DNA of 64,000 bases from an uncultured Chthonomonadaceae bacterium (GTDB lineage Bacteria; Armatimonadota; Chthonomonadetes; Chthonomonadales; Chthonomonadaceae), in contig CAWFQB010000005.1 of assembly GCA_963817895.1 (NCBI GenBank), positions 800,001-864,000 of the forward strand, in the 5' to 3' direction. This document shows positions 1-64,000 of this stretch, piece by piece (within the stretch, counting starts at the first letter, position 1; each line of letters begins with the position of its first letter). A program made the translations under genes and the position numbers. The notes below the pieces were generated by a model. It did not search any database. It was not told the DNA's origin and saw only the letters and a list, made by a program, of their open reading frames with translations.

Positions 1-276
1 ATATCATCCAGAACACGATCCGCGCCCGTGAGAGGATTGGCCGAATAGTAGTTATTCAACTGCACATACAGGGGCGCGGCGTTCTGCTCGTCCGGCGGCA
101 GAGGACGGGCAAGGTCGCGGGGTTCGAGGGGCAGGCCCGCCGCGCGAACCTCCGCTTTCACCTGCGCCAGTTCCCACGCGCTGCGTTTGTCGAGATACAC
201 AAACGCGCCGACAAACAGCCCGCCCAACACCAGCAGCAGCGTAGCGAGAATGATAAGCCAACCGAAAGCGTTTCAT
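1..276 (-). CDS. Partial membrane-anchored hypothetical protein, tandem paralog of 292..1704; apparent +1 frameshift near 265
   Basis: ATG at 276 follows GGAGG. After one extra T the frame reads GWLIILATLLLVLGG...GLPLEPRDLARPLPPDEQNAAPLYVQL, matching GLPLTPADLKRPMPPTDRNAAPVYEQL of the upstream gene. Runs off the window edge. Confidence 0.7.
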
Positions 277-291
277 GCGATATCCTCCGTC

Positions 292-1704
292 CTATGGCGT
301 TGGCGCGGGCGTGGAAACAGCGGCGGGTGGAGTCTGCGTATAATACGCGGGCATCGGGAAACGGAACACGCTCTCATTACTGTTCGGCCTTTTGTTCGCC
401 GCGCCGCCATCGAATTTGCCCGTCGGCCCCACACTGTACACCACAAAACCGTTGCCCTCCTGCCGATAGCGCAAAGTCTGACCGTCAAATGGATCAGTCG
501 GAATGCTCGCCATTGCCTGTGACAGTTCGGCAGGAAACGCGCCATGCTTCTGCCGATAAGCCATAATTGCCGCCGCTGAAGAAACAACCGCTTTTTGCGC
601 TTCCCCCTGTGTCTGTTTGGTCAGCGCCTGCGAGTAGACAGAAAACATGACTGCGGCAATCGAGCGTGTCGGCAGCCGTTCAAAGCGCGTAAACTCGTGT
701 TCCAAAGCGTCCATTTTGGCGTGGCTTTCACGCGGCGGCAGGGCGGATACGGCAATGGCGCTGTGCAGAAACTGTAGCCAGTACAACTCATTGGCGGATA
801 CAATGGCTTTGCCCATGAAAGTAGGCGGACGATGGAAAGCAACCCTGACATTTTCGCCTGATTTCTCGTCCTCATCGCGCAGGGTTCCGTTCGCAATCTG
901 GTCAAACGTCACTTCACCCACAACAACCTCGCCGCGTATGCCGTCCGTCATGTTCACGGTTTTCCAGTTGTCCTCAATGGCTTTCTCGACGGCTGTGGCA
1001 ATGCCCGGCTGATCGCCCGCCGTATACAAAACACGTTCCATGAAGCGCAGCGTTATGGCATTGAGGGCAATGCCGACGAGTTTGCCGATCATAAAGGAAT
1101 CAGTGTTCGTATGCTGCGCCATCTGAAATCCGAGAGTTTCGTTGCGTATGGCGTCCAGTGGTTTGCCGTCGTACAGCAGGAGGGCGCTTTCGTTTGTCAG
1201 GACGCGCAGGCCACCGCGCATGGGCGCGTACTCTGGAAACAGCAGATTGTAGCCCAGCCCGTAGTCGCGATTGAAGTTACATTCCGGCTTTTGCGCGGCC
1301 TGATGTACCAGCGTGACGACATCCTGCCGCTGCGCTAAAGCGGCGCGCGCCTGCCGCATATTGTCTGATGTTGAGGGTACGTCGCGCTTTACTTCGTTGA
1401 GAACTTCGCCGTCGCCGCGCAGGGGTTTGGCTTTCAGCAATTGCGTCAACTGTTCATAAACGGGTGCGGCGTTGCGGTCAGTCGGCGGCATGGGACGCTT
1501 CAAATCGGCAGGCGTGAGCGGCAAACCTTCTTTCCGCATTTGTTGCCTGATTTCCGTCAACCCGCGCTGGCTCGACCATTCCACCCAACCTGCCCACAGG
1601 GGAACGCCTAATGTAAAAGACAATCCAACGATATGTAATCGCTTGACAAACTTCTTCCATTTTGTATTTATTTTCATCAGCATTGGTTCTCCATTTGCGT
1701 TCAT
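292..1704 (-). CDS. Membrane-anchored hypothetical protein with GspG/pseudopilin-like C-terminus
   Basis: 470-aa ORF with N-terminal TM segment and C-terminal YRQKHGAFPAEL..DPFDG..LRY..VYSVGPTG motif. Start may be ATG 1683. Confidence 0.65.
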   Translation of the reverse strand: MNANGEPMLMKINTKWKKFVKRLHIVGLSFTLGVPLWAGWVEWSSQRGLTEIRQQMRKEGLPLTPADLKRPMPPTDRNAAPVYEQLTQLLKAKPLRGDGEVLNEVKRDVPSTSDNMRQARAALAQRQDVVTLVHQAAQKPECNFNRDYGLGYNLLFPEYAPMRGGLRVLTNESALLLYDGKPLDAIRNETLGFQMAQHTNTDSFMIGKLVGIALNAITLRFMERVLYTAGDQPGIATAVEKAIEDNWKTVNMTDGIRGEVVVGEVTFDQIANGTLRDEDEKSGENVRVAFHRPPTFMGKAIVSANELYWLQFLHSAIAVSALPPRESHAKMDALEHEFTRFERLPTRSIAAVMFSVYSQALTKQTQGEAQKAVVSSAAAIMAYRQKHGAFPAELSQAMASIPTDPFDGQTLRYRQEGNGFVVYSVGPTGKFDGGAANKRPNSNESVFRFPMPAYYTQTPPAAVSTPAPTP

Positions 1705-1725
1705 TCGCGCGTATTCGCGGCTAAA
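1693..1725. repeat. CGCGAAT-type short tandem repeat element, same family as 43810..43843
   Basis: Reverse complement TTTAGCCGCGAATACGCGCGAATGAACGCAAAT versus TTTAGCCGCGAATGAACGCGAATAAACGCGAATA at 43810. Confidence 0.7.
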
Positions 1726-1733
1726 CTCTGTTT

Positions 1734-3221
1734 TTAATTCTCCGGGTACAGCAGATACGGCTGGCGGCGAATACGAAAATCAGACGCGGCCTGATTCCAC
1801 TCTTCCCACAATTGAGCGGCGGATTTTTGTTGTACCACGCCTTTGCGTACCGCATCCGTGCCGTTGACCAGATCGAACATGCGGGTCTGCTCTTTGTTCG
1901 TGAAGAAGTGCAGGTTTGGCATCACCTTGCGGGAGGCGTCTATCAATTCAAAGTTCAGGCGGCACAGTTCCGCGCGGCTTCTGTCTGTTAGTATAATATG
2001 GACGCCCGAACACAGTTTACCCGCATAAACGCCGTGCGCGGGAGTCCATTCTGCGGGAACGAAACGGACGCCGGGTAGAGCGCGTTGGGTCAGTTCCGCC
2101 GTATACGCCTGCGCGTTCATGCCGGGAGCGCCCGCGTACTCGAACGGCAGGGGAGTCCCAATGCCGATACTCAGCGCGGGCAATTCCCCCACCTGTCCGG
2201 TTGCGGCGTAAAACAGAGCCGTTCTCGCAAACGGCACATGCGGGCTGGGCGCGATCCATTTCAAGCCCGTTTCGTTCCATATCATGCCGCGCTTCCAATT
2301 TTGCATCGGCACGACGGTCAGAACACATTTAGCGCCCCCGGCCATATATTTTTCGCCGTTGAGCAGCCGCGCCAGTTCTCCGACTGTCAGCCCGTGCAGA
2401 TAGGGAACCGGGTACTTGCCCACAAACGACCGGAACGCAGGGGTTGGAATGTTGCCCTCGATGCGATTGCCGCCGGAGGGGTTAGGCCGGTCCAGCACAA
2501 CAAAAGCGAGATGGTTTTCCGCTGCGGCTTCCATGCACAGGCCGAGCGTGCTGATGTAGGTATAGGAGCGGGAACCTATGTCCTGAATATCGAAGACCAG
2601 TGTATCCAGATTACGAAGCATCGCGGGCGTCGGCTTCTGTGTTTTGCCGTACAGCGAGTAAACGGGCAGGCCGGTTACGCTATCGCGACTGTCGCCCACT
2701 TTCGCGCCCGCAGATGCCCGCCCGCGCAGGCCGTGTTCCGGGCTGAACAGGGCCAAAAGCTGAAAACTTCCCTGCCCGGTTGCGTTGCCCGGTTTGTTTT
2801 CGACCTGCCCCGACGCCTCTTTTCCTGACGCCTCTTTTCCTGATACGTCTTTCCCTGTTGCTGATTTTCCGGCTTCTTCCGGCGTTGATTCAACCTGCAC
2901 CCGTTGCTTTGAAGCCTGAAACAGCAGGTCAATGCCGCTTTTGCCGTTCCGCGCGATACCCGTCTGGTTGGTAATCAGGCCCACGCGCTTGCCCCGTAAC
3001 GGCGCAAAGTTCTGCGCAATCAGCACATCCAGCCCGGTTCTTGTCCCACTTGTTTCCGCTATGGGTTCCTGCCGCGCCGCCTGTCCCGGCGCAATGGTAC
3101 ACGCGCAAAAAAGCAGACAAAAGAGTACAAATTTTCTGATAAATGCTTGACGGCTTCGGCGCAATATGCTATGATACTCCCGCATGGTACAAATGACGGC
3201 GTAATTTTGTTTCGGTTTCAC
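1734..3221 (-). CDS. namZ: Exo-beta-N-acetylmuramidase NamZ / DUF1343 family
   Basis: Motifs GLDVL..GKRVGLITNQTG, LFSPEHG, FDIQDIGSRSYTYI, VLDRPNP, PSPH; signal-like N-terminus. Start uncertain (possibly ATG near 3185). Confidence 0.88.
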   Translation of the reverse strand: MKPKQNYAVICTMREYHSILRRSRQAFIRKFVLFCLLFCACTIAPGQAARQEPIAETSGTRTGLDVLIAQNFAPLRGKRVGLITNQTGIARNGKSGIDLLFQASKQRVQVESTPEEAGKSATGKDVSGKEASGKEASGQVENKPGNATGQGSFQLLALFSPEHGLRGRASAGAKVGDSRDSVTGLPVYSLYGKTQKPTPAMLRNLDTLVFDIQDIGSRSYTYISTLGLCMEAAAENHLAFVVLDRPNPSGGNRIEGNIPTPAFRSFVGKYPVPYLHGLTVGELARLLNGEKYMAGGAKCVLTVVPMQNWKRGMIWNETGLKWIAPSPHVPFARTALFYAATGQVGELPALSIGIGTPLPFEYAGAPGMNAQAYTAELTQRALPGVRFVPAEWTPAHGVYAGKLCSGVHIILTDRSRAELCRLNFELIDASRKVMPNLHFFTNKEQTRMFDLVNGTDAVRKGVVQQKSAAQLWEEWNQAASDFRIRRQPYLLYPEN

Positions 3222-3274
3222 TTTCTCACCCTTTTCACACTTTCATACTTATCGCCATGCGCAAGGAGTTTGCC

Positions 3275-3707
3275 ATGAAGTTGTTGAACGTTCGTCTGCT
3301 TGTCAGCGACATGAATGCCAGCCTCGCGTTTTACCGCGACACAGTTGGGATTTAAGCAGTTGTTCGTTGATCCCGATGGGGATTACACGGAACTCTCGGC
3401 GGGCCAGTCCGTCACGATTGCCCTGTTCGGCAAAACCCACATGGCCGAGGCTGTCGGAACGGCGCACAGGCCCGCCAGTTCCGAACATCAGGATACCTTC
3501 GTTATCGCCTTTGAAGTGGACAACGTAGACGAAACCGTTGCGCAACTGGAAGCGAAGGGCGTTGTCATAGATACGCCCGCGCAGGATCGCCCCCTGTGGA
3601 TGATGCGAACCGCCCATTTGCGCGACCCGGACGGCAACCTGATCGAAATTCTGGCCGGACTTGCGCCCGCGCCCGAAGCCAGCGTTGCCGAGGCGATTGC
3701 GGCGTAG
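3275..3707 (+). CDS. VOC/glyoxalase family protein, apparent +1 frameshift near 3344
   Basis: AAGGAG RBS and ATG 3275 give MKLLNVRLLVSDMNASLAFYRDT, continuing in the next frame as LGFKQL...IAFEVDNVD...LRDPDGNLIEI. Confidence 0.85.
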
Positions 3708-3708
3708 T

Positions 3709-3770
3709 TACCTCACCCCAACCCCTCTCCTGGCCGCGCAACGCGCCAGGAGAGGGGTTGGGGTGAGGTA
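3709..3770. repeat. CCTCACCCC/CCCCTCTCC palindromic REP-like element; related copies at 9613..9690 and 15068..15120
   Basis: Perfect 26-bp stem TACCTCACCCCAACCCCTCTCCTGGC / GCCAGGAGAGGGGTTGGGGTGAGGTA. Confidence 0.9.
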
Positions 3771-3808
3771 TATTAAAGTACATTCTTTCGCAAAGGAACC
3801 AACAAGCC

Positions 3809-5245
3809 GTGCCATCTGTTTCCCATCTTCATTATAATAGGTTCAAAACCGCTGCTGCGATTGCCTGCCTGCTTGCCGCTGCTGTTGCGCCGACAATAGC
3901 GCAGGATAAAGTCGCGTATCCGCCGCCGAAAAATGTGGGCGATCCGGCTACGCTTGGCCTGAATATTCAGCGGACGATGACGCTGCTGGCTTCCAGTACG
4001 CACACACATCGCAACACCGTGAAAATTCTATTTTACGGGCAGTCTATTACGGAACAAAGTTGGTGGCAGAATGTGGCGGACGATTTGAAACGCCGCTTTC
4101 CGAACGCCAATCTTATCATTGAGAACCGGGCGCTGGGCGGTTACTCGTCACAACTGCTGGTGAAAACAGCGGAGTCCGACCTGTACCCGTTTTATCCCGA
4201 CCTGATGATTTTTCACGTTTACGGGGCGCACGACAAGTACGAGGATATTATACGCCGAACCCGGGAACAAACTACAGCCGAGGTTCTGATACAAACCGAC
4301 CATGTGACGCGGGATGAAGACTTGACCGAAGAAACCGACCCGGCCAAACTGCGTCCGGACGGCAAAATCTGGAACTCGTTTATGAACTACCTGCATCTGC
4401 CCGCTGTCGCCAAAAAGTACCATTGCGGGCTGGTAGATCAGCGCAACCTGTGGAAGCAATACCTGCGCGACAACCACGTTCACGCCGCCGCGCTGCTTCA
4501 GGACGGCGTTCACCAGAACGCTTACGGCAATTATCTGATGAGCGAACTGGTCAAGGCGTACCTTGTGCCGCGCCCGGACGCGCATATTGACCCGATGAAC
4601 TGCGACACGGTTAAAACAAGTGAAATCGGCAAGGACGTTCGCAAGCTGACGAAGACATTCGAGGGCAACCGCGTTGATTTTATCGCGCGTGGTGGCGCTT
4701 CCACGCTCACCAACATTCGCATTGACGGCAAAAAACCATCAGAAATTCCGCAATTGTATGGATTCACGCGGGCATTGGCGACACCGGGCGGCAAATGGCC
4801 CGTGATTTTGAAAGTGGGTTCGGAGAGGCTGCTACAGTTGGAAGACTGGACTATGGATGTAACCAAAGACCCCGCCGATCCCAAACAGTTCACGTTTACG
4901 CTGTCAGGATCGAAAACGGGGCCGGACGGTTCGGGCCGTTCGGATCAGCGCTTTGTATCCAAATCGGGGCGCGTTGTGATTGAGCCGGAGGATTGGAACG
5001 TGGAATTCGCGCTGATGCTGCCGGGTATCAAGCCCGTGCCGGACAAGTTTACGGTTCACTGGAGCGTGGTTCCGCATTTTTCAGACACGTTCACCGCGCC
5101 CGCCCACCCGGACAAAACAACAGAAACCGTCGTCACCATCGCGCAGGGATTGACTAACGGCAAACACACGCTGGAAATCACCAGAAGCGGCAACACGCCC
5201 CTGCTTGCCATTCGCGTCTACCGCCCGCCCGTCACCGCGCAGTAG
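3809..5245 (+). CDS. Secreted SGNH/GDSL hydrolase family protein
   Basis: Signal peptide, FYGQSIT (block I), NRALGG (block II), DGVHQN (block V). Confidence 0.8.
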   Translation: MPSVSHLHYNRFKTAAAIACLLAAAVAPTIAQDKVAYPPPKNVGDPATLGLNIQRTMTLLASSTHTHRNTVKILFYGQSITEQSWWQNVADDLKRRFPNANLIIENRALGGYSSQLLVKTAESDLYPFYPDLMIFHVYGAHDKYEDIIRRTREQTTAEVLIQTDHVTRDEDLTEETDPAKLRPDGKIWNSFMNYLHLPAVAKKYHCGLVDQRNLWKQYLRDNHVHAAALLQDGVHQNAYGNYLMSELVKAYLVPRPDAHIDPMNCDTVKTSEIGKDVRKLTKTFEGNRVDFIARGGASTLTNIRIDGKKPSEIPQLYGFTRALATPGGKWPVILKVGSERLLQLEDWTMDVTKDPADPKQFTFTLSGSKTGPDGSGRSDQRFVSKSGRVVIEPEDWNVEFALMLPGIKPVPDKFTVHWSVVPHFSDTFTAPAHPDKTTETVVTIAQGLTNGKHTLEITRSGNTPLLAIRVYRPPVTAQ

Positions 5246-5737
5246 GGAAAAGGAGGCAGGAACGGGGGAGAACGCGGATACCGGGCTATTGGGTTTGCGC
5301 GAGGATGGGAACATTCAATTGTTCGCCATTGGGCAGGGTTACGGTCACTCGCGTTGAGATCGGGCAGGTTGTGTTAAATCAGTATCCGGCGGGCGCGCTG
5401 CTCCGGCGTTGTCGCTGAACGTCGTGGACGCTCGCCCGCTAAAGTCGCTAAATCGCTGAACAAACAGCAATTTAATTGCTATCTATACTGTTCAACTTCT
5501 ATCAAGTATCATCTGAACACTCCACTGATTCTATGTGGAATTTTGCGGCAACCAGCGGACTTACAATCTTCCGCAGATACCCGCTGAAATCAGTGAAGGG
5601 CTGCCCCTCGATTAATCTTTTTCTGTCGGCATCCAGAATGGCAAACAGAAATTGATGATGTTGTACTCATGGGTGTACAGCAGGCTCAGTCTGGCATTAT
5701 GCCGTTATTGCGTAGCGTCGAGCCGTCAAGAGTGTAT

Positions 5738-6787
5738 TCAGTCCACTGATGGCGGATTGGAACTACTGGAACGCAGTAATTGATGTGGCTCTGTACCGGC
5801 GCTTTCCTGAGCAGGACGAACTAATATACGGCTGCTCTCCGAAACGCTCTGACTGGCGCGCAACAGCATTCTGGAAGCGTTTTCCTGTTGTTGACGTTGC
5901 TGTAAAACTGGCAGAACGTGTATGGCTAAACTTCGCGCCTGTTCAGAGCGACCTTTTACAGCGGTTCGCTCGACAGACCGAACCGCATTACCGTCACCCA
6001 CTTTGATTAGCGCTTCCAGAATAGTTAGCTGTAGAACCGCCTCTGCATGATCCAGTATATGGCATAAGCCGGAGATTGTTTCGGAAGAGAAAGAACCGTA
6101 GTGTTCGGGCGTCAAAGAAGGCAATACCAGCGGAAGCGCATCAAGCGCGGCATTACGTACCACTAAACTGCTGTCCTTTGTCGCTTTTGTAATAACGCCT
6201 AAAAAGGAGGCTTGTTTCAGGTATCCCAATGCTGCAACTGCCGCCGCGCGCACCCTGTTGGCATACAGGGCGTCGAAGAGACAGAACAAGGGCAGGAACA
6301 AGGGAGCCACAGCACATGTTACTATCAACATCATGCGCAACATTATGAAACTATACCAGTTGCCCTCTCCTGCAAGCCAATCAAAATGGTACAACAGATA
6401 GCAGAACATTGCTGCCAGAAACAGCAGAGTACGCGCTAAACCGTTTCCTACCCGCCGCCGCAAGCAGTACTTTGGTGTGGGCAGCCGTTTTTCGACAATC
6501 GAGATGAGAGTTGTCGCCGCCCGTTCTTGTTCTGCCGTATTCATGGAGATGTGGCGCAACAGCCATATCGTAAGCCAGCACTCATCCCACACAGGCCGCA
6601 ACAGGTTCCTGGAGAAAAGCAGGTCTGTATCCGTGAGCCGTGTTTGCGCGTAAGCCATTTGTCCGGGCGTGAGAGGCTGTTGGTTCTCCAGAGCCATGAT
6701 AATCTCGCGCAGAGTGGCGTTCTTCAGGCGTTTTCTCGCCTGCCGAAACATCCGAGCATCGGAGCAACTTGTAAACAGATCAGTCAT
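5738..6787 (-). CDS. Membrane HEAT-repeat protein with triple LLR C-terminal tail (paralog of 56809..57723)
   Basis: Two TM segments, HEAT-like VRAAAVAALG / ILEALIKVGD, tail LLRAS..LVRPA..EPHQLLRSS. Confidence 0.7.
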   Translation of the reverse strand: MTDLFTSCSDARMFRQARKRLKNATLREIIMALENQQPLTPGQMAYAQTRLTDTDLLFSRNLLRPVWDECWLTIWLLRHISMNTAEQERAATTLISIVEKRLPTPKYCLRRRVGNGLARTLLFLAAMFCYLLYHFDWLAGEGNWYSFIMLRMMLIVTCAVAPLFLPLFCLFDALYANRVRAAAVAALGYLKQASFLGVITKATKDSSLVVRNAALDALPLVLPSLTPEHYGSFSSETISGLCHILDHAEAVLQLTILEALIKVGDGNAVRSVERTAVKGRSEQARSLAIHVLPVLQQRQQQENASRMLLRASQSVSESSRILVRPAQESAGTEPHQLLRSSSSNPPSVD

Positions 6788-6910
6788 AAAACCACTCCAA
6801 TCAACGGATGTTTTAGATGCCTTGAAGATTTTGATGGTGTTTGTAATAGAACCTGTCTTAAAGGCGAGTTTATGAGTTTGTCGTAATCATCTAAGCCATT
6901 CCATTTCTTG

Positions 6911-7141
6911 TTATTCATTCAGGCTTACCGGACCGGATATATCCAGTAGATTCCAGTCGCAACTATAACCGTTTTCTTCTATATACACCCAATAAACCTT
7001 AAAATTGGTTTTGAGGATTGGCTCATCCTGCCACCAAAAAGCATCACATTCAGCACAAATCTTGATGGCTGTCTGGAGCGGCGTCACGAGAGCATTGACC
7101 ACATAATCTTGCGAACATCTGGGACAATCCACTTTTGACAT
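6911..7141 (-). CDS. Small Zn-ribbon (CPRC..CAEC) protein, possible immunity protein
   Basis: 76 aa, GAGG RBS, AT-richer, in array with an Imm35-like gene. Confidence 0.6.
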   Translation of the reverse strand: MSKVDCPRCSQDYVVNALVTPLQTAIKICAECDAFWWQDEPILKTNFKVYWVYIEENGYSCDWNLLDISGPVSLNE

Positions 7142-7194
7142 GCGAGTACCTCATCCACAACGGAATGTTCCAACAGCGGCGATGAAGGCTTCTG

Positions 7195-7536
7195 TTATGG
7201 CGAACGTTTAGCGCGGAGCCATTTCAAGAAACGTCGCAGGGGATTGCGGCGGCGAGTCTCGAAGCGCTTGATGTAAACCTCCGTGTTCTCTGCTGTGCCG
7301 GTAACATGCAATGAGCCATCTTCTTTATCTACAATGATCGGCGCGTTACCGTAAACAGCTTCGTTCAAGTCGCCAGTGTCCAGAAACTTCCGCGAATTGT
7401 AGAAGAACACCCAACCGTACTCCTTCGTAATGGTATGTTCGTCCATGACGACAAGGGAATTGTCAGGTTTGTATTTGTATGTATTGATGTACTCTGTGAC
7501 GAGTAACTTTGCTGTTTCTCGGTTCAGCATAGACAT
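7195..7536 (-). CDS. YrhB / immunity protein 35-like
   Basis: EYGWVFFYNSRKFL.TGD...YGNAPIIVDKEDG motif. Confidence 0.8.
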   Translation of the reverse strand: MSMLNRETAKLLVTEYINTYKYKPDNSLVVMDEHTITKEYGWVFFYNSRKFLDTGDLNEAVYGNAPIIVDKEDGSLHVTGTAENTEVYIKRFETRRRNPLRRFLKWLRAKRSP

Positions 7537-7548
7537 CTCGCATAGCGA

Positions 7549-8043
7549 TTACTTTGCGCCGACGGCCCGAAGCAAAGAAACCACTTTAGGGTCATAGCCA
7601 GTCGGCTTGAACTCCTCTTTGTCTGTTTGCAACGCCCACCATAGAGCGCTTCTGCCAAGTTTGTCATGTGCATTGACATCTGCCCCAGCGTTAATCAACG
7701 CTTTCACCATTGTCATTTGTCCGTCACTGGCAGCCGTCATCAATGCGGTCGTGCCATCTTCTTCGTACTTCGCGTTGACATCGGCATGATGCGCAATCAA
7801 GGTTCGGACTACATCCACATTCCAATTTTGTACGGCAAACATGAGCGGTGTTCTGCCATTGTCATCAGCGTTCACGTTGGCCCCCAGGTACAGCGTCAGG
7901 TTTACTACTGTCGCATTGCCGTCTTCAGCCTCATAGAAGAGAACTCCATTGACCAGGACAAAATATATCAGCAGGAGAATGAGCGTTAGCAGAAGCCAGC
8001 CTGCTCCACTATTCTTTACTTTATGGGAAACTAAGGAATTCAT
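7549..8043 (-). CDS. Membrane-anchored ankyrin repeat protein
   Basis: GRTPLMFA, GTTALMTA, GADVNA repeats after a TM helix. Confidence 0.9.
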   Translation of the reverse strand: MNSLVSHKVKNSGAGWLLLTLILLLIYFVLVNGVLFYEAEDGNATVVNLTLYLGANVNADDNGRTPLMFAVQNWNVDVVRTLIAHHADVNAKYEEDGTTALMTAASDGQMTMVKALINAGADVNAHDKLGRSALWWALQTDKEEFKPTGYDPKVVSLLRAVGAK

Positions 8044-8238
8044 AGTTTTGCCCCCGCCTGCTTCAAAATTGCGACAATATCACAACCATATTTCATTATA
8101 TACGGACGGTTCCTGCATTATCAGCCATCCGCAATACGTTTTTTTTGAAGAGGGCGCGAACAGGCAGGAAAATGCGCCCGGTAAACGCGAATAGGGACGA
8201 GGATTGCACAGGTTTGCGTTTTGAAGGAAAAGAAATTT

Positions 8239-9607
8239 ATGAGTATCACAGGGCGCTTTTATCGTTTACGGCAACGGGCGGGGCAGATAGGGGCGTTGGC
8301 GTGTTTGCTGGCTGCTGTTTCCGCTTCCGTTTGCCACGCGCAGCAGATGCTGAAGGTGCAGACGCAGAAACTGGCGAACGGGCTGACGGTTCTGGCGCTG
8401 GAAGACCATACCACGCCCTCTATCGCCTACTACACCGTGTTCAAAGTGGGGTCGCGCAACGAGCATCCGGGCATTACGGGCCTGTCGCACCTGTTTGAAC
8501 ACATGATGTTCAACGGTTCGGCAAAGTACGCGCCCAAGCAGTTCGATGAGATACTGGAAACGGGCGGCGGCTATTCCAACGCCTTTACCAATGCCGATAC
8601 AACCGAATATTACGAGGAGTTTTCCTCCGGCACGCTGGACGTTGTTTTGCGCATGGAAGTCCGACCGGATGCGCGCCCTCAAACTGGACAAAGCCAACAT
8701 CGAGCAGGAGCGCGGCATCGTCAAGGAGGAGCGGCGCGTCAACACGGACAACAACGTCGAGTCGGCGATGGACGAAGTGTTGTGGAACAGCGCGTTTGTC
8801 GCCCACCCCTACCATTGGGACACCATCGGCTTTATGAAGGACATTGACGCCATCCGATTAGAGGACGCCAAAACCTATTTCCGCGAACACTACGCGCCCA
8901 ACAATGCGGTCGTCGCGGTTGTGGGCGACTTCGACACGAAGCAGTTGTTCGCGAAAATTACGCAATATTATGGCGACATCAAAGCGCAGCCCGCGTCGCG
9001 CCCGGTTGTCAACGCGGAACCGCCGCAACAGGGCGAAAAGCGGATCGCGTTCCACAAAGCGGCGGAATTGCCCGCCGTTCAGGTCGGCTACCATGTCGGC
9101 TCCGCCCACGACAAGGATGATGCGAGTTTGGATGTGCTGTCCACCATTCTGTCGCATGGCGAGAGTTCGCGCCTGTACCGTTTGCTGGTGTATGACAAAC
9201 AGATCGCCACATCGGTTTCCGCTGGCAACGACTCGCGGCAGGACCCCGGTTTGTTCATCTTCACCGGTCAGGCGCAGCAGGGACACACAACGCAGGAGTG
9301 CGAAAACGCCATTTACGACGTGCTGGCGGGCGTACAAAAGGACGGCGTAACCGCGCAGGAGATGCTCAAAGCCCGCAACGTGGAGCGCGTCGAGTTTCTG
9401 GACAAGTTCAAAACCAACATCGGGCGCGCGGGATTGGTTGCCGAGTACGAGGCGAACTGGGGCGGATGGAAACATTTATACGATTATCTGCCCCGCCACG
9501 ACAAAGTAACCCCCGCCGACGTGCAGCGCGTTTCCAAACACTATTTCAGCGACCGCAACCGCACTGTCGTAACGCTGATACCGGAAAAATCAGGAGACAA
9601 GGAATAG
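8239..9607 (+). CDS. M16 (pitrilysin-like) zinc peptidase, active subunit; apparent +1 frameshift near 8658
   Basis: HLFEH motif and NAFT in the first frame; SDRM..IEQERGIVKEERR..HPY..YAPNNA in the second frame. Confidence 0.9.
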
Positions 9608-9612
9608 AATGG

Positions 9613-9690
9613 CCCTCAACCCCCGGCCCCTTCTCCCTCAAAAGCGCATTTCAAAGCGAAGCAGAAATGCGCAATTTGGGGGAAGGGGAG
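9613..9690. repeat. CCCTCAACCCC/CCCCTTCTCCC REP-like palindrome
   Basis: CCCTCAACCCCCGGCCCCTTCTCCC...GGGGGAAGGGGAG, related to 3709..3770. Confidence 0.7.
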
Positions 9691-9713
9691 AGTATTTAGT
9701 GGTTACGTCACCC

Positions 9714-11103
9714 ATGATAGACTGTGTGAAAGGTTCTGTTGGATTTGTCTGCACCCTTTTGTTCGGGCTTTGGACATGCGGGGCGGGGGCGCAGAAGATC
9801 AATCTGCCGCCTGTGACGCGAACTACGCTGCCGAATGGGTCGCGGGTGGTGCTGATGGAGTACCATCGCGCCCCGAGCATCGTATTAACGGCGCAGTTTG
9901 CGGGCGGCAGCGTATATGACCCGGCAGAGAAAACCGGCGTGGCCGAACTGACCGCAACCCTGATGCGCAAGGGAACGGAAACCCGAACGGCGCTTCAGCT
10001 TGCCGAGCAGATAGACACGCTGGGCGGCAGACTGAGCGCGGGCGCGGGCGATGACCGTATTTCCGTAACGCTGGACGTGCTGAGTAAGGACACGGACGCG
10101 GGCATGGACCTGTTCGCGGACATTATCCGGCATCCCACCCTGCCCGAAGACGAGTTGACGCGGGAACGGCAGTTGGAGATTTCCAGTTTGCAGGCGTTGG
10201 GCGAAAGCCCCGGCGCGATTGCCTCCCGCGTCGCCAACGAGATCGTGTATGCCGGACATCCCTACGGGCGCGAAAGTACCATCACGTCCCTGAAAAACAT
10301 TACTCGCGAGGATTTGCGGTCGTTCTACGACCAGATTTTCCGTCCCAACCGGATGATACTGGTGGCTGTCGGCGACTTCAAAAGCAGTGACATGCTGGCG
10401 AAACTGACCAGTCGTTTCGGCGATTGGAAGGCGGACGCGCCTGCCCTGCCTGTAGTTGCGCCGTTCACGTCTTCCCCGCGCAAAGTGGTGCTGATTGACA
10501 AGCCGGACGCCACGCAAACGCAGGTTCGCTGGGTACGTGCCGGTTTTCCACGCCGCAGCCCGGACTACTTCGCGGCGCAACTGGCGCAGTCCGCGCTTGG
10601 CGGCGGTTTCACGTCCCGGCTTATCAACGAAATTCGCGTGAACCGTTCGCTGACATACGGCATCAACAGTTTTTTCGCGCCCCAACTGCTCGGCGGCGAT
10701 TTTGAGGTTTCCACGTTCACCAAAATCGAAACCACCAAAGCCCTGCTGGACGCGACAACCACCGTTCTACAGCAGGCGGCAGACAAGGGACTGACCGCCG
10801 CCGAAATACAAAAAGCGAAAAGCTACCTGAGCGGGCAATTCGCCATCGAGGTACAATCGCCGGAAAGTCTGGCGGGGCAACTGGCGAATATCGCGTTTTA
10901 CGGTTTGCCTGCCGACTATCTGCAAACGTATCTGCTGCGACTCCGCGCCGTGCCGCTTGCCGACGTGAACCGCGTGGCGCAGCGCCTACTTCGGACCGCA
11001 GTCCATGTCGCTGATTCTGGTCGCCCCCGCCGCCAAAGTAAAATCGCAACTGTCAAGTTTGAGCAATGTAGACATACGCCCGGTTGATACCGTTGGCAAA
11101 TAA
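9714..11103 (+). CDS. M16 peptidase-like inactive partner subunit; apparent +1 frameshift near 10987
   Basis: TLPNG, KGT, HPYG, LGGGFTSRL..EIR..RSLTY, no HxxEH. The shifted frame gives RYFGPQSMSLILVAP...GK* ending at 11103. Confidence 0.85.
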
Positions 11104-11120
11104 GTGTCGAAAGGAAGCGC

Positions 11121-12407
11121 GTGGACATACCGCATCTGTTATCGGAGTTGGCGAACGTTGTGGGTGGCGTAAATGTGCTGGCGCAGGCTGTGCCGCCGGA
11201 ATTATCTCTGCCTTCCGGCTGGAAGAATCCGCCCGTTGCCACTATAATTCCCGGCAGTTCGGATGAAGTGGCGCGGGTTGTTACGGCGTGTGAAGCGTCG
11301 GGAGTTGCCATTGTGGTTATCGGGGGCGCGACGCAGCTGCAAACGGGCTATCCGCCCCGCGAAGACAGGCCGTATCTGCTGCTTTTTACCGCCCGAATGA
11401 ACCGCGTACTGGATCATCAGCCGGACGATATGACGATTACCTGCGAACCGGGAATTACGCTTGCCGCCGTGCAGGAGCATCTCAAAGCGCATCGGCAGAT
11501 TTTAGCCCTCGACGTGCCGCATGAAGATAAGGCGACCGTAGGCGGAATCGTATCTACAAACCTGAGCGGGTTCTGGCGCAACGCTTTTGGTACGCCTCGC
11601 GATCTGGTAATCGGCCTTCATGCCGTGATGAACGGAGGAGCGCGGGTCAAGGGCGGCGGCAAAGTGGTCAAAAATGTTGCCGGGTACGACGTGTGCAAAC
11701 TGTTTACGGGCGGGTGGGGGACGGCAGGCGTGATTACGGAAGTGACGTTTCGCGTTCGTCCCCTGCCGCCCTCCGAGCGCGTTATTCGACTGGACGCGCC
11801 CGACCTTGCCACTGCCGCTCATGCCGGATTGACGCTGCACCACGCGCAACTGGCCCCGATCTCTCTCATTATAACCAATGAGATTGACGGAAGACCCTGC
11901 CTGCTGGCGCTCCTGCAAGGCGTAGAGGCGCGTATGGACTGGCAGACCAACGAAATGGCGCGTATCGGCGCGCCGGAAGGATTGCAAGCGCCGCAGATTG
12001 TACCAACGGCTACCTTCCGCGAGTTGGGCGACAAACAGGGCAGGCTTGACGCCGCGACTCCCCTTGCCGGACGTATCGCCTGCCTGCTGACCGATCTCGA
12101 ACCCACATTGCGCAAACTGGAAGCTCTTCCCGGTATTCACCTGACTGCGGATGTTGCTGTAGGAATTATCCATTTTGCTGCGAACGAAACTAGCCCGGAT
12201 TTTGTCCAAACCATTGTGAACGCGGTTCCCGACACGGCGAACCTGCGCTGGATACGAATAGACGCCGACTTAGCGGAACGCATCGGCGCAAATCGTCTTA
12301 ACCTGTGGGGCGAAACGCGGGAAACGACACTGCTGCAAGCCGCGCTGAAACAGGCCATTGATCCCGTTGGCACATTCAGCCCCGGTCGCTTTGTGGGAAG
12401 AATTTAA
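11121..12407 (+). CDS. FAD-binding oxidoreductase, GlcE / D-2-hydroxyacid dehydrogenase-like
   Basis: ATVGG, GGKVVKNVAGYD..KL..G..GTAGVITE, DPVGTFSPG. Confidence 0.88.
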   Translation: MDIPHLLSELANVVGGVNVLAQAVPPELSLPSGWKNPPVATIIPGSSDEVARVVTACEASGVAIVVIGGATQLQTGYPPREDRPYLLLFTARMNRVLDHQPDDMTITCEPGITLAAVQEHLKAHRQILALDVPHEDKATVGGIVSTNLSGFWRNAFGTPRDLVIGLHAVMNGGARVKGGGKVVKNVAGYDVCKLFTGGWGTAGVITEVTFRVRPLPPSERVIRLDAPDLATAAHAGLTLHHAQLAPISLIITNEIDGRPCLLALLQGVEARMDWQTNEMARIGAPEGLQAPQIVPTATFRELGDKQGRLDAATPLAGRIACLLTDLEPTLRKLEALPGIHLTADVAVGIIHFAANETSPDFVQTIVNAVPDTANLRWIRIDADLAERIGANRLNLWGETRETTLLQAALKQAIDPVGTFSPGRFVGRI

Positions 12408-12411
12408 GCGA

Positions 12412-13446
12412 TTGAAACGTGTCAAAGCAAAGTTCTGGATAGCCCTGACTCTGGTTTGCCTGCCGCTGCTTGTACTGGCGGGCATGATGCAGACGGCGCG
12501 GCGCGAAGCCGCCGCGCGTAAACATCAGCATCAACTCAATGGCGATTTGTTTCAAGCAGTGAAGGAGAACATGGTTCCGCAGGTGGAAGCGTTGCTGGCA
12601 AAAGGCGCGGAAGCGAACTCGCAAGCATATTACGAGGAACCGGATGTCAGCCTGTCGGCTTTATGGCAGCAATGGAGGAACCGACTGCGTGGCGCGCCTC
12701 TGTCAACAGACAGCGCGAACCATGGAAGCGCGGGATTGGCTATGCAGGCGGCTCTGGACATAGCCGCGCAGACACAGTTCAAGGACTGGCGCGTATTAAA
12801 GTTGCTGGTGGATCATGGAGGAGACATTAACGCATGTGGGTATGAAGGCTTGAGCCAGAGTGCGCTGGATTGGACGACGGAACTGCAAAATTGGAAAGTA
12901 ACGAACTATCTGCTGGATCACGGCGCGAAGCCGGAAGTGGCAGAGATGAACGGTTCTATGAGCAATTCCACTCCCCTCCTGCAAACGGTCGCCTGCGACA
13001 ATATACAGGTTGCGACAAAGATGCTGGATAAAGGCGCGAACGTGAATTTCGTGCCGAAAGAGAACGGGGATACCGCGCTGTGTATCGCCATCATCCATGA
13101 GAACCCGGCCATGATTCGTTTGCTGCTGAAACGGGGCGCGGACATCAATCTGCCCAACCCGCAGGGACAAACGCCGCTGCACCGCTGTCAGGGCAGCGCG
13201 AAAGAGTTGGAAACCGCGACCCTGCTGCTGGATGAGGGAGCCGACCCCAATCGAAAAGATAGGGACGGCAACACCCCCCTGATGCTGGCGGCAAACGGCT
13301 ATCTGGAAATGACGCGACTGTACCTGTCACACAAAGCCGATACAACCATCCGCAACAAACAGGGACAAACCGCTTTGCAAATCGCCCAATCCCATAAAGA
13401 GACGGAAATTGCGACTGCGCTGAAGCAGGCAGGCGCAACGCGCTAA
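12412..13446 (+). CDS. Membrane-anchored ankyrin repeat protein
   Basis: TM helix then GDTALCIA, GQTPLH, GNTPLMLA, GQTALQIA. Start approximate. Confidence 0.88.
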   Translation: MKRVKAKFWIALTLVCLPLLVLAGMMQTARREAAARKHQHQLNGDLFQAVKENMVPQVEALLAKGAEANSQAYYEEPDVSLSALWQQWRNRLRGAPLSTDSANHGSAGLAMQAALDIAAQTQFKDWRVLKLLVDHGGDINACGYEGLSQSALDWTTELQNWKVTNYLLDHGAKPEVAEMNGSMSNSTPLLQTVACDNIQVATKMLDKGANVNFVPKENGDTALCIAIIHENPAMIRLLLKRGADINLPNPQGQTPLHRCQGSAKELETATLLLDEGADPNRKDRDGNTPLMLAANGYLEMTRLYLSHKADTTIRNKQGQTALQIAQSHKETEIATALKQAGATR

Positions 13447-13493
13447 CACTCAGGCAGCAGAAACTCGCCGCCCAATCTGCATCTTTGTAACTG

Positions 13494-13632
13494 TTCACCA
13501 CCAGGACGCCAGGAACACCAAGAGAAGACAGACAACTAAAAAATGTAGAACCTGAAACATTTTGTTCTCTCCTGTAATTGCAAAACGTTTTCGTCTCGTT
13601 TTTCTTGGTGTTCCTGGCGTCTTGGTGGTGAA
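13494..13632. repeat. Inverted pair of 9-nt-period repeats (CACCAGGA/CACCAAGA)
   Basis: TTCACCACCAGGACGCCAGGAACACCAAGA ... TCTTGGTGTTCCTGGCGTCTTGGTGGTGAA. Confidence 0.88.
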
Positions 13633-13662
13633 AGATTTTAATCGTTTGGAGAATTAACCGCT

Positions 13663-15141
13663 GTGCTGATGACCATTACCAGTGAAGCCCCCGATGCGTC
13701 CGATCTGGGCTTTCTGCTGCATAAAAACCCCGCCAATGTGCTGCGCGAAACCCGCAATTTCGGCGACATGATTGTCTTCTATCCCGAGGTCGAAGCGCAT
13801 CGCTGTACCGTCGCCCTCCTGCTTCAGGTGGACCCTGTCGGGCTGATACGCGGGCGGCAACACGCCAACGGCATTGACCAGTATGTGAATGATCGCCCGT
13901 ATGTCGCGTCGAGCCTGCTCAGTGTGGCGATTGCGGACGTGTTCGGCAGCGCGCTGAACGGGCGCAGCCGGGAGCGGGCGGAGCGCGTCGGGGAGAAAAT
14001 GCCCCTTCGCGCCCATCTGTCCGCCGTGTCCTGCGCGGGCGGCGCGGAGTTGATTACGCGCCTGTTCGCGCCTTTAGGATATACCGTAACCGTCGAGCGG
14101 GCGGCGCTGGACGAACGCTTTCCGAATTGGGGCGAATCGGACGTGTACGCGGTTGGGCTGGAGGGGATGCAGACGGTACAGGCGTTGCTTTCGCATCTCT
14201 ACGTGCTGATACCCGTTCTGGACAACGCCAAGCATTATTTTGTGGGAGAAGCCGAGGCCGACAAACTGCTGCAAAAGGGCGCGGACTGGCTGCCGACTCA
14301 CCCGGAACACGACCTCATCACGCGCCGGTATCTGAACTACAAGCAGTCTATCATTCGGGGCGCGTTGGATCAGTTGAAAGCCTTGCAGCCTGTTCTTGAG
14401 GACGCGACCGAAACGCAGGACGAGGCCGACGCCCGCAACGAACAGGCCGAAGCAACCCGCGAAACCAGTCTGCGCCTGAACGATGCGCGACTACAGGCGG
14501 CTCTGGCAGCGGTCACAGAACTAAATCCGCCCGCGCAACGCGTGTTGGATCTGGGCTGTGGCGAGGGCAAACTGCTTAAAATGTTGCTGAACGAGCGTAG
14601 CCTGCGCGAAATCGTGGGGGTGGACGTGGCCGCGCATACGCTGGAACACGCTTCCCGCCGCCTGCATCTGGACACCATGCCGGAACGCCAACGCGCCCGC
14701 ATCCAACTTTTGCAAGGCTCAATCGTATATCGAGATGAGCGTTTCAACAATTTCGACGTGGCGCTGCTTATCGAAGTGATCGAGCATCTGGACCCGCCGC
14801 GCCTGAACGCGATGGAGCAGGTTGTGTTCGCCCATGCCCGCCCGCGCCGGATTGTGATTACCACGCCCAACGCGGAGTACAACAGCCATTGGGCCAGCCT
14901 TCCCGCCGGTAAATTCCGGCATCGAGATCACCGTTTCGAGTGGACTCGGGCGCAATTTCAAGAGTGGGCGCAAGCCGTTGCCGCCCGGAATGGTTACAGT
15001 GTGGCGTTTCAAGGGATCGGACCTGAAGAACCCGAACTCGGCAGTCCCACGCAAATGGCGGTGTTTGACCTCACCCCCGGCCCCTCTCCTTGCCGCGCAA
15101 CGCGCCAGGAGAGGGGAGAGGCTGTATATGAAAGTATCTAA
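13663..15141 (+). CDS. hen1: 3'-terminal RNA ribose 2'-O-methyltransferase Hen1
   Basis: DLGFLLHKNP, YVNDRPYVASS, HLYVLIPVLDNAKHY, LDLGCGEG, EVIEH, TTPNAEYN, RHRDHRFEW, PTQMAVF. Confidence 0.95.
   Translation: MLMTITSEAPDASDLGFLLHKNPANVLRETRNFGDMIVFYPEVEAHRCTVALLLQVDPVGLIRGRQHANGIDQYVNDRPYVASSLLSVAIADVFGSALNGRSRERAERVGEKMPLRAHLSAVSCAGGAELITRLFAPLGYTVTVERAALDERFPNWGESDVYAVGLEGMQTVQALLSHLYVLIPVLDNAKHYFVGEAEADKLLQKGADWLPTHPEHDLITRRYLNYKQSIIRGALDQLKALQPVLEDATETQDEADARNEQAEATRETSLRLNDARLQAALAAVTELNPPAQRVLDLGCGEGKLLKMLLNERSLREIVGVDVAAHTLEHASRRLHLDTMPERQRARIQLLQGSIVYRDERFNNFDVALLIEVIEHLDPPRLNAMEQVVFAHARPRRIVITTPNAEYNSHWASLPAGKFRHRDHRFEWTRAQFQEWAQAVAARNGYSVAFQGIGPEEPELGSPTQMAVFDLTPGPSPCRATRQERGEAVYESI
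15068..15120. repeat. REP-like palindrome inside the hen1 3' end
   Basis: Near-identical to 3709..3770, including the GCCGCGCAACGCGCC loop; translated as LTPGPSPCRATRQERGE. Confidence 0.85.
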
Positions 15142-15652
15142 ACGAAAACTCTGGATTCGGATGTTCGGGCTGTTTGTCAGTATGCCGCTTTCGTTGCTGT
15201 TGCTCGGTTCCGCGTACACGCGCGACCGGACGCGCAAAATGGAAGCCCATGACGAAGCGCTCAAACAGGGGATTGGTTCGCTGTGCAATGCCGCTATGCT
15301 GTACGCGATGGCGCATAATGGCAAACTGCCGTCCGCCGAGCATTGGGTGCAGGACATGCAAACGGAAGCCGGGGCGCTGCCGCTGACCCTGCCGCATACG
15401 CCGGGGGGCGCGGGCCGCAGCATTGCCATGAACCGCTCTCTCGCCAACGTGAGCCTGAAAACTCTGCCCCATCCCGAACGCGCTATTCTGTTCTTCGAGT
15501 CCACGTCCCCCGCGCCGGGGGCCTGTGACAATCTGCAATCTCTGATACCCGTCGGCGATCCCGCCCCACTCCTGTTTGGCTTCGCGGACGGCCACCTCGA
15601 AGACTTCCCCGCCAATCAACGCGCCGAAGTCCTTAACCGCGCAAGCAAATGA
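15128..15652 (+). CDS. Hypothetical exported protein with pilin-like / H-X9-DG-like C-terminus
   Basis: TM segment, YAMAHNGKLP, AMN..L, FADGH. Confidence 0.6.
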   Translation: MKVSKRKLWIRMFGLFVSMPLSLLLLGSAYTRDRTRKMEAHDEALKQGIGSLCNAAMLYAMAHNGKLPSAEHWVQDMQTEAGALPLTLPHTPGGAGRSIAMNRSLANVSLKTLPHPERAILFFESTSPAPGACDNLQSLIPVGDPAPLLFGFADGHLEDFPANQRAEVLNRASK

Positions 15653-15665
15653 GATCGTTTCAGGT

Positions 15666-16079
15666 TTAAGGCAGTCCGAGCCTTGCTTTGAGGGCTTTCA
15701 CCATGCCTTTAGGGGTGAGGTCAGACTTCAAAGCGCCGTCCACAATGCGCTGTAGAAGATTATCTGAAGCGGGAAAATGACGCTGAAATTTGCTGCCCTG
15801 CCCCAATGCGCTCAACTGCTCAAGTTTGTCCAGTGTATCAACCTCTATTTCCATCAGGAGATCGAAACTTACAGCAGTTTTGCGGTTGATGAATGGGTGT
15901 TCGCCGGGTTCGAGAACCAGCGTCATATCTGTTGTGGAGGTAAGAGTGTTGAAGGGGACAGCAAGGATTGTCAGTGGGTTTCCCGCCGCATCGCACACGA
16001 CGACAAACAGGTGAAGTTTTGCGTCCAATCCTCCCAATCCGCCGAGAAGGAAAGTATCGCCCGCCTGAAAAGACGCCAT
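15666..16079 (-). CDS. Putative toxin, PemK/MazF-like
   Basis: GDTFL..HLFVVV..VPFNT..LEPGEHPFI pattern; TGATG overlap with the upstream Panacea gene. Confidence 0.6.
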   Translation of the reverse strand: MASFQAGDTFLLGGLGGLDAKLHLFVVVCDAAGNPLTILAVPFNTLTSTTDMTLVLEPGEHPFINRKTAVSFDLLMEIEVDTLDKLEQLSALGQGSKFQRHFPASDNLLQRIVDGALKSDLTPKGMVKALKARLGLP

Positions 16080-16612
16080 CAAAGCGCCTCCAAAACAAGT
16101 CGGGTATCATCCTGAATACGTATGTTTTCCAGAATACCGGCAATATCTTCTTCGTCAAACCCCTCGACGCGAAGAACTGCCTCATACGTCAATTCTTTAG
16201 AAGAGTCTTTCAAATCTTCCCATTCAAGCGATGCGTGTACAACATCAGCCATCGGCCACCTGCTATGACTTTTGAAGTCTGCGAATACTTTATCTATAAT
16301 GCGGTCTTCCGCAATGGAGAGCGCGTCCGCGCCGGGGCTGCTAGAAAGGGTCACATTGGAATTTTCGGTCGTAATGTAATTTGACCAGTAGGTAGAATGA
16401 GCCTCTTCCTTGATGAGATTGTACGTTGAACTCAGCGCGGGGCCATATTTCAGCGCAAACCAACGGTCGTATGTGATGGGCTTGCCATGTTCGACAAGCA
16501 TCTGCTTATCGGCGACATAAAGCAGTTTCATCAATTGCGTATAAGGCAGGCATCCTCCGGCCAATTGCAAAAATCGCGCCGCCATCTGCGTCGTTTTGTC
16601 TTCACGAAACAT
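16079..16612 (-). CDS. Panacea (DUF4065/SocA-like) antitoxin
   Basis: LMKLLYVAD..HGKPITYD..ALKYGP..H...EW; GGAGG RBS before ATG 16612. Confidence 0.88.
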   Translation of the reverse strand: MFREDKTTQMAARFLQLAGGCLPYTQLMKLLYVADKQMLVEHGKPITYDRWFALKYGPALSSTYNLIKEEAHSTYWSNYITTENSNVTLSSSPGADALSIAEDRIIDKVFADFKSHSRWPMADVVHASLEWEDLKDSSKELTYEAVLRVEGFDEEDIAGILENIRIQDDTRLVLEAL

Positions 16613-16785
16613 GATAAACCTCCCGCCTGTTCTCTGCGCCATCCGCCCAACCCCGAATGTAAATGAATTATACCATTGTTGACGAACGAGGAGAGGGAAA
16701 CCTTGTTTTCTCCTTTTTCGTTTATTTCGCGTGTTTCGCGGTTCCCCTCTCCCTGTCTCCTTATCTCCTCTTCTCCCTGTCTGAG

Positions 16786-18237
16786 TTACGCGGTTTGTTG
16801 CAGGGCGTTGAGCAGGATGTCTATCGCCCGATGCGCCAGTTCTTCCGGTGTATTGAGCGACGGAATCAGGCGGAGGGCGGCGCAGTCCGTATGCGGGTTG
16901 CCAATTTTCGCGCCACAGGTCAGCAATAATAAACCATTGGCGCGGGCGTGGGCTTTTACGGTATCACATCGGGCGTAATCGGGTTTGCCTTGCGCGTCGC
17001 GCAGTTCGACGGCGAGCATCAGGCCGTTTCCGCGCACATCTACCACGCCGCAGTGTCCGACAAGCGGGCGCAGGCGGGCGGTGATTTCCGCGCCAAGACA
17101 GGCGGCGCGTTCCACGAGTTTTTCTCGCGCAACGGTTTGCAGGGCGGCCAGTCCCGCCGCGCAGGAGAGAGGGTTGCCGCCAAAAGTTGTGCCGTGTTCT
17201 CCCGGTTGCCACTTTGACATGAGTTCCTGACGGGCGGCGATGCCCGCCAGCGGCAGTCCGCCGCCGACCGCTTTGCCGAACACAACCACATCCGGCTCAA
17301 TTTCCAAATGCTCGAAACCAAACCATTTTCCGGTTCTGCCAAACCCGGATTGTATCTCATCGGCAACCAGCAAAATGCCGTATTCGCGTGTCAACTGGCG
17401 TATGCGTTGCGCGGCTGTGAGCGACATGGGCATATAGCCGCCCTCGCCCTGCTGCGCTTCCATGAAGACGGCGGCGATTTCATGCCCATGCTGTTGTAGA
17501 ATCTGTTCAAGGCCGTTCGCGCAGCACTGATCGGCGGGTTTGCGCGGTTGACAGCCCTGGCAGCGCGGGGCGGGAGCGTGGAAAATGTTGGCGCGAAGCG
17601 GGGCAAGGAAATCTTCGTAGGCGTTCCAGTGCAGGGTTTTGGAACGGGACAAGGCGCTTGCGAACAGAGTGCGGCCATGAAACGCGCCTTCAAACGCGAC
17701 AAACTTGTGGCGTCCGGTCGCTTTCAAGGCCAGTTTCGCGGCGGAATCAATGGACTCGCTGCCGCTGTTCATAAACAGAAATGACCAGTCGGAACCGGAA
17801 TTGTCTGGGGAAGCGGTTGAGCTGGCAGAATGAGTATCGGAGGAAGCGGGCAAAACGGTCTGGAACAGATCGCGCATCCAGGCGGCGAGTTCCAGTTGCG
17901 GCGTATGGCGGAAAATGTCGGATGTGTGCAGGGTTCGCGCCGCCTGTTCCTGAATGGCGCGTACCACATCGGGGTGATTATGCCCGCAGGCGTGAACCGC
18001 GATGCCGCCCGTAAAATCTATGTATTCTTCGCCCTGATAGGTCGTTACCGTCGCGCCCCTCGTTTCCAGCGCAACACTGTCCGTTTCAAATCCGACCACT
18101 TCGGCCAGCAAGCCCGCGTCGTTCCACTCCAAAACCTGCTCGTTCCACGCCAAACCGGACTCGTTCGCTGTCTGAGCGTATCCATTTCCCGTTTGCGCGT
18201 GTTTATTTCCGATCTCAACCTGTTCCTCTTGCAACAT
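16786..18237 (-). CDS. Class-III PLP aminotransferase (GabT/ArgD/Lat-like)
   Basis: YIDFTGGIAV..GHNHP, NSGSE, AFHGRT, QGEGG, DEIQSGFGRTG, GKAVGGG, HGTTFGGNP. Confidence 0.92.
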   Translation of the reverse strand: MLQEEQVEIGNKHAQTGNGYAQTANESGLAWNEQVLEWNDAGLLAEVVGFETDSVALETRGATVTTYQGEEYIDFTGGIAVHACGHNHPDVVRAIQEQAARTLHTSDIFRHTPQLELAAWMRDLFQTVLPASSDTHSASSTASPDNSGSDWSFLFMNSGSESIDSAAKLALKATGRHKFVAFEGAFHGRTLFASALSRSKTLHWNAYEDFLAPLRANIFHAPAPRCQGCQPRKPADQCCANGLEQILQQHGHEIAAVFMEAQQGEGGYMPMSLTAAQRIRQLTREYGILLVADEIQSGFGRTGKWFGFEHLEIEPDVVVFGKAVGGGLPLAGIAARQELMSKWQPGEHGTTFGGNPLSCAAGLAALQTVAREKLVERAACLGAEITARLRPLVGHCGVVDVRGNGLMLAVELRDAQGKPDYARCDTVKAHARANGLLLLTCGAKIGNPHTDCAALRLIPSLNTPEELAHRAIDILLNALQQTA

Positions 18238-18260
18238 TCTGCTTCATCCTTTTCTCGGAA

Positions 18261-19766
18261 CTATCCGTCCCATTGTTGAACATCAATTTGCGCGCGTACC
18301 AGTTCCGCGCTTTCGCTGTAATTCACGTACATGCTTTTCCACTCGGTGCAATAGTCCATTGCCATCCACCCCGCCTCCCTGTGACCGTTTCCGGTCTGTT
18401 TGATGCCGCCGAACGGAAGCTGAATCTCGGCCCCGCTCGTTGGCAGATTGATGTAAACAATGCCCGCGTCCAGTTCATTCATGGCGCGGAACGCGCGGTT
18501 TACGTCGCGCGTGTACAGCGATAAAGACAAGCCGTACTGCGTGGCGTTCGCCGCCCGCAGGGCTTCGTCAAGGCTGCCCACTTCGATAAGAGCCGTCACC
18601 GGCCCGAAAATCTCTTCCTGCGCCACCCGCATATTCAGGGTCACGTTGTCCAATACCGTCGGCGCGTAAAAACAACCCGGCGCGAATTCGCCCTCATCCA
18701 GAACGCGCCCGCCCGTAAGAACCTGCGCGCCTTCCGCTTTGCCGATCTCCACATAGCCGTGTATCCGCTCCAACTGCCGCCGATTGACGACCGGGCCGAT
18801 TTCCGCGTGGGGGTCCAGTCCCGCGCCCATGCGCAGCGCGTTCGTTCGGTCTACAAGTTCGTTTCGGAACTTTGGCATCACATCTTTATGGATAATCAGC
18901 CGACTCGCCGCCGTGCAGCGTTGCCCTGCCGTTCCGAACGCGCTCCACAACGCGCCTTTGAGAGCCAGTTCCAGATTCGCGTCGTCCAGAACCACAATCG
19001 CGTTCTTGCCGCCCAACTCGCAACTGACGCGCTTCATCAAATGCCCGCACCGTCCCGCGATCTGCCTGCCGACAGCCGTAGAACCCGTGAATGAGATTGT
19101 GGACACGTCCGGGTGTTCCACCAGCGCGGCTCCGGCCTCGTTTCCATAGCCGGTTACGATGTTGACGACTCCCGGCGGCACTCCGGCTTCAATCAGCAGT
19201 TCGACAAACGTAACCGCCAGTCCGGGCGTATCTTCGGCGGGCTTGAAGACGACCGTATTGCCCGCCATCAGCGCGGGAAACATCTTCCAGCTTGGTATGG
19301 CAATCGGGAAATTCCACGGCGTAATCAGTCCCACCACGCCAACCGGAACCCGCTGCGCCGCGCAGTATACGTCTTCCCGTTCGCTTGGAACCAGACTGCC
19401 ATTGGGCAGCCGCCCGAACGCGGCCATGTAGAACGCCATGTCAATGGCTTCTTGCACATCGCCCCGCGCCTCCACCAGCACCTTGCCCATCTCGCGTACC
19501 ATCTGCGCGGCAAGTTCTTCCTTGCGCGTTTCCATCAGCCGCCCCATGCGCGTCAAAATCGCCCCACGAGAGGGAGCCGGAGTTTTCCGCCACGCCACAT
19601 ACGCTTCCCGCGCCGCCTGTACCGCCGCGTCCACATCCACCGCCTGCGACCGCGCATACACGCCGATCACTTCCGAAACATTGGCCGGGTTGCGCGATTC
19701 AAACGTTTGCCCAGACACCGCGCCCTGCCATACCCCCGCTATGTAATTGCTGTTGCCCTGCTGCAT
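18261..19766 (-). CDS. NAD(P)-dependent aldehyde dehydrogenase (semialdehyde dehydrogenase-like)
   Basis: ITPWNFP, FTGS, ELGGKN, GQRCTA, EEIFGP, PFGG; GGAG RBS before ATG 19766. Confidence 0.95.
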   Translation of the reverse strand: MQQGNSNYIAGVWQGAVSGQTFESRNPANVSEVIGVYARSQAVDVDAAVQAAREAYVAWRKTPAPSRGAILTRMGRLMETRKEELAAQMVREMGKVLVEARGDVQEAIDMAFYMAAFGRLPNGSLVPSEREDVYCAAQRVPVGVVGLITPWNFPIAIPSWKMFPALMAGNTVVFKPAEDTPGLAVTFVELLIEAGVPPGVVNIVTGYGNEAGAALVEHPDVSTISFTGSTAVGRQIAGRCGHLMKRVSCELGGKNAIVVLDDANLELALKGALWSAFGTAGQRCTAASRLIIHKDVMPKFRNELVDRTNALRMGAGLDPHAEIGPVVNRRQLERIHGYVEIGKAEGAQVLTGGRVLDEGEFAPGCFYAPTVLDNVTLNMRVAQEEIFGPVTALIEVGSLDEALRAANATQYGLSLSLYTRDVNRAFRAMNELDAGIVYINLPTSGAEIQLPFGGIKQTGNGHREAGWMAMDYCTEWKSMYVNYSESAELVRAQIDVQQWDG

Positions 19767-19781
19767 AATCGTACTCCAATG

Positions 19782-20025
19782 CGAACTAACCACCCGCTAC
19801 GCTAGAGACACAGAGGCACAGAGGAAAAGCCAATGCGAAAGGAACAAGGAGAGATAATTCGAGATACAAGATACGAGAAGAGGTGATTACAAGCCTGACT
19901 CATCTCTTTGAAATCCTGTTTAATCCTGAAAATCCTGTTAATCCTGTCTATTCTCCTCTTTTCTTCTTTTCTCTATGTTCCCTCTCTGTGTCTCTGTGTC
20001 TCTAGCGTAGCGGGTGGTTAGTTCG
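19782..20025. repeat. MITE-like element: about 40-bp inverted arms (ACACAGAG units) enclosing other short tandem repeats
   Basis: CGAACTAACCACCCGCTACGCTAGAGACACAGAGGCACAGAG ... CTCTGTGTCTCTGTGTCTCTAGCGTAGCGGGTGGTTAGTTCG, with internal GATACRA and AATCCTG arrays. Confidence 0.9.
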
Positions 20026-21439
20026 TATTCCTCGCGTCCGTTTTAAGGATGATGTCACTGACGCCGGTTTTGTTGAAGCCTTTGAAGCCTTCCCAACGCT
20101 GCAATATTTCCAGATGGCTGCCTGCCGCGCCCTGCGCGCGAAATTTATCGGCCTGTTTCGGCGTGATGCTGCCCATGTCGAGCAGAACTTGCAGGCGGTC
20201 AGGGGCGACGGGCCAGAGTTCGGGTTGGGTGAACGCCTGTTTGAGCATGGGCAGGTCGGTGAAGGGCGACATCACGCCGAAGCCCGCTGATTCCAGATTG
20301 GCCTGTACCTGCGCGTAATCGAATTCGGCTTCCAGATGGTGCATCCCGGCTTGCGCGATGCTGCTGCCGTGAAGAGCGCACCACAGCCCGATCGTTCCCA
20401 AGATGCGGCGCGGCGGCAGGTCTTCACTCGCGAAATCAATGTCGAGTTCTTCCGGCGACATGTCCACATCCGCGAAAATCACCACGCGGCTGACGGGATG
20501 TTCCAGAATCTGCGCTCCCCAACCGGCCTCCGCGCCCGCGTAAAACCGTTCGCGCATCTCAAAGCCGAGCGTCAAAAACAACTGCATCAGGGGCCGGAAC
20601 AACTCGCGGGAACTGCGATAGGTGTGGTGGTCGTGGTTAGCCCAGCCGATGCCAAGTTGCTGTTGCTGGTCGAACTGCCAGAGGGCGGCCTTATTGCGGC
20701 TCATGTAGAAACTGCGTTCCATCTGAAAGAATATGTCTGTTGTGAGATCACAGCCTAACTCAGCAATCGTCGCCGTAATCAAGCGTTGAGTATGCGCAAG
20801 AACATTATCTTCTGCGCCGCAACGATTGCGCTCCATGATGTTGACAACGACGGAAAAAAACGCTTTGCGCTGCAAGTCGTTTATCTGTTGCGGCTGAAAG
20901 CCGTTATAGCCGCGTCGCTCGACAGCGGCCAGTTCTCCCAATGGCTGATGAATGACACTCTCTCGATAACCGCTGTATGGGACGCCTTCAATTTTCTCTG
21001 TGCTGAGAGAGTAAGTATTGAGGAACTGGTCAACATGCTCAACCAGCAGGGCAAGGCGCGGCTGTTTCTGTTCTCTGGCGAGGCGGACGCGGGGAAAGCG
21101 GGCTTGCGGATGTTCCCAAACCGCTTCGCCGTCAATTGTGGTTTCGACAAGGCCACAGGCGCGGAGTTCGTTGGCGAGTTCGTCAGATGCGGGCAGAAGC
21201 CAGTGATCCACAAGGTTGTAAATGTGAACGCCCACTTCGCACTGTAGACGGGCGGCAAACTGCTCCACAAAAGGGTTCAGCGCCGCGAATTCGCGCAGTT
21301 GCCGCGCAAAGAACGCTTCGGCTTCAGGACAGCGGGGCCAGACATGAGGTATGTTCATAGGTTTCGTACTCCTGCAATGAGCAACCGATGGGCTGTAACG
21401 CGCGTAACTAATGGAAGGATGGCGTTTACCGGCCTCCAA
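20018..21439 (-). CDS. Hypothetical VOC-fold metalloenzyme, putative divergent 2-oxoadipate dioxygenase/decarboxylase (HglS/DUF1338-like)
   Basis: NHDHHTYRSS, LWCALHG, GMHHLE, HLEILQR..GFKGF. Start may be ATG 21358. Confidence 0.55.
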   Translation of the reverse strand: MEAGKRHPSISYARYSPSVAHCRSTKPMNIPHVWPRCPEAEAFFARQLREFAALNPFVEQFAARLQCEVGVHIYNLVDHWLLPASDELANELRACGLVETTIDGEAVWEHPQARFPRVRLAREQKQPRLALLVEHVDQFLNTYSLSTEKIEGVPYSGYRESVIHQPLGELAAVERRGYNGFQPQQINDLQRKAFFSVVVNIMERNRCGAEDNVLAHTQRLITATIAELGCDLTTDIFFQMERSFYMSRNKAALWQFDQQQQLGIGWANHDHHTYRSSRELFRPLMQLFLTLGFEMRERFYAGAEAGWGAQILEHPVSRVVIFADVDMSPEELDIDFASEDLPPRRILGTIGLWCALHGSSIAQAGMHHLEAEFDYAQVQANLESAGFGVMSPFTDLPMLKQAFTQPELWPVAPDRLQVLLDMGSITPKQADKFRAQGAAGSHLEILQRWEGFKGFNKTGVSDIILKTDARNTN

Positions 21440-21461
21440 TGATATTTAACAAGGATAACGA

Positions 21462-23471
21462 GTGAACAACACAGTTACGGGCCGGACGCGCAAAAGCAGG
21501 TTTCCGGCAAAATGGCTCGGTACAGGCGCGTTTGCGTTGACGATTGGGATTGTATGGCTATCCGCCAACATTTCTGCGCAGCAAACCCCAGTCCACGAGC
21601 CGCGCAAAGCCTCGCCGCGTTACGTTCGGCATGGTCAGGCAATCGCGCCAACCGCGCTGACCACACTGTTGCGGCAGGCAACGCAGGCTGTCAATGCGCG
21701 GGATGGGGACGCGCTCAAGCCCCTTGTCGCGCCGGAATCCCTGTCTTCCTTCGGTTGGATGCGCGAAAAGACGACCAAGCATTGGACGGACGAAGTTCTG
21801 GTGTTACCCGATCCCGGCGCGCGTTTTGCCCGCAATGCCTCGGCGTATGCGCCCGCTTCTTCCGCTTTATTATACCTTGCCATTTTCCATGCGTGGCATA
21901 CCTGCGAAAGCGATGGCGACCATATTCATCGTATCGAACCGGGCGAAAATGGCGGATGGAAGTTGGGTACAGAAATACCGGAAACGGAAACCGGAGGCTA
22001 TCGGGTTCGCGACCACGATTTGACCGTGACTATTGACCCCGCGCAGCATACCACGGCTATCAAAGATACGATCCGGGTGGAAGTATCGGGGACGCCCCTG
22101 CTGCCGGTTTGCCTGCTGCGCCTGTCCGATGATTTTAAGGTCAGTTCGCTGACGAGCAAAAACGCTCCTGTTGCGTATGCGCAGGCCGGGGGCGTGATTG
22201 CCGTTGCGCCGCCTATGCTGGACGCGAATCACGCCTTTCCGCTCACGATGACCTACAGCGGACACGTATTGCATCAAGGTTCGGATTACATCAACACGCA
22301 GGAGGCTACGCTCAACTCGTACTGGTATCCGCATATCGCCCGCCTGCCCGCCACGTCTACGGTCACGGCAACCGCACCGCCCCATTGGACTCCCATTGCG
22401 CAGGGCGAGAAAAAGCAGGAAAAGCGCGGGGGTGATGGTTCGCTCACCGTCACGTACCGCAACGATGTGCCGAACAGTTTCTTCACGATTGACATGGGGC
22501 CATACACGGCTTATCCGCGCAAAGCGGCAGGGCGAACGCTGACCGTTTACCTGCTGCTGCCCAATCCGAATCTGGCAAAGCGCAGTTTGGACCTGCTGGA
22601 GAAATCGCTGTCCTTTTACGATATGGAGTTTGCTCCCTTCCCCTATACGCATTATGAGGTCGTGGAAACGCGGGGGCCGTTCGGCGGCGCATTGGAAGCG
22701 TATTCGTTCGCGACGTTCGGGGAGGGAACCCTGCCGTCCGAACTTCCGCATGAATTATCGCATACGTGGTGGGGCGGGCTGATTCCCTGCGCGTACACCC
22801 GCTCGATGTGGAACGAATCCTTTGCGCAGTATTCGCAGGAATTGTTTGCGCGTCTGAACCCTCAAATGGCGAACGAGATTGATGTGGATAAACTGCGACC
22901 GGCGGGGAAGCGGCGCAGTTTCGGCAATGCGTTCGAGGGCGCGACAATGGAAAACGCCCACGATACCAGTGACAACGCGCAAAACGCGGTAGGGTATAGC
23001 AAGGGCGCGTTCGTGTTGCGCGTGTTGGAGGAACAAATCGGGCGGGAGAAAATGCGCGAAAGCATCAAAAACTTTTTAGCCGCGCATCCGAAAGGCGAAG
23101 CGGCAGAATGGCCGGAATTTGAACGCGCCGTCCACAAAACAACCGGACTGGATTATGGCTGGTTTTTCGACCAGTGGACAAAGCGGACGGGACTGCCGCA
23201 TATTCGGCTCGCCAATGTCGCCAGCAGGCGAAGCGGAAACGGCTACGTCGTGGAGGGCGACATTGATCAGGAGGGCGAACCGTACCGCCTGCGCGTTCCC
23301 CTGCGCCTGCAAACCGGAAACGAAAAATCGCTGAATGAAAATCTGGAGGTTTCCGGAAAGCAGACCCACTTTCAACTGAATACGCCAAACCAACCCACTC
23401 GCCTGACGCTTGACCCGGAAAATATCCTGCCACTCTCGACAACGGCGGAACAGGCCAGCGTTGGGTTCTGA
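21462..23471 (+). CDS. Secreted M1 family aminopeptidase
   Basis: GGALE, HELSHTWWG-x-WNESFA, YSKGA, FFDQW. Confidence 0.9.
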   Translation: MNNTVTGRTRKSRFPAKWLGTGAFALTIGIVWLSANISAQQTPVHEPRKASPRYVRHGQAIAPTALTTLLRQATQAVNARDGDALKPLVAPESLSSFGWMREKTTKHWTDEVLVLPDPGARFARNASAYAPASSALLYLAIFHAWHTCESDGDHIHRIEPGENGGWKLGTEIPETETGGYRVRDHDLTVTIDPAQHTTAIKDTIRVEVSGTPLLPVCLLRLSDDFKVSSLTSKNAPVAYAQAGGVIAVAPPMLDANHAFPLTMTYSGHVLHQGSDYINTQEATLNSYWYPHIARLPATSTVTATAPPHWTPIAQGEKKQEKRGGDGSLTVTYRNDVPNSFFTIDMGPYTAYPRKAAGRTLTVYLLLPNPNLAKRSLDLLEKSLSFYDMEFAPFPYTHYEVVETRGPFGGALEAYSFATFGEGTLPSELPHELSHTWWGGLIPCAYTRSMWNESFAQYSQELFARLNPQMANEIDVDKLRPAGKRRSFGNAFEGATMENAHDTSDNAQNAVGYSKGAFVLRVLEEQIGREKMRESIKNFLAAHPKGEAAEWPEFERAVHKTTGLDYGWFFDQWTKRTGLPHIRLANVASRRSGNGYVVEGDIDQEGEPYRLRVPLRLQTGNEKSLNENLEVSGKQTHFQLNTPNQPTRLTLDPENILPLSTTAEQASVGF

Positions 23472-23508
23472 GCAGGCGCGCCGTTACCCGGTTTGTTGAA
23501 GATAGATT

Positions 23509-24093
23509 CTAAGGCGTGTTGGCAGCGGTTCGCGTTGTGATGGAAGCGCGGGACAGTTGCAGCGTGAAAAAGGCGGCGCGTTCCGGCGGGATAGCGGCCA
23601 GCACTTCGCCTACCTTTTTCTCGTCCATGCGGCGCAGCAGGGCAATGATTTGCGGGTCCGGCATTTTGACGAAAATCTTCACGATATTGTCTGCCGACAT
23701 CTGCTCATAAATGGACGCCAGTCGCGCCACCTCTTTCGGGTCTGCGGACGGCGCGGCGGTTGTGTCCTGTTTCGCCTTGTCCGCTTTGGCCTGCTCTTCC
23801 AGTTTTGTTTGCGCCTGTTTTTGCGCTTCCCAATCCGCGCGCTCTTTTTGCAGCGAGTCGCGCTGCGCGTTCAACGCCTGCTGTTCCGGCGACACGACCG
23901 GGACACCGACCGCCGGTTTCGCCGGAGGAACTTTATACAGCCCCAACGGCATCAGAACGCGGGCAAGGGCGGCACTTTTCTCGCCCATCTTCTGCGCGGG
24001 GATGATCTGCGCCTTCGCCAGTCCGTACCCAATTCCCACCGCCAGTGCCAGCGGCACAACCATGAACAGAACTATTTTTAAGCCTTTGGACAT
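23509..24093 (-). CDS. MotE/YlxF/FlbB-like flagellar protein (MgtE N-terminal-like domain)
   Basis: TM helix, coiled coil, RLASIYEQM...MDEKKVGEVLAAIPPERAA; downstream of fliJ. Confidence 0.75.
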   Translation of the reverse strand: MSKGLKIVLFMVVPLALAVGIGYGLAKAQIIPAQKMGEKSAALARVLMPLGLYKVPPAKPAVGVPVVSPEQQALNAQRDSLQKERADWEAQKQAQTKLEEQAKADKAKQDTTAAPSADPKEVARLASIYEQMSADNIVKIFVKMPDPQIIALLRRMDEKKVGEVLAAIPPERAAFFTLQLSRASITTRTAANTP

Positions 24094-24102
24094 TGTTTCT
24101 CT

Positions 24103-24732
24103 CTACTTCTTCTCAACCATTCCCATAATCCGCTTCACATACTGCTGAGTTTCGGCGTAGGGGGGGATGCCATTGTACTTTTTCACCGCGCCGGAACCGG
24201 CGTTGTAGGCGGCGAGGGCGAGGGGCGTGTCCCCTTTGTACTGTTTGAGCAGGCCGGACAGCAGGCGCGTACCCGCCGCAATGTTCTGCTCCGGGTCGAA
24301 CGGATCGGTAACGCCGAGTTCGTGTATCTCTTCGGGCATGAGCTGCATCAGTCCGCGCGCGCCCGCATGGGAAACGTCGTGGGGGTTGCCGTCCGATTCC
24401 TGCCGAATCACCGCCCGTACCAGTTCGGGTGGCAATCCGTTTTGCCCCGCGTGTTTGGCGATCAGAGCTTCGATATAGGGCGCGAAGGGCGGGCCGCCAT
24501 TGCCCGTCGGCTGTAGGGTCAGGCTGCCGTTCGCCTGCGCCAACTGTAAATTGAAGGGCTGCTGTATCGCGCCTGCCTTTGTGCCGGGCAGAGTTCCCGC
24601 TGGTCCCAAACCGGGCAGGGGCGTCCCAATAGCGGCAGTCTTAGCGGGAACGGGCGGAGGCAACGGATCGGCAAACATGCCCAACTTCGCCTGTATGTCC
24701 TGAATTCGCGCAAGGGTCGCTTCATAACTCAT
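24103..24732 (-). CDS. Lytic transglycosylase (SLT domain)
   Basis: AVIRQES, GARGLMQLMP, ALAAYNAG, ETQQYV. Confidence 0.93.
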   Translation of the reverse strand: MSYEATLARIQDIQAKLGMFADPLPPPVPAKTAAIGTPLPGLGPAGTLPGTKAGAIQQPFNLQLAQANGSLTLQPTGNGGPPFAPYIEALIAKHAGQNGLPPELVRAVIRQESDGNPHDVSHAGARGLMQLMPEEIHELGVTDPFDPEQNIAAGTRLLSGLLKQYKGDTPLALAAYNAGSGAVKKYNGIPPYAETQQYVKRIMGMVEKK

Positions 24733-24751
24733 AATCGCTTTTCCTCATGTT

Positions 24752-25195
24752 TTAAGCCGCCCGGATATAACGTATCGTGGCAAGTTCGTCCAGCGTTTCC
24801 TGCTCTGATTTTTGCGCTTCTTCCGTATGCAGAACAAGGTCTTTTTCGCGCAATTGCGTCACGGCTTGCCGCGCTTGCCGCGCCAGAAGCATCGCCTGCC
24901 GGGTCTCTTCCGCTACAATTTGGGCCGCTTCCACGCGCCGCGTTTGCTGTTCGATAGCCGCCTGTAGGGTCAGCAGATAGCGTTCGCGGTCGAAAATTAG
25001 ATGCGCGTCGAACGCCTCTCCCACTTTGCCCGGACGCCCCGCCACAATTCGCGCGAACTCGTCTTCCAGTCCCGCCAATCGAATTTTTAGCGTCTGCCAG
25101 TTGCCCTGCGCGTTGGCAAACTCCTGTTCACGCAGGGTTTCCAGCGTTTCGCGATGCCGCAACACAGTTTCCAGTCGAAAGGTAAATCGGCGCAT
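24752..25195 (-). CDS. fliJ: Flagellar export chaperone FliJ
   Basis: MRRFTFRLETVL N-terminus, EQETLDELA C-terminus, 147 aa, directly after fliI. Confidence 0.88.
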   Translation of the reverse strand: MRRFTFRLETVLRHRETLETLREQEFANAQGNWQTLKIRLAGLEDEFARIVAGRPGKVGEAFDAHLIFDRERYLLTLQAAIEQQTRRVEAAQIVAEETRQAMLLARQARQAVTQLREKDLVLHTEEAQKSEQETLDELATIRYIRAA

Positions 25196-25208
25196 GGCGC
25201 TCCGAAGC

Positions 25209-25282
25209 AGGAAAAAGGAAAAAGGAAAAAGGAGAAAGTGACTGGTTACAGACTTTTTCCCTTCTCCTTTTTCCTTTTTCCT
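25209..25282. repeat. Inverted pair of GGAAAAA heptamer arrays between fliI and fliJ
   Basis: AGGAAAAAGGAAAAAGGAAAAAGGAGAAAG ... CTTTTTCCCTTCTCCTTTTTCCTTTTTCCT. Confidence 0.85.
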
Positions 25283-26658
25283 AACTTGTGAATTGCGTCA
25301 GCAGCGTCCGCAGCGTGTCCATATACGAACTCGGCGCGTCGGCGGGCTGGCGCAGGAAGGCGTTGGCGTGGTCTATTTTGGCTTTGGCGTGGTCTATGCG
25401 AGGGTTACTGCCGTCCACGTATGCGCCGATGTTGATAAGGTCTTCCGCCTGTTTGTAGGTGGCGAGAATGTCGCGCAGGCCGTCTGAGGCTTGTCGCTGT
25501 TCGGGGGACGTGATGGCGGGCATGACGCGGCTGATACTTTGCAGCACGTCCAGAGCGGGGTAGTGTCCCCGATGCGCAAGATGGCGGGACAGGACAATAT
25601 GCCCGTCCAGAATACCGCGCACTGCATCGGCAACGGGTTCGTTCATGTCGTCGCCCTCCACCAGAACCGTATACAGGCCCGTGATGCTTCCCAGCCCGGT
25701 TCCCGACGTTCCCGCGCGTTCAAGGAGGCGTGGCAGCATGGCGAACACGCTCGGAGTATAGCCGCGCGTGGCGGGCGGCTCGCCAATGGCAAGTCCCACT
25801 TCGCGCTGCGCCATCGCGAGACGAGTGACGGAGTCCATCATCAGCATTACATCCAAGCCCTGATCGCGGAAATATTCGGCAATCGCGGTGGCGACAAGCG
25901 GGGCTTTGATACGCACAAGGGCGGGCTGATCCGAGGTGGCGACTACGACAACCGACCGCTGTACGCCCTCGACTCCCAGAACTCTCCTCGACAAAATCCC
26001 GCACTTCGCGCCCGCGTTCACCCACAAGCGCGATCACGTTCACGTCCGCGCTGGAACTGCGGGCAATCATGCCCATCAGCGTAGATTTGCCGACGCCCGA
26101 ACCGGCGAAAATGCCCATGCGCTGCCCCTTGCCGATTGTCAGGCAGCCATCCAGAGCGCGGACGCCGGTTGACAGCGGTTCGGTGATGCGGGGGCGCGTG
26201 ACGGCATTGGGCGGCGGGGCATTGACGGGGTAATACTGGTTCAATTCGAGAGGCGGGCCGCCATCCATTGGCTGTCCCAACCCGTCCAGCATCCTGCCGA
26301 GCAGGACATTGCCGACGGGAACCTGCTGCGTTTGCCGCGTGGCAACCACTTCACTGCCCGGCTTGATGCCCTCCATCACGCCGAGCGGCATAAGCAGAAC
26401 CCGATTTTCCCGAAACCCAACGACTTCGGCTTTAATCGGCGGCCTTGTCGGGTCATAATGGTTGGCGCGGTCATAATAAATCTGGCAGATTTCCCCAAGC
26501 GCGGCGTTCGGCCCGCTGGATTCAATCACCAGCCCGATAACCTGCGTCACCTTGCCGTTCTGCTTGACCAGATCAGTGCGCAACACGCGCTGGCGTATGC
26601 GTTCCAGATCAACAACGGGTGGCAATATGGGGGGAAAATCAAGAGAGGAAGGGTTCAT
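25281..26658 (-). CDS. fliI: Flagellar export ATPase FliI; apparent +1 frameshift near 25986
   Basis: GSGVGKS and GERGREV in one frame; MMDSVTR..REVGL..GEPP, DGHIVLSR in the next. Confidence 0.93.
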
Positions 26659-26758
26659 ACATTCATTATCGGGAAATGAGAAGCGGCTTTGCAGGAAAAT
26701 AAGGGCGTGTAATTCGAAGCAGAACTACTGTGCCAATAGACAGCACAAAAAGAACGAT

Positions 26759-27224
26759 GTAGGGGCGCTGCTTGCTGCGCCTTTGTATCAGGATTGCGCC
26801 TTTGTTTGAGGAGGGTTCAGCAAGCAGAACCCCTACTTGTACCTTATTCTTCTACCTTTTACAACTTGAACGTTTTATTCTGAAACGCAGCAAACAAGCG
26901 TTCCGGACAGCGTTGTAAGTCTATCCAGTTGTGTCAGGGAATATCTCCTATTGCGTCCTGCTGAATAGATGACTTGCCTTCTTCTATCCGAAGCAGCGAC
27001 AACAACCTTTAGGATGCCACAAAGGAGGCAAGTCATTATGTCTCGCGCTGTAGCTGATCGTGGTGACAATCAATACCTGATACTACTCATCGTTCAGGCC
27101 CGACTACTAAACTACAGTCGTACCATCCAGAGGGGAAGGGCGCAGCAAGCAACGTCCCTACGTTGCGAAATTGTAACGCCATTCATTTTGTAGGGGCGCT
27201 GCTCGCTGCGCCCTTCCCCTCTGG
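26759..27224. repeat. GTAG-type REP cluster upstream of the RAYT gene (further copy at 27839..27865)
   Basis: GTAGGGGCGCTGCTYGCTGCGCC at 26759 and 27190; inverse copies GGGTTCAGCAAGCAGAACCCCTAC (ends 26836) and GGGCGCAGCAAGCAACGTCCCTAC (ends 27161). Confidence 0.88.
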
Positions 27225-27287
27225 GCCCTTTGCTGCTCGTTGCGCCCTTTACTTTAACGATTGTTGTCCCGCTTTGGAAAATTGACG

Positions 27288-27790
27288 ATGCGCTACGATC
27301 CTGACCGCCATCATCGCCGTTCCCTTCGACTGCAAGGGTACGACTATTCGCAACAGGGAGCCTATTTCGTCACGGTTTGCGTTCATAACCGCGAATGTCT
27401 GCTGGCGAAATCGGCAATGGAACTGTCGTTCTCTCGAAAGTCGGTCAGGCCGTCGAACAGGCGTGGCAGGAGATTGCGGAACGGTTTTCCTATGTGGCTT
27501 TGGACGAATACGTTCTCATGCCTAACCACCTGCACGGCCTTCTCGTTTTTACCGAACCCAACAAGGCAACCGCGTCTGGCAAGGCAACATTGGGCAAGGT
27601 TCTTCGCGCATTCAAGTCGCTTTCAGCGATACAGGCCAATCGGCTGTTAGACCGCGCGGAACAACCCTTTTGGCAGCGTAACTATTACGAACGTATTGTC
27701 CGAAACGAGCTGGAGATGGAGCAAACGCGCATCTACATCCGCAACAATCCTCTGCAATGGGCAACAGATGCAGAAAACCCGATGCAAGAT
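27288..27790 (+). mobile_element. REP-associated tyrosine transposase (RAYT, Y1/HUH); apparent -1 frameshift near 27404
   Basis: HHRRSLRLQGYDYSQQGAYFVTVC, MPNHLH, FKSLSA, WQRNYYERIVRN, YIRNNP. No stop before the next gene; end approximate. Confidence 0.9.
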
Positions 27791-27904
27791 GCGCCCTGTA
27801 TTTGTAACGTTTGTCTTGCAAAAGGGGGGCAGCAAAAAGAGGGTTCAGCAAGCAGAACTCCGACGCCTTGTTCTCTATGTATTTATAGAAAGGAGGGTGT
27901 TGCA

Positions 27905-28534
27905 ATGGCCTACCGCGATTTCACCCTCCCGGCACTGATCCGGCAGTTCAGCCTGACCATAGATGAAACGACCGACCTTTTTGCCGATGTGCCGGAAACA
28001 CCCCTGCGCCCGGAGTTTCAAGCGCGGCTCGGCATTATGGTTCCCCTTGCCCTCACGAATTCGACCGAAAAGGCGCGTTCCGAGTTCATCATCGCGCCCG
28101 TTCTACTGGAACTCTGGCTGCTCAAAAATCGCGAGGTCGGGCTGCTTTCCGGCGTGGAGTTCAACATAGATAGGGCGCAGGGGCTAGAGGGTGTCTGTGA
28201 TTACATCATCACCCGCTTCCCCAAACAACTTTTCATCAAGGCGCCGGTTCTGGTGGTCGTGGAGGCGAAGAACGAGGACATGAAGAAAGGCTACGCGCAG
28301 TGCGGCGCGGAACTAATTGCGGCGCAGCAGTTCAATGAGCGGGAAGGCACGACAACCGAGCGTCTCTATGGTGTAGTGACTATCGGAGAGTTATGGCGGT
28401 TCATGGAGTTGGAAGGCACAACGCTACGGCTCGATTCGCGCAGTTACCACATTGATCGCCTGCCCAAGATCATGGGTATTCTCCTGTGCCTGACCGGAAT
28501 GTACCCGTCAACAGAGAGCGCAACACAATCCTGA
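27905..28534 (+). CDS. PD-(D/E)xK nuclease-like hypothetical protein (HsdR N-terminal-like)
   Basis: AGGAGG RBS; EKARSEFIIAPVL, G.CDY, VVEAK, QC.AE..AAQ.FN, YGVVT.G..W.F. Confidence 0.75.
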   Translation: MAYRDFTLPALIRQFSLTIDETTDLFADVPETPLRPEFQARLGIMVPLALTNSTEKARSEFIIAPVLLELWLLKNREVGLLSGVEFNIDRAQGLEGVCDYIITRFPKQLFIKAPVLVVVEAKNEDMKKGYAQCGAELIAAQQFNEREGTTTERLYGVVTIGELWRFMELEGTTLRLDSRSYHIDRLPKIMGILLCLTGMYPSTESATQS

Positions 28535-28659
28535 ATGTAGCAACAGGGTGTCGGGTATCAGGTTGAGCCGTCTGGCGCGATCCGGCAGAAGCATTGACGC
28601 GCGGTTCGTTCGTTTAATCTGTAGCAGCAACACCGTCTGCGCAAAATTGCGCAATGCAG

Positions 28660-28689
28660 TTGACAGAGTGGCAAACCATGCGGTATATT
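28660..28689 (+). promoter_or_regulatory. Sigma70-type promoter of the str operon
   Basis: TTGACA-N18-TATATT about 260 nt upstream of rpsL. Confidence 0.6.
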
Positions 28690-28945
28690 GTAAAGGTTTG
28701 CAGAATGCAGCAGGCGTGGAGGACCACGCATAAGGAGGCGGGCGGGGCGGACGCGAGTTCTTTTCCCTGGGGATCACCTGGCAGGAAGTGCCATAGATGC
28801 CATCATGCCGTGTCCTTTCCTGCCATGCACGGGCAGGTTTTTTTACGTCCAACCACATCCGGTTGCTTCTGCGCCCCGCGCTTTACGGCGCAAACATCCA
28901 TTTTTTAACGCGCAAAACGGAACTCATAAAGGGGAATGGCACAGT

Positions 28946-29317
28946 ATGCCTACGATCAATCAGTTGGTCCGCAAGGGCCGCAAGCGTCTGATTAAGAAGA
29001 CCAAAGCGCCCGCGCTCAAAGGCAATCCGCAACTGCGCGGCGTCTGCCTCGTGGTGAAAACGGTCACGCCGAAGAAACCGAACTCCGCGTTGCGCAAAAT
29101 CGCCCGCGTCCGCCTGACCAACAAAACCGAAGTCACGGCCTACATTCCGGGCATCGGACACAACTTGCAGGAACACTCCGTCGTTATGATTCGCGGCGGT
29201 CGCGTCAAGGACCTGCCCGGCGTCCGCTACCATATCGTGCGCGGCACACTCGACACAGCCGGAACCCGCGACCGTAAATCCAGCCGTTCCAAGTACGGTA
29301 CGAAGAAGCCGAAGTAG
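28946..29317 (+). CDS. rpsL: 30S ribosomal protein S12
   Basis: [32 protein letters not shown]. Confidence 0.99.
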
Positions 29318-29326
29318 GAGACAATC

Positions 29327-29797
29327 ATGCCTCGTAAGGGAAAAAGTGTGCTGCGCGGGATTACGCCGGACCCCGTTTATGGCAATATTCTGGCGCAACG
29401 CTTTATCAACCGCCTGATGGTGGACGGTAAAAAAAGTATCGCGGAAAAGATTTTCTACTCCGCGCTGGAACAGTGCGAAGTTCGGGCCAAGCGTCCGGGT
29501 ATCGAAGTGTTCGAGCAGGCGATTCGCAATGTCGCGCCCGCCGTGGAAGTGCGCCCCCGCCGCGTCGGTGGCTCGACCTATCAGGTTCCGACCGAAGTGC
29601 GGCCTGAGCGCAAGTATGCTCTCGCGTTGCGCTGGCTGGTCACGAACTCCCGCAAGCGGGCAGGTCGCACGATGGCTGAAAAGCTGACGGGCGAACTGAT
29701 GGACGCCGCGAACGGAACCGGCTCGTCGGTAAAGAAAAAAGAAGACGTGCATCGCATGGCCGATGCCAACAAAGCGTTTGCGCATTATCGGTTTTAG
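29327..29797 (+). CDS. rpsG: 30S ribosomal protein S7
   Basis: RRVGGSTYQVP, HRMADANKAFAHY. Confidence 0.99.
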   Translation: MPRKGKSVLRGITPDPVYGNILAQRFINRLMVDGKKSIAEKIFYSALEQCEVRAKRPGIEVFEQAIRNVAPAVEVRPRRVGGSTYQVPTEVRPERKYALALRWLVTNSRKRAGRTMAEKLTGELMDAANGTGSSVKKKEDVHRMADANKAFAHYRF

Positions 29798-29800
29798 GAG

Positions 29801-29937
29801 GGTGATTGGTGGTTGGTGGTTGGTGACTGGTTACTTCGTTCAGAAAGACGTGTCCGTGAGCTTCAAGGCTGTAACCGACACGCTAAACTTTCGCTTTGAA
29901 CAACCAATCATCAACCACCAACCACCAACCACCAATC
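29801..29937. repeat. Inverted pair of TTGGTGG heptamer arrays after rpsG
   Basis: GATTGGTGGTTGGTGGTTGGTGA ... TCAACCACCAACCACCAACCACCAATC. Confidence 0.9.
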
Positions 29938-30411
29938 TTGTGCCTCAAATTGCCCGGCACGAGGAGGATAGTATGTTGTACAATATGAGAGCAAGTTGCC
30001 GTATGGCGCGGCGCTCATTTCGCTGTCGAACGGGGTGTCTTCGGTAGGCCAATCGGCGGTTTGCGCGCGTAAAAGCGGCAAATCCGTTCGGAACATGAAA
30101 AGGTGACTGGAACAACCGGGGACGGCAGATTGCCGTTCTTTGTTGCGAAAGCCTCTTTTCTTTCGATATGTTCTGTACGCGGCAGTCAGCGCGCAATGGG
30201 AAGCGGTTACGCGCCGCCCGATTGGCAGTACGGGTTCCATTCTGTACCTATGGGGAATTCTTTTCCCGATTTGGATGAATGTTCAGCCCGCAACTTACCG
30301 TGACACTCGTATATGGCAGCGAGTGGCATGTATTTTCCTTCGCAACACTCGGAAGCAATTTGAACGCCGCCTGTGTCGGACGACCGGGCGAGGATAGACA
30401 AGAACGAAACT

Positions 30412-32538
30412 ATGGCACGAGAATACCCTTTAGAGAAAATTCGCAACATCGGCATTGCGGCTCACATTGACGCCGGCAAGACCACCTGTACCGAGCGCAT
30501 CCTGTTCTATACCGGGCGCACACACCGCATCGGCGAAGTGCATGAGGGCGCGGCCACAATGGACTGGATGACGCAGGAGCAGGAGCGTGGCATCACCATT
30601 ACGTCTGCCGCTACCACCTGTTTCTGGGGCCTGAATACCGATCCCGCCACGATGGCGCGCGAACGTTCGCACCGTATCAACATCATTGACACGCCCGGAC
30701 ACGTAGACTTTACCGTTGAAGTTGAGCGTTCCATGCGCGTTCTGGATGGCGTTGTCGCCGTCTTCTGCGCAGTCGGCGGCGTACAGCCGCAGTCCGAAAC
30801 CGTGTGGCGGCAGGCCAACAAGTACAAGGTTCCGCGCATCGCGTTCGTCAACAAAATGGATCGCATGGGCGCGAACTTCTTCGGCGTTGTCGAAAAAATG
30901 CGCGAACGGCTGGGCGCGAACGCGGTTCCGATCCAGATTCCGATTGGCGCGGAAGCCGAGTTCCTGGGCGTTGTTGACATCATTACCATGAAGGCCATCA
31001 AGTACCACGACGATCAGGGCCAGACCTATGACGAAGTGGACATTCCCGCCGACCTGGTGGATGTGGCGAACGAATACCACACCAAAGTGATCGAAGCGGC
31101 AGCCGAAGCCGACGAAAGCCTGATTGAAAAGTACCTGGAAGGCCAGCCGATTTCCGTGGACGAAATCCGCAACGCCCTGCGCATGGGAACCATTGCCGGC
31201 ACGGTAATGCCCGTCGTGTGTGGTTCGGCCTACAAGAACAAGGGCGTACAGCAACTGCTCGACGCGGTCCTGTACTTCCTGCCGTCCCCTCTGGATGTCA
31301 GCGGCATTCCCGGCATCAACCCGGACAAAGGCACGGAAGAGACGCGGCAGCCTGCCGACGATCAGCCGTTCAGCGCCCTCGCGTTCAAAATCGCGCAGGA
31401 TCAATACGGCGTCCTGACGTTCTTCCGCGTGTATTCGGGAACGCTCAAAACGGGTGAAACCGTGCTGAACTCCACTCGCGACCGCAAGGAGCGCATCGGG
31501 CGGATCGTGCGGATGCATGCCAACACCCGCGAAGACGTGAGCGAAGTGAACGCGGGCGACATCGCGGCCATCGTAGGCTTGAAGGATACGCGCACCGGAG
31601 ATACCCTGTGCGACGATAAGAAACCGATTGTTTTGGAAGCCATTGACTTTCCGGAGCCGGTTATCTCCATCGCCATTGAGCCGAAAACCAAAGCGGATCA
31701 GGACAAGCTCTCCACCGCGCTGGTGAAACTGGCAAGCGAAGACCCGACGTTCCATGTGTCTACCGATCCGGAAACGGCGCAGACCATTCTGGCCGGTATG
31801 GGCGAACTGCACCTGGACATCAAGGTTGACATTCTGAAACGCACGTATGGCGTGGAAGCCAACTTCGGCGCGCCGCAGGTGGCGTACCGCGAAACCATCG
31901 GGCAGCATGCCGTGGCGCGCGTTCCGTTCAAGCGGCAAACGGGCGGTTCCGGTCAGTACGGCGACTGTGAGCTGGAAGTGGACCCGCAGGAACCGGGCAA
32001 GGGCTACGAGTTCGTCAACAAGCTGACGGGCGGCTCGATCCCGAAGGAATTCGTTCCCGCCATTGAAAAGGGCGTGAAGGAAGCCTTGGAAGCGGGCGTG
32101 ATTGCCGGCTACCCGGTTGTGGACGTGAGAGTGTCCGTAACCGACGGCTCATACCACGAAGTCGACTCCAGCGAAATCGCCTTCAAAGTGGCCGCCAACC
32201 AGACGATGAAGGAAGCCCTGCGCAAAGGACGCTCGTACATCAAAGAGCCGATTATGGCAATTGAAGTGACCACGCCCGAAGCCAACATGGGCGACGTGAT
32301 CGGCGACATCAACCGTCGGCGCGGTCAGGTGGAAGGCATGGAGCCGGAGCCGGGCGGCAAGCAGGTTGTGCGCGCGCAGTGTCCCCTGTCCGAAATGTTC
32401 GGGTACGTGAACGATCTGCGCGGGTTTTCGCAGGGCCGCGCGTCCTTCACCATGACGCCCTCGCACTACGCGGAAGTGCCGCGCAACGTGGCGGAAGAGA
32501 TCGCCGCCAAGAGCGGCAAGCAGCCCGTCAAGGCATAG
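30412..32538 (+). CDS. fusA: Elongation factor G
   Basis: [43 protein letters not shown]. Confidence 0.99.
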
Positions 32539-32550
32539 CGCAGTAACTCA

Positions 32551-32592
32551 GGGAGTAAGGGGCAGTTGTCTGTCCCTTACTCCCGTTTCTTT
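32551..32592 (+). terminator. Intrinsic terminator after fusA
   Basis: GGGAGTAAGGGGCAG/CTGTCCCTTACTCCC stem followed by GTTTCTTT. Confidence 0.8.
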
Positions 32593-32681
32593 GCTTCTTA
32601 TATTTTTGCCTGATGAAGTTTGTTTCCGGCGTTGATACCGCGCGTTCACACGACGCGCTTTGTGCCTGTCTGGATGCGTGA

Positions 32682-33182
32682 ATGACTCTCCTGACGCGAC
32701 TGGCTGTTAAAGAACCCTTTGAGACATGGCCGGATATGGAACTTGCCGCAACAGAACGCTATTGGGACGGCCTGGCATTAGCGGCACATGACCTGTCACG
32801 CAATACAGGGGCGGTCTACTGTTTCGGCTACGTTGTCGAGATGTTGTTAAAGGCAGCGTACTTTCGCGTTACCGGTGTGGCAGATACGCAGAACTTAAAT
32901 GCAGGGCCATTAGCTGCTATGCGAACGCAGGCCGCATGGCGCGGACGTAATTTACACGATTTGCAAGGGTTAGCCAGTCTGTTGATTGACGTGAGGCAGG
33001 CGCTTGGCATTGCGTTTGATCCCGCTGTGGCCGCGCAAATGCTGTGGTATGTACTCACAGTGGATTCTCATTGGAGAGAAACCCTGCGCTACAAGCACAC
33101 TCCCGCGCTGGAAGAAGAGCTGCATGAGGTGTATTACGGTGTAGAGTGGATTTGGGAGCATCGTAATTTGTTGTGGAGTTAA
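32682..33182 (+). CDS. HEPN-domain-like protein
   Basis: R..D...L..GAVY..GYVVEMLLKA, RGRNLHDL, W.E.LRY. Confidence 0.75.
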   Translation: MTLLTRLAVKEPFETWPDMELAATERYWDGLALAAHDLSRNTGAVYCFGYVVEMLLKAAYFRVTGVADTQNLNAGPLAAMRTQAAWRGRNLHDLQGLASLLIDVRQALGIAFDPAVAAQMLWYVLTVDSHWRETLRYKHTPALEEELHEVYYGVEWIWEHRNLLWS

Positions 33183-33185
33183 ACC

Positions 33186-33500
33186 ATGCCGGTAATTAGA
33201 ATTCATCCAACAGTTCCGCAAGCCCCGCCGGAGTTAGTAGCCGCGCTTGCCGACGAGTTGCGGCGTAATGAGGTGGATGGGCCGGAAGACGCGCCGCATA
33301 TTGTTGAGGAAGAAGCCCTGCGCGGCAACTACTTTGCGGTCAAAGTGATATGGGATGCCTGGAAAGGTCTTGACCCGGAACTCCGTAGTCGCGCCATCAT
33401 GGATGCTTACAATCAAGTGAGGCCGGAAGATGTGTCTCACATCAGCCTTGCAATCGGTTTTACCCATGCGGACGCGCAACGCTTCAATATCGCTTCCTGA
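33186..33500 (+). CDS. Small hypothetical protein, BolA/KH-like pattern, putative HEPN partner
   Basis: VKVIWDAWKGLDPELRSRAIMDAY...IGFTHADA; starts 3 nt after the HEPN stop. Confidence 0.65.
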   Translation: MPVIRIHPTVPQAPPELVAALADELRRNEVDGPEDAPHIVEEEALRGNYFAVKVIWDAWKGLDPELRSRAIMDAYNQVRPEDVSHISLAIGFTHADAQRFNIAS

Positions 33501-33515
33501 AGCAGAGGTGGTCCA

Positions 33516-34112
33516 ATGTCTAAGATCAAACCAGACTGCGACCAATCCGCGCCCTTTCTGATGTGGGTTGAAGAGATTACAAGGCTACGCCGCGATATTT
33601 GCCTTGTGATTGGGCTTGTTGAGCGCGGGAAATTAGAACTTAATGCGCGTATCGAAGTTGTAGGCGGACAATCCGTTCAACAGGCGCGTATCGCAGACAT
33701 TGAACAGTTCTACAAAAAACAAACTGTTATGCGTTGTGGAGAGCAGGCAGGTGTTCTTCTTAGGCCGACGCCCAAAAAAATAACTCAAGATTGTGTCATT
33801 GCTGCGCCGGACAGTATTCAGGCATGTACAAAATTTCGCGGCAATATACAAGTCGTGAACGAAGCGGAAGGCAGCGGCAAACCTGTCTTCCTTACAGGCG
33901 AAGAAGTTCAGTTCTTCTTTCGTAATATTTATGTGCCGGGAACTTATACGTTCCTTGATGGTTTCGATTCGACAGTATCCGAGAACAGAGTGATTCTGAT
34001 TTGTACGCTTACTCGCCCTGTTGCCATGGAAGAAGGACAAGAGTTTACCGTCTATAGCAACGGGAGAGTTGTTGGAATAGGTAAGGTTGTCGAACTGATT
34101 ACGAAAAGTTGA
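33516..34112 (+). CDS. Divergent EF-Tu domain II+III protein lacking the GTPase domain
   Basis: Colinear with the EF-Tu C-terminal half: PFLM.VE, G.VERG, IEQF.K, GE..GVLLR, TKF, EG, QFFFR, TL..PVAMEEG..F, GRVVG.G.V; own GAGG RBS. Confidence 0.85.
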   Translation: MSKIKPDCDQSAPFLMWVEEITRLRRDICLVIGLVERGKLELNARIEVVGGQSVQQARIADIEQFYKKQTVMRCGEQAGVLLRPTPKKITQDCVIAAPDSIQACTKFRGNIQVVNEAEGSGKPVFLTGEEVQFFFRNIYVPGTYTFLDGFDSTVSENRVILICTLTRPVAMEEGQEFTVYSNGRVVGIGKVVELITKS

Positions 34113-34129
34113 GCTTCTGGAGGAACAAA

Positions 34130-34375
34130 ATGCCGGAAGAAGCTAATATGGCGGCGGATTGGCTCAAACAAGCTGCCGCCGAACGTGGAATGGCAGACAG
34201 GTTCAGCGCCACGTATATGCGCGCTGACAGAGAATGGTTATATTTCGCGGTGCGGCTGAGTAACGCAGGTGATGCTTCGGAAAGAGCAAATTTATTGCTT
34301 GATCTGGAAGACGCCTGGGAGTCTCACGAACCGAACCCGCGCTGGCATTTGATGTTGATGCCTTCCGGCGCGTAG
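34130..34375 (+). CDS. Small hypothetical protein (paralog of 35053..35346)
   Basis: GGAGG RBS; WLKQAA...LEDAW.SHEPNP..HL.L.P. Confidence 0.75.
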   Translation: MPEEANMAADWLKQAAAERGMADRFSATYMRADREWLYFAVRLSNAGDASERANLLLDLEDAWESHEPNPRWHLMLMPSGA

Positions 34376-34514
34376 GAAGCGCGCGATTGACCGATAAACC
34401 AACAGTCGGCTTTATTCCTGCAAATGAAGCCGAACTGATTGCGAAAAATTGAGGTATAATAGCAAGCCGGTCTGCGGACAACGGATGCCCGACCGGTTTT
34501 TGCTTTGACTATGG

Positions 34515-34613
34515 TTCAGGTATTCAGGTATTCAGGTATTCAGGTATTCAGGTTAGGCGCAATTCCTTCCTGTACACCTGAATACCTGAATACCTGAATA
34601 CCTGAATACCTGA
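34515..34613. repeat. Inverted pair of TTCAGGTA octamer arrays in the rpsJ leader
   Basis: (TTCAGGTA)x4+ ... (TACCTGAA)x4+. Confidence 0.93.
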
Positions 34614-34630
34614 CACAGAAAGAGGTACTA

Positions 34631-34951
34631 ATGCCACCCCTCGGACGACAGGACAAGGTTCGCATTCGCTTGCGGGCTTTTGACCACCGCATCCTGGACC
34701 AGTCGGCAGAAAAGATCGTGGATACCGCCAAGCGCACGGGCGCGCGCGTGGCCGGACCCGTTCTTCTTCCGACCGAGAAGCTGATCATCTGCGTGAACCG
34801 CAGCACGACCATTGACAAAGAGAGCATGGAGCATTTCGAGCAACGGACGCATAAGCGCCTGATTGATATTCTCGAACCCGGCCCCAAAACCATTGACGCG
34901 CTGATGCGCCTCGATCTGCCGAGCGGCGTTGACATCGAAATAAAACTGTAG
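34631..34951 (+). CDS. rpsJ: 30S ribosomal protein S10
   Basis: [39 protein letters not shown]. Confidence 0.99.
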
Positions 34952-35052
34952 GCGCAACGTTTATGGAACTCTGGCAGCAATGGTGGATGCTGGCGCAGTA
35001 ATCGGTTCATCACGGCTCAGATAGAAGCGATTTTGCCGAAAGAAAACTAGCA

Positions 35053-35346
35053 ATGGCTGATTTGTTGGAGAAACCAGTCCGGCTGGATCTCGATGCGCTT
35101 CACGCCTGGCTAGAGCAAGAGGCAAAAGCGCAAAACATTCAGGCATATTTCGCAATCCGAAGCGCGAAGGTGCTTGAGGATGGCTACCTTAAATTGCCGA
35201 CCTACATCGGCAATCCAGGAACTGCCTTTGAACAGGTGGTCTTGATGGGAAACCTTGAAGACGCCTGGAACGATCAGGAACCGAAGCCTGAGTTTAAGCT
35301 GCACCTCTACCCGATGGGCAAGCCCCGCGAGTGGAGCAGCGAGTAG
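35053..35346 (+). CDS. Small hypothetical protein inserted between rpsJ and rplC (paralog of 34130..34375)
   Basis: WLEQEA...LEDAWNDQEPKP..KLHLYP. Confidence 0.75.
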   Translation: MADLLEKPVRLDLDALHAWLEQEAKAQNIQAYFAIRSAKVLEDGYLKLPTYIGNPGTAFEQVVLMGNLEDAWNDQEPKPEFKLHLYPMGKPREWSSE

Positions 35347-35367
35347 AACGAGACACGAGGAGAAACT

Positions 35368-35997
35368 ATGGCGGTCGACACAATTCTGGGCAGAAAAATT
35401 GGCATGACCCAGGTCTTCAATGACCGGGGCGAAATCGTGCCGGTTTCCGTGATAGAAGCAGGCCCCTGCATTGTCACGCAGCTCAAAAGTGTTGAAAAAG
35501 ATGGCTATGTAGCTGTCCAGGTCGGGTTTGGCGAGATACGCCCCCGGCTTGTCAACAAACCGGAAACGGGGCACTTCACCAAAGCAGGCGTCACGCCCAC
35601 GCGACACCTGCGCGAAATCCGCACCGAGGACACGAGCGCGTACAAACTGGGAGATGCGATTACATGCGACATCTTTGCCGTTGATCAGCGCGTCAAGGTG
35701 ACGGGTATATCCAAAGGCAAAGGTTTTGCCGGCGTTGTCAAGCGCTTCCACTTTCATGGCGGCGATATGACGCACGGCTCGATGATCCACCGCAAGCCGC
35801 AGTCCAGCGGCGCGACCGATGCGGCCCGCACGTTCAAGGGGACCCGAAAACCCGGGCAGATGGGCAACAAGCAGGTGTCGGTGCGCGGATTGCGCATTGT
35901 GCGCGTGGATGCGGCACAGAATTTGCTGCTAATAGAGGGAGCCATTCCCGGCTCCGATGGCGGCCTTGTGACCATTCAGCGCCTGGCGCGACGTTAG
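35368..35997 (+). CDS. rplC: 50S ribosomal protein L3
   Basis: GRKIGMTQVF, SKGKGFAGVVKR. Confidence 0.99.
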   Translation: MAVDTILGRKIGMTQVFNDRGEIVPVSVIEAGPCIVTQLKSVEKDGYVAVQVGFGEIRPRLVNKPETGHFTKAGVTPTRHLREIRTEDTSAYKLGDAITCDIFAVDQRVKVTGISKGKGFAGVVKRFHFHGGDMTHGSMIHRKPQSSGATDAARTFKGTRKPGQMGNKQVSVRGLRIVRVDAAQNLLLIEGAIPGSDGGLVTIQRLARR

Positions 35998-36011
35998 GGA
36001 GACAACACATC

Positions 36012-36767
36012 ATGGCAAGCATAACATTAATGAACCAGGAGGGCGGCCAGGTTGGCGCGCTCGAACTGCCTGATGCGGTCTTCGGCGTCGAATACAATCA
36101 GGCGCTCGTCCATCAGGCTATCGTGTCCGAAGAGGCCAATCAGCGGCAGGGCACACACAACACTAAACAACGCTCCGATGTGCGCGGCGGCGGACGCAAG
36201 CCCTGGAAGCAAAAGGGGACGGGACGCGCCCGACAGGGTACGATTCGCGCCCCGCAGTGGCGTGGCGGCGGCGTTGTCTTTGGTCCGCACCCCCGTGATT
36301 ACCGCAAGGCGTTTCCTGTAGCGATGCGGCGCGGCGCAATGCGCAGCGTCCTTTCGGAAAAAGTCCGCGAAGGCAACATCATCGGTCTGGACGCGCTCAC
36401 GTTCGCGGAAGCCAAAACCAAAAACGCGGTCGCATTGCTCAAAGCGCTGAACTTAGGCAGCGAGAAGCATGTGCTGATCGTGGTTCCCGAACACAGCGAT
36501 ATGCTGCGGCGGGCTACGCGCAATCTGGAAAGCCAGGGTCTGGAACTTCGGTTCGCGCCCAACTTCTCCGTGCGCGACGCGCTGTTGGCGACCAAAATCG
36601 TCCTCGTGCAAGACGCGGTTGCTAAAATCGAAGCCGTGTGGAATTCCAAGAGCAAGCAGAAGACAAACAACGCGCTGGGCGCGCAGGATGAAACCGCCGA
36701 AGAAGCGGCTGCCGTTCTGACGGAAGACTCTACAATGGGAATAGAAGGAGCGGAGGTGTCCGCATGA
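36012..36767 (+). CDS. rplD: 50S ribosomal protein L4 with acidic C-terminal tail
   Basis: [26 protein letters not shown]. Confidence 0.99.
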
Positions 36768-37096
36768 GAAACGTACACGAAATCATTATTCGTCCCCTGA
36801 TGACGGAAAAAAGCACCATTCAGGCGCAGCAGAACAAATACCACTTCAAAGTGAATCCGACGGCCAACAAGATCGAAATCGCCGACGCGGTGGGCATTAT
36901 ATATGCCAACGCGGGCGCGAAAGTGCTGTCGGTTAATACCGTTCACGTCAAAGGCAAGAAAAAGCGGGCCATGAGCAAGGGCGGCAAGCCCGGCTATTCA
37001 CCCAACTGGAAAAAAGCCATCGTGACAACCGACAAGCCTCTCGAACTCTTCGATTTTATGAATCAGGAGACGGATGACCAGGGAGGACAGGTGTAA
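36764..37096 (+). CDS. rplW: 50S ribosomal protein L23
   Basis: [21 protein letters not shown]. Confidence 0.97.
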
Positions 37097-37098
37097 CC

Positions 37099-37959
37099 AT
37101 GCCCATTCGTCACTACAAACCGAATACGCCGGGAACCCGCTTCCGCTCCGTTGCCACCCATACGGAACTGACAAAGCAGGAGGGCAAAAACCAGCCCGTT
37201 CGCCCGCACAAACCCCTGCTGGAGCCGATCAAAAAGAGCGGCGGACGCAACAACAAGGGGCGTATCACGTCACGCTTCCGGGGCGGCGGCAACAAGCGCA
37301 TGTACCGGATCATTGACTTCAAGCGCAACAAGTACGATATGCCCGCAGCGGTCCGAACGATTGAGTACGATCCCAACCGCACCTGCCGTATCTCTCTGAT
37401 AGAGTATGCGGACGGCGAAAAGCGCTACATCCTGACGCCCATCGGCATGAAGGTCGGCGATACCGTGATTGCCAGCGAAACCGCGGACATTCGGCCCGGT
37501 AACAGCCTGCCTTTGTACGCCATTCCCGTCGGCACAGTGATCCACAATGTGGAACTGCATCTGGGCAAGGGCGGCCAACTGGTTCGCTCCGCCGGTGTGG
37601 GCGCGCAATTGATGGGCAAGGGCAGCGGCAGCAAGTTCGGTCAGGTGCGCCTGCCTTCGGGCGAAACGCGCCTGATCCTGCTGACGTGCCATGCCACTAT
37701 CGGACAGGTCGGCAACCCCGAACACGAGAATATCTCGTACGGCAAAGCGGGCGCAACCCGATGGCGCGGACGACGCGGCCATGTGCGCGGTATTGCCATG
37801 ACCCCACGCGATCACCCGCATGGTGGCGGCGAAGCGCAAAGCCCCATCGGACGCAAAAAAGGTCCGGCTTCGCCCTGGGGTAAACCCGCCATTGGCGCCA
37901 AGACCCGCCGCAACAAGGCGACGGACAAGTTCATTATTCGCCGACGAAATAGCAAATAG
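37099..37959 (+). CDS. rplB: 50S ribosomal protein L2
   Basis: [23 protein letters not shown]. Confidence 0.99.
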
Positions 37960-38074
37960 GGAGTAGGGAGTAGGCAGTAGGGAGTAGGTAAATGCCCTGT
38001 TCCATTAACTCTTAAATCAAGAGTGTAGTAGGTAGTGTATTTACCTACTTCCTACTCCCTACTCCCTACTCCCT
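37957..38074. repeat. Inverted pair of TAGGGAG heptamer arrays, rplB-rpsS
   Basis: Array starts at the rplB TAG stop; right arm CCTACTTCCTACTCCCTACTCCCTACTCCCT ends at the rpsS RBS. Confidence 0.93.
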
Positions 38075-38083
38075 GGAGTTACC

Positions 38084-38371
38084 ATGGGACGTTCACTCAA
38101 AAAAGGACCGTATGCCGATCCCAAGCTGCTGGAAAAGGTGCGGGGCATGAATGCGCGCAACGAAAAAAAGGCCATCAAGACCTGGTCGCGCCGCTCCACC
38201 ATTTTCCCCGACTTTATCGGTCATACCATGCTCGTACACGATGGGCGCAAGCATATTCCGATCTTCATCACTGAAAACATGGTCGGGCACAAGCTGGGCG
38301 AATTCGCCGCAACGCGCCTTTTCCGTGGACATGCCGGACAGCAGGTGGAACGCCGCTCCGGCGTCAAATAG
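38084..38371 (+). CDS. rpsS: 30S ribosomal protein S19
   Basis: [24 protein letters not shown]. Confidence 0.99.
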
Positions 38372-38389
38372 AAAGGGACGCGAACCGTC

Positions 38390-39262
38390 ATGTCTGATGA
38401 TACGATAGACTCGAACGTGGCCGTTATGGAACGCCCGCGTCAGCACCGCGAAAACCGCAAAAAGAATATCGGGCGCAAAGTGGCCCCCAACCAGGCGTTT
38501 GCCGTCGTCAAGTTCATCCGCGTGCCGCCGCGCAAAGCGCGGCTGGTTATCAACGAAGTGCGCGGCAAGTACACCAACGACGCGCTGGCGTTTCTGCGCT
38601 TTATTCCCAACCGCGCGGCAGGTTACATCTCCAAAGTGCTGTATTCCGCCGTCGCCAACGCCGCCAACAATCACGGCCTGAACCCGGACAACCTGAAGCT
38701 GGTGGAAGCCCGCGTGGACGAAGGCCCGCGCATGAAGCGCGTCCAGCCCCGCGCACAGGGGCGGGCGTACCGCATCCTGAAGCGCATGAGCCATATCACA
38801 GTTGTTGTGGAAGAGGTCGGTCCCAAGCCGCGCAAGCCGAAAAAGGCGGGACGCCGCAACCAGCAGCCCGGTCGCCAACAGCAGGCCGCTCCGATGACAA
38901 CGGCGGCCCCGGTCAGCATTGCGGAAGATACGGAAATCACCACACCGGTAACGGCAGTGGAAGATACCGCGTCCGCCGCAGTGGCAGCCGAGGCGACAAC
39001 GCCGGTCACTCCGACAACGGAAACAACCACATCCGCGAGTGAAGCGACGGCAGCGCCGGAAGCAACACCCGCCACTGCTGACGTGCCGGAAGGTCCGCAA
39101 ACGGCGAACCCGGCAGCCACGGACGAAATTGGCGCGCCGACCACGCCGGACGCAGTGGAACCGACAATCGCCTCCACGGATGGCGACGTAACCGGCGATA
39201 CGCAGGCGGAAACCGCCAACACTCAGGACAAAACCGACGAAATCGGAGCGCCGACGGAGTAG
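38390..39262 (+). CDS. rplV: 50S ribosomal protein L22 with long Ala/Thr/Glu/Pro-rich C-terminal tail
   Basis: PRKARLV, SAVANA, DEGP, PRAQGRA..ILKRMSHITV; 290 aa. Confidence 0.97.
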   Translation: MSDDTIDSNVAVMERPRQHRENRKKNIGRKVAPNQAFAVVKFIRVPPRKARLVINEVRGKYTNDALAFLRFIPNRAAGYISKVLYSAVANAANNHGLNPDNLKLVEARVDEGPRMKRVQPRAQGRAYRILKRMSHITVVVEEVGPKPRKPKKAGRRNQQPGRQQQAAPMTTAAPVSIAEDTEITTPVTAVEDTASAAVAAEATTPVTPTTETTTSASEATAAPEATPATADVPEGPQTANPAATDEIGAPTTPDAVEPTIASTDGDVTGDTQAETANTQDKTDEIGAPTE

Positions 39263-39267
39263 GAGGG

Positions 39268-39390
39268 AAGATACGAGATACGAGATACGAGATACGAGTG
39301 GGGAACTATAATTCCGCGTTTTCTCGGTTCAGGGAATACAGTGTAGGATGGTCTTTTCACTTGTATCTTGTATCTCGTATCTCGTATCTT
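39268..39390. repeat. Inverted pair of GATACGA heptamer arrays, rplV-rpsC
   Basis: (AGATACG)x4 ... TTGTATCTTGTATCTCGTATCTCGTATCTT. Confidence 0.93.
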
Positions 39391-39409
39391 CTGCCTCTCA
39401 GGAGAGACT

Positions 39410-40657
39410 ATGGGCCAGAAAGTACACCCAATCGGATTTCGAATCGGCGTGATTCGCGACACGGAGAGCAAGTGGTATCTCCCGAAGCGCGGTTTCGCCG
39501 ATGCCGTATATGAAGATTACAAGATTCGCCGTTATATCAAGAAGCACAAAATTCTTGCCAACGCCGCTATTTCCCGCGTGGAAATCGAGCGGGGCGGCAA
39601 CCGCGTAAAAGCCACGCTGCACACCGCCAAACCCGGCATCATCATCGGGCGGCAGGGGCAGGGCGTGGACAACCTGAAAGCCGAACTGGAAAAGTTGACA
39701 CAGAAACAGGTGCATGTTTCAGTCAATGAAATCCGGCAGCCCGATCAGGACGCGCAGCTCGTGGCCGAAAGCATCGCGCAGCAGATCGAAAAGCGCATCG
39801 CGTACAAACGCGCCATGCGTCAGGCGGTTCTTCGCGCCATGAAACTGGGCGTCAAGGGTATCCGCGTGATGTGTTCCGGGCGGCTCGCGGGCGCGGAAAT
39901 GGCGCGCAAAGAGCAGGATCGCCAAGGCAAAATTCCGCTTCACACCCTCCGCGCCGACATTGACTACGGCTTTGCCGAAGCGGCAACCACGTATGGCAAC
40001 ATTGGCATCAAAGTGTGGATTTACAAGGGCGATGTTCTGCCGGGACAGGCGCGGCAAACGGAGTCCGAGCCGGCTCGCCCGCAGCGCGGCGATGGCCGCC
40101 CGGATCGTTCCGGCGAACGGTCGGACAGCGGACGTGGCGGTGATCGCGGCGGCAGGGGCGGCAGAAGCGGTGGCGGCGGTGATCGCGGCGGACGCGGTGG
40201 CGGCGGCGGTGGACGCGGCGGCCAGGGTAGCGGCGGCTTTAGCGGCGGCGGTGGTCAAGGCGGTGGCGGCTTCAGTGGCGGTGGCGGTCGCGGCGGTCAA
40301 GGCGGCGGTGGCGGCTACCAGGGCGGCGGTCAAGGCGGTCAGGCTGGCGGTCAGGCCGGACCTGCCCGCACCGGCGGACGCGGCGACGGCTTTGGCGGCG
40401 CGGCGCAGGGCGGCCCGCGCGCGCAGGGTACGGGCGGCAGTCGTCCAAGTGGCGGGGGCGGCGGCACAAGCCGACCGGGCGCAGGTGGTGGGCCGAGCGG
40501 CGTACCGGGCGGCGGCGGGCGACCTGCCGGCGAGCCGGGGCCGCGCGCCGATGTGAGTGGAACCGGGCGCGAGGCGCCCCAGGGTCATCAGGATCAACGC
40601 GGGGGCGCAGGCCCCGGCGGCGGTCATCCCAACGACAATCCTACACCGAACGAGTAG
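39410..40657 (+). CDS. rpsC: 30S ribosomal protein S3 with about 200-aa Gly/Arg-rich tail
   Basis: [38 protein letters not shown]. Confidence 0.98.
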
Positions 40658-40670
40658 GTGCAAGGCAATG

Positions 40671-40760
40671 CAGGCTTCAGGTTTCAGGTTTCAGGTTTCA
40701 GGGAAATGCTCTCGTTGTAGAAGGCTTATCCTGACACCTGACACCTGACACCAGAAACCT
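40671..40760. repeat. Inverted pair of TTTCAGG / CCTGACA heptamer arrays, rpsC-rplP
   Basis: TTCAGGTTTCAGGTTTCAGGTTTCAGG ... CCTGACACCTGACACCTGACACCAGAAACCT. Confidence 0.9.
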
Positions 40761-40789
40761 ACACGTTGCTGCATGGAGGAATCTCAATT

Positions 40790-41278
40790 ATGTTGATGCC
40801 GAAGCGCGTGAAACACCGCAAACAGCATCGTGGACGCCGGAATGGTACGGCGTCGGGCGGAACGGAAGTCTCTTTTGGCGATTTCGGATTGCAAGCGCTG
40901 GAGTCCTGCTGGATGACGGCCAACCAGATCGAAGCCGCGCGTATCGCGATGAACCGCTATATCAAGCGGCAAGGTAAAATCTGGATTCGCATTTTCCCTG
41001 ATAAGCCGTTTACCAAGAAGCCGGCGGAAACCCGCATGGGTTCCGGTAAGGGCGCTCCCGATGGCTGGGTCGCGGTTATCAAGCCGGGGCGCGTGTTGTT
41101 CGAGATGGGCGGCGTGGCCGAGTCAGTGGCGCGGGAAGCGATGCGTCTGGCCGCGCACAAATTGCCCATTCATACCAAGTTTATCCTGCGGGACACACCG
41201 ACTGCGGTTGTAGATGAATTGGATGCCGGGGAAGCGGCCAAAGTGCTGATGGAGGGCGATGACAATGGCGGAGCTTAA
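40790..41278 (+). CDS. rplP: 50S ribosomal protein L16
   Basis: [27 protein letters not shown]. Confidence 0.99.
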
Positions 41279-41495
41279 AATCAAACAGGTGCGCGAACAT
41301 CTGCGCCAGATGAGCGTTGACGAACTTCATCAGGAGATCGCCGCGAACAAGGCGCTGCTGTTCGATTTTCGCCGCCGTCAGGCCATGCGCCAACTGGAAA
41401 ACACGGCGGCCATTCGCAACGCGCGCAAGCAGATCGCCCGCGCCTTGACGATTATACGAGAGCGCGAAATCGCCGCTCAGGGAGAAACGAAGTAG
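41265..41495 (+). CDS. rpmC: 50S ribosomal protein L29
   Basis: [20 protein letters not shown]; synteny. Confidence 0.95.
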
Positions 41496-41497
41496 CC

Positions 41498-42151
41498 ATG
41501 TCAGACGAAACAGTAAACTCGGTGGCAACGCCCGTCGAGACGGAACCGACGGCTGCTGCGGTCACTGCTCCCGAAGCGACGCCTGCGGAAGAGGCCATCG
41601 GCGTCTTAGCGACACCCAACGCGGAAGCGGCAACGGAAACATCGGAAACGGAACCCGTGACTACGGAAACCACCACAGCCGAAACCAATGCTGGAGAAGC
41701 CGGAACGACAGATGCGCCTATGGCAGTGGAAACGCCCACAGCGGAACCGGCGGCTGCCGCTCCCGCCCCGGTTGTGGCTGCGCCCACGCCTCCCAAAGCG
41801 AAGGCGAAAGCAACGGGCGGTGGTTCGGCGCAGTCCAAACTGTCCGATCCCGCCAACGACTTGAACATCATTCATTTCGAGGGCGACAAGAGCGATACGG
41901 AGCGCGGGCGGCGTAAAGTTCGCACCGGGCGCGTGGTCAGCAGCAAAATGCAGAAGACTGTTGTTGTGGCTGTGGAAACGCGCAAGCGTCACCCGCTATA
42001 CGGCAAGTTCATGCGCCAGACGGCGAAGTTCAAGGCCCACGACGAGCAGAATGAGTGCGGCGAGGGCGATACCGTGGAAATCATGGAAACTCGTCCGCTG
42101 TCCAAAGACAAGAACTGGCGCGTTATCCGTATCATAGAAAAAGCGAAGTAG
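41498..42151 (+). CDS. rpsQ: 30S ribosomal protein S17 with about 130-aa acidic N-terminal extension
   Basis: [35 protein letters not shown]. Confidence 0.97.
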
Positions 42152-42224
42152 GGAGTAGGAAGTAGGAAGTAGGGAGTAGAAAATGCGTATTCCCCTACTT
42201 CCTACTCCCCACGCCCTACTCCCT
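42149..42224. repeat. Inverted pair of TAGG(G/A)AG heptamer arrays, rpsQ-rplN
   Basis: Starts at the rpsQ TAG; right arm CCTACTTCCTACTCCCCACGCCCTACTCCCT. Confidence 0.9.
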
Positions 42225-42237
42225 GTGGGAGTGAGTG

Positions 42238-42609
42238 ATGATTTAACCCTATACCCGTTTACGCTGCGCCGACAATTCGGGGGCGCGCGAAATTATGTGT
42301 ATTCGCGTTCTCAAAGGCTCGAATACCAAATACGCTTATGTGGGCGATGTGATTGTCGGCGTTGTCAAGTCGGCCACGCCTAATCAGCAGGTCAAGAAGA
42401 GCGATGTGGTAAAATGTGTTGTCGTGCGTACCCGACAGCCCATCCGCCGACCGGATGGCAGCGTGTTGCGCTTTGATGACAACGCCGCTGTAGTTCTCGC
42501 CAACAACAATCAGGACCCGCGCGGATCGCGCATCTTTGGGCCGGTGGCGCGTGAATTGCGCGAAAACAGCTTTATGAAGATCGTTTCGCTGGCCCCGGAG
42601 GTATTGTAA
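42238..42609 (+). CDS. rplN: 50S ribosomal protein L14, with in-frame TAA at codon 3
   Basis: ATG ATT TAA CCC TAT ACC... reads [24 protein letters not shown]...[17 protein letters not shown]. Confidence 0.95.
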
Positions 42610-43044
42610 TGCCCAGACTGAAAAAGAGTACGCCGCTGGAGCCGGTCAAACTCAAAATCAAAAAAGGCGATACGGTGGAAGTGATTTCCGGCAAGGATAA
42701 ATCCGCGTCGGGACAGCCGCCCAAGCGCGGCGAAGTGCTGGCCGCGTATCCCAAAGAGAACAAAGTGCTGGTCAAGGGTGTCAACATCATGATCAAGCAC
42801 CAGAAGGAGCGGACCTCCAGCCGCCCCTCCACGAACGGCATGTCGCAGCCGGATACCATTCCCGGCGGACGTCTCGAAAAAGAGACGCCGCTGTTCGTCG
42901 CCAAAGTGATGCTGGTGTGTCCCAACTGCCAGCGGCCCACGCCGCGTCGGCTACGCCTTCAAAGAGGGCGATGGCAAACTGTCGCGCCGCAAATACCGCA
43001 TATGCAAGCATCCTGACTGCGCGAAAGCGATAGATCAGATTTAG
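42609..43044 (+). CDS. rplX: 50S ribosomal protein L24; apparent +1 frameshift near 42941
   Basis: [29 protein letters not shown]; shifted frame PTRVGYAF...[16 protein letters not shown]. Confidence 0.93.
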
Positions 43045-43048
43045 TATC

Positions 43049-43189
43049 TCACCACAGAGGCACAGAGACACAGAGGCTTCACAGAGAAATACGAGGAGAT
43101 GAGAAGAGAGGAACTATTGTGTTTCTCCTTTTCTCCTTTTCTCTTTTTCTCCTTTTCTCCTCTGTGACGCCTCTGTGCCTCTGTGGTGA
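43049..43189. repeat. Inverted pair of CACAGAG(G/A) repeats with nested TTCTCCTT array, rplX-rplE
   Basis: TCACCACAGAGGCACAGAGACACAGAGG ... CCTCTGTGACGCCTCTGTGCCTCTGTGGTGA. Confidence 0.9.
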
Positions 43190-43241
43190 ATGATTTTCCC
43201 GCCGCCGGTCGGAAATCGGTGGGCGTTTAAGGGAGCGATTT

Positions 43242-43802
43242 ATGCCTACAACGGCTCGTTTGAAAGAGCGCTACAAAGCGGAAGTGGCGCCGAACCTCAT
43301 CAAGCAGTTCAACTATAAGAACGTGATGCAGGCTCCGAAGATTGACAAGATTGTTATCAACATGGGTGTGGGCCGCGCGGGGCAAACGGGCGGCGACAGC
43401 AAGGAACTCGACGGCGCGGTTCGCGATATGACGGCGATTGCCGGCCAGAAGCCGCTGATTACGCGCGCCCGCAAGTCCGTCGCCAACTTCAAGCTGCGCG
43501 AAGGTTCCCGTATCGGCTGCAAAGTGACTCTGCGCGGCGAACGCATGTACGAATTCTTTGATCGTCTGGTGAACGCGACCCTGCCGCGTATCCGTGACTT
43601 TCAGGGCGTGTCGCCCAACTCCTTCGATGGCAGAGGCAACTTCGCGATGGGTATGCGCGAACAGCTAGTCTTCCCCGAAATTGATTACGACAAGATTGAC
43701 AAAGTGCGCGGCATGGACATCATCGTCTGCACAACTGCCAACACGGACGAAGAGGCCCGCGCCCTGCTCAAAGCAATGGGCATGCCGTTCCGCGAGAAGT
43801 AA
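43242..43802 (+). CDS. rplE: 50S ribosomal protein L5
   Basis: [36 protein letters not shown]. Confidence 0.99.
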
Positions 43803-43846
43803 AAGACTGTTTAGCCGCGAATGAACGCGAATAAACGCGAATACCT

Positions 43847-43891
43847 GAAAAGGCCGACTGCCACTTGTTGTAAAGTGGCAGTCGGCCTTTC
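43847..43891. terminator. Bidirectional intrinsic terminator ending the cluster after rplE
   Basis: AAAGGCCGACTGCCACTT / AAGTGGCAGTCGGCCTTT stem between convergent genes. Confidence 0.85.
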
Positions 43892-43916
43892 TGTTTATGA
43901 ACCAACTTCTTTAAAC

Positions 43917-44777
43917 TCAGCGGCGGAAATTAGAGTCGTCGGTATCGAACAAACGCTCTAGCTCCTGCTCGAATAGTTCCTGATCGGCGTTGGTATCCCG
44001 TTGCGGTTGGCGTCGCCGCGCCTTTTCCAAAGGCGTCAGGGCTTTCACTTCTTCACCCTTTTGCTTCTGTTCCGCTTCCGCTTCAGCGTTTGCGGACATG
44101 GGCGGCGCCAGTTTGTCCAGTCCTGTCCGCTTCTGCACGGTCAGCGTACCCTCGTCCGTATCGGCAACCCGTACGAGTTCGCCGCGCCATAAGCCCTCCT
44201 GCGCTCTCATTACAGACGGCGGAACGATACGGGGCGCGGTGGGCTTGACATCTTCGGGTAACGCGCCCGTCCGTTTGGTTTCCATCTTGTCCAGCCGCGC
44301 CATTTCGGTCAGCCACAAATCCTCGTCGCGCTTCTGCTGCGCGCGGCGATTGGCCTCCTCATCGCGTTTTTTGCGCGCGGCCTGTTCACGCTTCTGCTGC
44401 TCCTCGCGGCGTAATCGCTCCATTGCCTGCGGATCGCGTAACTGCGCTTCCTGTTCGGGCGTCAGGCGCAATCCCTTTTCGCGCAGGCTGGTTCCAAATC
44501 CCGCATTGGATTGGCTGCCCGGCGCGTGGCGTTCGCGCGGATAGATTTTCAGCGCGCCCGGATTGCCGGGATCAATGGACACAGGAATACCCATCTCCTG
44601 ACACCAGCGCTCTACTTCGGGACGCAGCACGGCGCCCTGTCCGTGAATAATCCGCACAGCCTGTTTGCCCTGCCACTTCGGCCATTGCTGCTGCAAGGTG
44701 ACGCGCATTTGCTCGGCGGTCAACCCATGCAAATCCGCTTCCACATCCACATCTTTTTTGTTTCCCTGAGTTGCCAC
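43917..44777 (-). CDS. Smr/MutS2-domain protein with charged coiled-coil C-terminus
   Basis: DLHGLT, VRIIHGQG..LR..V..W, NPGA. Confidence 0.8.
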   Translation of the reverse strand: MATQGNKKDVDVEADLHGLTAEQMRVTLQQQWPKWQGKQAVRIIHGQGAVLRPEVERWCQEMGIPVSIDPGNPGALKIYPRERHAPGSQSNAGFGTSLREKGLRLTPEQEAQLRDPQAMERLRREEQQKREQAARKKRDEEANRRAQQKRDEDLWLTEMARLDKMETKRTGALPEDVKPTAPRIVPPSVMRAQEGLWRGELVRVADTDEGTLTVQKRTGLDKLAPPMSANAEAEAEQKQKGEEVKALTPLEKARRRQPQRDTNADQELFEQELERLFDTDDSNFRR

Positions 44778-45232
44778 ATCCGTTATCCTGAAAATACATA
44801 CCGCGTTTTGCCGTTACGTTCGATCTATCATCACTATGCCGCCAACGTCCGAAATCCGGCATAAATGAGGTGGAAAATTCAAATATGCGCGTACTCCTGC
44901 CGGGTTTCTGCCCTACTATACGCAATGAAGGGGCAAGGCGTCGCAGGCAGCAAATGAAAAGGGGAGCAAAAACACCGTTTTCTCGCGCTTTTCGCTTCAC
45001 AAAATTGCGAGATATGCGCAGGAAAAGGCTATTTTCAGGAACTTTAAGCCGCGCAAAAAGTAAAGGAACGGATAGGAAAAATCGTCGTAACTAAGTCAGG
45101 CGTACACCCTGTCATAACTGCGGATATAGTATTGTATATATCCCTTAACGTAAGATCAATTTCAAAGAAACGTGGATGTAAACTGCGCATGACGCGCCGC
45201 GTCGCTGATAGGTTGTATAGAGAAATACCATT

Positions 45233-45496
45233 ATGGGAAGACACATGGATAAAGAGTTGGAGCGTCTGGAAGACTCTCTACGAGTGGCAAGCGATAATCT
45301 GATGCGGCTTCTGCGCGACCTCTTTGGCACGGAAGAGGACCCCCGCGCGCTGGAACTGCTGCGGCTGACTTCCAAAAAAGAGGTGGCGGAGGATGCCCTC
45401 GTCACGTACCTGCTTGACAATATGCCTCTGGACGAACTGGAGGAGCCGCCGCACGGGATGCCGCCGGCTTCTCCCCCTATCGGTTATCTACACTGA
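45233..45496 (+). CDS. Small hypothetical helical protein
   Basis: 87-aa ORF with normal codon usage after an AT-rich promoter region. Confidence 0.6.
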   Translation: MGRHMDKELERLEDSLRVASDNLMRLLRDLFGTEEDPRALELLRLTSKKEVAEDALVTYLLDNMPLDELEEPPHGMPPASPPIGYLH

Positions 45497-45551
45497 TAGT
45501 TTCCAGCCAGTTTTGGCCGTACGTCTCATTAAATGCAGTTCCTGCGTCGCG

Positions 45552-46121
45552 CTATTTGATGAGCTTCAGCACGTCGCGGAATTCCGGCGTACCCGCTTCG
45601 TGCAGCAGTTCGTACAAAGCCATTTCCACCGACGTGAGCAGGACACGTCCGGCGCGCATTTTGTCCAGTCCCAGCCGCCAATTCGCTTCGGTTCGTGAAG
45701 ACGTGGCATCCGTAACAACGTGTACCTGATAATCCGCCGCCTGCATGTCGTGAGCCGTCTGATTGATGCAGATATGAGTTTCAACGCCGCACAGCAGCAC
45801 TTGCCGCCGGCCTGTGCGCTGTAGTTCGGAGACAAAGGCGGGCGACCCCATGCTGCTGAACGTCATTTTGTCGAACGGCGGGAGTTGCGCGGGCAGCAGG
45901 CTTTTCACCGGCTCGATAACGTCTCCCATTTTTTCCGCCGCCTGCGTGGTTCCAATGACGGGCATACGCAGCACGTTCGCGCCCTGCATCAGGGCGCGAA
46001 CATTGTCCAGAACGCGCTGCTGCTCATGAATAGTGCGCAGAAACGGCTCCTGCATATCCACAACCACGAGGACGGTATTCTCTGAATGAAGCAAATGGGG
46101 ATGATTTTTCGGATTACGCAC
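45552..46121 (-). CDS. Isochorismatase-family hydrolase
   Basis: VVVDMQE, DKMTFS, GVETHICINQT, DATSSR. Confidence 0.92.
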   Translation of the reverse strand: MRNPKNHPHLLHSENTVLVVVDMQEPFLRTIHEQQRVLDNVRALMQGANVLRMPVIGTTQAAEKMGDVIEPVKSLLPAQLPPFDKMTFSSMGSPAFVSELQRTGRRQVLLCGVETHICINQTAHDMQAADYQVHVVTDATSSRTEANWRLGLDKMRAGRVLLTSVEMALYELLHEAGTPEFRDVLKLIK

Positions 46122-46506
46122 GGGTCTTCTTTCCCTTCAATATCGAAACGGCGTGAACAGTAATGGTACGGACATATAGCGCGATTTCGCCACAAATGCG
46201 CGTCAAGTCATGAATTCTGAATGGCTTAGTATCGGCGTAAAGCGCGAATGTCTGCATCGTTGCGCAGCGTGAAACCTCTCGACTTCTATACCTTGCCACT
46301 CTCCACACTTTACCAAGTGGAAAGTCAAGGGGATTTATATCATCTGGCGTATTTTACCTAATTAGCAGGAGAAACCGCGCCAAAGCAGGGAAAAACATGT
46401 TCGATGCGGTATAGAAGGGTACTTCGCCGTTTGGTGTATACTAGAAGGCATCCCGCAAGCGGATGAAGACTATGCCCGGACATTGAGGCAAGGAGAGGAC
46501 GAGAAG

Positions 46507-46959
46507 ATGAATATTGTAATTCTGGGCTGTGGCCGCGTCGGTTCCACGTTTGCGCGCCTGATGCACCGGGAAGGCCATAACGTTACCATCATTGATCTGC
46601 AAAGCGAGGCGTTCCGGCGGTTGGGAACCAAATTTCGCGGCAATCGCATTGTGGGCAACGGCATAGACGAGGATGTGCTGAGACGGGCGGGAATCGAGAA
46701 CGCGAATGTTTTCATTGCCGTGTCGCAGGGCGACAATCGCAACATCATGGCGGCGCAGATCGCGCAGCATGTGTTTCAGATAAAAACGGTCATCGCGCGT
46801 ATTTATGATCCCGTTCGCGCAGACCGCTACCGCCAACTCGGTATCACCACGCTTTGCACCACCACCATCGCTACCGGCCTGATGCGCGACTTTGTAACAA
46901 CCGGCGAGTGGGGCCTTGCCAAAGACTACTCGCAGGAATATTTGACGGCGAATGTGTGA
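46507..46959 (+). CDS. trkA: TrkA/KtrA-like protein (RCK_N only)
   Basis: IVILGCGRVG, GNGID..L..AG, GDNRN, ARIYDP. Confidence 0.88.
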   Translation: MNIVILGCGRVGSTFARLMHREGHNVTIIDLQSEAFRRLGTKFRGNRIVGNGIDEDVLRRAGIENANVFIAVSQGDNRNIMAAQIAQHVFQIKTVIARIYDPVRADRYRQLGITTLCTTTIATGLMRDFVTTGEWGLAKDYSQEYLTANV

Positions 46960-46962
46960 GGA

Positions 46963-47069
46963 GGTAGACGGTAGACGGTAGACGGTAGCATCCTTACTTG
47001 CAAGTTGTTCCTATCGAACAAAGCTTTCAGTAAACAGGCATTGCTACTGTCTACCATCTACCGTCTACC
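46963..47069. repeat. Inverted pair of GGTAGAC heptamer arrays
   Basis: (GGTAGAC)x3 GGTAGCA ... TGCTACTGTCTACCATCTACCGTCTACC. Confidence 0.9.
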
Positions 47070-47084
47070 CCGAAGGATTGCATC

Positions 47085-47741
47085 ATGTACATCATCATCG
47101 TGGGCGGGGGGAACATCGGTTACTATCTGGCGAAAACGCTGGTATCCGCCCGGCATGAAGTTTTGCTAATGGAGAAGGATCGGACGCGCTACCGCACCAT
47201 TTCGGAAGAATTGGGCGAAGTCGTGATGCAGGGCGACGGCTGCGAAGTGGCGCAGCAGAATCAGGCGGGATTCGGGCGGGCGGACGCGGTTGTGGCCGCG
47301 ACGGGCAGCGACGACGATAACCTTGTCGTGTGCCAGATGGCGAAAATGGAACATAACGTGCCGCGCACCATTTCCCGCGTTAATGACCCGCGCAACGAGT
47401 CGCTGTTTCATAAATTGGGCATTGACGCGACGGTGAGTTCCACGAAAATCATCTACAATCTTATCGAGCAGGAGGTGGGCGGCGGTGAAGTGATTCCGCT
47501 TGCCGCTCTGAACCGGGGCAACATCGAGATTGTGGAAGTGGAAATCGGGCCGCGTTCTCCGGTGGTGGATCAGGAAATTCGCGCCCTGAAACTGCCCGCC
47601 GAGGCCCTGATTATCAGCGTGATTCGCCACGACCACGCCATTCTGCCCGCCGCCGATACGCGCTTTGAAATCGGCGACAGCGTAATTGCCCTTGTGGGCG
47701 CGGATCGGGAACACGACCTGCGCGATATTTTTGCGGAGTAA
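47085..47741 (+). CDS. trkA: TrkA family protein (RCK_N + RCK_C)
   Basis: IIVGGGNIG, GDG, TGSDDDNL, RVNDPRN, C-terminal TrkA_C. Confidence 0.92.
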   Translation: MYIIIVGGGNIGYYLAKTLVSARHEVLLMEKDRTRYRTISEELGEVVMQGDGCEVAQQNQAGFGRADAVVAATGSDDDNLVVCQMAKMEHNVPRTISRVNDPRNESLFHKLGIDATVSSTKIIYNLIEQEVGGGEVIPLAALNRGNIEIVEVEIGPRSPVVDQEIRALKLPAEALIISVIRHDHAILPAADTRFEIGDSVIALVGADREHDLRDIFAE

Positions 47742-47746
47742 TTATC

Positions 47747-48391
47747 ATGGCTCGGAAAGCGACACCGCGTAAAATGGATGGGCCGCCGGATTTTTGCGAT
47801 TACGGCGTGGGCATACTGGGGGAACGGCTGGATAAGATGTTGGCGCATACGGAGGGCGCGGCAAGCGGCACTCAGACCCGACCCATTCATCAGATGCGCG
47901 TGTGGTCCCGCCGTTCCCGCGCCGCGCTGGATGTGTTCGGCGTCTGTTTTGTGGATGCCGAGCCTGCCGCCTTTGCCGACATTGCGCAGGAGGTAAAAAC
48001 CGTCACGCGGGCATTGGGCGCGGCCCGTGATTTAGATGTGATGCTGGAAACCATGCGTACCCGCATGGAGAGCCTGCCGCCCGAACAGCGCGGCGGCGTG
48101 GACAGCTTTCTGGACTATTTGCAGGCGCAGCGCAATGACCGACAGCAGGCCGTCACCGATTCCGTCAAGCATCTGGAAAAAAGCAAACTGAAGCAGCAAT
48201 TGCAGCGACTGGCAGACAAACACGGCTACCGGTCGGTTACAGTAGAGATTCCCGCCCCGGAACCGAAAGCGGCAGAACCGCTGACCTCAGCATCCGCCAC
48301 ATCGAAAGCGGCGGAAGCATCCGTTGCAGATGCAGCGGAAGCATCGGTTGCAAAAGCAACGGCAGACAAAGCAAAGAATGGAACAGCCTGA
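47747..48391 (+). CDS. CHAD domain, N-terminal half
   Basis: IHQMRVWSRRSRAAL, LGAARDLDV. Confidence 0.85.
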   Translation: MARKATPRKMDGPPDFCDYGVGILGERLDKMLAHTEGAASGTQTRPIHQMRVWSRRSRAALDVFGVCFVDAEPAAFADIAQEVKTVTRALGAARDLDVMLETMRTRMESLPPEQRGGVDSFLDYLQAQRNDRQQAVTDSVKHLEKSKLKQQLQRLADKHGYRSVTVEIPAPEPKAAEPLTSASATSKAAEASVADAAEASVAKATADKAKNGTA

Positions 48392-49455
48392 TGGCAAAAT
48401 CAAAGTCTTCTGCAAAAGTCAATCCACGTCAACCTGTGCTTGTCAATGCGGCCAAACTGATTACGCGGCGTCTGGACGAAATGCTTGCCTACGAGTCCTG
48501 CATCGCCGATCCTGACAACGTGTACGAACTCCATGAGATGCGGATTGCGGGCAAGCGCCTGCGCTACACGATGGAGGTCTTTCAGCCGGTTTATATCCGG
48601 TACACCGATGCGGGGCCGGAGTTCGGAACAATGCTGCAAGCCGTGAAGAATTTACAGGAGCATCTTGGAATTCTGCACGATGCCGATGTGCTGGTTCCGC
48701 AGATTCTGGAGCATTTGGGCCGCGTCGTCAAAAAGGGTTACGGCCTGCCTACTGCTGCCGCGCCCGACAGCATGAATGGTCAAGAGGGCAAGACTAAAGG
48801 CGCGAAGCAGAAAAATCATGCCGCTAAATCCGGCAAGCTGCAAGAGGTTCTGCCGATTGTAGGCGTCCATCAGGTAGATTACGCGGGTTGTGAGGGACTG
48901 CTGACGCTGTGCCGACAAATTCGCGCCGACCGTGACGCGCAATACGCGAAATTGACGCAGGAATGGCAGCAGATACGCGCCGAACAGGTGTTTGAGCGCC
49001 TGCGCGATCTGATCGCAAGGAGTGAGGGAACAGAGGGGAGAAAAGGAGAAAAGGAGAAAAGGAGAAAAGGAGAAGGGGAGGCAGAAAACGAACCCCAATC
49101 GGCAATCGAAAATCGAAAATCGGCAATCCCTTCATCCTTCATCCTTCATCCTTCATCCTTACCCAATGAGGAGCCGGATGCCGCCAACAGACAAACCCCG
49201 CAAGTCCAGCGCGCGCCCGGTGAACCGGGACACGTCGCCGCCGCCCGCCGCCGAGTCGCGCCCCGCGCCCCGGAAAAAGATGGCGAACCGGAGCCGCAAG
49301 GACACAAAGGCAGGCAAAGGCGAGACGCCAGCGCAAGCGCCCGAATTGACAGTTCTGCCCCTCCCGCCGCCCGAACCGGCAATACGCGCGCTCCGCGACA
49401 TCCCCGGACTGGGGCCGATACGGATTCGGGCGCTGGAAAAGGCGGGGCTGAGTAG
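48391..49455 (+). CDS. CHAD domain, C-terminal half; ORF extends through repeats and overlaps the next gene
   Basis: LHEMRIAGKRLRY.ME, LQEHLG.LHDADV. True end uncertain after about 49020. Confidence 0.8.
   Translation: MAKSKSSAKVNPRQPVLVNAAKLITRRLDEMLAYESCIADPDNVYELHEMRIAGKRLRYTMEVFQPVYIRYTDAGPEFGTMLQAVKNLQEHLGILHDADVLVPQILEHLGRVVKKGYGLPTAAAPDSMNGQEGKTKGAKQKNHAAKSGKLQEVLPIVGVHQVDYAGCEGLLTLCRQIRADRDAQYAKLTQEWQQIRAEQVFERLRDLIARSEGTEGRKGEKEKRRKGEGEAENEPQSAIENRKSAIPSSFILHPSSLPNEEPDAANRQTPQVQRAPGEPGHVAAARRRVAPRAPEKDGEPEPQGHKGRQRRDASASARIDSSAPPAARTGNTRAPRHPRTGADTDSGAGKGGAE
49038..49160. repeat. Three stacked tandem arrays ([22 protein letters not shown]) inside an open frame
   Basis: Seen directly; translated as RKGEKEKRRKGE..QSAIENRKSAI..SSFILHPSS. 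Confidence 0.9.
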
Positions 49456-50050
49456 CCTGACGCTATTGCGCGACGCGACGCTGGAACGTCTGCTGGTTGT
49501 GCCGGGTATGAGCGAAATCAAGGCGCGGCACATACATACGTTTCTCGCCAACGCGCTTATTCTGACTGAGACGGAAGCAGTCACGAAATCGACGGATGGT
49601 GATGGGATTGCAGGGACGCAATCGGTTTCCATTCTGCCGACCACGCCTCTGCTCGACGCCAACAGCGGAAACGGCATCGCGGAAGCAGCACAACTATTAC
49701 CGACATGGCTGGTGGAAATGCAGGTTGCGCGGGATGAGACGGTTGCGCTGCTGACTAGCCGACACGCCCCGAATTTTCGCGCCCGTCTGCTGCGCGAACT
49801 GGTGCGGTTTGCCGCCGGCATCCCCGGATGGCAGCAGGGATTGATGCAGGGCGCGGAGAAAGATCAGGAACGCGCTTTGCGACGCGTCCGTCGCCTGCGC
49901 CTGTCGCTGATGGAAGCGCTGCCGCAAACCGAACCGGATCGCAAAACGCAGTCGCGCCTGGCCGAAGACATCGCGGAAGCCAGTGACCGCCTGTACGCTT
50001 TGAGCGGCCAAACGGAACCCACCCGCAGCACGGAGGACGCGCATGACTGA
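49178..50050 (+). CDS. Helix-hairpin-helix domain protein
   Basis: GAGGAG RBS; LRDIPGLGPIR..LEKAG, LLVVPGMSEIKA. Confidence 0.78.
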   Translation: MPPTDKPRKSSARPVNRDTSPPPAAESRPAPRKKMANRSRKDTKAGKGETPAQAPELTVLPLPPPEPAIRALRDIPGLGPIRIRALEKAGLSSLTLLRDATLERLLVVPGMSEIKARHIHTFLANALILTETEAVTKSTDGDGIAGTQSVSILPTTPLLDANSGNGIAEAAQLLPTWLVEMQVARDETVALLTSRHAPNFRARLLRELVRFAAGIPGWQQGLMQGAEKDQERALRRVRRLRLSLMEALPQTEPDRKTQSRLAEDIAEASDRLYALSGQTEPTRSTEDAHD

Positions 50051-51110
50051 GGAAGAAGAGGAGAAGATACGAGATACGAGATACGAGATACGAGAAGGAG
50101 AGGAATCCCTCTCAACTCTCAACTCCCTGTATGCGGGCGTGGATGTTGGCACGAACTCCGTGAAGATGATTGTGGCGGATTTGGGAGAGGGGCGGGCGGA
50201 TCGCGTCTTTGAGCAGACTATTGTAACCCGGTTGGGCGAGGGGATGCAGGCGCAGGGCAACCGTTTGCGCGAAGCTGCCATGCGCCGCACCCTTGACGCT
50301 CTTGCGGAACTCGTGGACGCGGGACGGGCGCATCAGGCGCGCGCGTTTGCGGCGGTGGGGACGGCGGCATTGCGAGACGCGGAAAACCGTGACGATTTTT
50401 TGCAGAGGGCGCAGGAGCGAATGGGACTGAGCATTGACGTAATCCCCGGCGAGGAGGAGGCGCGATTGTCGTATCTGGCCGTGCGGCGCGACCCGCACTG
50501 GCGCGGGCAGGCGCATTTGCGCGTGATTGACATCGGCGGCGGCAGCACGGAGATCATCGAAGGGACGCCCAACGGGAACAACATCGCTTCGCGCATCAGC
50601 GTCAACTACGGGGCGGTGAAATTGACCGAGCAGTTTTTGCGCTCCGACCCGCCCACCGTTCAGCAGTTGGAAGACGCCAATCTTGCCGTACTCAAAGCAT
50701 TCGCGCGTATTGATGAGGAGGCTTTCCACTCCGCCGATACAGGGAGTGATAAGCCTGCCGCAACCGCCTTCGCGTCCTCGCAAGAGTATGCGCTGGTGGG
50801 GGTGGGCGGAACCGTCACCAATCTCGGCGCGATGGATCAGGGCGGCAAACTGGGCGACGAATCGCTCCACGGGCATCTGCTGACAGCCGACCAACTGGGC
50901 GAACACATTGACCGTCTGGCGACCCGGACTGTGGCGCAGCGGCTGGAACTCCCCGGCCTTGATCCACGTCGGGCTGACATCATTCTGGGAGGCGCGATCC
51001 TGCTGGCGCAGGCATTGTCCCGTCTGGATGCGCCCTCCCTCGCCATCAGCACGCGCGGCCTCCGCTGGGGGTTGCTGTATGACCGTTTTCAACAGGAGGT
51101 AGATGGGTAG
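50043..51110 (+). CDS. ppx: Ppx/GppA phosphatase (ASKHA domains only)
   Basis: DVGTNSVK, TRLGEG, TAALRDA.N, GEEEA, DIGGGSTE, GVGGT, RRADII, GLRWG. GATACGA array in its first codons. Confidence 0.92.
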   Translation: MTEEEEEKIRDTRYEIREGEESLSTLNSLYAGVDVGTNSVKMIVADLGEGRADRVFEQTIVTRLGEGMQAQGNRLREAAMRRTLDALAELVDAGRAHQARAFAAVGTAALRDAENRDDFLQRAQERMGLSIDVIPGEEEARLSYLAVRRDPHWRGQAHLRVIDIGGGSTEIIEGTPNGNNIASRISVNYGAVKLTEQFLRSDPPTVQQLEDANLAVLKAFARIDEEAFHSADTGSDKPAATAFASSQEYALVGVGGTVTNLGAMDQGGKLGDESLHGHLLTADQLGEHIDRLATRTVAQRLELPGLDPRRADIILGGAILLAQALSRLDAPSLAISTRGLRWGLLYDRFQQEVDG

Positions 51111-51183
51111 ATGGTAGATGGTAGATCAATCAATCGTGGTTTTCTACTCACCTACCCATCTACCCATCTACCCATCTACCTAC
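51098..51183. repeat. Inverted pair of GGTAGAT(G) arrays between ppx and the HD gene
   Basis: GGTAGATGGGTAGATGGTAGATGGTAGAT ... ACCTACCCATCTACCCATCTACCCATCTACC. Confidence 0.9.
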
Positions 51184-51189
51184 TCAACC

Positions 51190-51810
51190 ATGAACCCAAA
51201 ACTCAACGCAATTCTGGAACTGGCGCGTCGTTATGATTATGACGCGGGACACGCGCATCAGGTGGAGTGCCTGGCGGGAACGCTGTTTATGGAGCTTCAG
51301 TCGCTGCATCAACTGGAGCGCGAAGACCGTAAACTGCTGGAGTACGCCGCCATTCTGCACGACATCGGCTATTATGTCAGCAGCAAGGGGCATCATCGCC
51401 ACGCCTTGCAGATGATTATGATGGAGCCGCTACCCGAGTTTACGCGGGAAGAAAAAGCGATTATCGCCAATCTTGCCCGCTACCATCGTAAAGTCCTGCC
51501 GACTATCGAGCATACCGCCTTCGGGATTTTGTCCGAGGGCGATAAGCAGCGCGTGGGCCTGCTTGCGCCCCTGCTGCGGCTTGCCGACGCGCTGGATCGG
51601 GGCCACAACAACCGCGTACAGGAACTGTTTTGCGACATAAGCGACGACGTGGTACTGATTTACGCGGGCGCGGAAGCCGAGTTGCCCGAGGAAGCCCGCG
51701 CTCTGGAACAGCGCGGCGACATGTTCCGGCACGTTTACCGCCGCGACCTGCAATTGCGCGTCCTGCGTCCCCGTCTGCCTGCCGCAAGCGCAGTGATGGT
51801 CGAGGGGTAG
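51190..51810 (+). CDS. HD-domain protein equivalent to the Ppx/GppA C-terminal domains
   Basis: HAHQV..LA..LF, AAILHDIG..VS..GHHRH, ARYHRK, LRLADALDR. Confidence 0.88.
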   Translation: MNPKLNAILELARRYDYDAGHAHQVECLAGTLFMELQSLHQLEREDRKLLEYAAILHDIGYYVSSKGHHRHALQMIMMEPLPEFTREEKAIIANLARYHRKVLPTIEHTAFGILSEGDKQRVGLLAPLLRLADALDRGHNNRVQELFCDISDDVVLIYAGAEAELPEEARALEQRGDMFRHVYRRDLQLRVLRPRLPAASAVMVEG

Positions 51811-51815
51811 TCACA

Positions 51816-52205
51816 TTAAGCGTCAACAATAGCCTCGGCTTCAATTTCTACCAGCATGGCAGGGTCAATCAGGCGGCTGACCTGTATCATGCTGGTGGCG
51901 GGGCGAATCTGACTGAAAAACTCGCCGTGCGCTCTGCCGACAGACTCCCAATTGTCGATATCAAGCACGTACATGCGCGTTCTGACCACATCTTCTAATC
52001 CGGCTCCCGCCCTCTTCAAAGCCGCTTCGATGTTGTGAATAACCTGCACGGTCTGCGCGTAAGCATCGCCCGCGCCGACAACCTTGCCCTCCGCATCCGT
52101 CGCCGTTGTGCCGGATACATGAATTACATTCCCCACCCGTACCGCCCGCGAGTAGCCGACAATGGGCTCCCACGGCGTTCCCGAACCAAAATGTTGTCGC
52201 TGCAT
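51816..52205 (-). CDS. RidA/YjgF family protein
   Basis: [28 protein letters not shown]. Confidence 0.93.
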
Positions 52206-52245
52206 GTTCGCCTCCCTGTTTTGGAAAAAGATATTTTACCCGGCC

Positions 52246-52292
52246 TTGACAATTTCGTGATGGCGCGGTACTATATCGTCAATTCCCGATAT
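52246..52292 (+). promoter_or_regulatory. arsR promoter with overlapping palindromic operator
   Basis: TTGACA(52246)-N17-TACTAT(52269); ATATCG-N8-CGATAT at 52273..52292. Confidence 0.75.
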
Positions 52293-52298
52293 GAGGAT

Positions 52299-52730
52299 AT
52301 GAGCGTGAATGATTTAGTTTTACTTGGCAAGGCGCTTGCTGACCCCACGCGCATTCGTATTCTGGCTCTGCTGCGCGGCGGGGAGTTGTGCGTTTGCGAG
52401 ATTGGCGACGCGCTGGAGATGAGTCAGTCTACCCTGTCCACGCACCTGCAAACTATTCGGCAGGCCGGTCTTGTTTCCACCCGTAAAAACGCGAAGTGGA
52501 GTTATTACGGCCTTGAGCCTGCCGCTCTGCCCGTTTTGGAATCTATTTTCGCGCATTACCAGGACGTTCTTGATGTAGACCAACGCTTGAAGCGCGACCA
52601 TGAGCGCGTGGAATGTCGCCTGCAATTGCGGGTGAACGGCTGCTGCGTTATCGGAATTGCGGCTCTGGAAAACAGCCTGATGGCAGGCTGTTGTTCGGAA
52701 ACTCAAACGAAGGGAGGTGAAGCGAAATGA
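52299..52730 (+). CDS. ArsR/SmtB metalloregulator
   Basis: KALADPTRIRIL, ELCVCE, SQSTLSTHL..GLV, plus two C-terminal CC pairs. Confidence 0.93.
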   Translation: MSVNDLVLLGKALADPTRIRILALLRGGELCVCEIGDALEMSQSTLSTHLQTIRQAGLVSTRKNAKWSYYGLEPAALPVLESIFAHYQDVLDVDQRLKRDHERVECRLQLRVNGCCVIGIAALENSLMAGCCSETQTKGGEAK

Positions 52731-52846
52731 CTCTGATTGAACTTACGCCCATCGCGGCAACGACGGAAACGGAGGGCGATTGCTGCCCGTGCCAATGCGA
52801 TTGCGAACCCGGCTGCAAGTGCGGCGGCTGTCCGTGCTGCGAGTAA
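52727..52846 (+). CDS. 39-aa Cys-rich metallothionein-like peptide (not in the ORF track)
   Basis: GGGAGGTG RBS, ATGA overlap with the arsR stop; MTLIELTPIAATTETEGDCCPCQCDCEPGCKCGGCPCCE*. Confidence 0.8.
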   Translation: MTLIELTPIAATTETEGDCCPCQCDCEPGCKCGGCPCCE

Positions 52847-52852
52847 TTTTTA

Positions 52853-52970
52853 CCGGATGTTGAAAACACCCGGCAGAAAAGTGCAAGCGTCCTGCGGACG
52901 CGGGAATCTTGATAAAGAGTCGCGTCCGCAGGACGCTTGTTTTGTTGAGACGGGGATTTTCAATCCCCGG
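52853..52970. repeat. Compound palindromic REP/REPIN-like element (second copy within 54628..54829)
   Basis: TTGAAAA..CC, GCGTCCTGCGGACGC, GCGTCCGCAGGACGC, GGGGATTTTCAATCCCCGG. Confidence 0.8.
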
Positions 52971-53107
52971 TAAGCCCCGAATGACTCAAACGCTTTAAAG
53001 TTGAAGCGCTTTTCCATCGGTGATAAAGAGGAACTTCTTGCTGTCGTGCCGAAACATACGCGCAGATGTTTTCAGCAAAATGCGTTACGTGGGGAGTGAA
53101 AAGACTT

Positions 53108-54622
53108 GTGACGAACTCGAAAGTGTGCGTGATCGGGCTGGACTGCGCCGCGCCCGAACTGGTATTTGATTTGTGGGCCGATTTGCTGCCTAATCTGTGC
53201 GGCCTGATGCAGTCCGGCATGTATGGGCCATTGGAGAGTACGACGCCTCCGATTACCGTACCCGCGTGGATGTGCATGATGACCGGCAAAGACCCCGGCA
53301 CTCTGGGCATTTACGGCTTCCGCAACCGCCGCGACCACTCCTATGAGGGGCTTGCGTTCGCGTCCGGCAAAATGGTACAGGAACCGACGCTGTGGGATGT
53401 GCTGGCGGAACACAGCAAGCGTACCATCGCGCTCGGCGTACCCCTTACATATCCTCCGCGTCCCATTCACGGCCTGCTTGTCACCGATTTTCTGGCTCCC
53501 AATGTGGACAGCGATTACACCTACCCGCCGGAACTCAAACACGAAATCAAAGAGGTGGTAGGCGAGTACCTGTTCGATACCCGCGAGTTTCGCACGGAAG
53601 ACAAGGCGAAACTGCTGGATGATATTTACACCATGACCGCCCGCCGCTTTCAACTGGCGCAACATCTGATAACCACCAAGCCGTGGGACTTCTTCATCAT
53701 GGTGGAAATGGGGCCAGATCGAATCCATCACGCCTTCTGGAAGTATTTCGACCCCAAGCACCCCAAATACATCCCCGGGAACCCCTTTGAACACGCCATT
53801 CGCGATTACTACATCGCCCTCGACGCGCATATCGGGCAACTGCTTTCCACACTGGACGAAGACACGCGCATTTTGATTGTGTCTGATCACGGCGCGAAGC
53901 GAATGGATGGCGGCCTGTGTTTCAACGACTGGCTGATACAGGAGGGCTATTTAACGCTCAAGGAAACGCCCACTCCCGGCACAAAGTTTTCGCCCGCGCT
54001 CGTGGATTGGACGCGAACCAAAGCGTGGGGCGACGGGGGCTACTACGGACGTTTGTTCCTGAACGTGCAGGAGCGCGAACCGCAGGGCATTGTGCCGCCT
54101 GAAGACGTGGAAGCCCTGAAAGTGGAACTGACCACCAAACTGGAAGCCTTGCCCAATGAACACGGCAAGCCACTTGGCAACCGCGTTTTCCGCCCCGAAA
54201 CGCTTTACGCCCAATGCCGCAATGTCGCGCCCGACCTGATCGTATACTTTGGCGATCTGCACTGGCGCTCTGTGGGCAGTCTGGGCCATCCTCAAATCTG
54301 GACACACGACAACGACACCGGCCCCGACGACGCCAACCACGCGCAGCACGGCATTTTCATTATGGCAGAAGAAAAGAAAAGGAGAAAAGGAGAAGAGGAG
54401 AAAAGGAGACCCAATCCACAATCCACAATCCACAATCCACAATCGGGTTTGTCCCTGTACGATGTCGCGCCGACGGTTTTGAACGCGATGGGGATTGCGG
54501 TTCCGGCAGGGATGGGACGCAACGCGATTGGAACTGCGCCGACTCTGCGCCCGGACAGCGCGTATAGTGAAGAGGAAGAGGCGGAACTGGCGCGGCGATT
54601 GGAAGATTTGGGATACTTGTAA
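53108..54622 (+). CDS. Alkaline phosphatase superfamily (type I phosphodiesterase/NPP-like) protein
   Basis: IGLDCA, PPITVPAW..M.TGKDPG, DRIHH, VSDHG, H...GIF, RLEDLGYL. In-frame repeat insert at 54368..54443. Confidence 0.9.
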   Translation: MTNSKVCVIGLDCAAPELVFDLWADLLPNLCGLMQSGMYGPLESTTPPITVPAWMCMMTGKDPGTLGIYGFRNRRDHSYEGLAFASGKMVQEPTLWDVLAEHSKRTIALGVPLTYPPRPIHGLLVTDFLAPNVDSDYTYPPELKHEIKEVVGEYLFDTREFRTEDKAKLLDDIYTMTARRFQLAQHLITTKPWDFFIMVEMGPDRIHHAFWKYFDPKHPKYIPGNPFEHAIRDYYIALDAHIGQLLSTLDEDTRILIVSDHGAKRMDGGLCFNDWLIQEGYLTLKETPTPGTKFSPALVDWTRTKAWGDGGYYGRLFLNVQEREPQGIVPPEDVEALKVELTTKLEALPNEHGKPLGNRVFRPETLYAQCRNVAPDLIVYFGDLHWRSVGSLGHPQIWTHDNDTGPDDANHAQHGIFIMAEEKKRRKGEEEKRRPNPQSTIHNPQSGLSLYDVAPTVLNAMGIAVPAGMGRNAIGTAPTLRPDSAYSEEEEAELARRLEDLGYL

Positions 54623-54627
54623 GGAGA

Positions 54628-54829
54628 AGTGAGAGTACATTTCACTCCCGAACACATTCTTGCCAGGGGTTGAAAACCCCTGTCTACACGGCCTGCGGCC
54701 AAGCGTCCTTCGGACGCAAATGCTTATTTTGCAGTGAATCGCGTCCGAAGGACGCCTGGCGGAACGCCACTCAGACGGGTATTTTCAATACCCGGAAAAA
54801 TGTGTCCGGTAGTGAAATGTACTCTCACT
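54628..54829. repeat. MITE-like element with about 30-bp terminal inverted repeats around a REPIN-like core
   Basis: AGTGAGAGTACATTTCACT..GAACACATT / AATGTGT..AGTGAAATGTACTCTCACT; core resembles 52853..52970. Confidence 0.85.
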
Positions 54830-54846
54830 CTCACCTGAAATTGACT

Positions 54847-55686
54847 ATGTGGACAGAACAGCATTTAGTGGAGGATTTGCGGCGGATCGGGCTGACGGAG
54901 GGCGCGAATGTGCTGGCACACGCCTCGCTGCGGGCGGTCGGCGCGATAGAGGGCGGGGCGGAAACGCTGGTTCGCGCGTTTCGGCAGACGCTGGGGCCGT
55001 CCGGCACGCTGCTTGTTCCAACCTTCTGCGAAGATCATCGCGACCCGGCAGAATGGGAAACGCCGCCGGAAGCGAACGATCTGGAGCGGATGCGGGAGAT
55101 CGTGCCGCCGTATGTCCACGCCTCGCCCTCGACAACCCTGCGCTCGACGGGCGTATTCCCTGAGATTGTCCGGCAGCAACCGGACGCCCTGCGCAGCGAG
55201 CATCCGGCGTTTTCGTTTGCGGCTATCGGAGCCAACGCCGCGTTTCTCACGCAGAACGCGCCCCTGCACTATCCGCTTGGCACGGGCAGTCCGCTGGCTC
55301 GCCTGCATCAACTGGACGGCTATGTGTTGCTGATTGGCGTGTCTCACGCGGTCAACAGTTCCGTGTATCTGGGCGAAGTGTGGGGAGACGCGCCGTATAT
55401 CCACCGTTCCCGAACGGTCAAAACCGGAATCGGCGAGTGGACAAGCATGAAGGGCAGCCCGGAGTGCAGCGCGGGCTTTGTGAAAATCGAACCTTTATTG
55501 CGCAACTGCCGCGTTTTGCGCCACGACTACATCGGCAACGCGCCCGCTCAACTGATGCGGCAGCAGGCGGTTGTTTCGATGGCGATTGCGCTGTTACAGG
55601 GCAATGCCGCCGCGTTGCTATGTAACGATGCGCAATGCGCGACATGCAACCTTGCCCGCCGCTTCACCGCCGAACAGTCGCGCTAA
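54847..55686 (+). CDS. AAC(3)/YokD family N-acetyltransferase
   Basis: HASL..VG..GG, GTLLVPTF, G..PE..R, RSEHP.FSFAA.G, SPLARL, VLLIGV. Confidence 0.88.
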   Translation: MWTEQHLVEDLRRIGLTEGANVLAHASLRAVGAIEGGAETLVRAFRQTLGPSGTLLVPTFCEDHRDPAEWETPPEANDLERMREIVPPYVHASPSTTLRSTGVFPEIVRQQPDALRSEHPAFSFAAIGANAAFLTQNAPLHYPLGTGSPLARLHQLDGYVLLIGVSHAVNSSVYLGEVWGDAPYIHRSRTVKTGIGEWTSMKGSPECSAGFVKIEPLLRNCRVLRHDYIGNAPAQLMRQQAVVSMAIALLQGNAAALLCNDAQCATCNLARRFTAEQSR

Positions 55687-55704
55687 ATCTCTTTTGCGAA
55701 GTTG

Positions 55705-56592
55705 TTAACGGAGCGGAAAAAGAAACTTGAGCATGTCGCCGACGCGGGCGGCCCAGGACGCTTCGTTGTGTTCCGCGCCCTCGGCTTCCACGTACTTCAA
55801 ATCCTGTTCCAGTTTCCAGCCGTCTGCAAGCAGGGCATCGCGCAGGGAGCGCGCATCGTCTACGTTCTGCTGCCAGTCCTCCTGCCGCCCCTCATGCGTT
55901 CCCATGTCCAGCCAGATGCGCAGGCGGGGCTTGAACTTCAGACTTCGCGCCTGCCGGATAATGGCCTGCTCGTCCCACCACGCGGACGGCGATACGATTG
56001 CCAGTTTGCCGAACACGCGCGGATATTTTAGCCCAAGATAGAGCGATACCAGCCCACCGAGGGAAGACCCGCCCAACCCGGTATTCATGGCGTCGCGCCG
56101 CGTCCGGTACGTTTTATCAATAAAGGGTTTCAGTTCCTCCACCAGCATACGTCCGTAAGCGTCCGCGCTTCCGCCCCGGCCCCCTTTGTCCCGCGTGGGC
56201 GTGTATTCCGCCATGCGCTCGCCCGAATTGTAAATGCCGACGATAATGAGCGGCTGAATTTTTCTCGCTTCAATCAAATTTTGCGCGGTTTCGTCCACGC
56301 GCCACTCCTGCCCCGGAATAAACGAGGTCGCGCCATCGAACAGATTTTGCCCGTCGTGCAGATACAGAACCGGGTAGCGCGTATGGTGGTTCCGCTCATA
56401 GTCCGGCGGCAGGTATACGAGAATGTCCCGGTCATGCGATAAAAAGCGCGAATGGAACTGCGCGTGTGTCTGGATGCGCCCCGTCAGCGTGTGCGTCCGG
56501 CCCGGGGACGCTTCCTGCCGCCCCGCCCGAACCGCGCGGTGAAACGCCACGAAGGACACAATCAGCAGCAGTCGAAACAACCCTTGAAACAA
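55705..56592 (-). CDS. Alpha/beta-hydrolase esterase
   Basis: VYLPPDY, YPVLYLHDGQN, GSSLGG, HNE..W. Confidence 0.92.
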   Translation of the reverse strand: MFQGLFRLLLIVSFVAFHRAVRAGRQEASPGRTHTLTGRIQTHAQFHSRFLSHDRDILVYLPPDYERNHHTRYPVLYLHDGQNLFDGATSFIPGQEWRVDETAQNLIEARKIQPLIIVGIYNSGERMAEYTPTRDKGGRGGSADAYGRMLVEELKPFIDKTYRTRRDAMNTGLGGSSLGGLVSLYLGLKYPRVFGKLAIVSPSAWWDEQAIIRQARSLKFKPRLRIWLDMGTHEGRQEDWQQNVDDARSLRDALLADGWKLEQDLKYVEAEGAEHNEASWAARVGDMLKFLFPLR

Positions 56593-56808
56593 TGCTTTCG
56601 CCCTTCTGATACCGGCTTATGAAAAGCCGGTTTGCAGGCCTTCGGCCAGTCGTTTTGCGGACGAAATATTCTTGTGCAGGAAATTATCTACGTAGATTAA
56701 TTCGCCGAAAGTTTTCTCGCGCCATCAATGGCAGACTGCAGCGCGTCGTTCCAACATTTCGATGTATACTGGATTAAACGCTGATAGTTCCAGACAGAAA
56801 CAATTAAC

Positions 56809-57723
56809 ATGGCGCAAACTACGCCCACAACCGCAGAAACGGACGCGAACGCTGCCGACTGCATACGGCTGTTGGGCAGTCGAAAGGCGGCGGAACGCGA
56901 CGCGGCGGAACGGAAATTGCGGCGCATGGGCGCGGCGGCAGTCGAACCCCTGTTGGCGTTAATGAAACGGGAAGACCATCGGTTGGCAAAGCGCCATCGT
57001 ATCGGGCGGGGAATAGAGTGGTATTTTAGAATGGCGCTATGGAGCGGTGTTCCCCTGTGTTTCCTTTTGCTGGTACTTCATGTCTCTTGCCCGGACTGGA
57101 TGGGCCGCTTCTTTTTTGGCAGTTTCGCGTTGTCCATGTTCTACAACATATTTGTTGAGTTTTGGCTGACGACGGGTACGCGAAAACATCGTCAGGCAAT
57201 CCGTATTGTAACGGACAGCGAAGACCTGCGCGTTGTCGGGCCGCTTTGCGCCTTTCTGCCGCACCGCTTATCCCCGGAACGCGCTCTCATTAAGTTGCTG
57301 CCGCGCCTGCGGGCATCAGACGCGCATCTGCTGAACGCGCATGAACGCGCCTGCCTGTATGAACGCCTGCGGACGAATACGCGCGGCTCGTTTCAGGGAG
57401 GGTATGCTGAGGAACTCACCCTTGCCATTCTGAAGGCGTTGGAGCAGATCGGGGATGGGCAGGCCGCGCTGTATGTCTATCAGGCCGCAAAGACCGCGAA
57501 ATCGCCCAAAGTGCGTGAAGCCGCCTCAAACTGCCTGCCCTACCTGATGCAACGCGCCGAACAGGAACGCGCCACCAACAGCCTGCTGCGCCCCTCCCAT
57601 GCCGCCGACGTTTCCGACAAAACCCTGTTACGGGCGGCGCAAAACACCCCCGGCGCAGAACCGCAACAACTCCTCCGCGCAAGCATTGCCGAAGGCTACA
57701 TACCCCCTGATGTATCGGATTAG
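56809..57723 (+). CDS. Membrane HEAT-repeat protein with triple LLR tail (paralog of 5738..6787)
   Basis: AAVEPLL, two TMs, ILKALEQIGD, LLRPS..LLRAA..EPQQLLRAS. Confidence 0.75.
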   Translation: MAQTTPTTAETDANAADCIRLLGSRKAAERDAAERKLRRMGAAAVEPLLALMKREDHRLAKRHRIGRGIEWYFRMALWSGVPLCFLLLVLHVSCPDWMGRFFFGSFALSMFYNIFVEFWLTTGTRKHRQAIRIVTDSEDLRVVGPLCAFLPHRLSPERALIKLLPRLRASDAHLLNAHERACLYERLRTNTRGSFQGGYAEELTLAILKALEQIGDGQAALYVYQAAKTAKSPKVREAASNCLPYLMQRAEQERATNSLLRPSHAADVSDKTLLRAAQNTPGAEPQQLLRASIAEGYIPPDVSD

Positions 57724-57735
57724 GACCAATACTGT

Positions 57736-57791
57736 TCAAAAAGAACATTGTAGGGACACAACAAGTTGTGTCCCTACAATGTTCTTTTTGA
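57736..57791. terminator. Perfect 27-bp hairpin with GTAG...CTAC REP-like core between convergent genes
   Basis: TCAAAAAGAACATTGTAGGGACACAAC-AA-GTTGTGTCCCTACAATGTTCTTTTTGA. Confidence 0.8.
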
Positions 57792-57834
57792 GGTCAATTG
57801 GCTGATTTAAATGGTATTGGGACACTATTTCGTA

Positions 57835-58554
57835 CTATTTCGCCGCCGTCGCTTTCAGGGAAGCGATCCATTCCGTATTCAGGTCGTCCAGCGTTTTGCC
57901 GGTCAGGTCGTGCCACAGCGATTCTTTGTACGTGTCGGCTCGGAGGGCGGCATCAAGTTTCTTCACAATGTCTTTGTCGTACTTGTGGAGTGTCCAGTCC
58001 AGAAACGCGCCGGTTGTGCGGTAACTGTCGCGGGCAGTCGCTTTGTCGGGGTTGGGATGCGGGCGCTTGTCTACAGGCTCGAAGTTGAACCAGCGCACCC
58101 AATCGGCAATGCCTTCGACAAGCCAGACGGGATCGTATTTCGGGTAACCCTGCACTACATGCGTCAGTTCATGCACCACCATGCCCAAATCGTCGGGATG
58201 CTTGCGTATCCACTCGGGCGACATAGCGATACGGGTTCCACTAGTAGCGGCCACGCCCTTGTAATTGAAATCCATGACAAGGGTGATATTGCTCGGCGGG
58301 TTGCTGTTCTTCGCGCCCAACAGGGCAACGATGCGCGGATACCACTTCTTAGCGGTGGCATTGGCCTGCCTGGAAAATAAGTTGAGTACCTTCAACTGCG
58401 ATGTATCATTGATGATACGCGGCATTTTAGTTTGTTGTATATTCGTTGGCGGCGTGTCCGTTTGCGCCTGCAACACGCAGGGCAGGCAGAGCGTTCCAAG
58501 CAGGACAGCGGAGAAGCGGGCGGAGGCGAAAGCGCGTGAAGCCGAAAATGGCAT
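57835..58554 (-). CDS. Basic secretory protein (BSP) family peptidase
   Basis: Signal peptide, GVAATSG, HELTHVVQ, WLVEGIADWVR, SY..TG.FL.W. Confidence 0.88.
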   Translation of the reverse strand: MPFSASRAFASARFSAVLLGTLCLPCVLQAQTDTPPTNIQQTKMPRIINDTSQLKVLNLFSRQANATAKKWYPRIVALLGAKNSNPPSNITLVMDFNYKGVAATSGTRIAMSPEWIRKHPDDLGMVVHELTHVVQGYPKYDPVWLVEGIADWVRWFNFEPVDKRPHPNPDKATARDSYRTTGAFLDWTLHKYDKDIVKKLDAALRADTYKESLWHDLTGKTLDDLNTEWIASLKATAAK

Positions 58555-58882
58555 GAGTGGAATAATCCCTTCTTGTCTTGAATTCAGGATGATGGCGATT
58601 CCTGTGATTACAACTTTTGTTTGCGCCGAAAGTTCTCTGCTTGCCGTACACAGGCATGACATAGAGTTCGCCATTCGTATCCCGAATCCTGCTCGATTCT
58701 GCTGATGTTGCCGGGAAGCGGTACAGGCCGATCATAACCTCACTGTCCTTGAATCTTGTTTATAAAACCCCTCTTTTCGCGGCAGGAACCCTTTCCCCCA
58801 ATATACAATATAAGAGGTGAAGTCCGCAGCGCAAGTCAGCGCGGCGGTTTATCTCCCGCCTGTCAGGAAGGACAGTTCACCG

Positions 58883-60070
58883 ATGAGCAACTACACCCCA
58901 CAGAAAAGCGATAAGTTTACGTTCGGGCTTTGGACGGTTGGCAATCCGGGCCGCGATCCGTTTGGGCCGAACACGCGCGCCGTTGTTTCGCCCTGCGGCC
59001 TGACGTTCGAGCCGACAACCATTGTGCAGAAACTCAGCGAATTGGGCGCGTATGGCGTGAATTTCCACGACAACGACCTGGTTCCCATTGACGCCACGCC
59101 GGGTGAGCGCGACCAGATTGTCGGTGACTTCAAGAAAGCCCTTAGCGACTATGGCATGGTTGTGCCGATGGCGACCACCAACCTGTTTTCCGATCCGATT
59201 TTCAAGGACGGCGCGTTCACGTCCAACGACCCGAAAGTGCGGGCGTATGCCGTGCAGAAGACTATGAGCGCGATGGATTTGGGCGCGGAGATGGGCGCGA
59301 AAATCTACGTGTTCTGGGGCGGGCGCGAAGGCACGGAAACCGATGCCAGCAAGGACGCCCGCGACTCGATGAAACGGTTCCGCGAGTGTTTGAACTTCTT
59401 GTCCGCTTATGACGACGCGCAGGGGTACGGCTTCAAGTTCGCTCTGGAACCCAAGCCCAACGAACCGCGCGGCGACATCTATCTGCCCACTGTCGGCAGC
59501 GCATTGGGCTTTATCGCCACGCTGGAAAAGCCGGATAAGTTCGGCGTGAACCCCGAATTCGCGCACGATACGATGGCCGGACTGAACTTTGTCCATGCCG
59601 TCGCGCAGGCCATTGACGCGGGCAAACTGTTCCACATTGACCTCAACGGCCAGAAACCGGGAAGGTACGATCAGGACTACCGCTTCGGCGCGGAAGACAT
59701 CAAGGCCAATTTCTTCCTCGTAAAAATGATGGAAGACAGCGGGTACGAGGGGATGCGGCATTTCGACGCCCACGCCTACCGCACGGAAGACGAAGAGGGC
59801 GTTTGGGATTTCGCGCGCGGCTGTATGCGAACCTATCTGATCCTGAAAGAGAAAGCGCGGCAGTTCAACGCCGACCAGGAGATTCAGGGCATGATTTCCA
59901 ATCTCAGCACAGACCTGGAAGGCATCAGCCCGCTTCTGGCCTCCTACTCCGCAGAAAATGCCGACAAGATCAAGAACCTCAACGTAGACCGCGTCGCGTA
60001 TGGCAAAAAAGGCTACGGCTATGAGAAACTCGACCAACTGACGACGGAACTCCTGCTCGGAATGCGCTGA
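58883..60070 (+). CDS. xylA: Xylose isomerase
   Basis: [50 protein letters not shown]. Confidence 0.97.
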
Positions 60071-60354
60071 ATGTGACCGAAGCGAACCTGTCAGGAATGT
60101 ACGCGCGATCCTACAGGAATAGAGACACAGGAGTGATATGACACGCTCCTGTGTCTTTTTTTGTCACCAACACGCGCAATTTCACCTGGTATAAAACAAA
60201 TTATACAAATTGTGTAAAATTTGGCTCGCAGGTGATTGACAACCCTTGCGCGACCTGCTATTATTACATGCAAGCGAGTGAGCAAAAGGGTATTGTTCCT
60301 TTGCTTACTCTCTTTTATCATTCTTTTAGATACCAACATTGAGGGGAGAGCCAC

Positions 60355-60711
60355 ATGCCACTCAGCCCGAATCAGGCGTTGCAAATCGCTGCATCCGCCG
60401 TTCATGAAGTAACAGATACCTATGGGCCTCCCGGCCCCGATGCCGCCGTAAAGCTTTTGATTGACGCTGCTGACCCCGATGATCCCACACAGGTGCCTGT
60501 CAACGTTCCCTTTATTGTAGGAGGGTTGCAACTGCGTAGCTTTTACGCGTTCTCCGGTAAAGCAGGGTTTGACAAAGATGCTTTGTGGACAGCTCTGGAG
60601 GTGGATTGGCAGGATGCAACCGAGACCAAAGCTAATCTGCCACAACCTGCCACCTGGGATGAGAAAACGGCGCTTTCTCAATTAGGCGGATGGGTGTGGG
60701 CGCACTCCTGA
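60355..60711 (+). CDS. Hypothetical protein
   Basis: GAGGGGAG RBS, 118-aa ORF. Confidence 0.6.
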   Translation: MPLSPNQALQIAASAVHEVTDTYGPPGPDAAVKLLIDAADPDDPTQVPVNVPFIVGGLQLRSFYAFSGKAGFDKDALWTALEVDWQDATETKANLPQPATWDEKTALSQLGGWVWAHS

Positions 60712-60793
60712 AATCGCTGTCACCACGACAAGATGTTTCGAGGCCACGCCGAATAATATCTCCGTACATCAGAGAACTGAACGAGGAAAAGTT

Positions 60794-61969
60794 ATGTTCC
60801 TTAAACGCAAACTGAATGTGTTCAACACATCTCTGCGCCTTTGTCTGTGCCTGTGTCTTCCGGCTTTGCTGTGCAGCCCCGGATTGGCGCAGTCGCCCCC
60901 TGCGTATACGCCTCAGCAAACAAACGCGCAAAACCCGTCCCTGATTGACGACATTGATATTGGATTGGGCTACCTCTCCGCGTTGAGCAGTGGGGGCAGC
61001 AGCGGCTTCTACTACCATCTGGCTTACAAAGGCAGTCTGCTGACACAGCGCGGAACTCCCTTCACGCCTGCGGATGTCAATGCGCCCCTTGATCTGAAAG
61101 CGCCTGATCCTGTTAAAACCGACGGCGATTTTGATCTGTTCGCCCTGCGCTTTGAGCGGGGTGGAGCCGGTATCCAGAATGGGTTTTTGGAGGGGCTGGG
61201 CTTGATACCTGTCAAGTTCAGCAGTCGCAGTCGCTTTTTACGTGAAACTCGCGGTGTGCTGCAAGTATCGTCAAGGTTTGATGGCAAACAATCCAACATC
61301 GCGGGTGGTCTGGAAACTCCCCCCCTGCATCCTCTGCGGCTGATTGGCAACAGCTATGGAACAACAAACTGGCTGACCTTCGGCGGCCTTGTAGAGGGGC
61401 AATCCCGGCGGGCCAGCGAGGGCGGCAATCAGGCTGTTCCTATGATTACGTATCGCGCATTCCTCGGCAAAGGTTTTGGTTGGGTACAGGGCAAATCGCT
61501 GGTTGATGAGATGTACGCCGCGATTATCAAACAAGCGCCCACTTATGAGGCTTTGCTGCAACAGATTCCGCAGATCAAGCAACGTATTGTGACTTCCGGC
61601 CAGTTGCCCACCCTGCAAGAATCTGTCCTGATACAGCTTTCCGGTGTCGCTCCCTGGCAGACCCAAAAGCCGTCACAGGAAGATTACCAGAAAAAGGTAA
61701 AAGAATTCCTGGGTGATTTTTCTAAATCCTACACCACTCGCCCCGGTTTCGCCGCCTGGCTCGAGTCTTCGGCGTGGTACGCCCTGAGCCATGACTCCGG
61801 CACTTCTGCCCGTTTCAACAACATTCTGGCGGCAACGCTGACCTACTGGATTAATCCTCGCGATGACAGCCCCTACTGGCTTCGAGTACGCTATGAGAGT
61901 GGACGTGAACGCGCCGCGCCGACGGTCAATCTAAACCAGATACTCTTCTTCATCGGACGCAATTTTTGA
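60794..61969 (+). CDS. Hypothetical exported, possibly outer-membrane protein
   Basis: Signal peptide, aromatic-rich beta-strand-like segments, terminal Phe. Confidence 0.6.
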   Translation: MFLKRKLNVFNTSLRLCLCLCLPALLCSPGLAQSPPAYTPQQTNAQNPSLIDDIDIGLGYLSALSSGGSSGFYYHLAYKGSLLTQRGTPFTPADVNAPLDLKAPDPVKTDGDFDLFALRFERGGAGIQNGFLEGLGLIPVKFSSRSRFLRETRGVLQVSSRFDGKQSNIAGGLETPPLHPLRLIGNSYGTTNWLTFGGLVEGQSRRASEGGNQAVPMITYRAFLGKGFGWVQGKSLVDEMYAAIIKQAPTYEALLQQIPQIKQRIVTSGQLPTLQESVLIQLSGVAPWQTQKPSQEDYQKKVKEFLGDFSKSYTTRPGFAAWLESSAWYALSHDSGTSARFNNILAATLTYWINPRDDSPYWLRVRYESGRERAAPTVNLNQILFFIGRNF

Positions 61970-62140
61970 AATGAGACGGCTGTGATTTAGATACCGCCCG
62001 GTCAAACACATAGAATGTACATAAGAGGCGCGTCCTCAAAATGGAAAAGCAGATTGCGGCTGCTATTCGTATTGAGGACGCGCGGGCTACGCGCATCGCA
62101 GCAAGGAATGATGCGCGTAACAGCGTGGAGACAGCAATCC

Positions 62141-63109
62141 CTACATGGCTGCGCTCCTGCGGTTGCGGCGCAGAAATCCCGCGCCAACCGTTCCCACACT
62201 GAGAAGCAGGGCAATGCTGCCGGGTTCGGGAACCGCAGCGGGAGCAAATAAAAATTGCGAGGGTGACAGCGCGGCGTCGCTGAGGCGAATCTCATCAATC
62301 AGGCCGCCAAACTGATCTGTAAAAATACCATTGTATTCCCCGCGCCCCACCGTGAAAACGGTATTGTCCGTGTGCAAACCTCCGATAAATGGCGCGGAAT
62401 TATCCAGAGTGTACGCGCCGCCGGGTGTACCCTGCACATACAGAAACAATGTGTTGCCATCACTGACGGCTGCCACGTTGTACCATTGGCCGACCTGAAG
62501 TAGTGTGGTTCCGTCAATTATGATAAAGTTGCCATCGGCCTGACGCGCTCGGATGGAAAAAATGTTCTGGTTGGGGGACTGAAAGTACAGGTTCGAGGCG
62601 TTTGGATCGCCGCTGCCGGAGATGTTCTGGCCGTCTTTGCCGAGGAAGGTTTGAAAGCCGCCGAAACTGTTGAACTTCACGGAAGCCTCAATGGTGAACT
62701 GATTGAAAACGTGGGTGTTGATGGCGTCCCCATCCGAATACAGGTCGCGCGTTCGGTCCGGATCTGTGGGTACGCTGAAGTCCAGGCTGCGCGTGTTGGA
62801 AGTTGTTGGATTGGTGACGGTTCCCGGGTTATCCGCGCGGTAAGTGGGGGCTGCCAGCCCATCGAACGCCAGCAGGATGTTGCCGTTGCCCGATGAGTCA
62901 GGAATAGGCGCAGGCTGTGTCACTGTTTGCGCGCCGGGGCTGCCCTCTTCAAAGCGGTAGTACGCCAGCGTTTGCGCCTGCGCATGGCCCGATACGAGCA
63001 AACTTAACAGCATCGCCGCGCCAGGCAAACTGAGCCTGCCGCGCCAATGCCGCAGACAGGGGTACTTCCTGAGCGATGGTAAAGAACGATTACGGGAAAT
63101 CGGTTTCAA
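62141..63109 (-). CDS. LamG-like jellyroll protein with PEP-CTERM sorting signal
   Basis: AAGGAG RBS and TTG 63109; AYYRFEEG, FTIEA, QWYNVAAV.DG, F.GLIDEIRLS, VPEPGS + TM + RRNRR. Confidence 0.9.
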   Translation of the reverse strand: MKPISRNRSLPSLRKYPCLRHWRGRLSLPGAAMLLSLLVSGHAQAQTLAYYRFEEGSPGAQTVTQPAPIPDSSGNGNILLAFDGLAAPTYRADNPGTVTNPTTSNTRSLDFSVPTDPDRTRDLYSDGDAINTHVFNQFTIEASVKFNSFGGFQTFLGKDGQNISGSGDPNASNLYFQSPNQNIFSIRARQADGNFIIIDGTTLLQVGQWYNVAAVSDGNTLFLYVQGTPGGAYTLDNSAPFIGGLHTDNTVFTVGRGEYNGIFTDQFGGLIDEIRLSDAALSPSQFLFAPAAVPEPGSIALLLSVGTVGAGFLRRNRRSAAM

Positions 63110-63290
63110 GAGGGTTCTCCTTGCGAGGCGGAATGGATATTGCCGCAACAAACAGGCGTTACCATACAGCGGAATCTTTACAACACTGCTATTGTACAAA
63201 CCCATCGTGAAAACATCGTGAAAAGCAGTAGCAAAAGCGGGCGTAACCGTCAAAAATAGACAGGTGGAGGAAAAAAGAGTCAGATGAGGT

Positions 63291-64000
63291 TCAGGATTCC
63301 TCTTGAATCTGCAATATCGAGGTAACCGCCTGTTCCAGAGACAATATCTGCCCCTGCGTCCAGGCGCGGGCAAAAGACGAAGCGCCAAGAGCAGCCTGCA
63401 TCGCGGCTGCGCTTCGCTCCCAATCTACGCGTTCAGCGGCTGTCAGGGGCGCGGCGATGGATTCGCGCAGAGCGTTTGCCGCGCTGAACAATTGTGTCGC
63501 TTCCGTATGCCGGTTTTGGGCGTGACGAATGTTGGCGAAGGTTTCCAGACAGCCTGCCATGCGCCGCCGGTCTCGCATCTCCCAGAAGAGCGCGACGCTT
63601 TCGCGTTCCAACTCTTCCGCGCGGGCGATATTGCCCTGGCGCAGGGCCACCATGCCTAATTTGCCCAGCGCATACGCGACACCATTGGTGTCCTGTATGG
63701 CGCGGAATCCTTCCAAACTTTCGGCATGAAGAGCCGCCGCATCGTCCCATTCCCCCCGCAGGAACGCCAGGTCGGCAAGGTTGCTGATGGAAACAGCAAC
63801 GCCGTGCGTATCGCTCAGTTCGCGGCGCAAAGACAGACACTGCCGATCCAGAGCTTCTGCCTGCGCATAATCACCCGCATCGCGAACGGCATACGAGAGC
63901 CTGTCAAGCGTATGGGCGATACCCCAGCGATCCCCGGCCTCTCGAAAGAGAGATATACTCTCCTCCAGAAGTCCTTGCCCCCTTTCAGTATCGCCCTTCA
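63291..64000 (-). CDS. C-terminal TPR part of an ATPase/TPR (AfsR-like) regulator, partial
   Basis: GVAVSISNLA, GVAYALGKLG repeats; A..LF.AA.ALR..I.AP, F..AW..G..LSLEQAV. Start lies outside the window. Confidence 0.8.
   Translation of the reverse strand, partial: KGDTERGQGLLEESISLFREAGDRWGIAHTLDRLSYAVRDAGDYAQAEALDRQCLSLRRELSDTHGVAVSISNLADLAFLRGEWDDAAALHAESLEGFRAIQDTNGVAYALGKLGMVALRQGNIARAEELERESVALFWEMRDRRRMAGCLETFANIRHAQNRHTEATQLFSAANALRESIAAPLTAAERVDWERSAAAMQAALGASSFARAWTQGQILSLEQAVTSILQIQEES

Follow-up and report, generated by a model that had tools for sequence, protein, structure and literature searches.

The four co-oriented genes between fusA and rpsJ in the 64,000-nucleotide stretch of DNA analysed here (the window) are best read as two promoter-poor HEPN type II toxin–antitoxin-like modules, lodged in housekeeping operons, with a repurposed relic of tufA between them. 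In this composite reading, which we consider probable, ORF1 and ORF2 are a toxin–antitoxin-like pair (module 1), ORF4 and a further gene, ORF5, are remnants of a second module (module 2), and ORF3 is derived from tuf. The positions of the features are given in Table 1.

Table 1. Genes and sequence features of the fusA–rpsJ–rplC region, in window coordinates
Feature	Position	Strand	Description
ORF1	32682..33182	+	166 aa; HEPN-T-type, putative toxin of module 1
ORF2	33186..33500	+	104 aa; BolA-like, putative module-1 antitoxin
ORF3	33516..34112	+	198 aa; EF-Tu domains 2-3 without G domain, tufA slot
ORF4	34130..34375	+	81 aa from ATG behind GGAGG, 88 aa from TTG at 34109; orphan HEPN2 partner (module 2)
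ORF5	35053..35346	+	Second orphan member of the ORF4 partner family; rpsJ–rplC gap
Terminator-like hairpin with T-tract, 3′ of fusA	32551..32608	+	15-pair stem 32551-32584, T-rich tail
23-nt direct repeat, left copy	34091..34113	+	3′ end of ORF3; flanks module 2; 21/23 identical to 34431-34453
23-nt direct repeat, right copy	34431..34453	+	Pairs with 34091-34113
HEPN2 (PF05168) deletion scar	34113..34119	+	Frameshifted HEPN2 at this site in G002
TATAAT and hairpin	34455..34498	+	-10-like TATAAT (34455-34460); hairpin (34465-34498) directly 3′ of tufA stop in relatives
Remnant (stub) of a further HEPN2 gene, 3′ of rpsJ	34963..35001	+	12 codons; matches start of intact G002 HEPN2

The initial annotation of this DNA had described four tightly spaced, co-oriented ORFs running from the fusA terminator to rpsJ, and this layout was confirmed: the intergenic gaps are 3, 15 and 17 nt, the hairpin behind fusA precedes ORF1, and rpsJ starts at 34631, downstream of ORF4. 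Each of ORF1–ORF4 has homologues elsewhere in sequence searches, and purifying selection acts on ORF2 (dN/dS 0.08 against its orthologue in the related genome G002, where the copy is an orphan); they are therefore more than chance ORFs.

ORF3 scores above cut-off with PF03144 and PF03143, the families of EF-Tu domains 2 and 3, and has no G domain, the match spanning only residues 202–393 of the 394-position models. It is 35% identical to the one tuf gene found in the genome, on contig C10. Its slot between fusA and rpsJ holds tuf in 24/30 rpsJ loci of relatives, and it carries the tuf signatures of its own lineage, i.e. lineage-specific residues common to the local tuf genes. In trees with these genes it has a long stem, and these trees do not place its origin. 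The motifs RHTPF and REGGxT, through which domain 3 of EF-Tu has a role in tRNA contact, are replaced in 5/5 members of the ORF3 family. ORF3 was rejected as the working EF-Tu. The divergent EF-Tu paralogues described in PMC4342817, actinobacterial EF-Tu3 among them, are whole GTPases, unlike ORF3. Scanning metagenomes for ORF3 gave a single locus, which was spurious.

ORF4 is the orphaned partner of a further HEPN gene (HEPN2), which has been deleted in the window. The ORF4 family (149 representatives at E≤0.001, a number that includes some spurious long repeat proteins) sits behind HEPN2 in relatives, and HEPN2 itself, matching PF05168 in 4/5 of its family, lies between rpsJ and rplC in 12/42 family genomes. 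ORF4 is 67% identical to the G017 copy at this rpsJ–rplC site and 32% identical (E 1e-11) to ORF5 of its own genome. At the position of the scar at the end of ORF3, G002 has a frameshifted HEPN2 and one public contig is longer by 401 letters. Behind rpsJ, the start of an intact 133-aa HEPN2 in G002 matches the stub in the window, where a contig from an RNA library has 401 more letters. The direct repeat that flanks module 2 is 21/23 identical, compared with a best value of 19 among 40 codon shuffles. Module 2, bearing an unrelated HEPN-T, would have entered at the 3′ end of ORF3, generating the 23-nt duplication, and would then have lost its toxin; ORF4, ORF5 and the stub would be what survives of it. 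No known family or fold could be named for the ORF4 family: Pfam, NCBIfam, PADLOC and PHROGs gave no direct match, and Atlas gave only matches under 0.9. A loose GSX10DXD pattern occurred in 1/116 members. Profile–profile comparison did not connect the two HEPN families; the alignments were shallow, and a shared fold would be compatible with this result.

These observations bear on a simpler reading, in which ORF3 is a decaying tufA pseudogene, ORF4 and ORF5 are functionless debris, and only ORF1 and ORF2 matter. In G002 the copies of both ORF3 and ORF4 carry frameshifts, with dN/dS values against them of 0.47 and 0.42 respectively; a further single-base deletion occurs in a public contig; GC3 is 0.43 in ORF3 compared with 0.77 in tufB; and the slot is empty of any gene in G001, G015 and G023. 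However, ORF3 has four stand-alone homologues, 39–81% identical, and five open frames of 183–204 aa, four of them with a common new N-terminus, would not be expected to outlast neutral decay. Domain 3 is 76–81% identical among four members and only about 35% identical to tuf. Good ribosome-binding sites are kept by both ORF3 and ORF4, and ORF5, 86% identical to its G002 copy, has a dN/dS of 0.18. We therefore consider the pseudogene reading somewhat unlikely.

The pairing of ORF1 with ORF2 extends well beyond the window. In a profile search, HEPN was followed by an ORF2-family partner in 40/41 loci spanning three phyla, the remaining locus lying at a contig end; with ORF2 as the query, the gene behind HEPN was recovered in 36/36 loci with a called ORF (41 loci examined). 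For the wider class, a profile of BolA-like partners matched 27/201 genomes of the phylum, with HEPN-T directly upstream in 24/30 fetched loci. The distribution is patchy: the ORF2 family was present in 5/42 family genomes at seven places, six of which had HEPN in front. Of the 70 flanking ORFs, 27 could be assigned to Pfam, with none of the leading families recurring, so module 1 has no third conserved gene. A defence-island setting was rejected, only 2/70 neighbours being of restriction type. ORF1 and ORF2 are thus a small, tightly linked and patchily spread two-gene unit of the kind found in type II toxin–antitoxin systems. No HEPN–BolA pair was found in the literature searched, and this widespread pair is apparently undescribed.

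The assignment of ORF1 to the HEPN domains was upheld by structure prediction. The AlphaFold model (pLDDT 91) matched 1ufb (TT1696) and 2hsb (AF0298) with Z 13.6 and rmsd 2.7–3.0 over 120–123 aligned residues, and also HepT structures (5yep, Z 8.6; 7ae2, Z 8.1); the four best matches were all HEPN-T. On this model ORF1 has a four-helix HEPN fold. Direct scans with Pfam, NCBIfam, PADLOC and PHROGs gave no match; PF05168 did not match ORF1 and reached 1/31 family members at E 0.087, and the ORF1 family profile reached distant proteins that match PF05168, 5/8 of them above cut-off. Sequence-profile searches of the PDB with ORF1, ORF2 and ORF4 gave nothing significant.

Two of the sequence hallmarks first proposed for ORF1, GYVVEMLLKA and WRETLRY, are present as claimed. 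The third, given as R-x-HDL, is really R-x-x-HDL (R89-N-L-H92); its histidine is invariant (31/31), but R89 occurs in only 8/31 family members, and R89–H92 was rejected as a catalytic motif of the Rx4-6H type. There is no conserved histidine 5–7 residues after R136 that would give Rx4-6H (RX4HXY), stray matches occurring in 3/31 members. E53 (30/31), K57 (31/31) and R136 (31/31) are conserved together with H92. When E53xxxK57, H92 and R136-Y137 were placed on the model, they reproduced the AF0298-type layout described in PMC3710099: Ex3[KR] in helix 2, an alternative histidine between helices 2 and 3, and a basic residue ending helix 3.

ORF1 and ORF2 are predicted to bind each other. The complex scored 0.75, compared with 0.01 for the best of three controls; the mark used was reached by 116/157 solved complexes and 2/215 mismatched pairs. 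At least 96% of contacts agreed between model runs, with a partner pLDDT of at least 84. Against a toxin–antitoxin role, the predicted interface leaves the putative active residues uncovered. The predicted binding, together with the 40/41 pairing, favours the suggestion in the initial annotation that these two genes resemble a non-canonical HEPN toxin–antitoxin pair.

The composite anatomy could be correct with the HEPN-T and BolA-like proteins forming a constitutive, non-toxic complex, an RNA-binding or stress regulator, carried as a mobile two-gene unit. The lack of a canonical RNase motif in ORF1 is consistent with this, as are the proposal in PMC3710099 that HEPN proteins without the motif are non-catalytic RNA binders and the room left in PMC2701414 for MNT–HEPN pairs as stress-response modules. 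Helix–turn–helix families gave no match for the module-1 genes, no operator was seen, and 38/47 module-1 loci are intact. In such a complex, however, either side should decay, yet HEPN alone was broken or lost 11 times (7/47 module-1 loci and 4/14 module-2 copies) and the partner alone never, although some of the broken HEPN genes may reflect errors of assembly, to which the longer gene is more prone. The continued purifying selection on the orphan ORF2 of G002 and the near-invariance of E53, K57, H92 and R136 also argue against a non-toxic complex, which we judge unlikely.

ORF2 was described at the outset as BolA-like and devoid of a recognisable nucleotidyltransferase motif, and the motif is indeed absent. 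In its model (pLDDT 74), BolA proteins occupied ranks 1–4 of the VIA fold list (best Z 6.3, under 8, rmsd 3.2, 65 residues aligned) and ranks 1–4 in Foldseek (best BolA1, E 2.7e-3). A BolA/KH-like alpha-beta fold is thus likely, at a similarity below the strong-match level. PF01722 (BolA) matched 0/42 members of the ORF2 family; among related partner genes 4/6 matched it, all under cut-off (best E 1.3e-4), and none matched a nucleotidyltransferase family. No direct match to ORF2 came from Pfam, NCBIfam, PADLOC or PHROGs, and neither the ORF2 nor the ORF4 family matched a nucleotidyltransferase family in Pfam. The two partner families showed no link in profile–profile comparison, where shallow alignments again allow a shared fold.

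ORF2 might instead be a catalytically dead, trimmed MNT, making module 1 a degenerate class II HEPN/MNT pair. MNTs are the normal partners of HEPN-T proteins (PMC3710099 and PMC7641770), the MNT structures 1ylq (Z 4.0) and 2rff (Z 3.5) appear in the same fold list, and the alpha-beta-beta-alpha-beta order is common to both folds. The four leading BolA ranks in both searches, the related partners that match PF01722 below cut-off and no nucleotidyltransferase family, and the GS..DxD motif in 0/42 members point the other way. MNT activity was rejected for ORF2, and we regard a dead MNT as distinctly unlikely.

Module 1 nonetheless resembles class II HEPN/MNT systems (PF05168 + PF01909), as described in PMC7641770, PMC2701414 and PMC3710099, in being a small mobile two-gene unit whose HEPN-T lacks RX4HXY, with the AF0298-like layout, the Ex3K motif and the alternative histidine between helices 2 and 3. 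It differs in ORF2, which has no GSX10DXD and a predicted BolA-like fold; ORF2 cannot AMPylate and neutralisation would therefore be by binding. The class I system HepT/MntA (PMC7641770) shares the HEPN fold and the toxin–partner logic; in contrast, ORF1 has no RX4HXY, its partner no GSX10DXD, and the HEPN gene comes first here. To BolA proteins (PF01722; PMC7538681) ORF2 is similar in predicted topology and in the predicted use of the beta2/beta3/alpha3 face for protein binding, with HEPN here and glutaredoxin in BolA. The invariant Fe-S histidine of BolA (PMC7538681), before beta3, is however found in only 3/42 members of the ORF2 family, ORF2 included, and Trp replaces the BolA core Phe in our own alignment. 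There is no glutaredoxin among the 70 neighbours, and the ORF2-family gene is tied to HEPN.

That all four genes form a single defence or toxin–antitoxin system, with the EF-Tu-like protein sensing a phage or tRNA signal or delivering tRNA to HEPN, is very improbable and has been largely refuted because of independent gain and loss: the tight co-oriented spacing, the need of some RNase toxins for EF-Tu (bioRxiv 10.64898/2026.09.18.752725 and PMC9071432) and the probable presence of ORF1 and ORF3 homologues on one 1.56-Mb contig of a very close relative, for which inheritance is the offered explanation, are outweighed by the finding of ORF3 or ORF4 in 0/41 ORF1/ORF2 loci, by the association of ORF4 with another HEPN, by the missing G domain and replaced domain-3 motifs of ORF3, and by the lack of any PADLOC, PHROG, viral or plasmid match among the window genes tested, including viral contigs searched for ORF1 relatives and plasmids searched for ORF2. 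ORF3 is separate from both HEPN modules: it occurs without ORF1 and ORF2 in one relative (one contig), and two other relatives have ORF2 and ORF3 with ORF1 missing. Outside close kin, none of the 41 loci had the four genes together, and the sensor or adaptor role suggested for ORF3 found no support.

Returning to the composite reading, ORF1 and ORF2 would be a mobile two-gene module, most likely a type II toxin–antitoxin pair, with ORF1 as its toxin; ORF1 would probably be dimeric and cut or bind RNA by means of E53/K57, the alternative H92 and R136. ORF2 would neutralise it by direct binding through the beta2/beta3/alpha3 face, rather than by AMPylation as MNTs do. ORF3 would be a protein that derives from tuf, lacks the G domain and occupies the former place of tufA, with the real EF-Tu supplied by tufB. 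The two modules are lodged among the genes of housekeeping operons, on whose transcription they probably rely. For ORF1 at its site in the window this is doubtful, because the terminator-like hairpin stands between it and fusA, and no sigma-70 promoter for ORF1 emerged (the promoter scan gave 1 site, compared with 4.1 in shuffles). The anatomy, folds, pairing, independent gain and loss and preferential loss of HEPN are shown by the data; binding is a prediction, and toxicity, an RNA target, neutralisation and reliance on operon transcription are inferred.

A bolder proposal, to which we give only a slim chance, is that BolA-fold antitoxins are a new class of HEPN-T RNase antitoxins and that the modules sit in essential operons (rpsJ-rplC, gap-pgk, ftsA-ftsZ, iscS-iscU, nuoE-nuoF) on purpose: transcription shut-off by phage or stress would let the partner decay and so free HEPN. 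ORF3 would then be a G-domain-less EF-Tu decoy, soaking up toxins or phage proteins that hijack EF-Tu domains 2-3. A decoy role, if true, would account for the fast, conflict-like divergence of ORF3, whose 81%-identical homologue lies on a contig with rpsJ and rplC identical to those of the window.

Class II (PF05168) HEPN proteins are very common. As of PMC7641770 they had had no biochemical study, and whether they are toxins was still an open question there. Two partner families that are unable to AMPylate and are lost less often than HEPN offer small, clean pairs with which to settle it. Confirmation of the pair would make BolA, whose known roles concern Fe-S and glutaredoxin, an antitoxin fold as well. 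Because the modules lodge inside essential operons, with the fixed rpsJ-rplC site, it can be tested whether they sense a shut-off of transcription. A free-standing EF-Tu domain 2-3 protein at the tufA position is a rarely seen case in which a core translation gene has escaped gene conversion and taken on another job.

Public sequencing runs contained only 5–6% of words, and Rfam gave chance hairpin matches only. The hairpin that follows ORF4 here also lies directly 3′ of tufA in G013, G021 and G017, as read by eye; among the eight genomes compared, TATAAT precedes it in G000, G001 and G002 only.

The four co-oriented ORFs between fusA and rpsJ are present as the initial annotation described, starting after a terminator-like hairpin 3′ of fusA, and the G+C content falls from ∼0.60 in fusA to 0.47–0.54 over them. 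Only ORF3 gave a family match (EF-Tu domains 2 and 3). In its anatomy the junction is an assembly of independent pieces: ORF1 and ORF2 are one module (module 1), ORF3 is an offshoot of tuf, and ORF4 is the partner of a HEPN other than ORF1. The neighbouring genes gap, pgk, nusG, rplK, ftsA, ftsZ, iscS, iscU, mnmG, nuoE and nuoF are named as what we take them to be from sequence.

The pairing of ORF1 and ORF2 is shown by their relatives. Using the HEPN alignment as query, we found 41 loci, chiefly from Planctomycetota and also from Armatimonadota and Sumerlaeota. The gene after the HEPN was matched by the ORF2-family profile in 40 of these (the remaining locus is a contig end), and by ORF2 as a single query in all 36 loci with a called ORF. 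Neighbourhood conservation had been the suggested check on the four genes forming one system; an ORF3 or ORF4 homologue occurs in none of the 41 loci, and that proposal fails. At L087 and L104, a tuf query gave matches at 29–30% identity in the GTPase part, with no match to ORF3. The flanking genes vary throughout, with a Pfam family in 27 of 70 and no leading family seen twice; two of the 70 are of restriction type. Among the 42 genomes of the window's family, the ORF2-family partner is found in five, at seven places, six of them after the HEPN. A second module 1 copy in the window's own genome lies in the gap–pgk gap, its HEPN interrupted by a stop. A wider BolA-like partner profile matched 27 genomes in a sample of 201 from the phylum, with HEPN-T (the putative toxin) directly upstream in 24 of 30 fetched loci (20 of 26 without the four query-contributing loci).

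The assignment of ORF1 as a HEPN is upheld by its all-helix model (pLDDT 91), which matches 1ufb and AF0298 (2hsb) with Z 13.6, followed by ST0689 and then the sacsin HEPN. HEPN proteins fill the first five Foldseek ranks, with weak E-values, and the ORF1 family profile extends to proteins matching PF05168. The Rx4-6H motif is absent from ORF1; E53xxxK57, H92 and R136 are retained in 30–31 of 31 family members. Of the R-x-HDL hallmark first reported, the histidine (H92) stands but the arginine before it, present in 8 of 31 members, does not. The layout of these conserved residues (E53xxxK57, H92, R136) is that of AF0298-type HEPN-T proteins, for which an alternative active site is suggested in the available part of PMC3710099.

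For ORF2 (model pLDDT 74), BolA proteins took the top four places in both structure searches, in keeping with the earlier BolA-like reading, with a middling match (Z 6.3; E 2.7e-3); an MNT structure scored Z 4.0. The nucleotidyltransferase motif GS..DxD is indeed missing, being found in 0 of 42 family members. The histidine that is invariant in the BolA family (PMC7538681, available part) was found in 3 of 42. Partners of more distant HEPN-T genes look more plainly BolA-like, four of six giving weak PF01722 matches. Separately, most Planctomycete ORF2-family partners (L067–L101) have an additional conserved domain of ∼75 residues at the C terminus.

The predicted ORF1–ORF2 complex scored 0.75, where the best of three controls scored 0.01; among 157 solved complexes 116 reached that mark, as did 2 among 215 mismatched pairs. 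Contact agreement between runs was ≥96% and partner pLDDT ≥84. Binding of HEPN to partner is predicted, for module 1 only. The ORF2 side of the modelled interface (residues 44–52, 64–72, 86–91 and 99–101) is the beta2/beta3/alpha3 face, with which BolA binds glutaredoxin (PMC7538681, available part). On ORF1 the model places the interface at residues 84–129 and leaves the putative active residues uncontacted; inhibition by the partner, if any, would then act indirectly, for example on dimer formation.

The nearest known system to module 1 is the class II HEPN/MNT pair, in which the MNT retains GSX10DXD and for which no biochemistry existed, according to the available part of PMC7641770. BolA is unmentioned in the main text, as available, of PMC3710099, PMC2701414 and PMC10440598. 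The literature matches listed, mostly open papers, gave no description of a HEPN in the S10 operon or in Armatimonadota, of a G-domain-less EF-Tu or, supplements aside, of a HEPN with a BolA-like partner, and none was by its title on BolA as an antitoxin.

ORF3 occupies the slot where relatives keep tufA. An rpsJ survey matched 34 genomes; directly upstream of rpsJ, the 30 loci fetched have tuf (24), fusA with no tuf-like gene between (three) or ORF3 (two), one being uninformative. The single tuf found in the window's genome (81% complete) is close to nusG and rplK. In G013, G021 and G017 the stop codon of tufA is followed by a hairpin that in the window comes after the ORF3-end repeat. ORF3 and the local tuf share residues that distinguish them from consensus EF-Tu (D-x-E-Q-F-x-K-K, K-F-x-G and Q-F-F-F-R). 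The four stand-alone ORF3 homologues (81, 74, 60 and 39%) include three whose contigs equal rplC records in length, so that these three are probably in the same operon; on a 7242-nt contig, fusA runs directly into ORF3 and ORF1/2 are absent. A search of 41 family genomes gave no further intact copy. The str operons of G001, G023 and G015 (loci L034, L035 and L042) lack tufA, yet most relatives retain it; tufA was therefore lost more than once.

Domain 3 of the ORF3 family is 76–81% identical among four members and ∼35% to tuf, whereas domain 2 ranges from 31 to 83%, a pattern that suggests an episode of rapid change followed by a new constraint. Against this stand the frameshift of the G002 copy, the dN/dS of 0.47 relative to that copy and the ORF3 GC3 of 0.43. 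Trees did not discriminate between in situ decay and re-insertion by a mobile derivative of tuf. Lacking a G domain, ORF3 cannot deliver tRNA; a role as decoy or chaperone is a guess. Toxins requiring EF-Tu exist (bioRxiv 10.64898/2026.09.18.752725; PMC9071432; available parts), and just one distinct bacterial EF-Tu paralogue is named in the available part of PMC4342817.

ORF4 belongs to module 2, a second HEPN (HEPN2, PF05168) with its partner. In G002 a frameshifted PF05168 gene separates ORF3 from ORF4, and at this boundary one public contig is longer by 401 letters. The ORF4 family, which has no match in Pfam or PDB, is present in 12 of the 42 family genomes, the rpsJ–rplC copy following HEPN2 or its stub in 12 of 12; the window carries such a stub, then ORF5. 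In the phylum sample, 13 of 201 genomes matched, with sites before ftsZ in five genomes (ftsA upstream in four), before mnmG in one and in the iscS–iscU gap in two, the other two being contig ends. ORF4 is flanked by a 23-nt direct repeat, one copy being the end of ORF3; 21 of 23 positions are identical, where the best of 40 shuffles reached 19. An insertion would leave such a repeat behind.

Where one gene of a module alone was broken or lost, it was the HEPN. For module 1 (48 loci, one left out with its partner beyond the contig end), 38 of 47 are whole, seven have the HEPN alone broken or gone, one both, none the partner alone and one is ambiguous; these counts include kin and are not independent. 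G002 (fusA 97% identical) has deleted ORF1 and retained ORF2 at 91% identity (dN/dS 0.08), a loss found also on one public contig. For module 2, eight of 14 copies are whole, four have lost the HEPN alone, two are broken in both or ambiguous and none has lost the partner alone, two more orphan partners of G002 being left out. Assembly errors and the greater length of the HEPN gene may lie behind part of this bias.

We propose as most likely that HEPN-T modules of two unrelated kinds, both with a small partner that is not an enzyme, enter gaps within housekeeping operons. The HEPNs would be kept in check by direct partner binding, and disarming would proceed by HEPN loss, the partner persisting longer; at the str-S10 junction, three such insertions would have accumulated around a recast tufA. 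We infer toxicity, and a target, for the HEPN modules, and transcription borrowed from host operons; for ORF1 such borrowing is doubtful because of the hairpin 3′ of fusA. The window's genome has a dozen or more HEPN loci.

Coordinates of features in the window, in its genome (G000) and in relatives (C, contig; L, fetched locus)
Feature	Location	Remark
ORF1–ORF4	window 32682..34375	
ORF4 start	window 34130	most likely this ATG, preceded by GGAGG
HEPN2 stub	window 34963-35001	
ORF5	window 35053..35346	orphan partner, rpsJ–rplC gap
Inverted arms of short tandem units	window 34515-34613	rpsJ leader; 8-nt unit, four per side; look like REP-type repeats; another unit at this site in G002
Inverted arms of short tandem units	window 29803-29938	3′ of rpsG; 7-nt unit; look like REP-type repeats
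IS200-like Y1 transposase frame (PF01797)	window 27261-28534	then unrelated-looking C-terminal part; directly upstream of rpsL
Flagellar ATPase gene, presumably fliI	window 25281-26658	apparently split across two overlapping frames; frameshift or assembly error
rplV, rpsC, rpsQ	window 38390-39262, 39368-40657, 41498-42151	long extensions of low complexity, either acidic Thr/Ala-rich or Gly/Arg-rich
Further HEPN-T/BolA-like pairs	G000 C4:795583-796347, C14:120786-121553, C3:about 296500-297215	one broken, one in nuoE–nuoF gap
Partner-like match	G000 C6:92927-93169	
More HEPN genes, small downstream partners of other kinds	G000 C14:738620, C1:1412682, C4:920513, C14:130163, C4:367965	partners at first three similar by eye to distant ORF4-family matches
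Tandem array of HEPN-T/BolA-like pairs	G023 C2:838000-842000 (L150/L177)	plus extra orphan partners
Intact HEPN2 and three ORF4-family partners	G002 L033:9224-10586	rpsJ–rplC gap; one partner after second HEPN stub
str operon without tufA	G001 L034:4020-4611	small ORF of no known kind in rpsJ leader in place of tufA

Follow-up and report, generated by a model that had tools for sequence, protein, structure and literature searches.

Few bacterial proteins are as conserved or as abundant as EF-Tu, whose domains II and III carry most of its contacts with tRNA. These two domains are also repeatedly used for docking by phage proteins, by contact-dependent toxins and by at least one immune sensor. 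As described in the corresponding papers, the Gol peptide of phage T4 binds EF-Tu domains II and III, triggering Lit (PMC3014915); the STAND sensor Avs7 takes in EF-Tu through the same two domains (PMC13581612); and a tryptic fragment of EF-Tu comprising domains 2 and 3 (D2-3; PDB 5I4Q) is stable and binds the CdiA-CT toxin via domain 2 (PMC5737660). The fragment of the CdiA-CT/CdiI(NC101) complex is thus a docking piece of ~24 kDa made of two barrels and devoid of the G domain, obtained as a test-tube protease product of normal EF-Tu, and both Avs7 and Gol/Lit use the normal EF-Tu of the cell. In a full-text literature search, and within the portions of the sources that it returned, a heritable, gene-encoded EF-Tu lacking the G domain was not met.

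In this work, we characterized a candidate for such a protein, encoded in a stretch of 64,000 nucleotides (hereafter, the window) from an uncultured Chthonomonadaceae bacterium of the phylum Armatimonadota (assembly GCA_963817895.1, contig CAWFQB010000005.1, positions 800,001 to 864,000). The original prediction, made from the DNA letters alone, was that a divergent EF-Tu reduced to domains II and III lies at the tuf position between fusA and rpsJ, and that it is maintained as a tRNA-binding module, a decoy for toxins or phage proteins directed at EF-Tu, or a cofactor of a neighboring HEPN protein. The window protein resembles the D2-3 fragment bound by CdiA-CT in its two barrels and missing G domain, differing from it in being gene-encoded, diverged and inherited; likewise, it keeps the same part of EF-Tu on which the partners dock in the Avs7 and Gol/Lit systems, although neither Avs7 nor Lit nor any other STAND gene is encoded in its vicinity. 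Here we present comparative analyses of its identity, distribution, origin, evolutionary constraint, binding surfaces and genomic neighborhood.

Results

Organization of the fusA-rpsJ region

The open reading frame (ORF) under study extends from position 33516 to 34112 of the window on the forward strand; it is intact, starts with ATG, encodes 198 amino acids (aa), and is preceded by a Shine-Dalgarno-like GAGGTGG ending 4 nt 5' of the start codon. The expectation of a 198-aa ORF with its own ribosome-binding site, and of no full-length tuf between fusA and rpsJ, was therefore confirmed. The upstream flank is formed by fusA (EF-G; 30373..32538, +), a 721-aa ORF assigned on visual inspection and on account of a match with the EF-Tu G-domain profile, which compared with its orthologue in the sister species G002 displays a dS of 0.30 and a dN/dS of 0.042. 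Immediately 3' of fusA lies a terminator-like hairpin (32551..32584, +) with a 15-bp stem, 9 GC pairs and a T-rich tail (dG -34.2 kcal/mol, z -6.7), followed by a two-gene cassette consisting of a 166-aa ORF (32682..33182, +) and a 104-aa ORF (33186..33500, +), the latter being 91% identical to its G002 orthologue. The EF-Tu piece starts 15 nt past the 104-aa ORF and ends 17 nt before an 81-aa ORF (34130..34375, +), whose probable start is the ATG at 34130 behind GGAGG, and which aligns with five paralogues in a small family with the signature '...LEDAW..EP.P'. Shortly 5' of rpsJ, two inverted arrays of an 8-nt unit form a second hairpin (34515..34613, +; dG -76.7 kcal/mol, z -13.6). The downstream flank, rpsJ (S10; 34631..34951, +), is 96-98% identical to its orthologues in the sister species G001 and G002 (dN/dS 0.032), and the gap between rpsJ and rplC harbors a second member of the LEDAW family, a 97-aa ORF (35053..35346, +) with 86% identity to its G002 orthologue and a dN/dS of 0.175. 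An Rfam scan of positions 27000-41500 yielded no family at gathering score, with only sub-threshold miRNA-like matches on the hairpins, and a sigma-70-type promoter scan of positions 32400-35500 yielded 0 sites. The 104-aa ORF and the EF-Tu piece share one reading frame, which we take as chance.

The 198-aa protein consists of EF-Tu domains II and III

The identity of the protein was assessed with Pfam, NCBIfam, AlphaFold2, Foldseek, a phylogenetic tree and selection tests. Pfam recognized GTP_EFTU_D2 (31.8 bits over residues 31-83; cut-off 30.3) and GTP_EFTU_D3 (46.1 bits over residues 100-194; cut-off 27), while the G domain GTP_EFTU (PF00009) gave no Pfam match in the 198-aa protein and positions 1-201 of the EF-Tu profile were left unmatched; the ORF thus comprises EF-Tu domains II and III only, which is the composition anticipated by the original prediction. 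Against the NCBIfam EF-Tu models, residues 5-195 correspond to profile positions 202-395 (E 1e-31 to 1e-33), bearing out the alignment from the PFL motif to the C-terminus that had been made by eye; the scores amount to 108-117 bits vs whole-protein cut-offs of 449-522, and in the TIGR00485 equivalog test the protein reached 110.1 bits, far below the cut-off of 522.4. The motifs IEQF and GVLLR are present, and the residue at the position of Escherichia coli T382 is Val, as had been noted. A G-domain remnant was sought between fusA and the ORF and none was found (best E 0.066).

The single full-length tuf of the host is located on a different contig (G000:C10:82361-83554, -), scores 697 bits vs the cut-off of 522, and adjoins genes read by eye as secE and nusG. 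Over the common part, the 198-aa protein is only 35% identical to it, compared with 80-97% identity among the tufs of the taxonomic family. Base composition differs as well. The ORF is AT-richer than fusA, as originally stated (GC 0.461 vs 0.599; GC3 0.427 vs 0.760), and its GC3 lies below that of the D2-D3 part of the host tuf (0.785) and of the neighboring accessory genes (~0.55), next to that of a decayed copy in G002 (0.438); this drop fits weak expression or weak codon selection.

Structure prediction by AlphaFold2 with a 79-row alignment produced a confident two-barrel model (pLDDT 90.8, pTM 0.85), which leans on the 73 of 79 rows that are EF-Tu; from the 4 close family sequences alone, the prediction reached a pLDDT of 40 and was unusable. 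In Foldseek searches, the model matched EF-Tu structures with TM-scores of 0.82-0.89, including the isolated D2-3 fragment (5i4q_C; TM 0.82/0.87).

Distribution and diversity of the stand-alone proteins

The search for stand-alone homologues called for by the original prediction recovered five other intact proteins from protein collections, 183-204 aa in length and 39-81% identical to the window protein (P0001), namely P0002 (183 aa, 81%), P0003 (204 aa, 74%), P0004 (203 aa, 60%), P0006 (197 aa, 41%) and P0154 (196 aa, 39%). These five are known here from protein sequences alone. Neither stops nor frameshifts occur in the window ORF or in its homologues, and five of the six members share the start MSxxxPxCDxSAPFLM; the sixth, P0002, begins only at Met16, past this motif. 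The genome of the window is the sole carrier among 42 genomes of the family, as well as among 401 genomes sampled across the phylum. Viral, phage and plasmid collections returned either nothing or ordinary tuf genes with less than 60% identity; in the search for DNA encoding the homologues, none was found in genome contigs, and all 24 metagenome-contig loci (24/24) corresponded to ordinary tufs with 33-50% identity. Within the group, P0001-P0003 are only 27-42% identical to P0004 in domain II and 76-77% in domain III, and the reverse pattern is displayed by P0004 and P0154 (64% and 39%, respectively). Divergence within the stand-alone family is, as judged from these values, episodic.

The same truncated form in five other assemblies also bears on whether the ORF is a mis-assembled or frameshifted normal tuf. 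None of the data sets listed for this stretch was of RNA. Contigs from three DNA runs cover the locus incompletely, leaving positions 33258-33975 without cover and the 5' junction unspanned, as a mis-assembly would allow; nevertheless, low-depth contigs from two soil runs match positions 33976-34126 and 34055-34271 without difference, the locus is syntenic in G002, and neither the identity of just 35% to the host tuf nor the missing G-domain remnant is what a damaged normal tuf would leave, so that the probability of such an artifact is practically negligible.

Derivation from the str-operon tuf copy

Maximum-likelihood analysis of the domain II-III part united all six stand-alone proteins in a single clade (100/99), which arises from within a sub-clade (99/99) of the family's own tufs, the host tuf included. 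The path from the node of this tuf sub-clade to the window protein measures ~3.2 substitutions/site vs 0.007-0.09 for tuf tips, and the branch of the stand-alone clade is about 40-100 times longer than that of tuf. The related genera represented by G005 and G013 carry two tuf copies each, and display a compact fusA-tuf-rpsJ-rplC row with tuf immediately 5' of rpsJ and no inserted ORF of at least 90 aa. Together with the nesting in the tree, the tuf kept at this site in G005 and G013 shows the ORF to be the remains of the str-operon tuf copy, truncated once. The original prediction had named a position in the tree as a decayed copy of the host tuf as an outcome that would speak against it; that outcome was found in part, in that the tree places the protein as a derivative of a host-lineage tuf.

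Within the genus, the rows differ. In the genome of the window (G000), the 166-aa and 104-aa genes lie between fusA and the ORF and the 81-aa gene lies 3' of it; the sister species G002 harbors the 104-aa gene, a decayed EF-Tu piece and a decayed 81-aa gene, with the EF-Tu piece reduced to a pseudogene by 10 stops and several indels that shift the frame; and the sister species G001 shows, at this site, no EF-Tu piece or remnant of it and none of the 166-, 104- and 81-aa genes. The EF-Tu piece has been lost twice within the genus and is dispensable.

Evolutionary constraint on the stand-alone proteins

Frame survival under neutrality was simulated from the window gene with substitutions only and no indels, in 1000 runs for each of the five observed divergences, and the open frame survived in fractions of 0.158, 0.073, 0.026, 0.004 and 0.007, respectively. 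Furthermore, the retention of host-tuf residues was assessed by conservation class, as defined across the 73 EF-Tu rows: 32 positions conserved in at least 90%, 119 intermediate and 43 variable. The stand-alone proteins retain 0.77 of the conserved, 0.34 of the intermediate and 0.13 of the variable positions (Spearman 0.49, p 3e-13), a trend present in each domain, and the window protein alone keeps 24 of the 32 conserved vs 4 of the 43 variable positions (Fisher p 5e-9). Since retention tracks the EF-Tu conservation class, the substitutions are not structure-blind, unlike those of a tuf pseudogene, and the fold is kept by selection. The intact homologues, this non-random retention and the scarcity of neutral runs that keep the frame are in agreement with the maintained protein that had been proposed.

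The codon positions point the same way at the start of the gene, where codons 1-20 differ from the G002 copy mostly at third positions (35%, vs 15% at first and 10% at second positions). Other measures speak against selection. Domain III differs from the G002 pseudogene in a near-even manner over codon positions (16, 20 and 26%). No excess of columns conserved in at least five of the six members was detected, with 79/198 seen vs 84 +/- 7 under an equal-rates model, and a rate ~40-100x that of tuf is in the range expected if most constraint is gone. Such an absent excess, together with the very long branch, the pseudogene in G002, the absence in G001 and a GC3 as low as that of the pseudogene (0.427 vs 0.438), is what would be left by a slowly dying relic, i.e., a truncated tufA copy without a function of its own whose frame is by chance still unhit here. 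Against this, six frames are intact at 39-81% identity, where indel-free neutral simulations give 0.4-16% survival per comparison; the kept residues are strongly enriched at fold-critical positions (24/32 vs 4/43); and the common new start and the derived residues are kept across deep members. We thus regard the relic as unlikely, though deserving of consideration, and read the sequence comparisons as suggesting a real but weakly constrained, dispensable protein.

Remodeling of the binding surfaces

Lacking a G domain, the 198-aa protein is unable to serve in elongation. Alignment to E. coli TufA revealed that N273, R288, R318, H319, R377, E378 and T382 are replaced in 6/6 members, and D216, F218 and T228 in 4/6, window protein included, all of them residues which we take to be the aminoacyl-pocket, 5'-phosphate and T-stem contacts of aminoacyl-tRNA. 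The changes in the window protein are D216E, F218T, T228I, N273Q, R288Q, R318G, H319K, R377Y, E378S and T382V. Overall, 34 positions conserved in at least 75% of EF-Tu are kept in at most two of the six members, and the motifs GGRHTPF, RTTDVTG and MPGD are rewritten in the stand-alone proteins; E215, E259 and the GxxAGxLL segment are retained. The isoelectric point falls to 4.8-5.7, from 6.0-6.4 in the corresponding part of tuf, and basic residues are fewer in 5/6 members.

These data bear directly on the proposal of a stand-alone module that binds aminoacyl-tRNA or tRNA on the canonical EF-Tu surfaces. Such a module would draw on the domains that hold most tRNA contacts, and on the retained E215, E259 and GxxAGxLL segment; however, with the presumed contact residues replaced (R288, R318, H319, R377, E378 and N273 in all members; D216, F218 and T228 in four), canonical aminoacyl-tRNA binding is unlikely, the protein has become more acidic, and no G domain is available to close the pocket. 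The tRNA-binding role named in the original prediction is, in its canonical form, very improbable.

An additional reading, namely a sponge for antibiotics that bind domain II of EF-Tu or its interfaces (thiopeptides, elfamycins) in a soil organism, arises from the fold search, which returned EF-Tu complexes with GE2270A, pulvomycin, enacyloxin and thiomuracin analogues, and from the runs with matching contigs, all of which are labelled as soil metagenomes (with small shares). We consider it exceedingly improbable, given that the window shows no biosynthetic or resistance context, that the pocket residues of domain II are among the most changed, and that interface binders require domain I.

Conversely, five or all six of the members agree at 31 residues that are unlike both tufs, including C8, C74, C163 and K190-I195, GKVVELI being the derived C-terminal segment. 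These derived conserved residues point to a putative new or narrowed binding role.

Neighboring genes and recurrent cassettes

The original prediction had labelled the neighboring 166-aa product as a HEPN protein, a label that found no support. This protein gave no match at E up to 1 in Pfam, NCBIfam or PADLOC, and its alignment by hhalign to the Pfam-HEPN proteins of G001 and G002 yielded a probability of 0.3%; a language-model look-up placed it near a cluster with 12% HEPN-carrying members, which we treat as a lead only. The HEPN motif (PF05168) is a conserved Rx4-6H. The 166-aa protein contains RETLRYKH, with the His not conserved in 4 homologues and W..x..RY as the invariant part. The 166-aa + 104-aa cassette recurs without the EF-Tu piece between gap and pgk in G000 and three other genomes of the family, which argues against the suggested cofactor role for this neighbor. 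Moreover, paralogues of the 104-aa protein (26-32% identity) adjoin genes of the 166-aa family in G000:C14, G017, G023 and G015, and the 104-aa gene is under strong purifying selection when compared with G002 (dN/dS 0.081), where the EF-Tu piece is dead. The 104-aa ORF was also considered as a relic of the C-terminal part of the G domain and this was rejected, as BLASTP gave an E of 6.6, tblastn gained no score across the ORF, and its paralogues pair with 166-family genes elsewhere.

In G001 and G002, the space between rpsJ and rplC holds members of the 81-aa/97-aa family 3' of Pfam-HEPN genes, and the G002 orthologue of the 81-aa gene is decayed. PADLOC gave 0 matches for the ORF and four window neighbors, with only a 133-aa protein of G002 matching HEPN_IX, and no STAND/NACHT or other recognized defense gene was found by Pfam among the 53 ORFs scanned in the window. 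The 166/104 and LEDAW genes look like independent small cassettes settling between highly expressed genes, without any obvious tie to the EF-Tu piece. A partnership with the 81-aa gene or with the 166-aa + 104-aa cassette would account for the tight spacing (15 nt and 17 nt on either side) and for the joint decay of the EF-Tu piece and the 81-aa gene in G002; nonetheless, in G002 the 104-aa gene is intact with a dN/dS of 0.08 beside a dead EF-Tu piece, the cassette exists in 4 genomes between gap and pgk without it, and at other loci the relatives of the 81-aa gene are paired with Pfam-HEPN genes, making such a partnership improbable.

A second family of G-domain-less EF-Tu proteins

A second family was identified, comprising P0025, P0180, P0181 and P0182 (196-197 aa), from a metagenome-assembled genome (MAG) of Aggregatilineales (Chloroflexota) and from metagenomes. 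Its members are 70-75% identical to one another and 59% identical to the tuf of their own host, in which an intact fusA-tuf pair is kept elsewhere in the genome. It is the only case in 151 genomes sampled from the order; two other short frames among them are ordinary broken tufs. At one locus, in the Aggregatilineales MAG, the gene lies between two large EAD8/TIR-NACHT-FGE-sulfatase genes, and because this was seen at one locus only, the link to STAND proteins is a lead and not a finding. As in the window family, the proteins are cut at the same domain boundary and several members are intact; unlike it, the second family is of independent origin (on another branch of the tree), is found away from the tuf position instead of at it, and keeps EGGRH, PGD and other EF-Tu motifs that are rewritten in the window family.

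Discussion

Compared with EF-Tu (TIGR00485; PF00009+PF03144+PF03143), the window protein is homologous in domains II and III, with the same predicted fold, lies at the tufA position of the str operon, and descends from the lineage's own tuf; it differs by the missing GTPase domain, by the low identity (35%) and GC3 (0.43 vs 0.79), by the replacement of conserved tRNA-contact residues, and by a score far below the family cut-off. The broken tufs G089:C4 and G196:C8, at secE-nusG-type loci, and the G002 copy resemble it in that a redundant tuf copy was lost, as happened at the window. Nevertheless, broken tufs are split by frameshifts or stops, with the two tufB-type cases still near normal EF-Tu, whereas the window ORF is intact, highly diverged and accompanied by intact relatives.

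We propose the following course of events. The tuf copy of the str operon (tufA) lost its GTPase domain in the ancestor of a small clade, with an unrelated two-gene cassette now occupying the former place of the G domain. A new start codon was fixed ~13 residues before the PFLM motif that opens domain II, with the two beta-barrel domains subsequently kept as a free-standing protein of ~200 aa. The surfaces that hold tRNA have been rewritten and new residues fixed, including three cysteines and the C-terminal GKVVELI, leaving what is probably an EF-Tu look-alike confined to binding, with a partner that is new or narrowed. A part in conflict would be most likely, the protein serving as decoy or adaptor towards partners that dock on domains II-III, e.g., toxins, phage proteins and immune sensors.

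With a confidence that falls just short of even, we favor the reading that a tufA remnant is kept as a dispensable, binding-only look-alike of EF-Tu, used most likely in conflict; while its identity, origin and truncation, the selection on its fold, the replacement of the tRNA-contact residues and the repeated loss are shown by the present comparisons, the binding and the partner are inferred. The decoy role, already listed in the original prediction, appears plausible by virtue of the literature precedents and of the second G-domain-less family, and the latter lifts the conflict reading, by analogy, above pure conjecture. It might further be proposed that bacteria repeatedly turn a spare tuf into a D2-D3 mimic, used as a conflict decoy or as a subunit (sensor or scaffold) of an immune system; this generalization is doubtful, and its two instances would be the window family, located in a ribosomal operon among toxin-antitoxin-like cassettes, and the Aggregatilineales family.

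If the window protein is only a long-lived relic, it records the dismantling of a redundant tuf, in which a small cassette is inserted, the G domain disappears, the rear domains survive, and decay follows in some lineages. If, on the other hand, it serves as a decoy or as a subunit dedicated to immunity, it would constitute a bacterial example of a host-target mimic; in the latter case, it would match, as a gene-encoded counterpart, both the normal EF-Tu taken in by Avs7 and the complex of Gol with EF-Tu that Lit cleaves. In either of these two roles, it would provide a handle of 200 aa for finding proteins that attack or read EF-Tu in poorly studied phyla.

Genes interspersed in the ribosomal-protein row

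The interval between fusA and the G-domain-less EF-Tu piece is occupied by a two-gene cassette (window 32682-33500), and in four genomes of the family a two-gene cassette of the same type occupies the interval between gap and pgk (L046 1480-2316, L047 925-1833, L048 847-1824 and L049 898-1743, each locus in its own coordinates). The larger cassette protein has about 150-190 aa with the invariant motifs GY..EM..K.AYF and W....RY, and the smaller one about 105-112 aa; neither gene received a name from Pfam, NCBIfam or PADLOC. In the two sister species' genomes, G001 and G002, the rpsJ-rplC interval (L029 7224-8586; L034 2024-2681) carries a Pfam-HEPN gene with a 133-aa product and, next after it, one to three small genes, paralogous to each other, whose products share the C-terminal pattern LEDAW..EP.P. 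Two small genes of this LEDAW type are retained in the window (34130-34375 and 35053-35346), without the HEPN partner.

Additionally, a 379-aa ORF (window 27395-28534) lies immediately upstream of rpsL. It fuses a C-terminal half without an assigned family to an N-terminal part with matches to IS200-like/REP-associated tyrosine transposases, at 26.8 bits in Pfam and at 53.5 bits in NCBIfam, the latter score being under that model's cut-off. Within the row, the putative rplV (L22, window 38390-39262) and rpsC (S3, window 39368-40657), both identified by eye, encode long low-complexity C-terminal tails, that of L22 being Thr/Ala/Pro-rich and that of S3 Gly/Arg-rich and about 200 aa in length. 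Upstream of the row, the window encodes an Imm35 immunity-protein homologue adjoining an ankyrin protein (7198-8043), a Hen1 RNA-repair methyltransferase (13663-15138) and a SocA/Panacea antitoxin-domain protein (16082-16642).

Repeat-built hairpins in intergenic spacers

Five spacers of the ribosomal-protein row (window 29801-29935, 34515-34613, 37957-38074, 39269-39390 and 40671-40764) each contain a pair of arrays in inverted orientation, each array built from 4-5 copies of a 7-8-nt unit that differs from spacer to spacer; each pair of arrays thus forms a long hairpin built from the repeats of its own spacer. For the hairpin located 5' of rpsJ (34515-34613), the folding energy was -76.7 kcal/mol, with a z of -13.6. 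No Rfam family reached its gathering score when window 27000-41500 was scanned, and a comparable hairpin, built from another unit, was found in G002.

Broken tuf genes and further EF-Tu proteins without a G domain

The tuf gene adjoining a nusG-type gene (identified by eye) has no single intact frame in two genomes of an Aggregatilineales-related order: at L103 (5989-7176) it is split into two pieces of 136 and 188 aa, and at L102 (about 6300-7600) the open frame across the tuf match extends over just 224 aa. Either case may reflect a recent pseudogene or an assembly error.

Several metagenomic proteins, known without genomic context, combine EF-Tu domains II-III (D2-D3) in other architectures, all devoid of the G domain. 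In P0005 and P0007, D2-D3 units alternate with ribosomal L7/L12 C-terminal domains, P0005 being the only one of these architectures that includes a PASTA domain; P0009, P0012 and P0019 consist of an N-terminal hydrophobic segment, as read by eye, followed by tandem D2-D3 units; and P0024 joins a D2-D3 unit to a long C-terminal extension. A second family of G-domain-less EF-Tu is represented by P0025, a 196-aa protein encoded in an Aggregatilineales MAG (locus L075 352-8188), with three further members, all from metagenomes. The P0025 gene is flanked on both sides by large genes (1100 and 1269 aa) encoding EAD8/TIR, NACHT and FGE-sulfatase domains.
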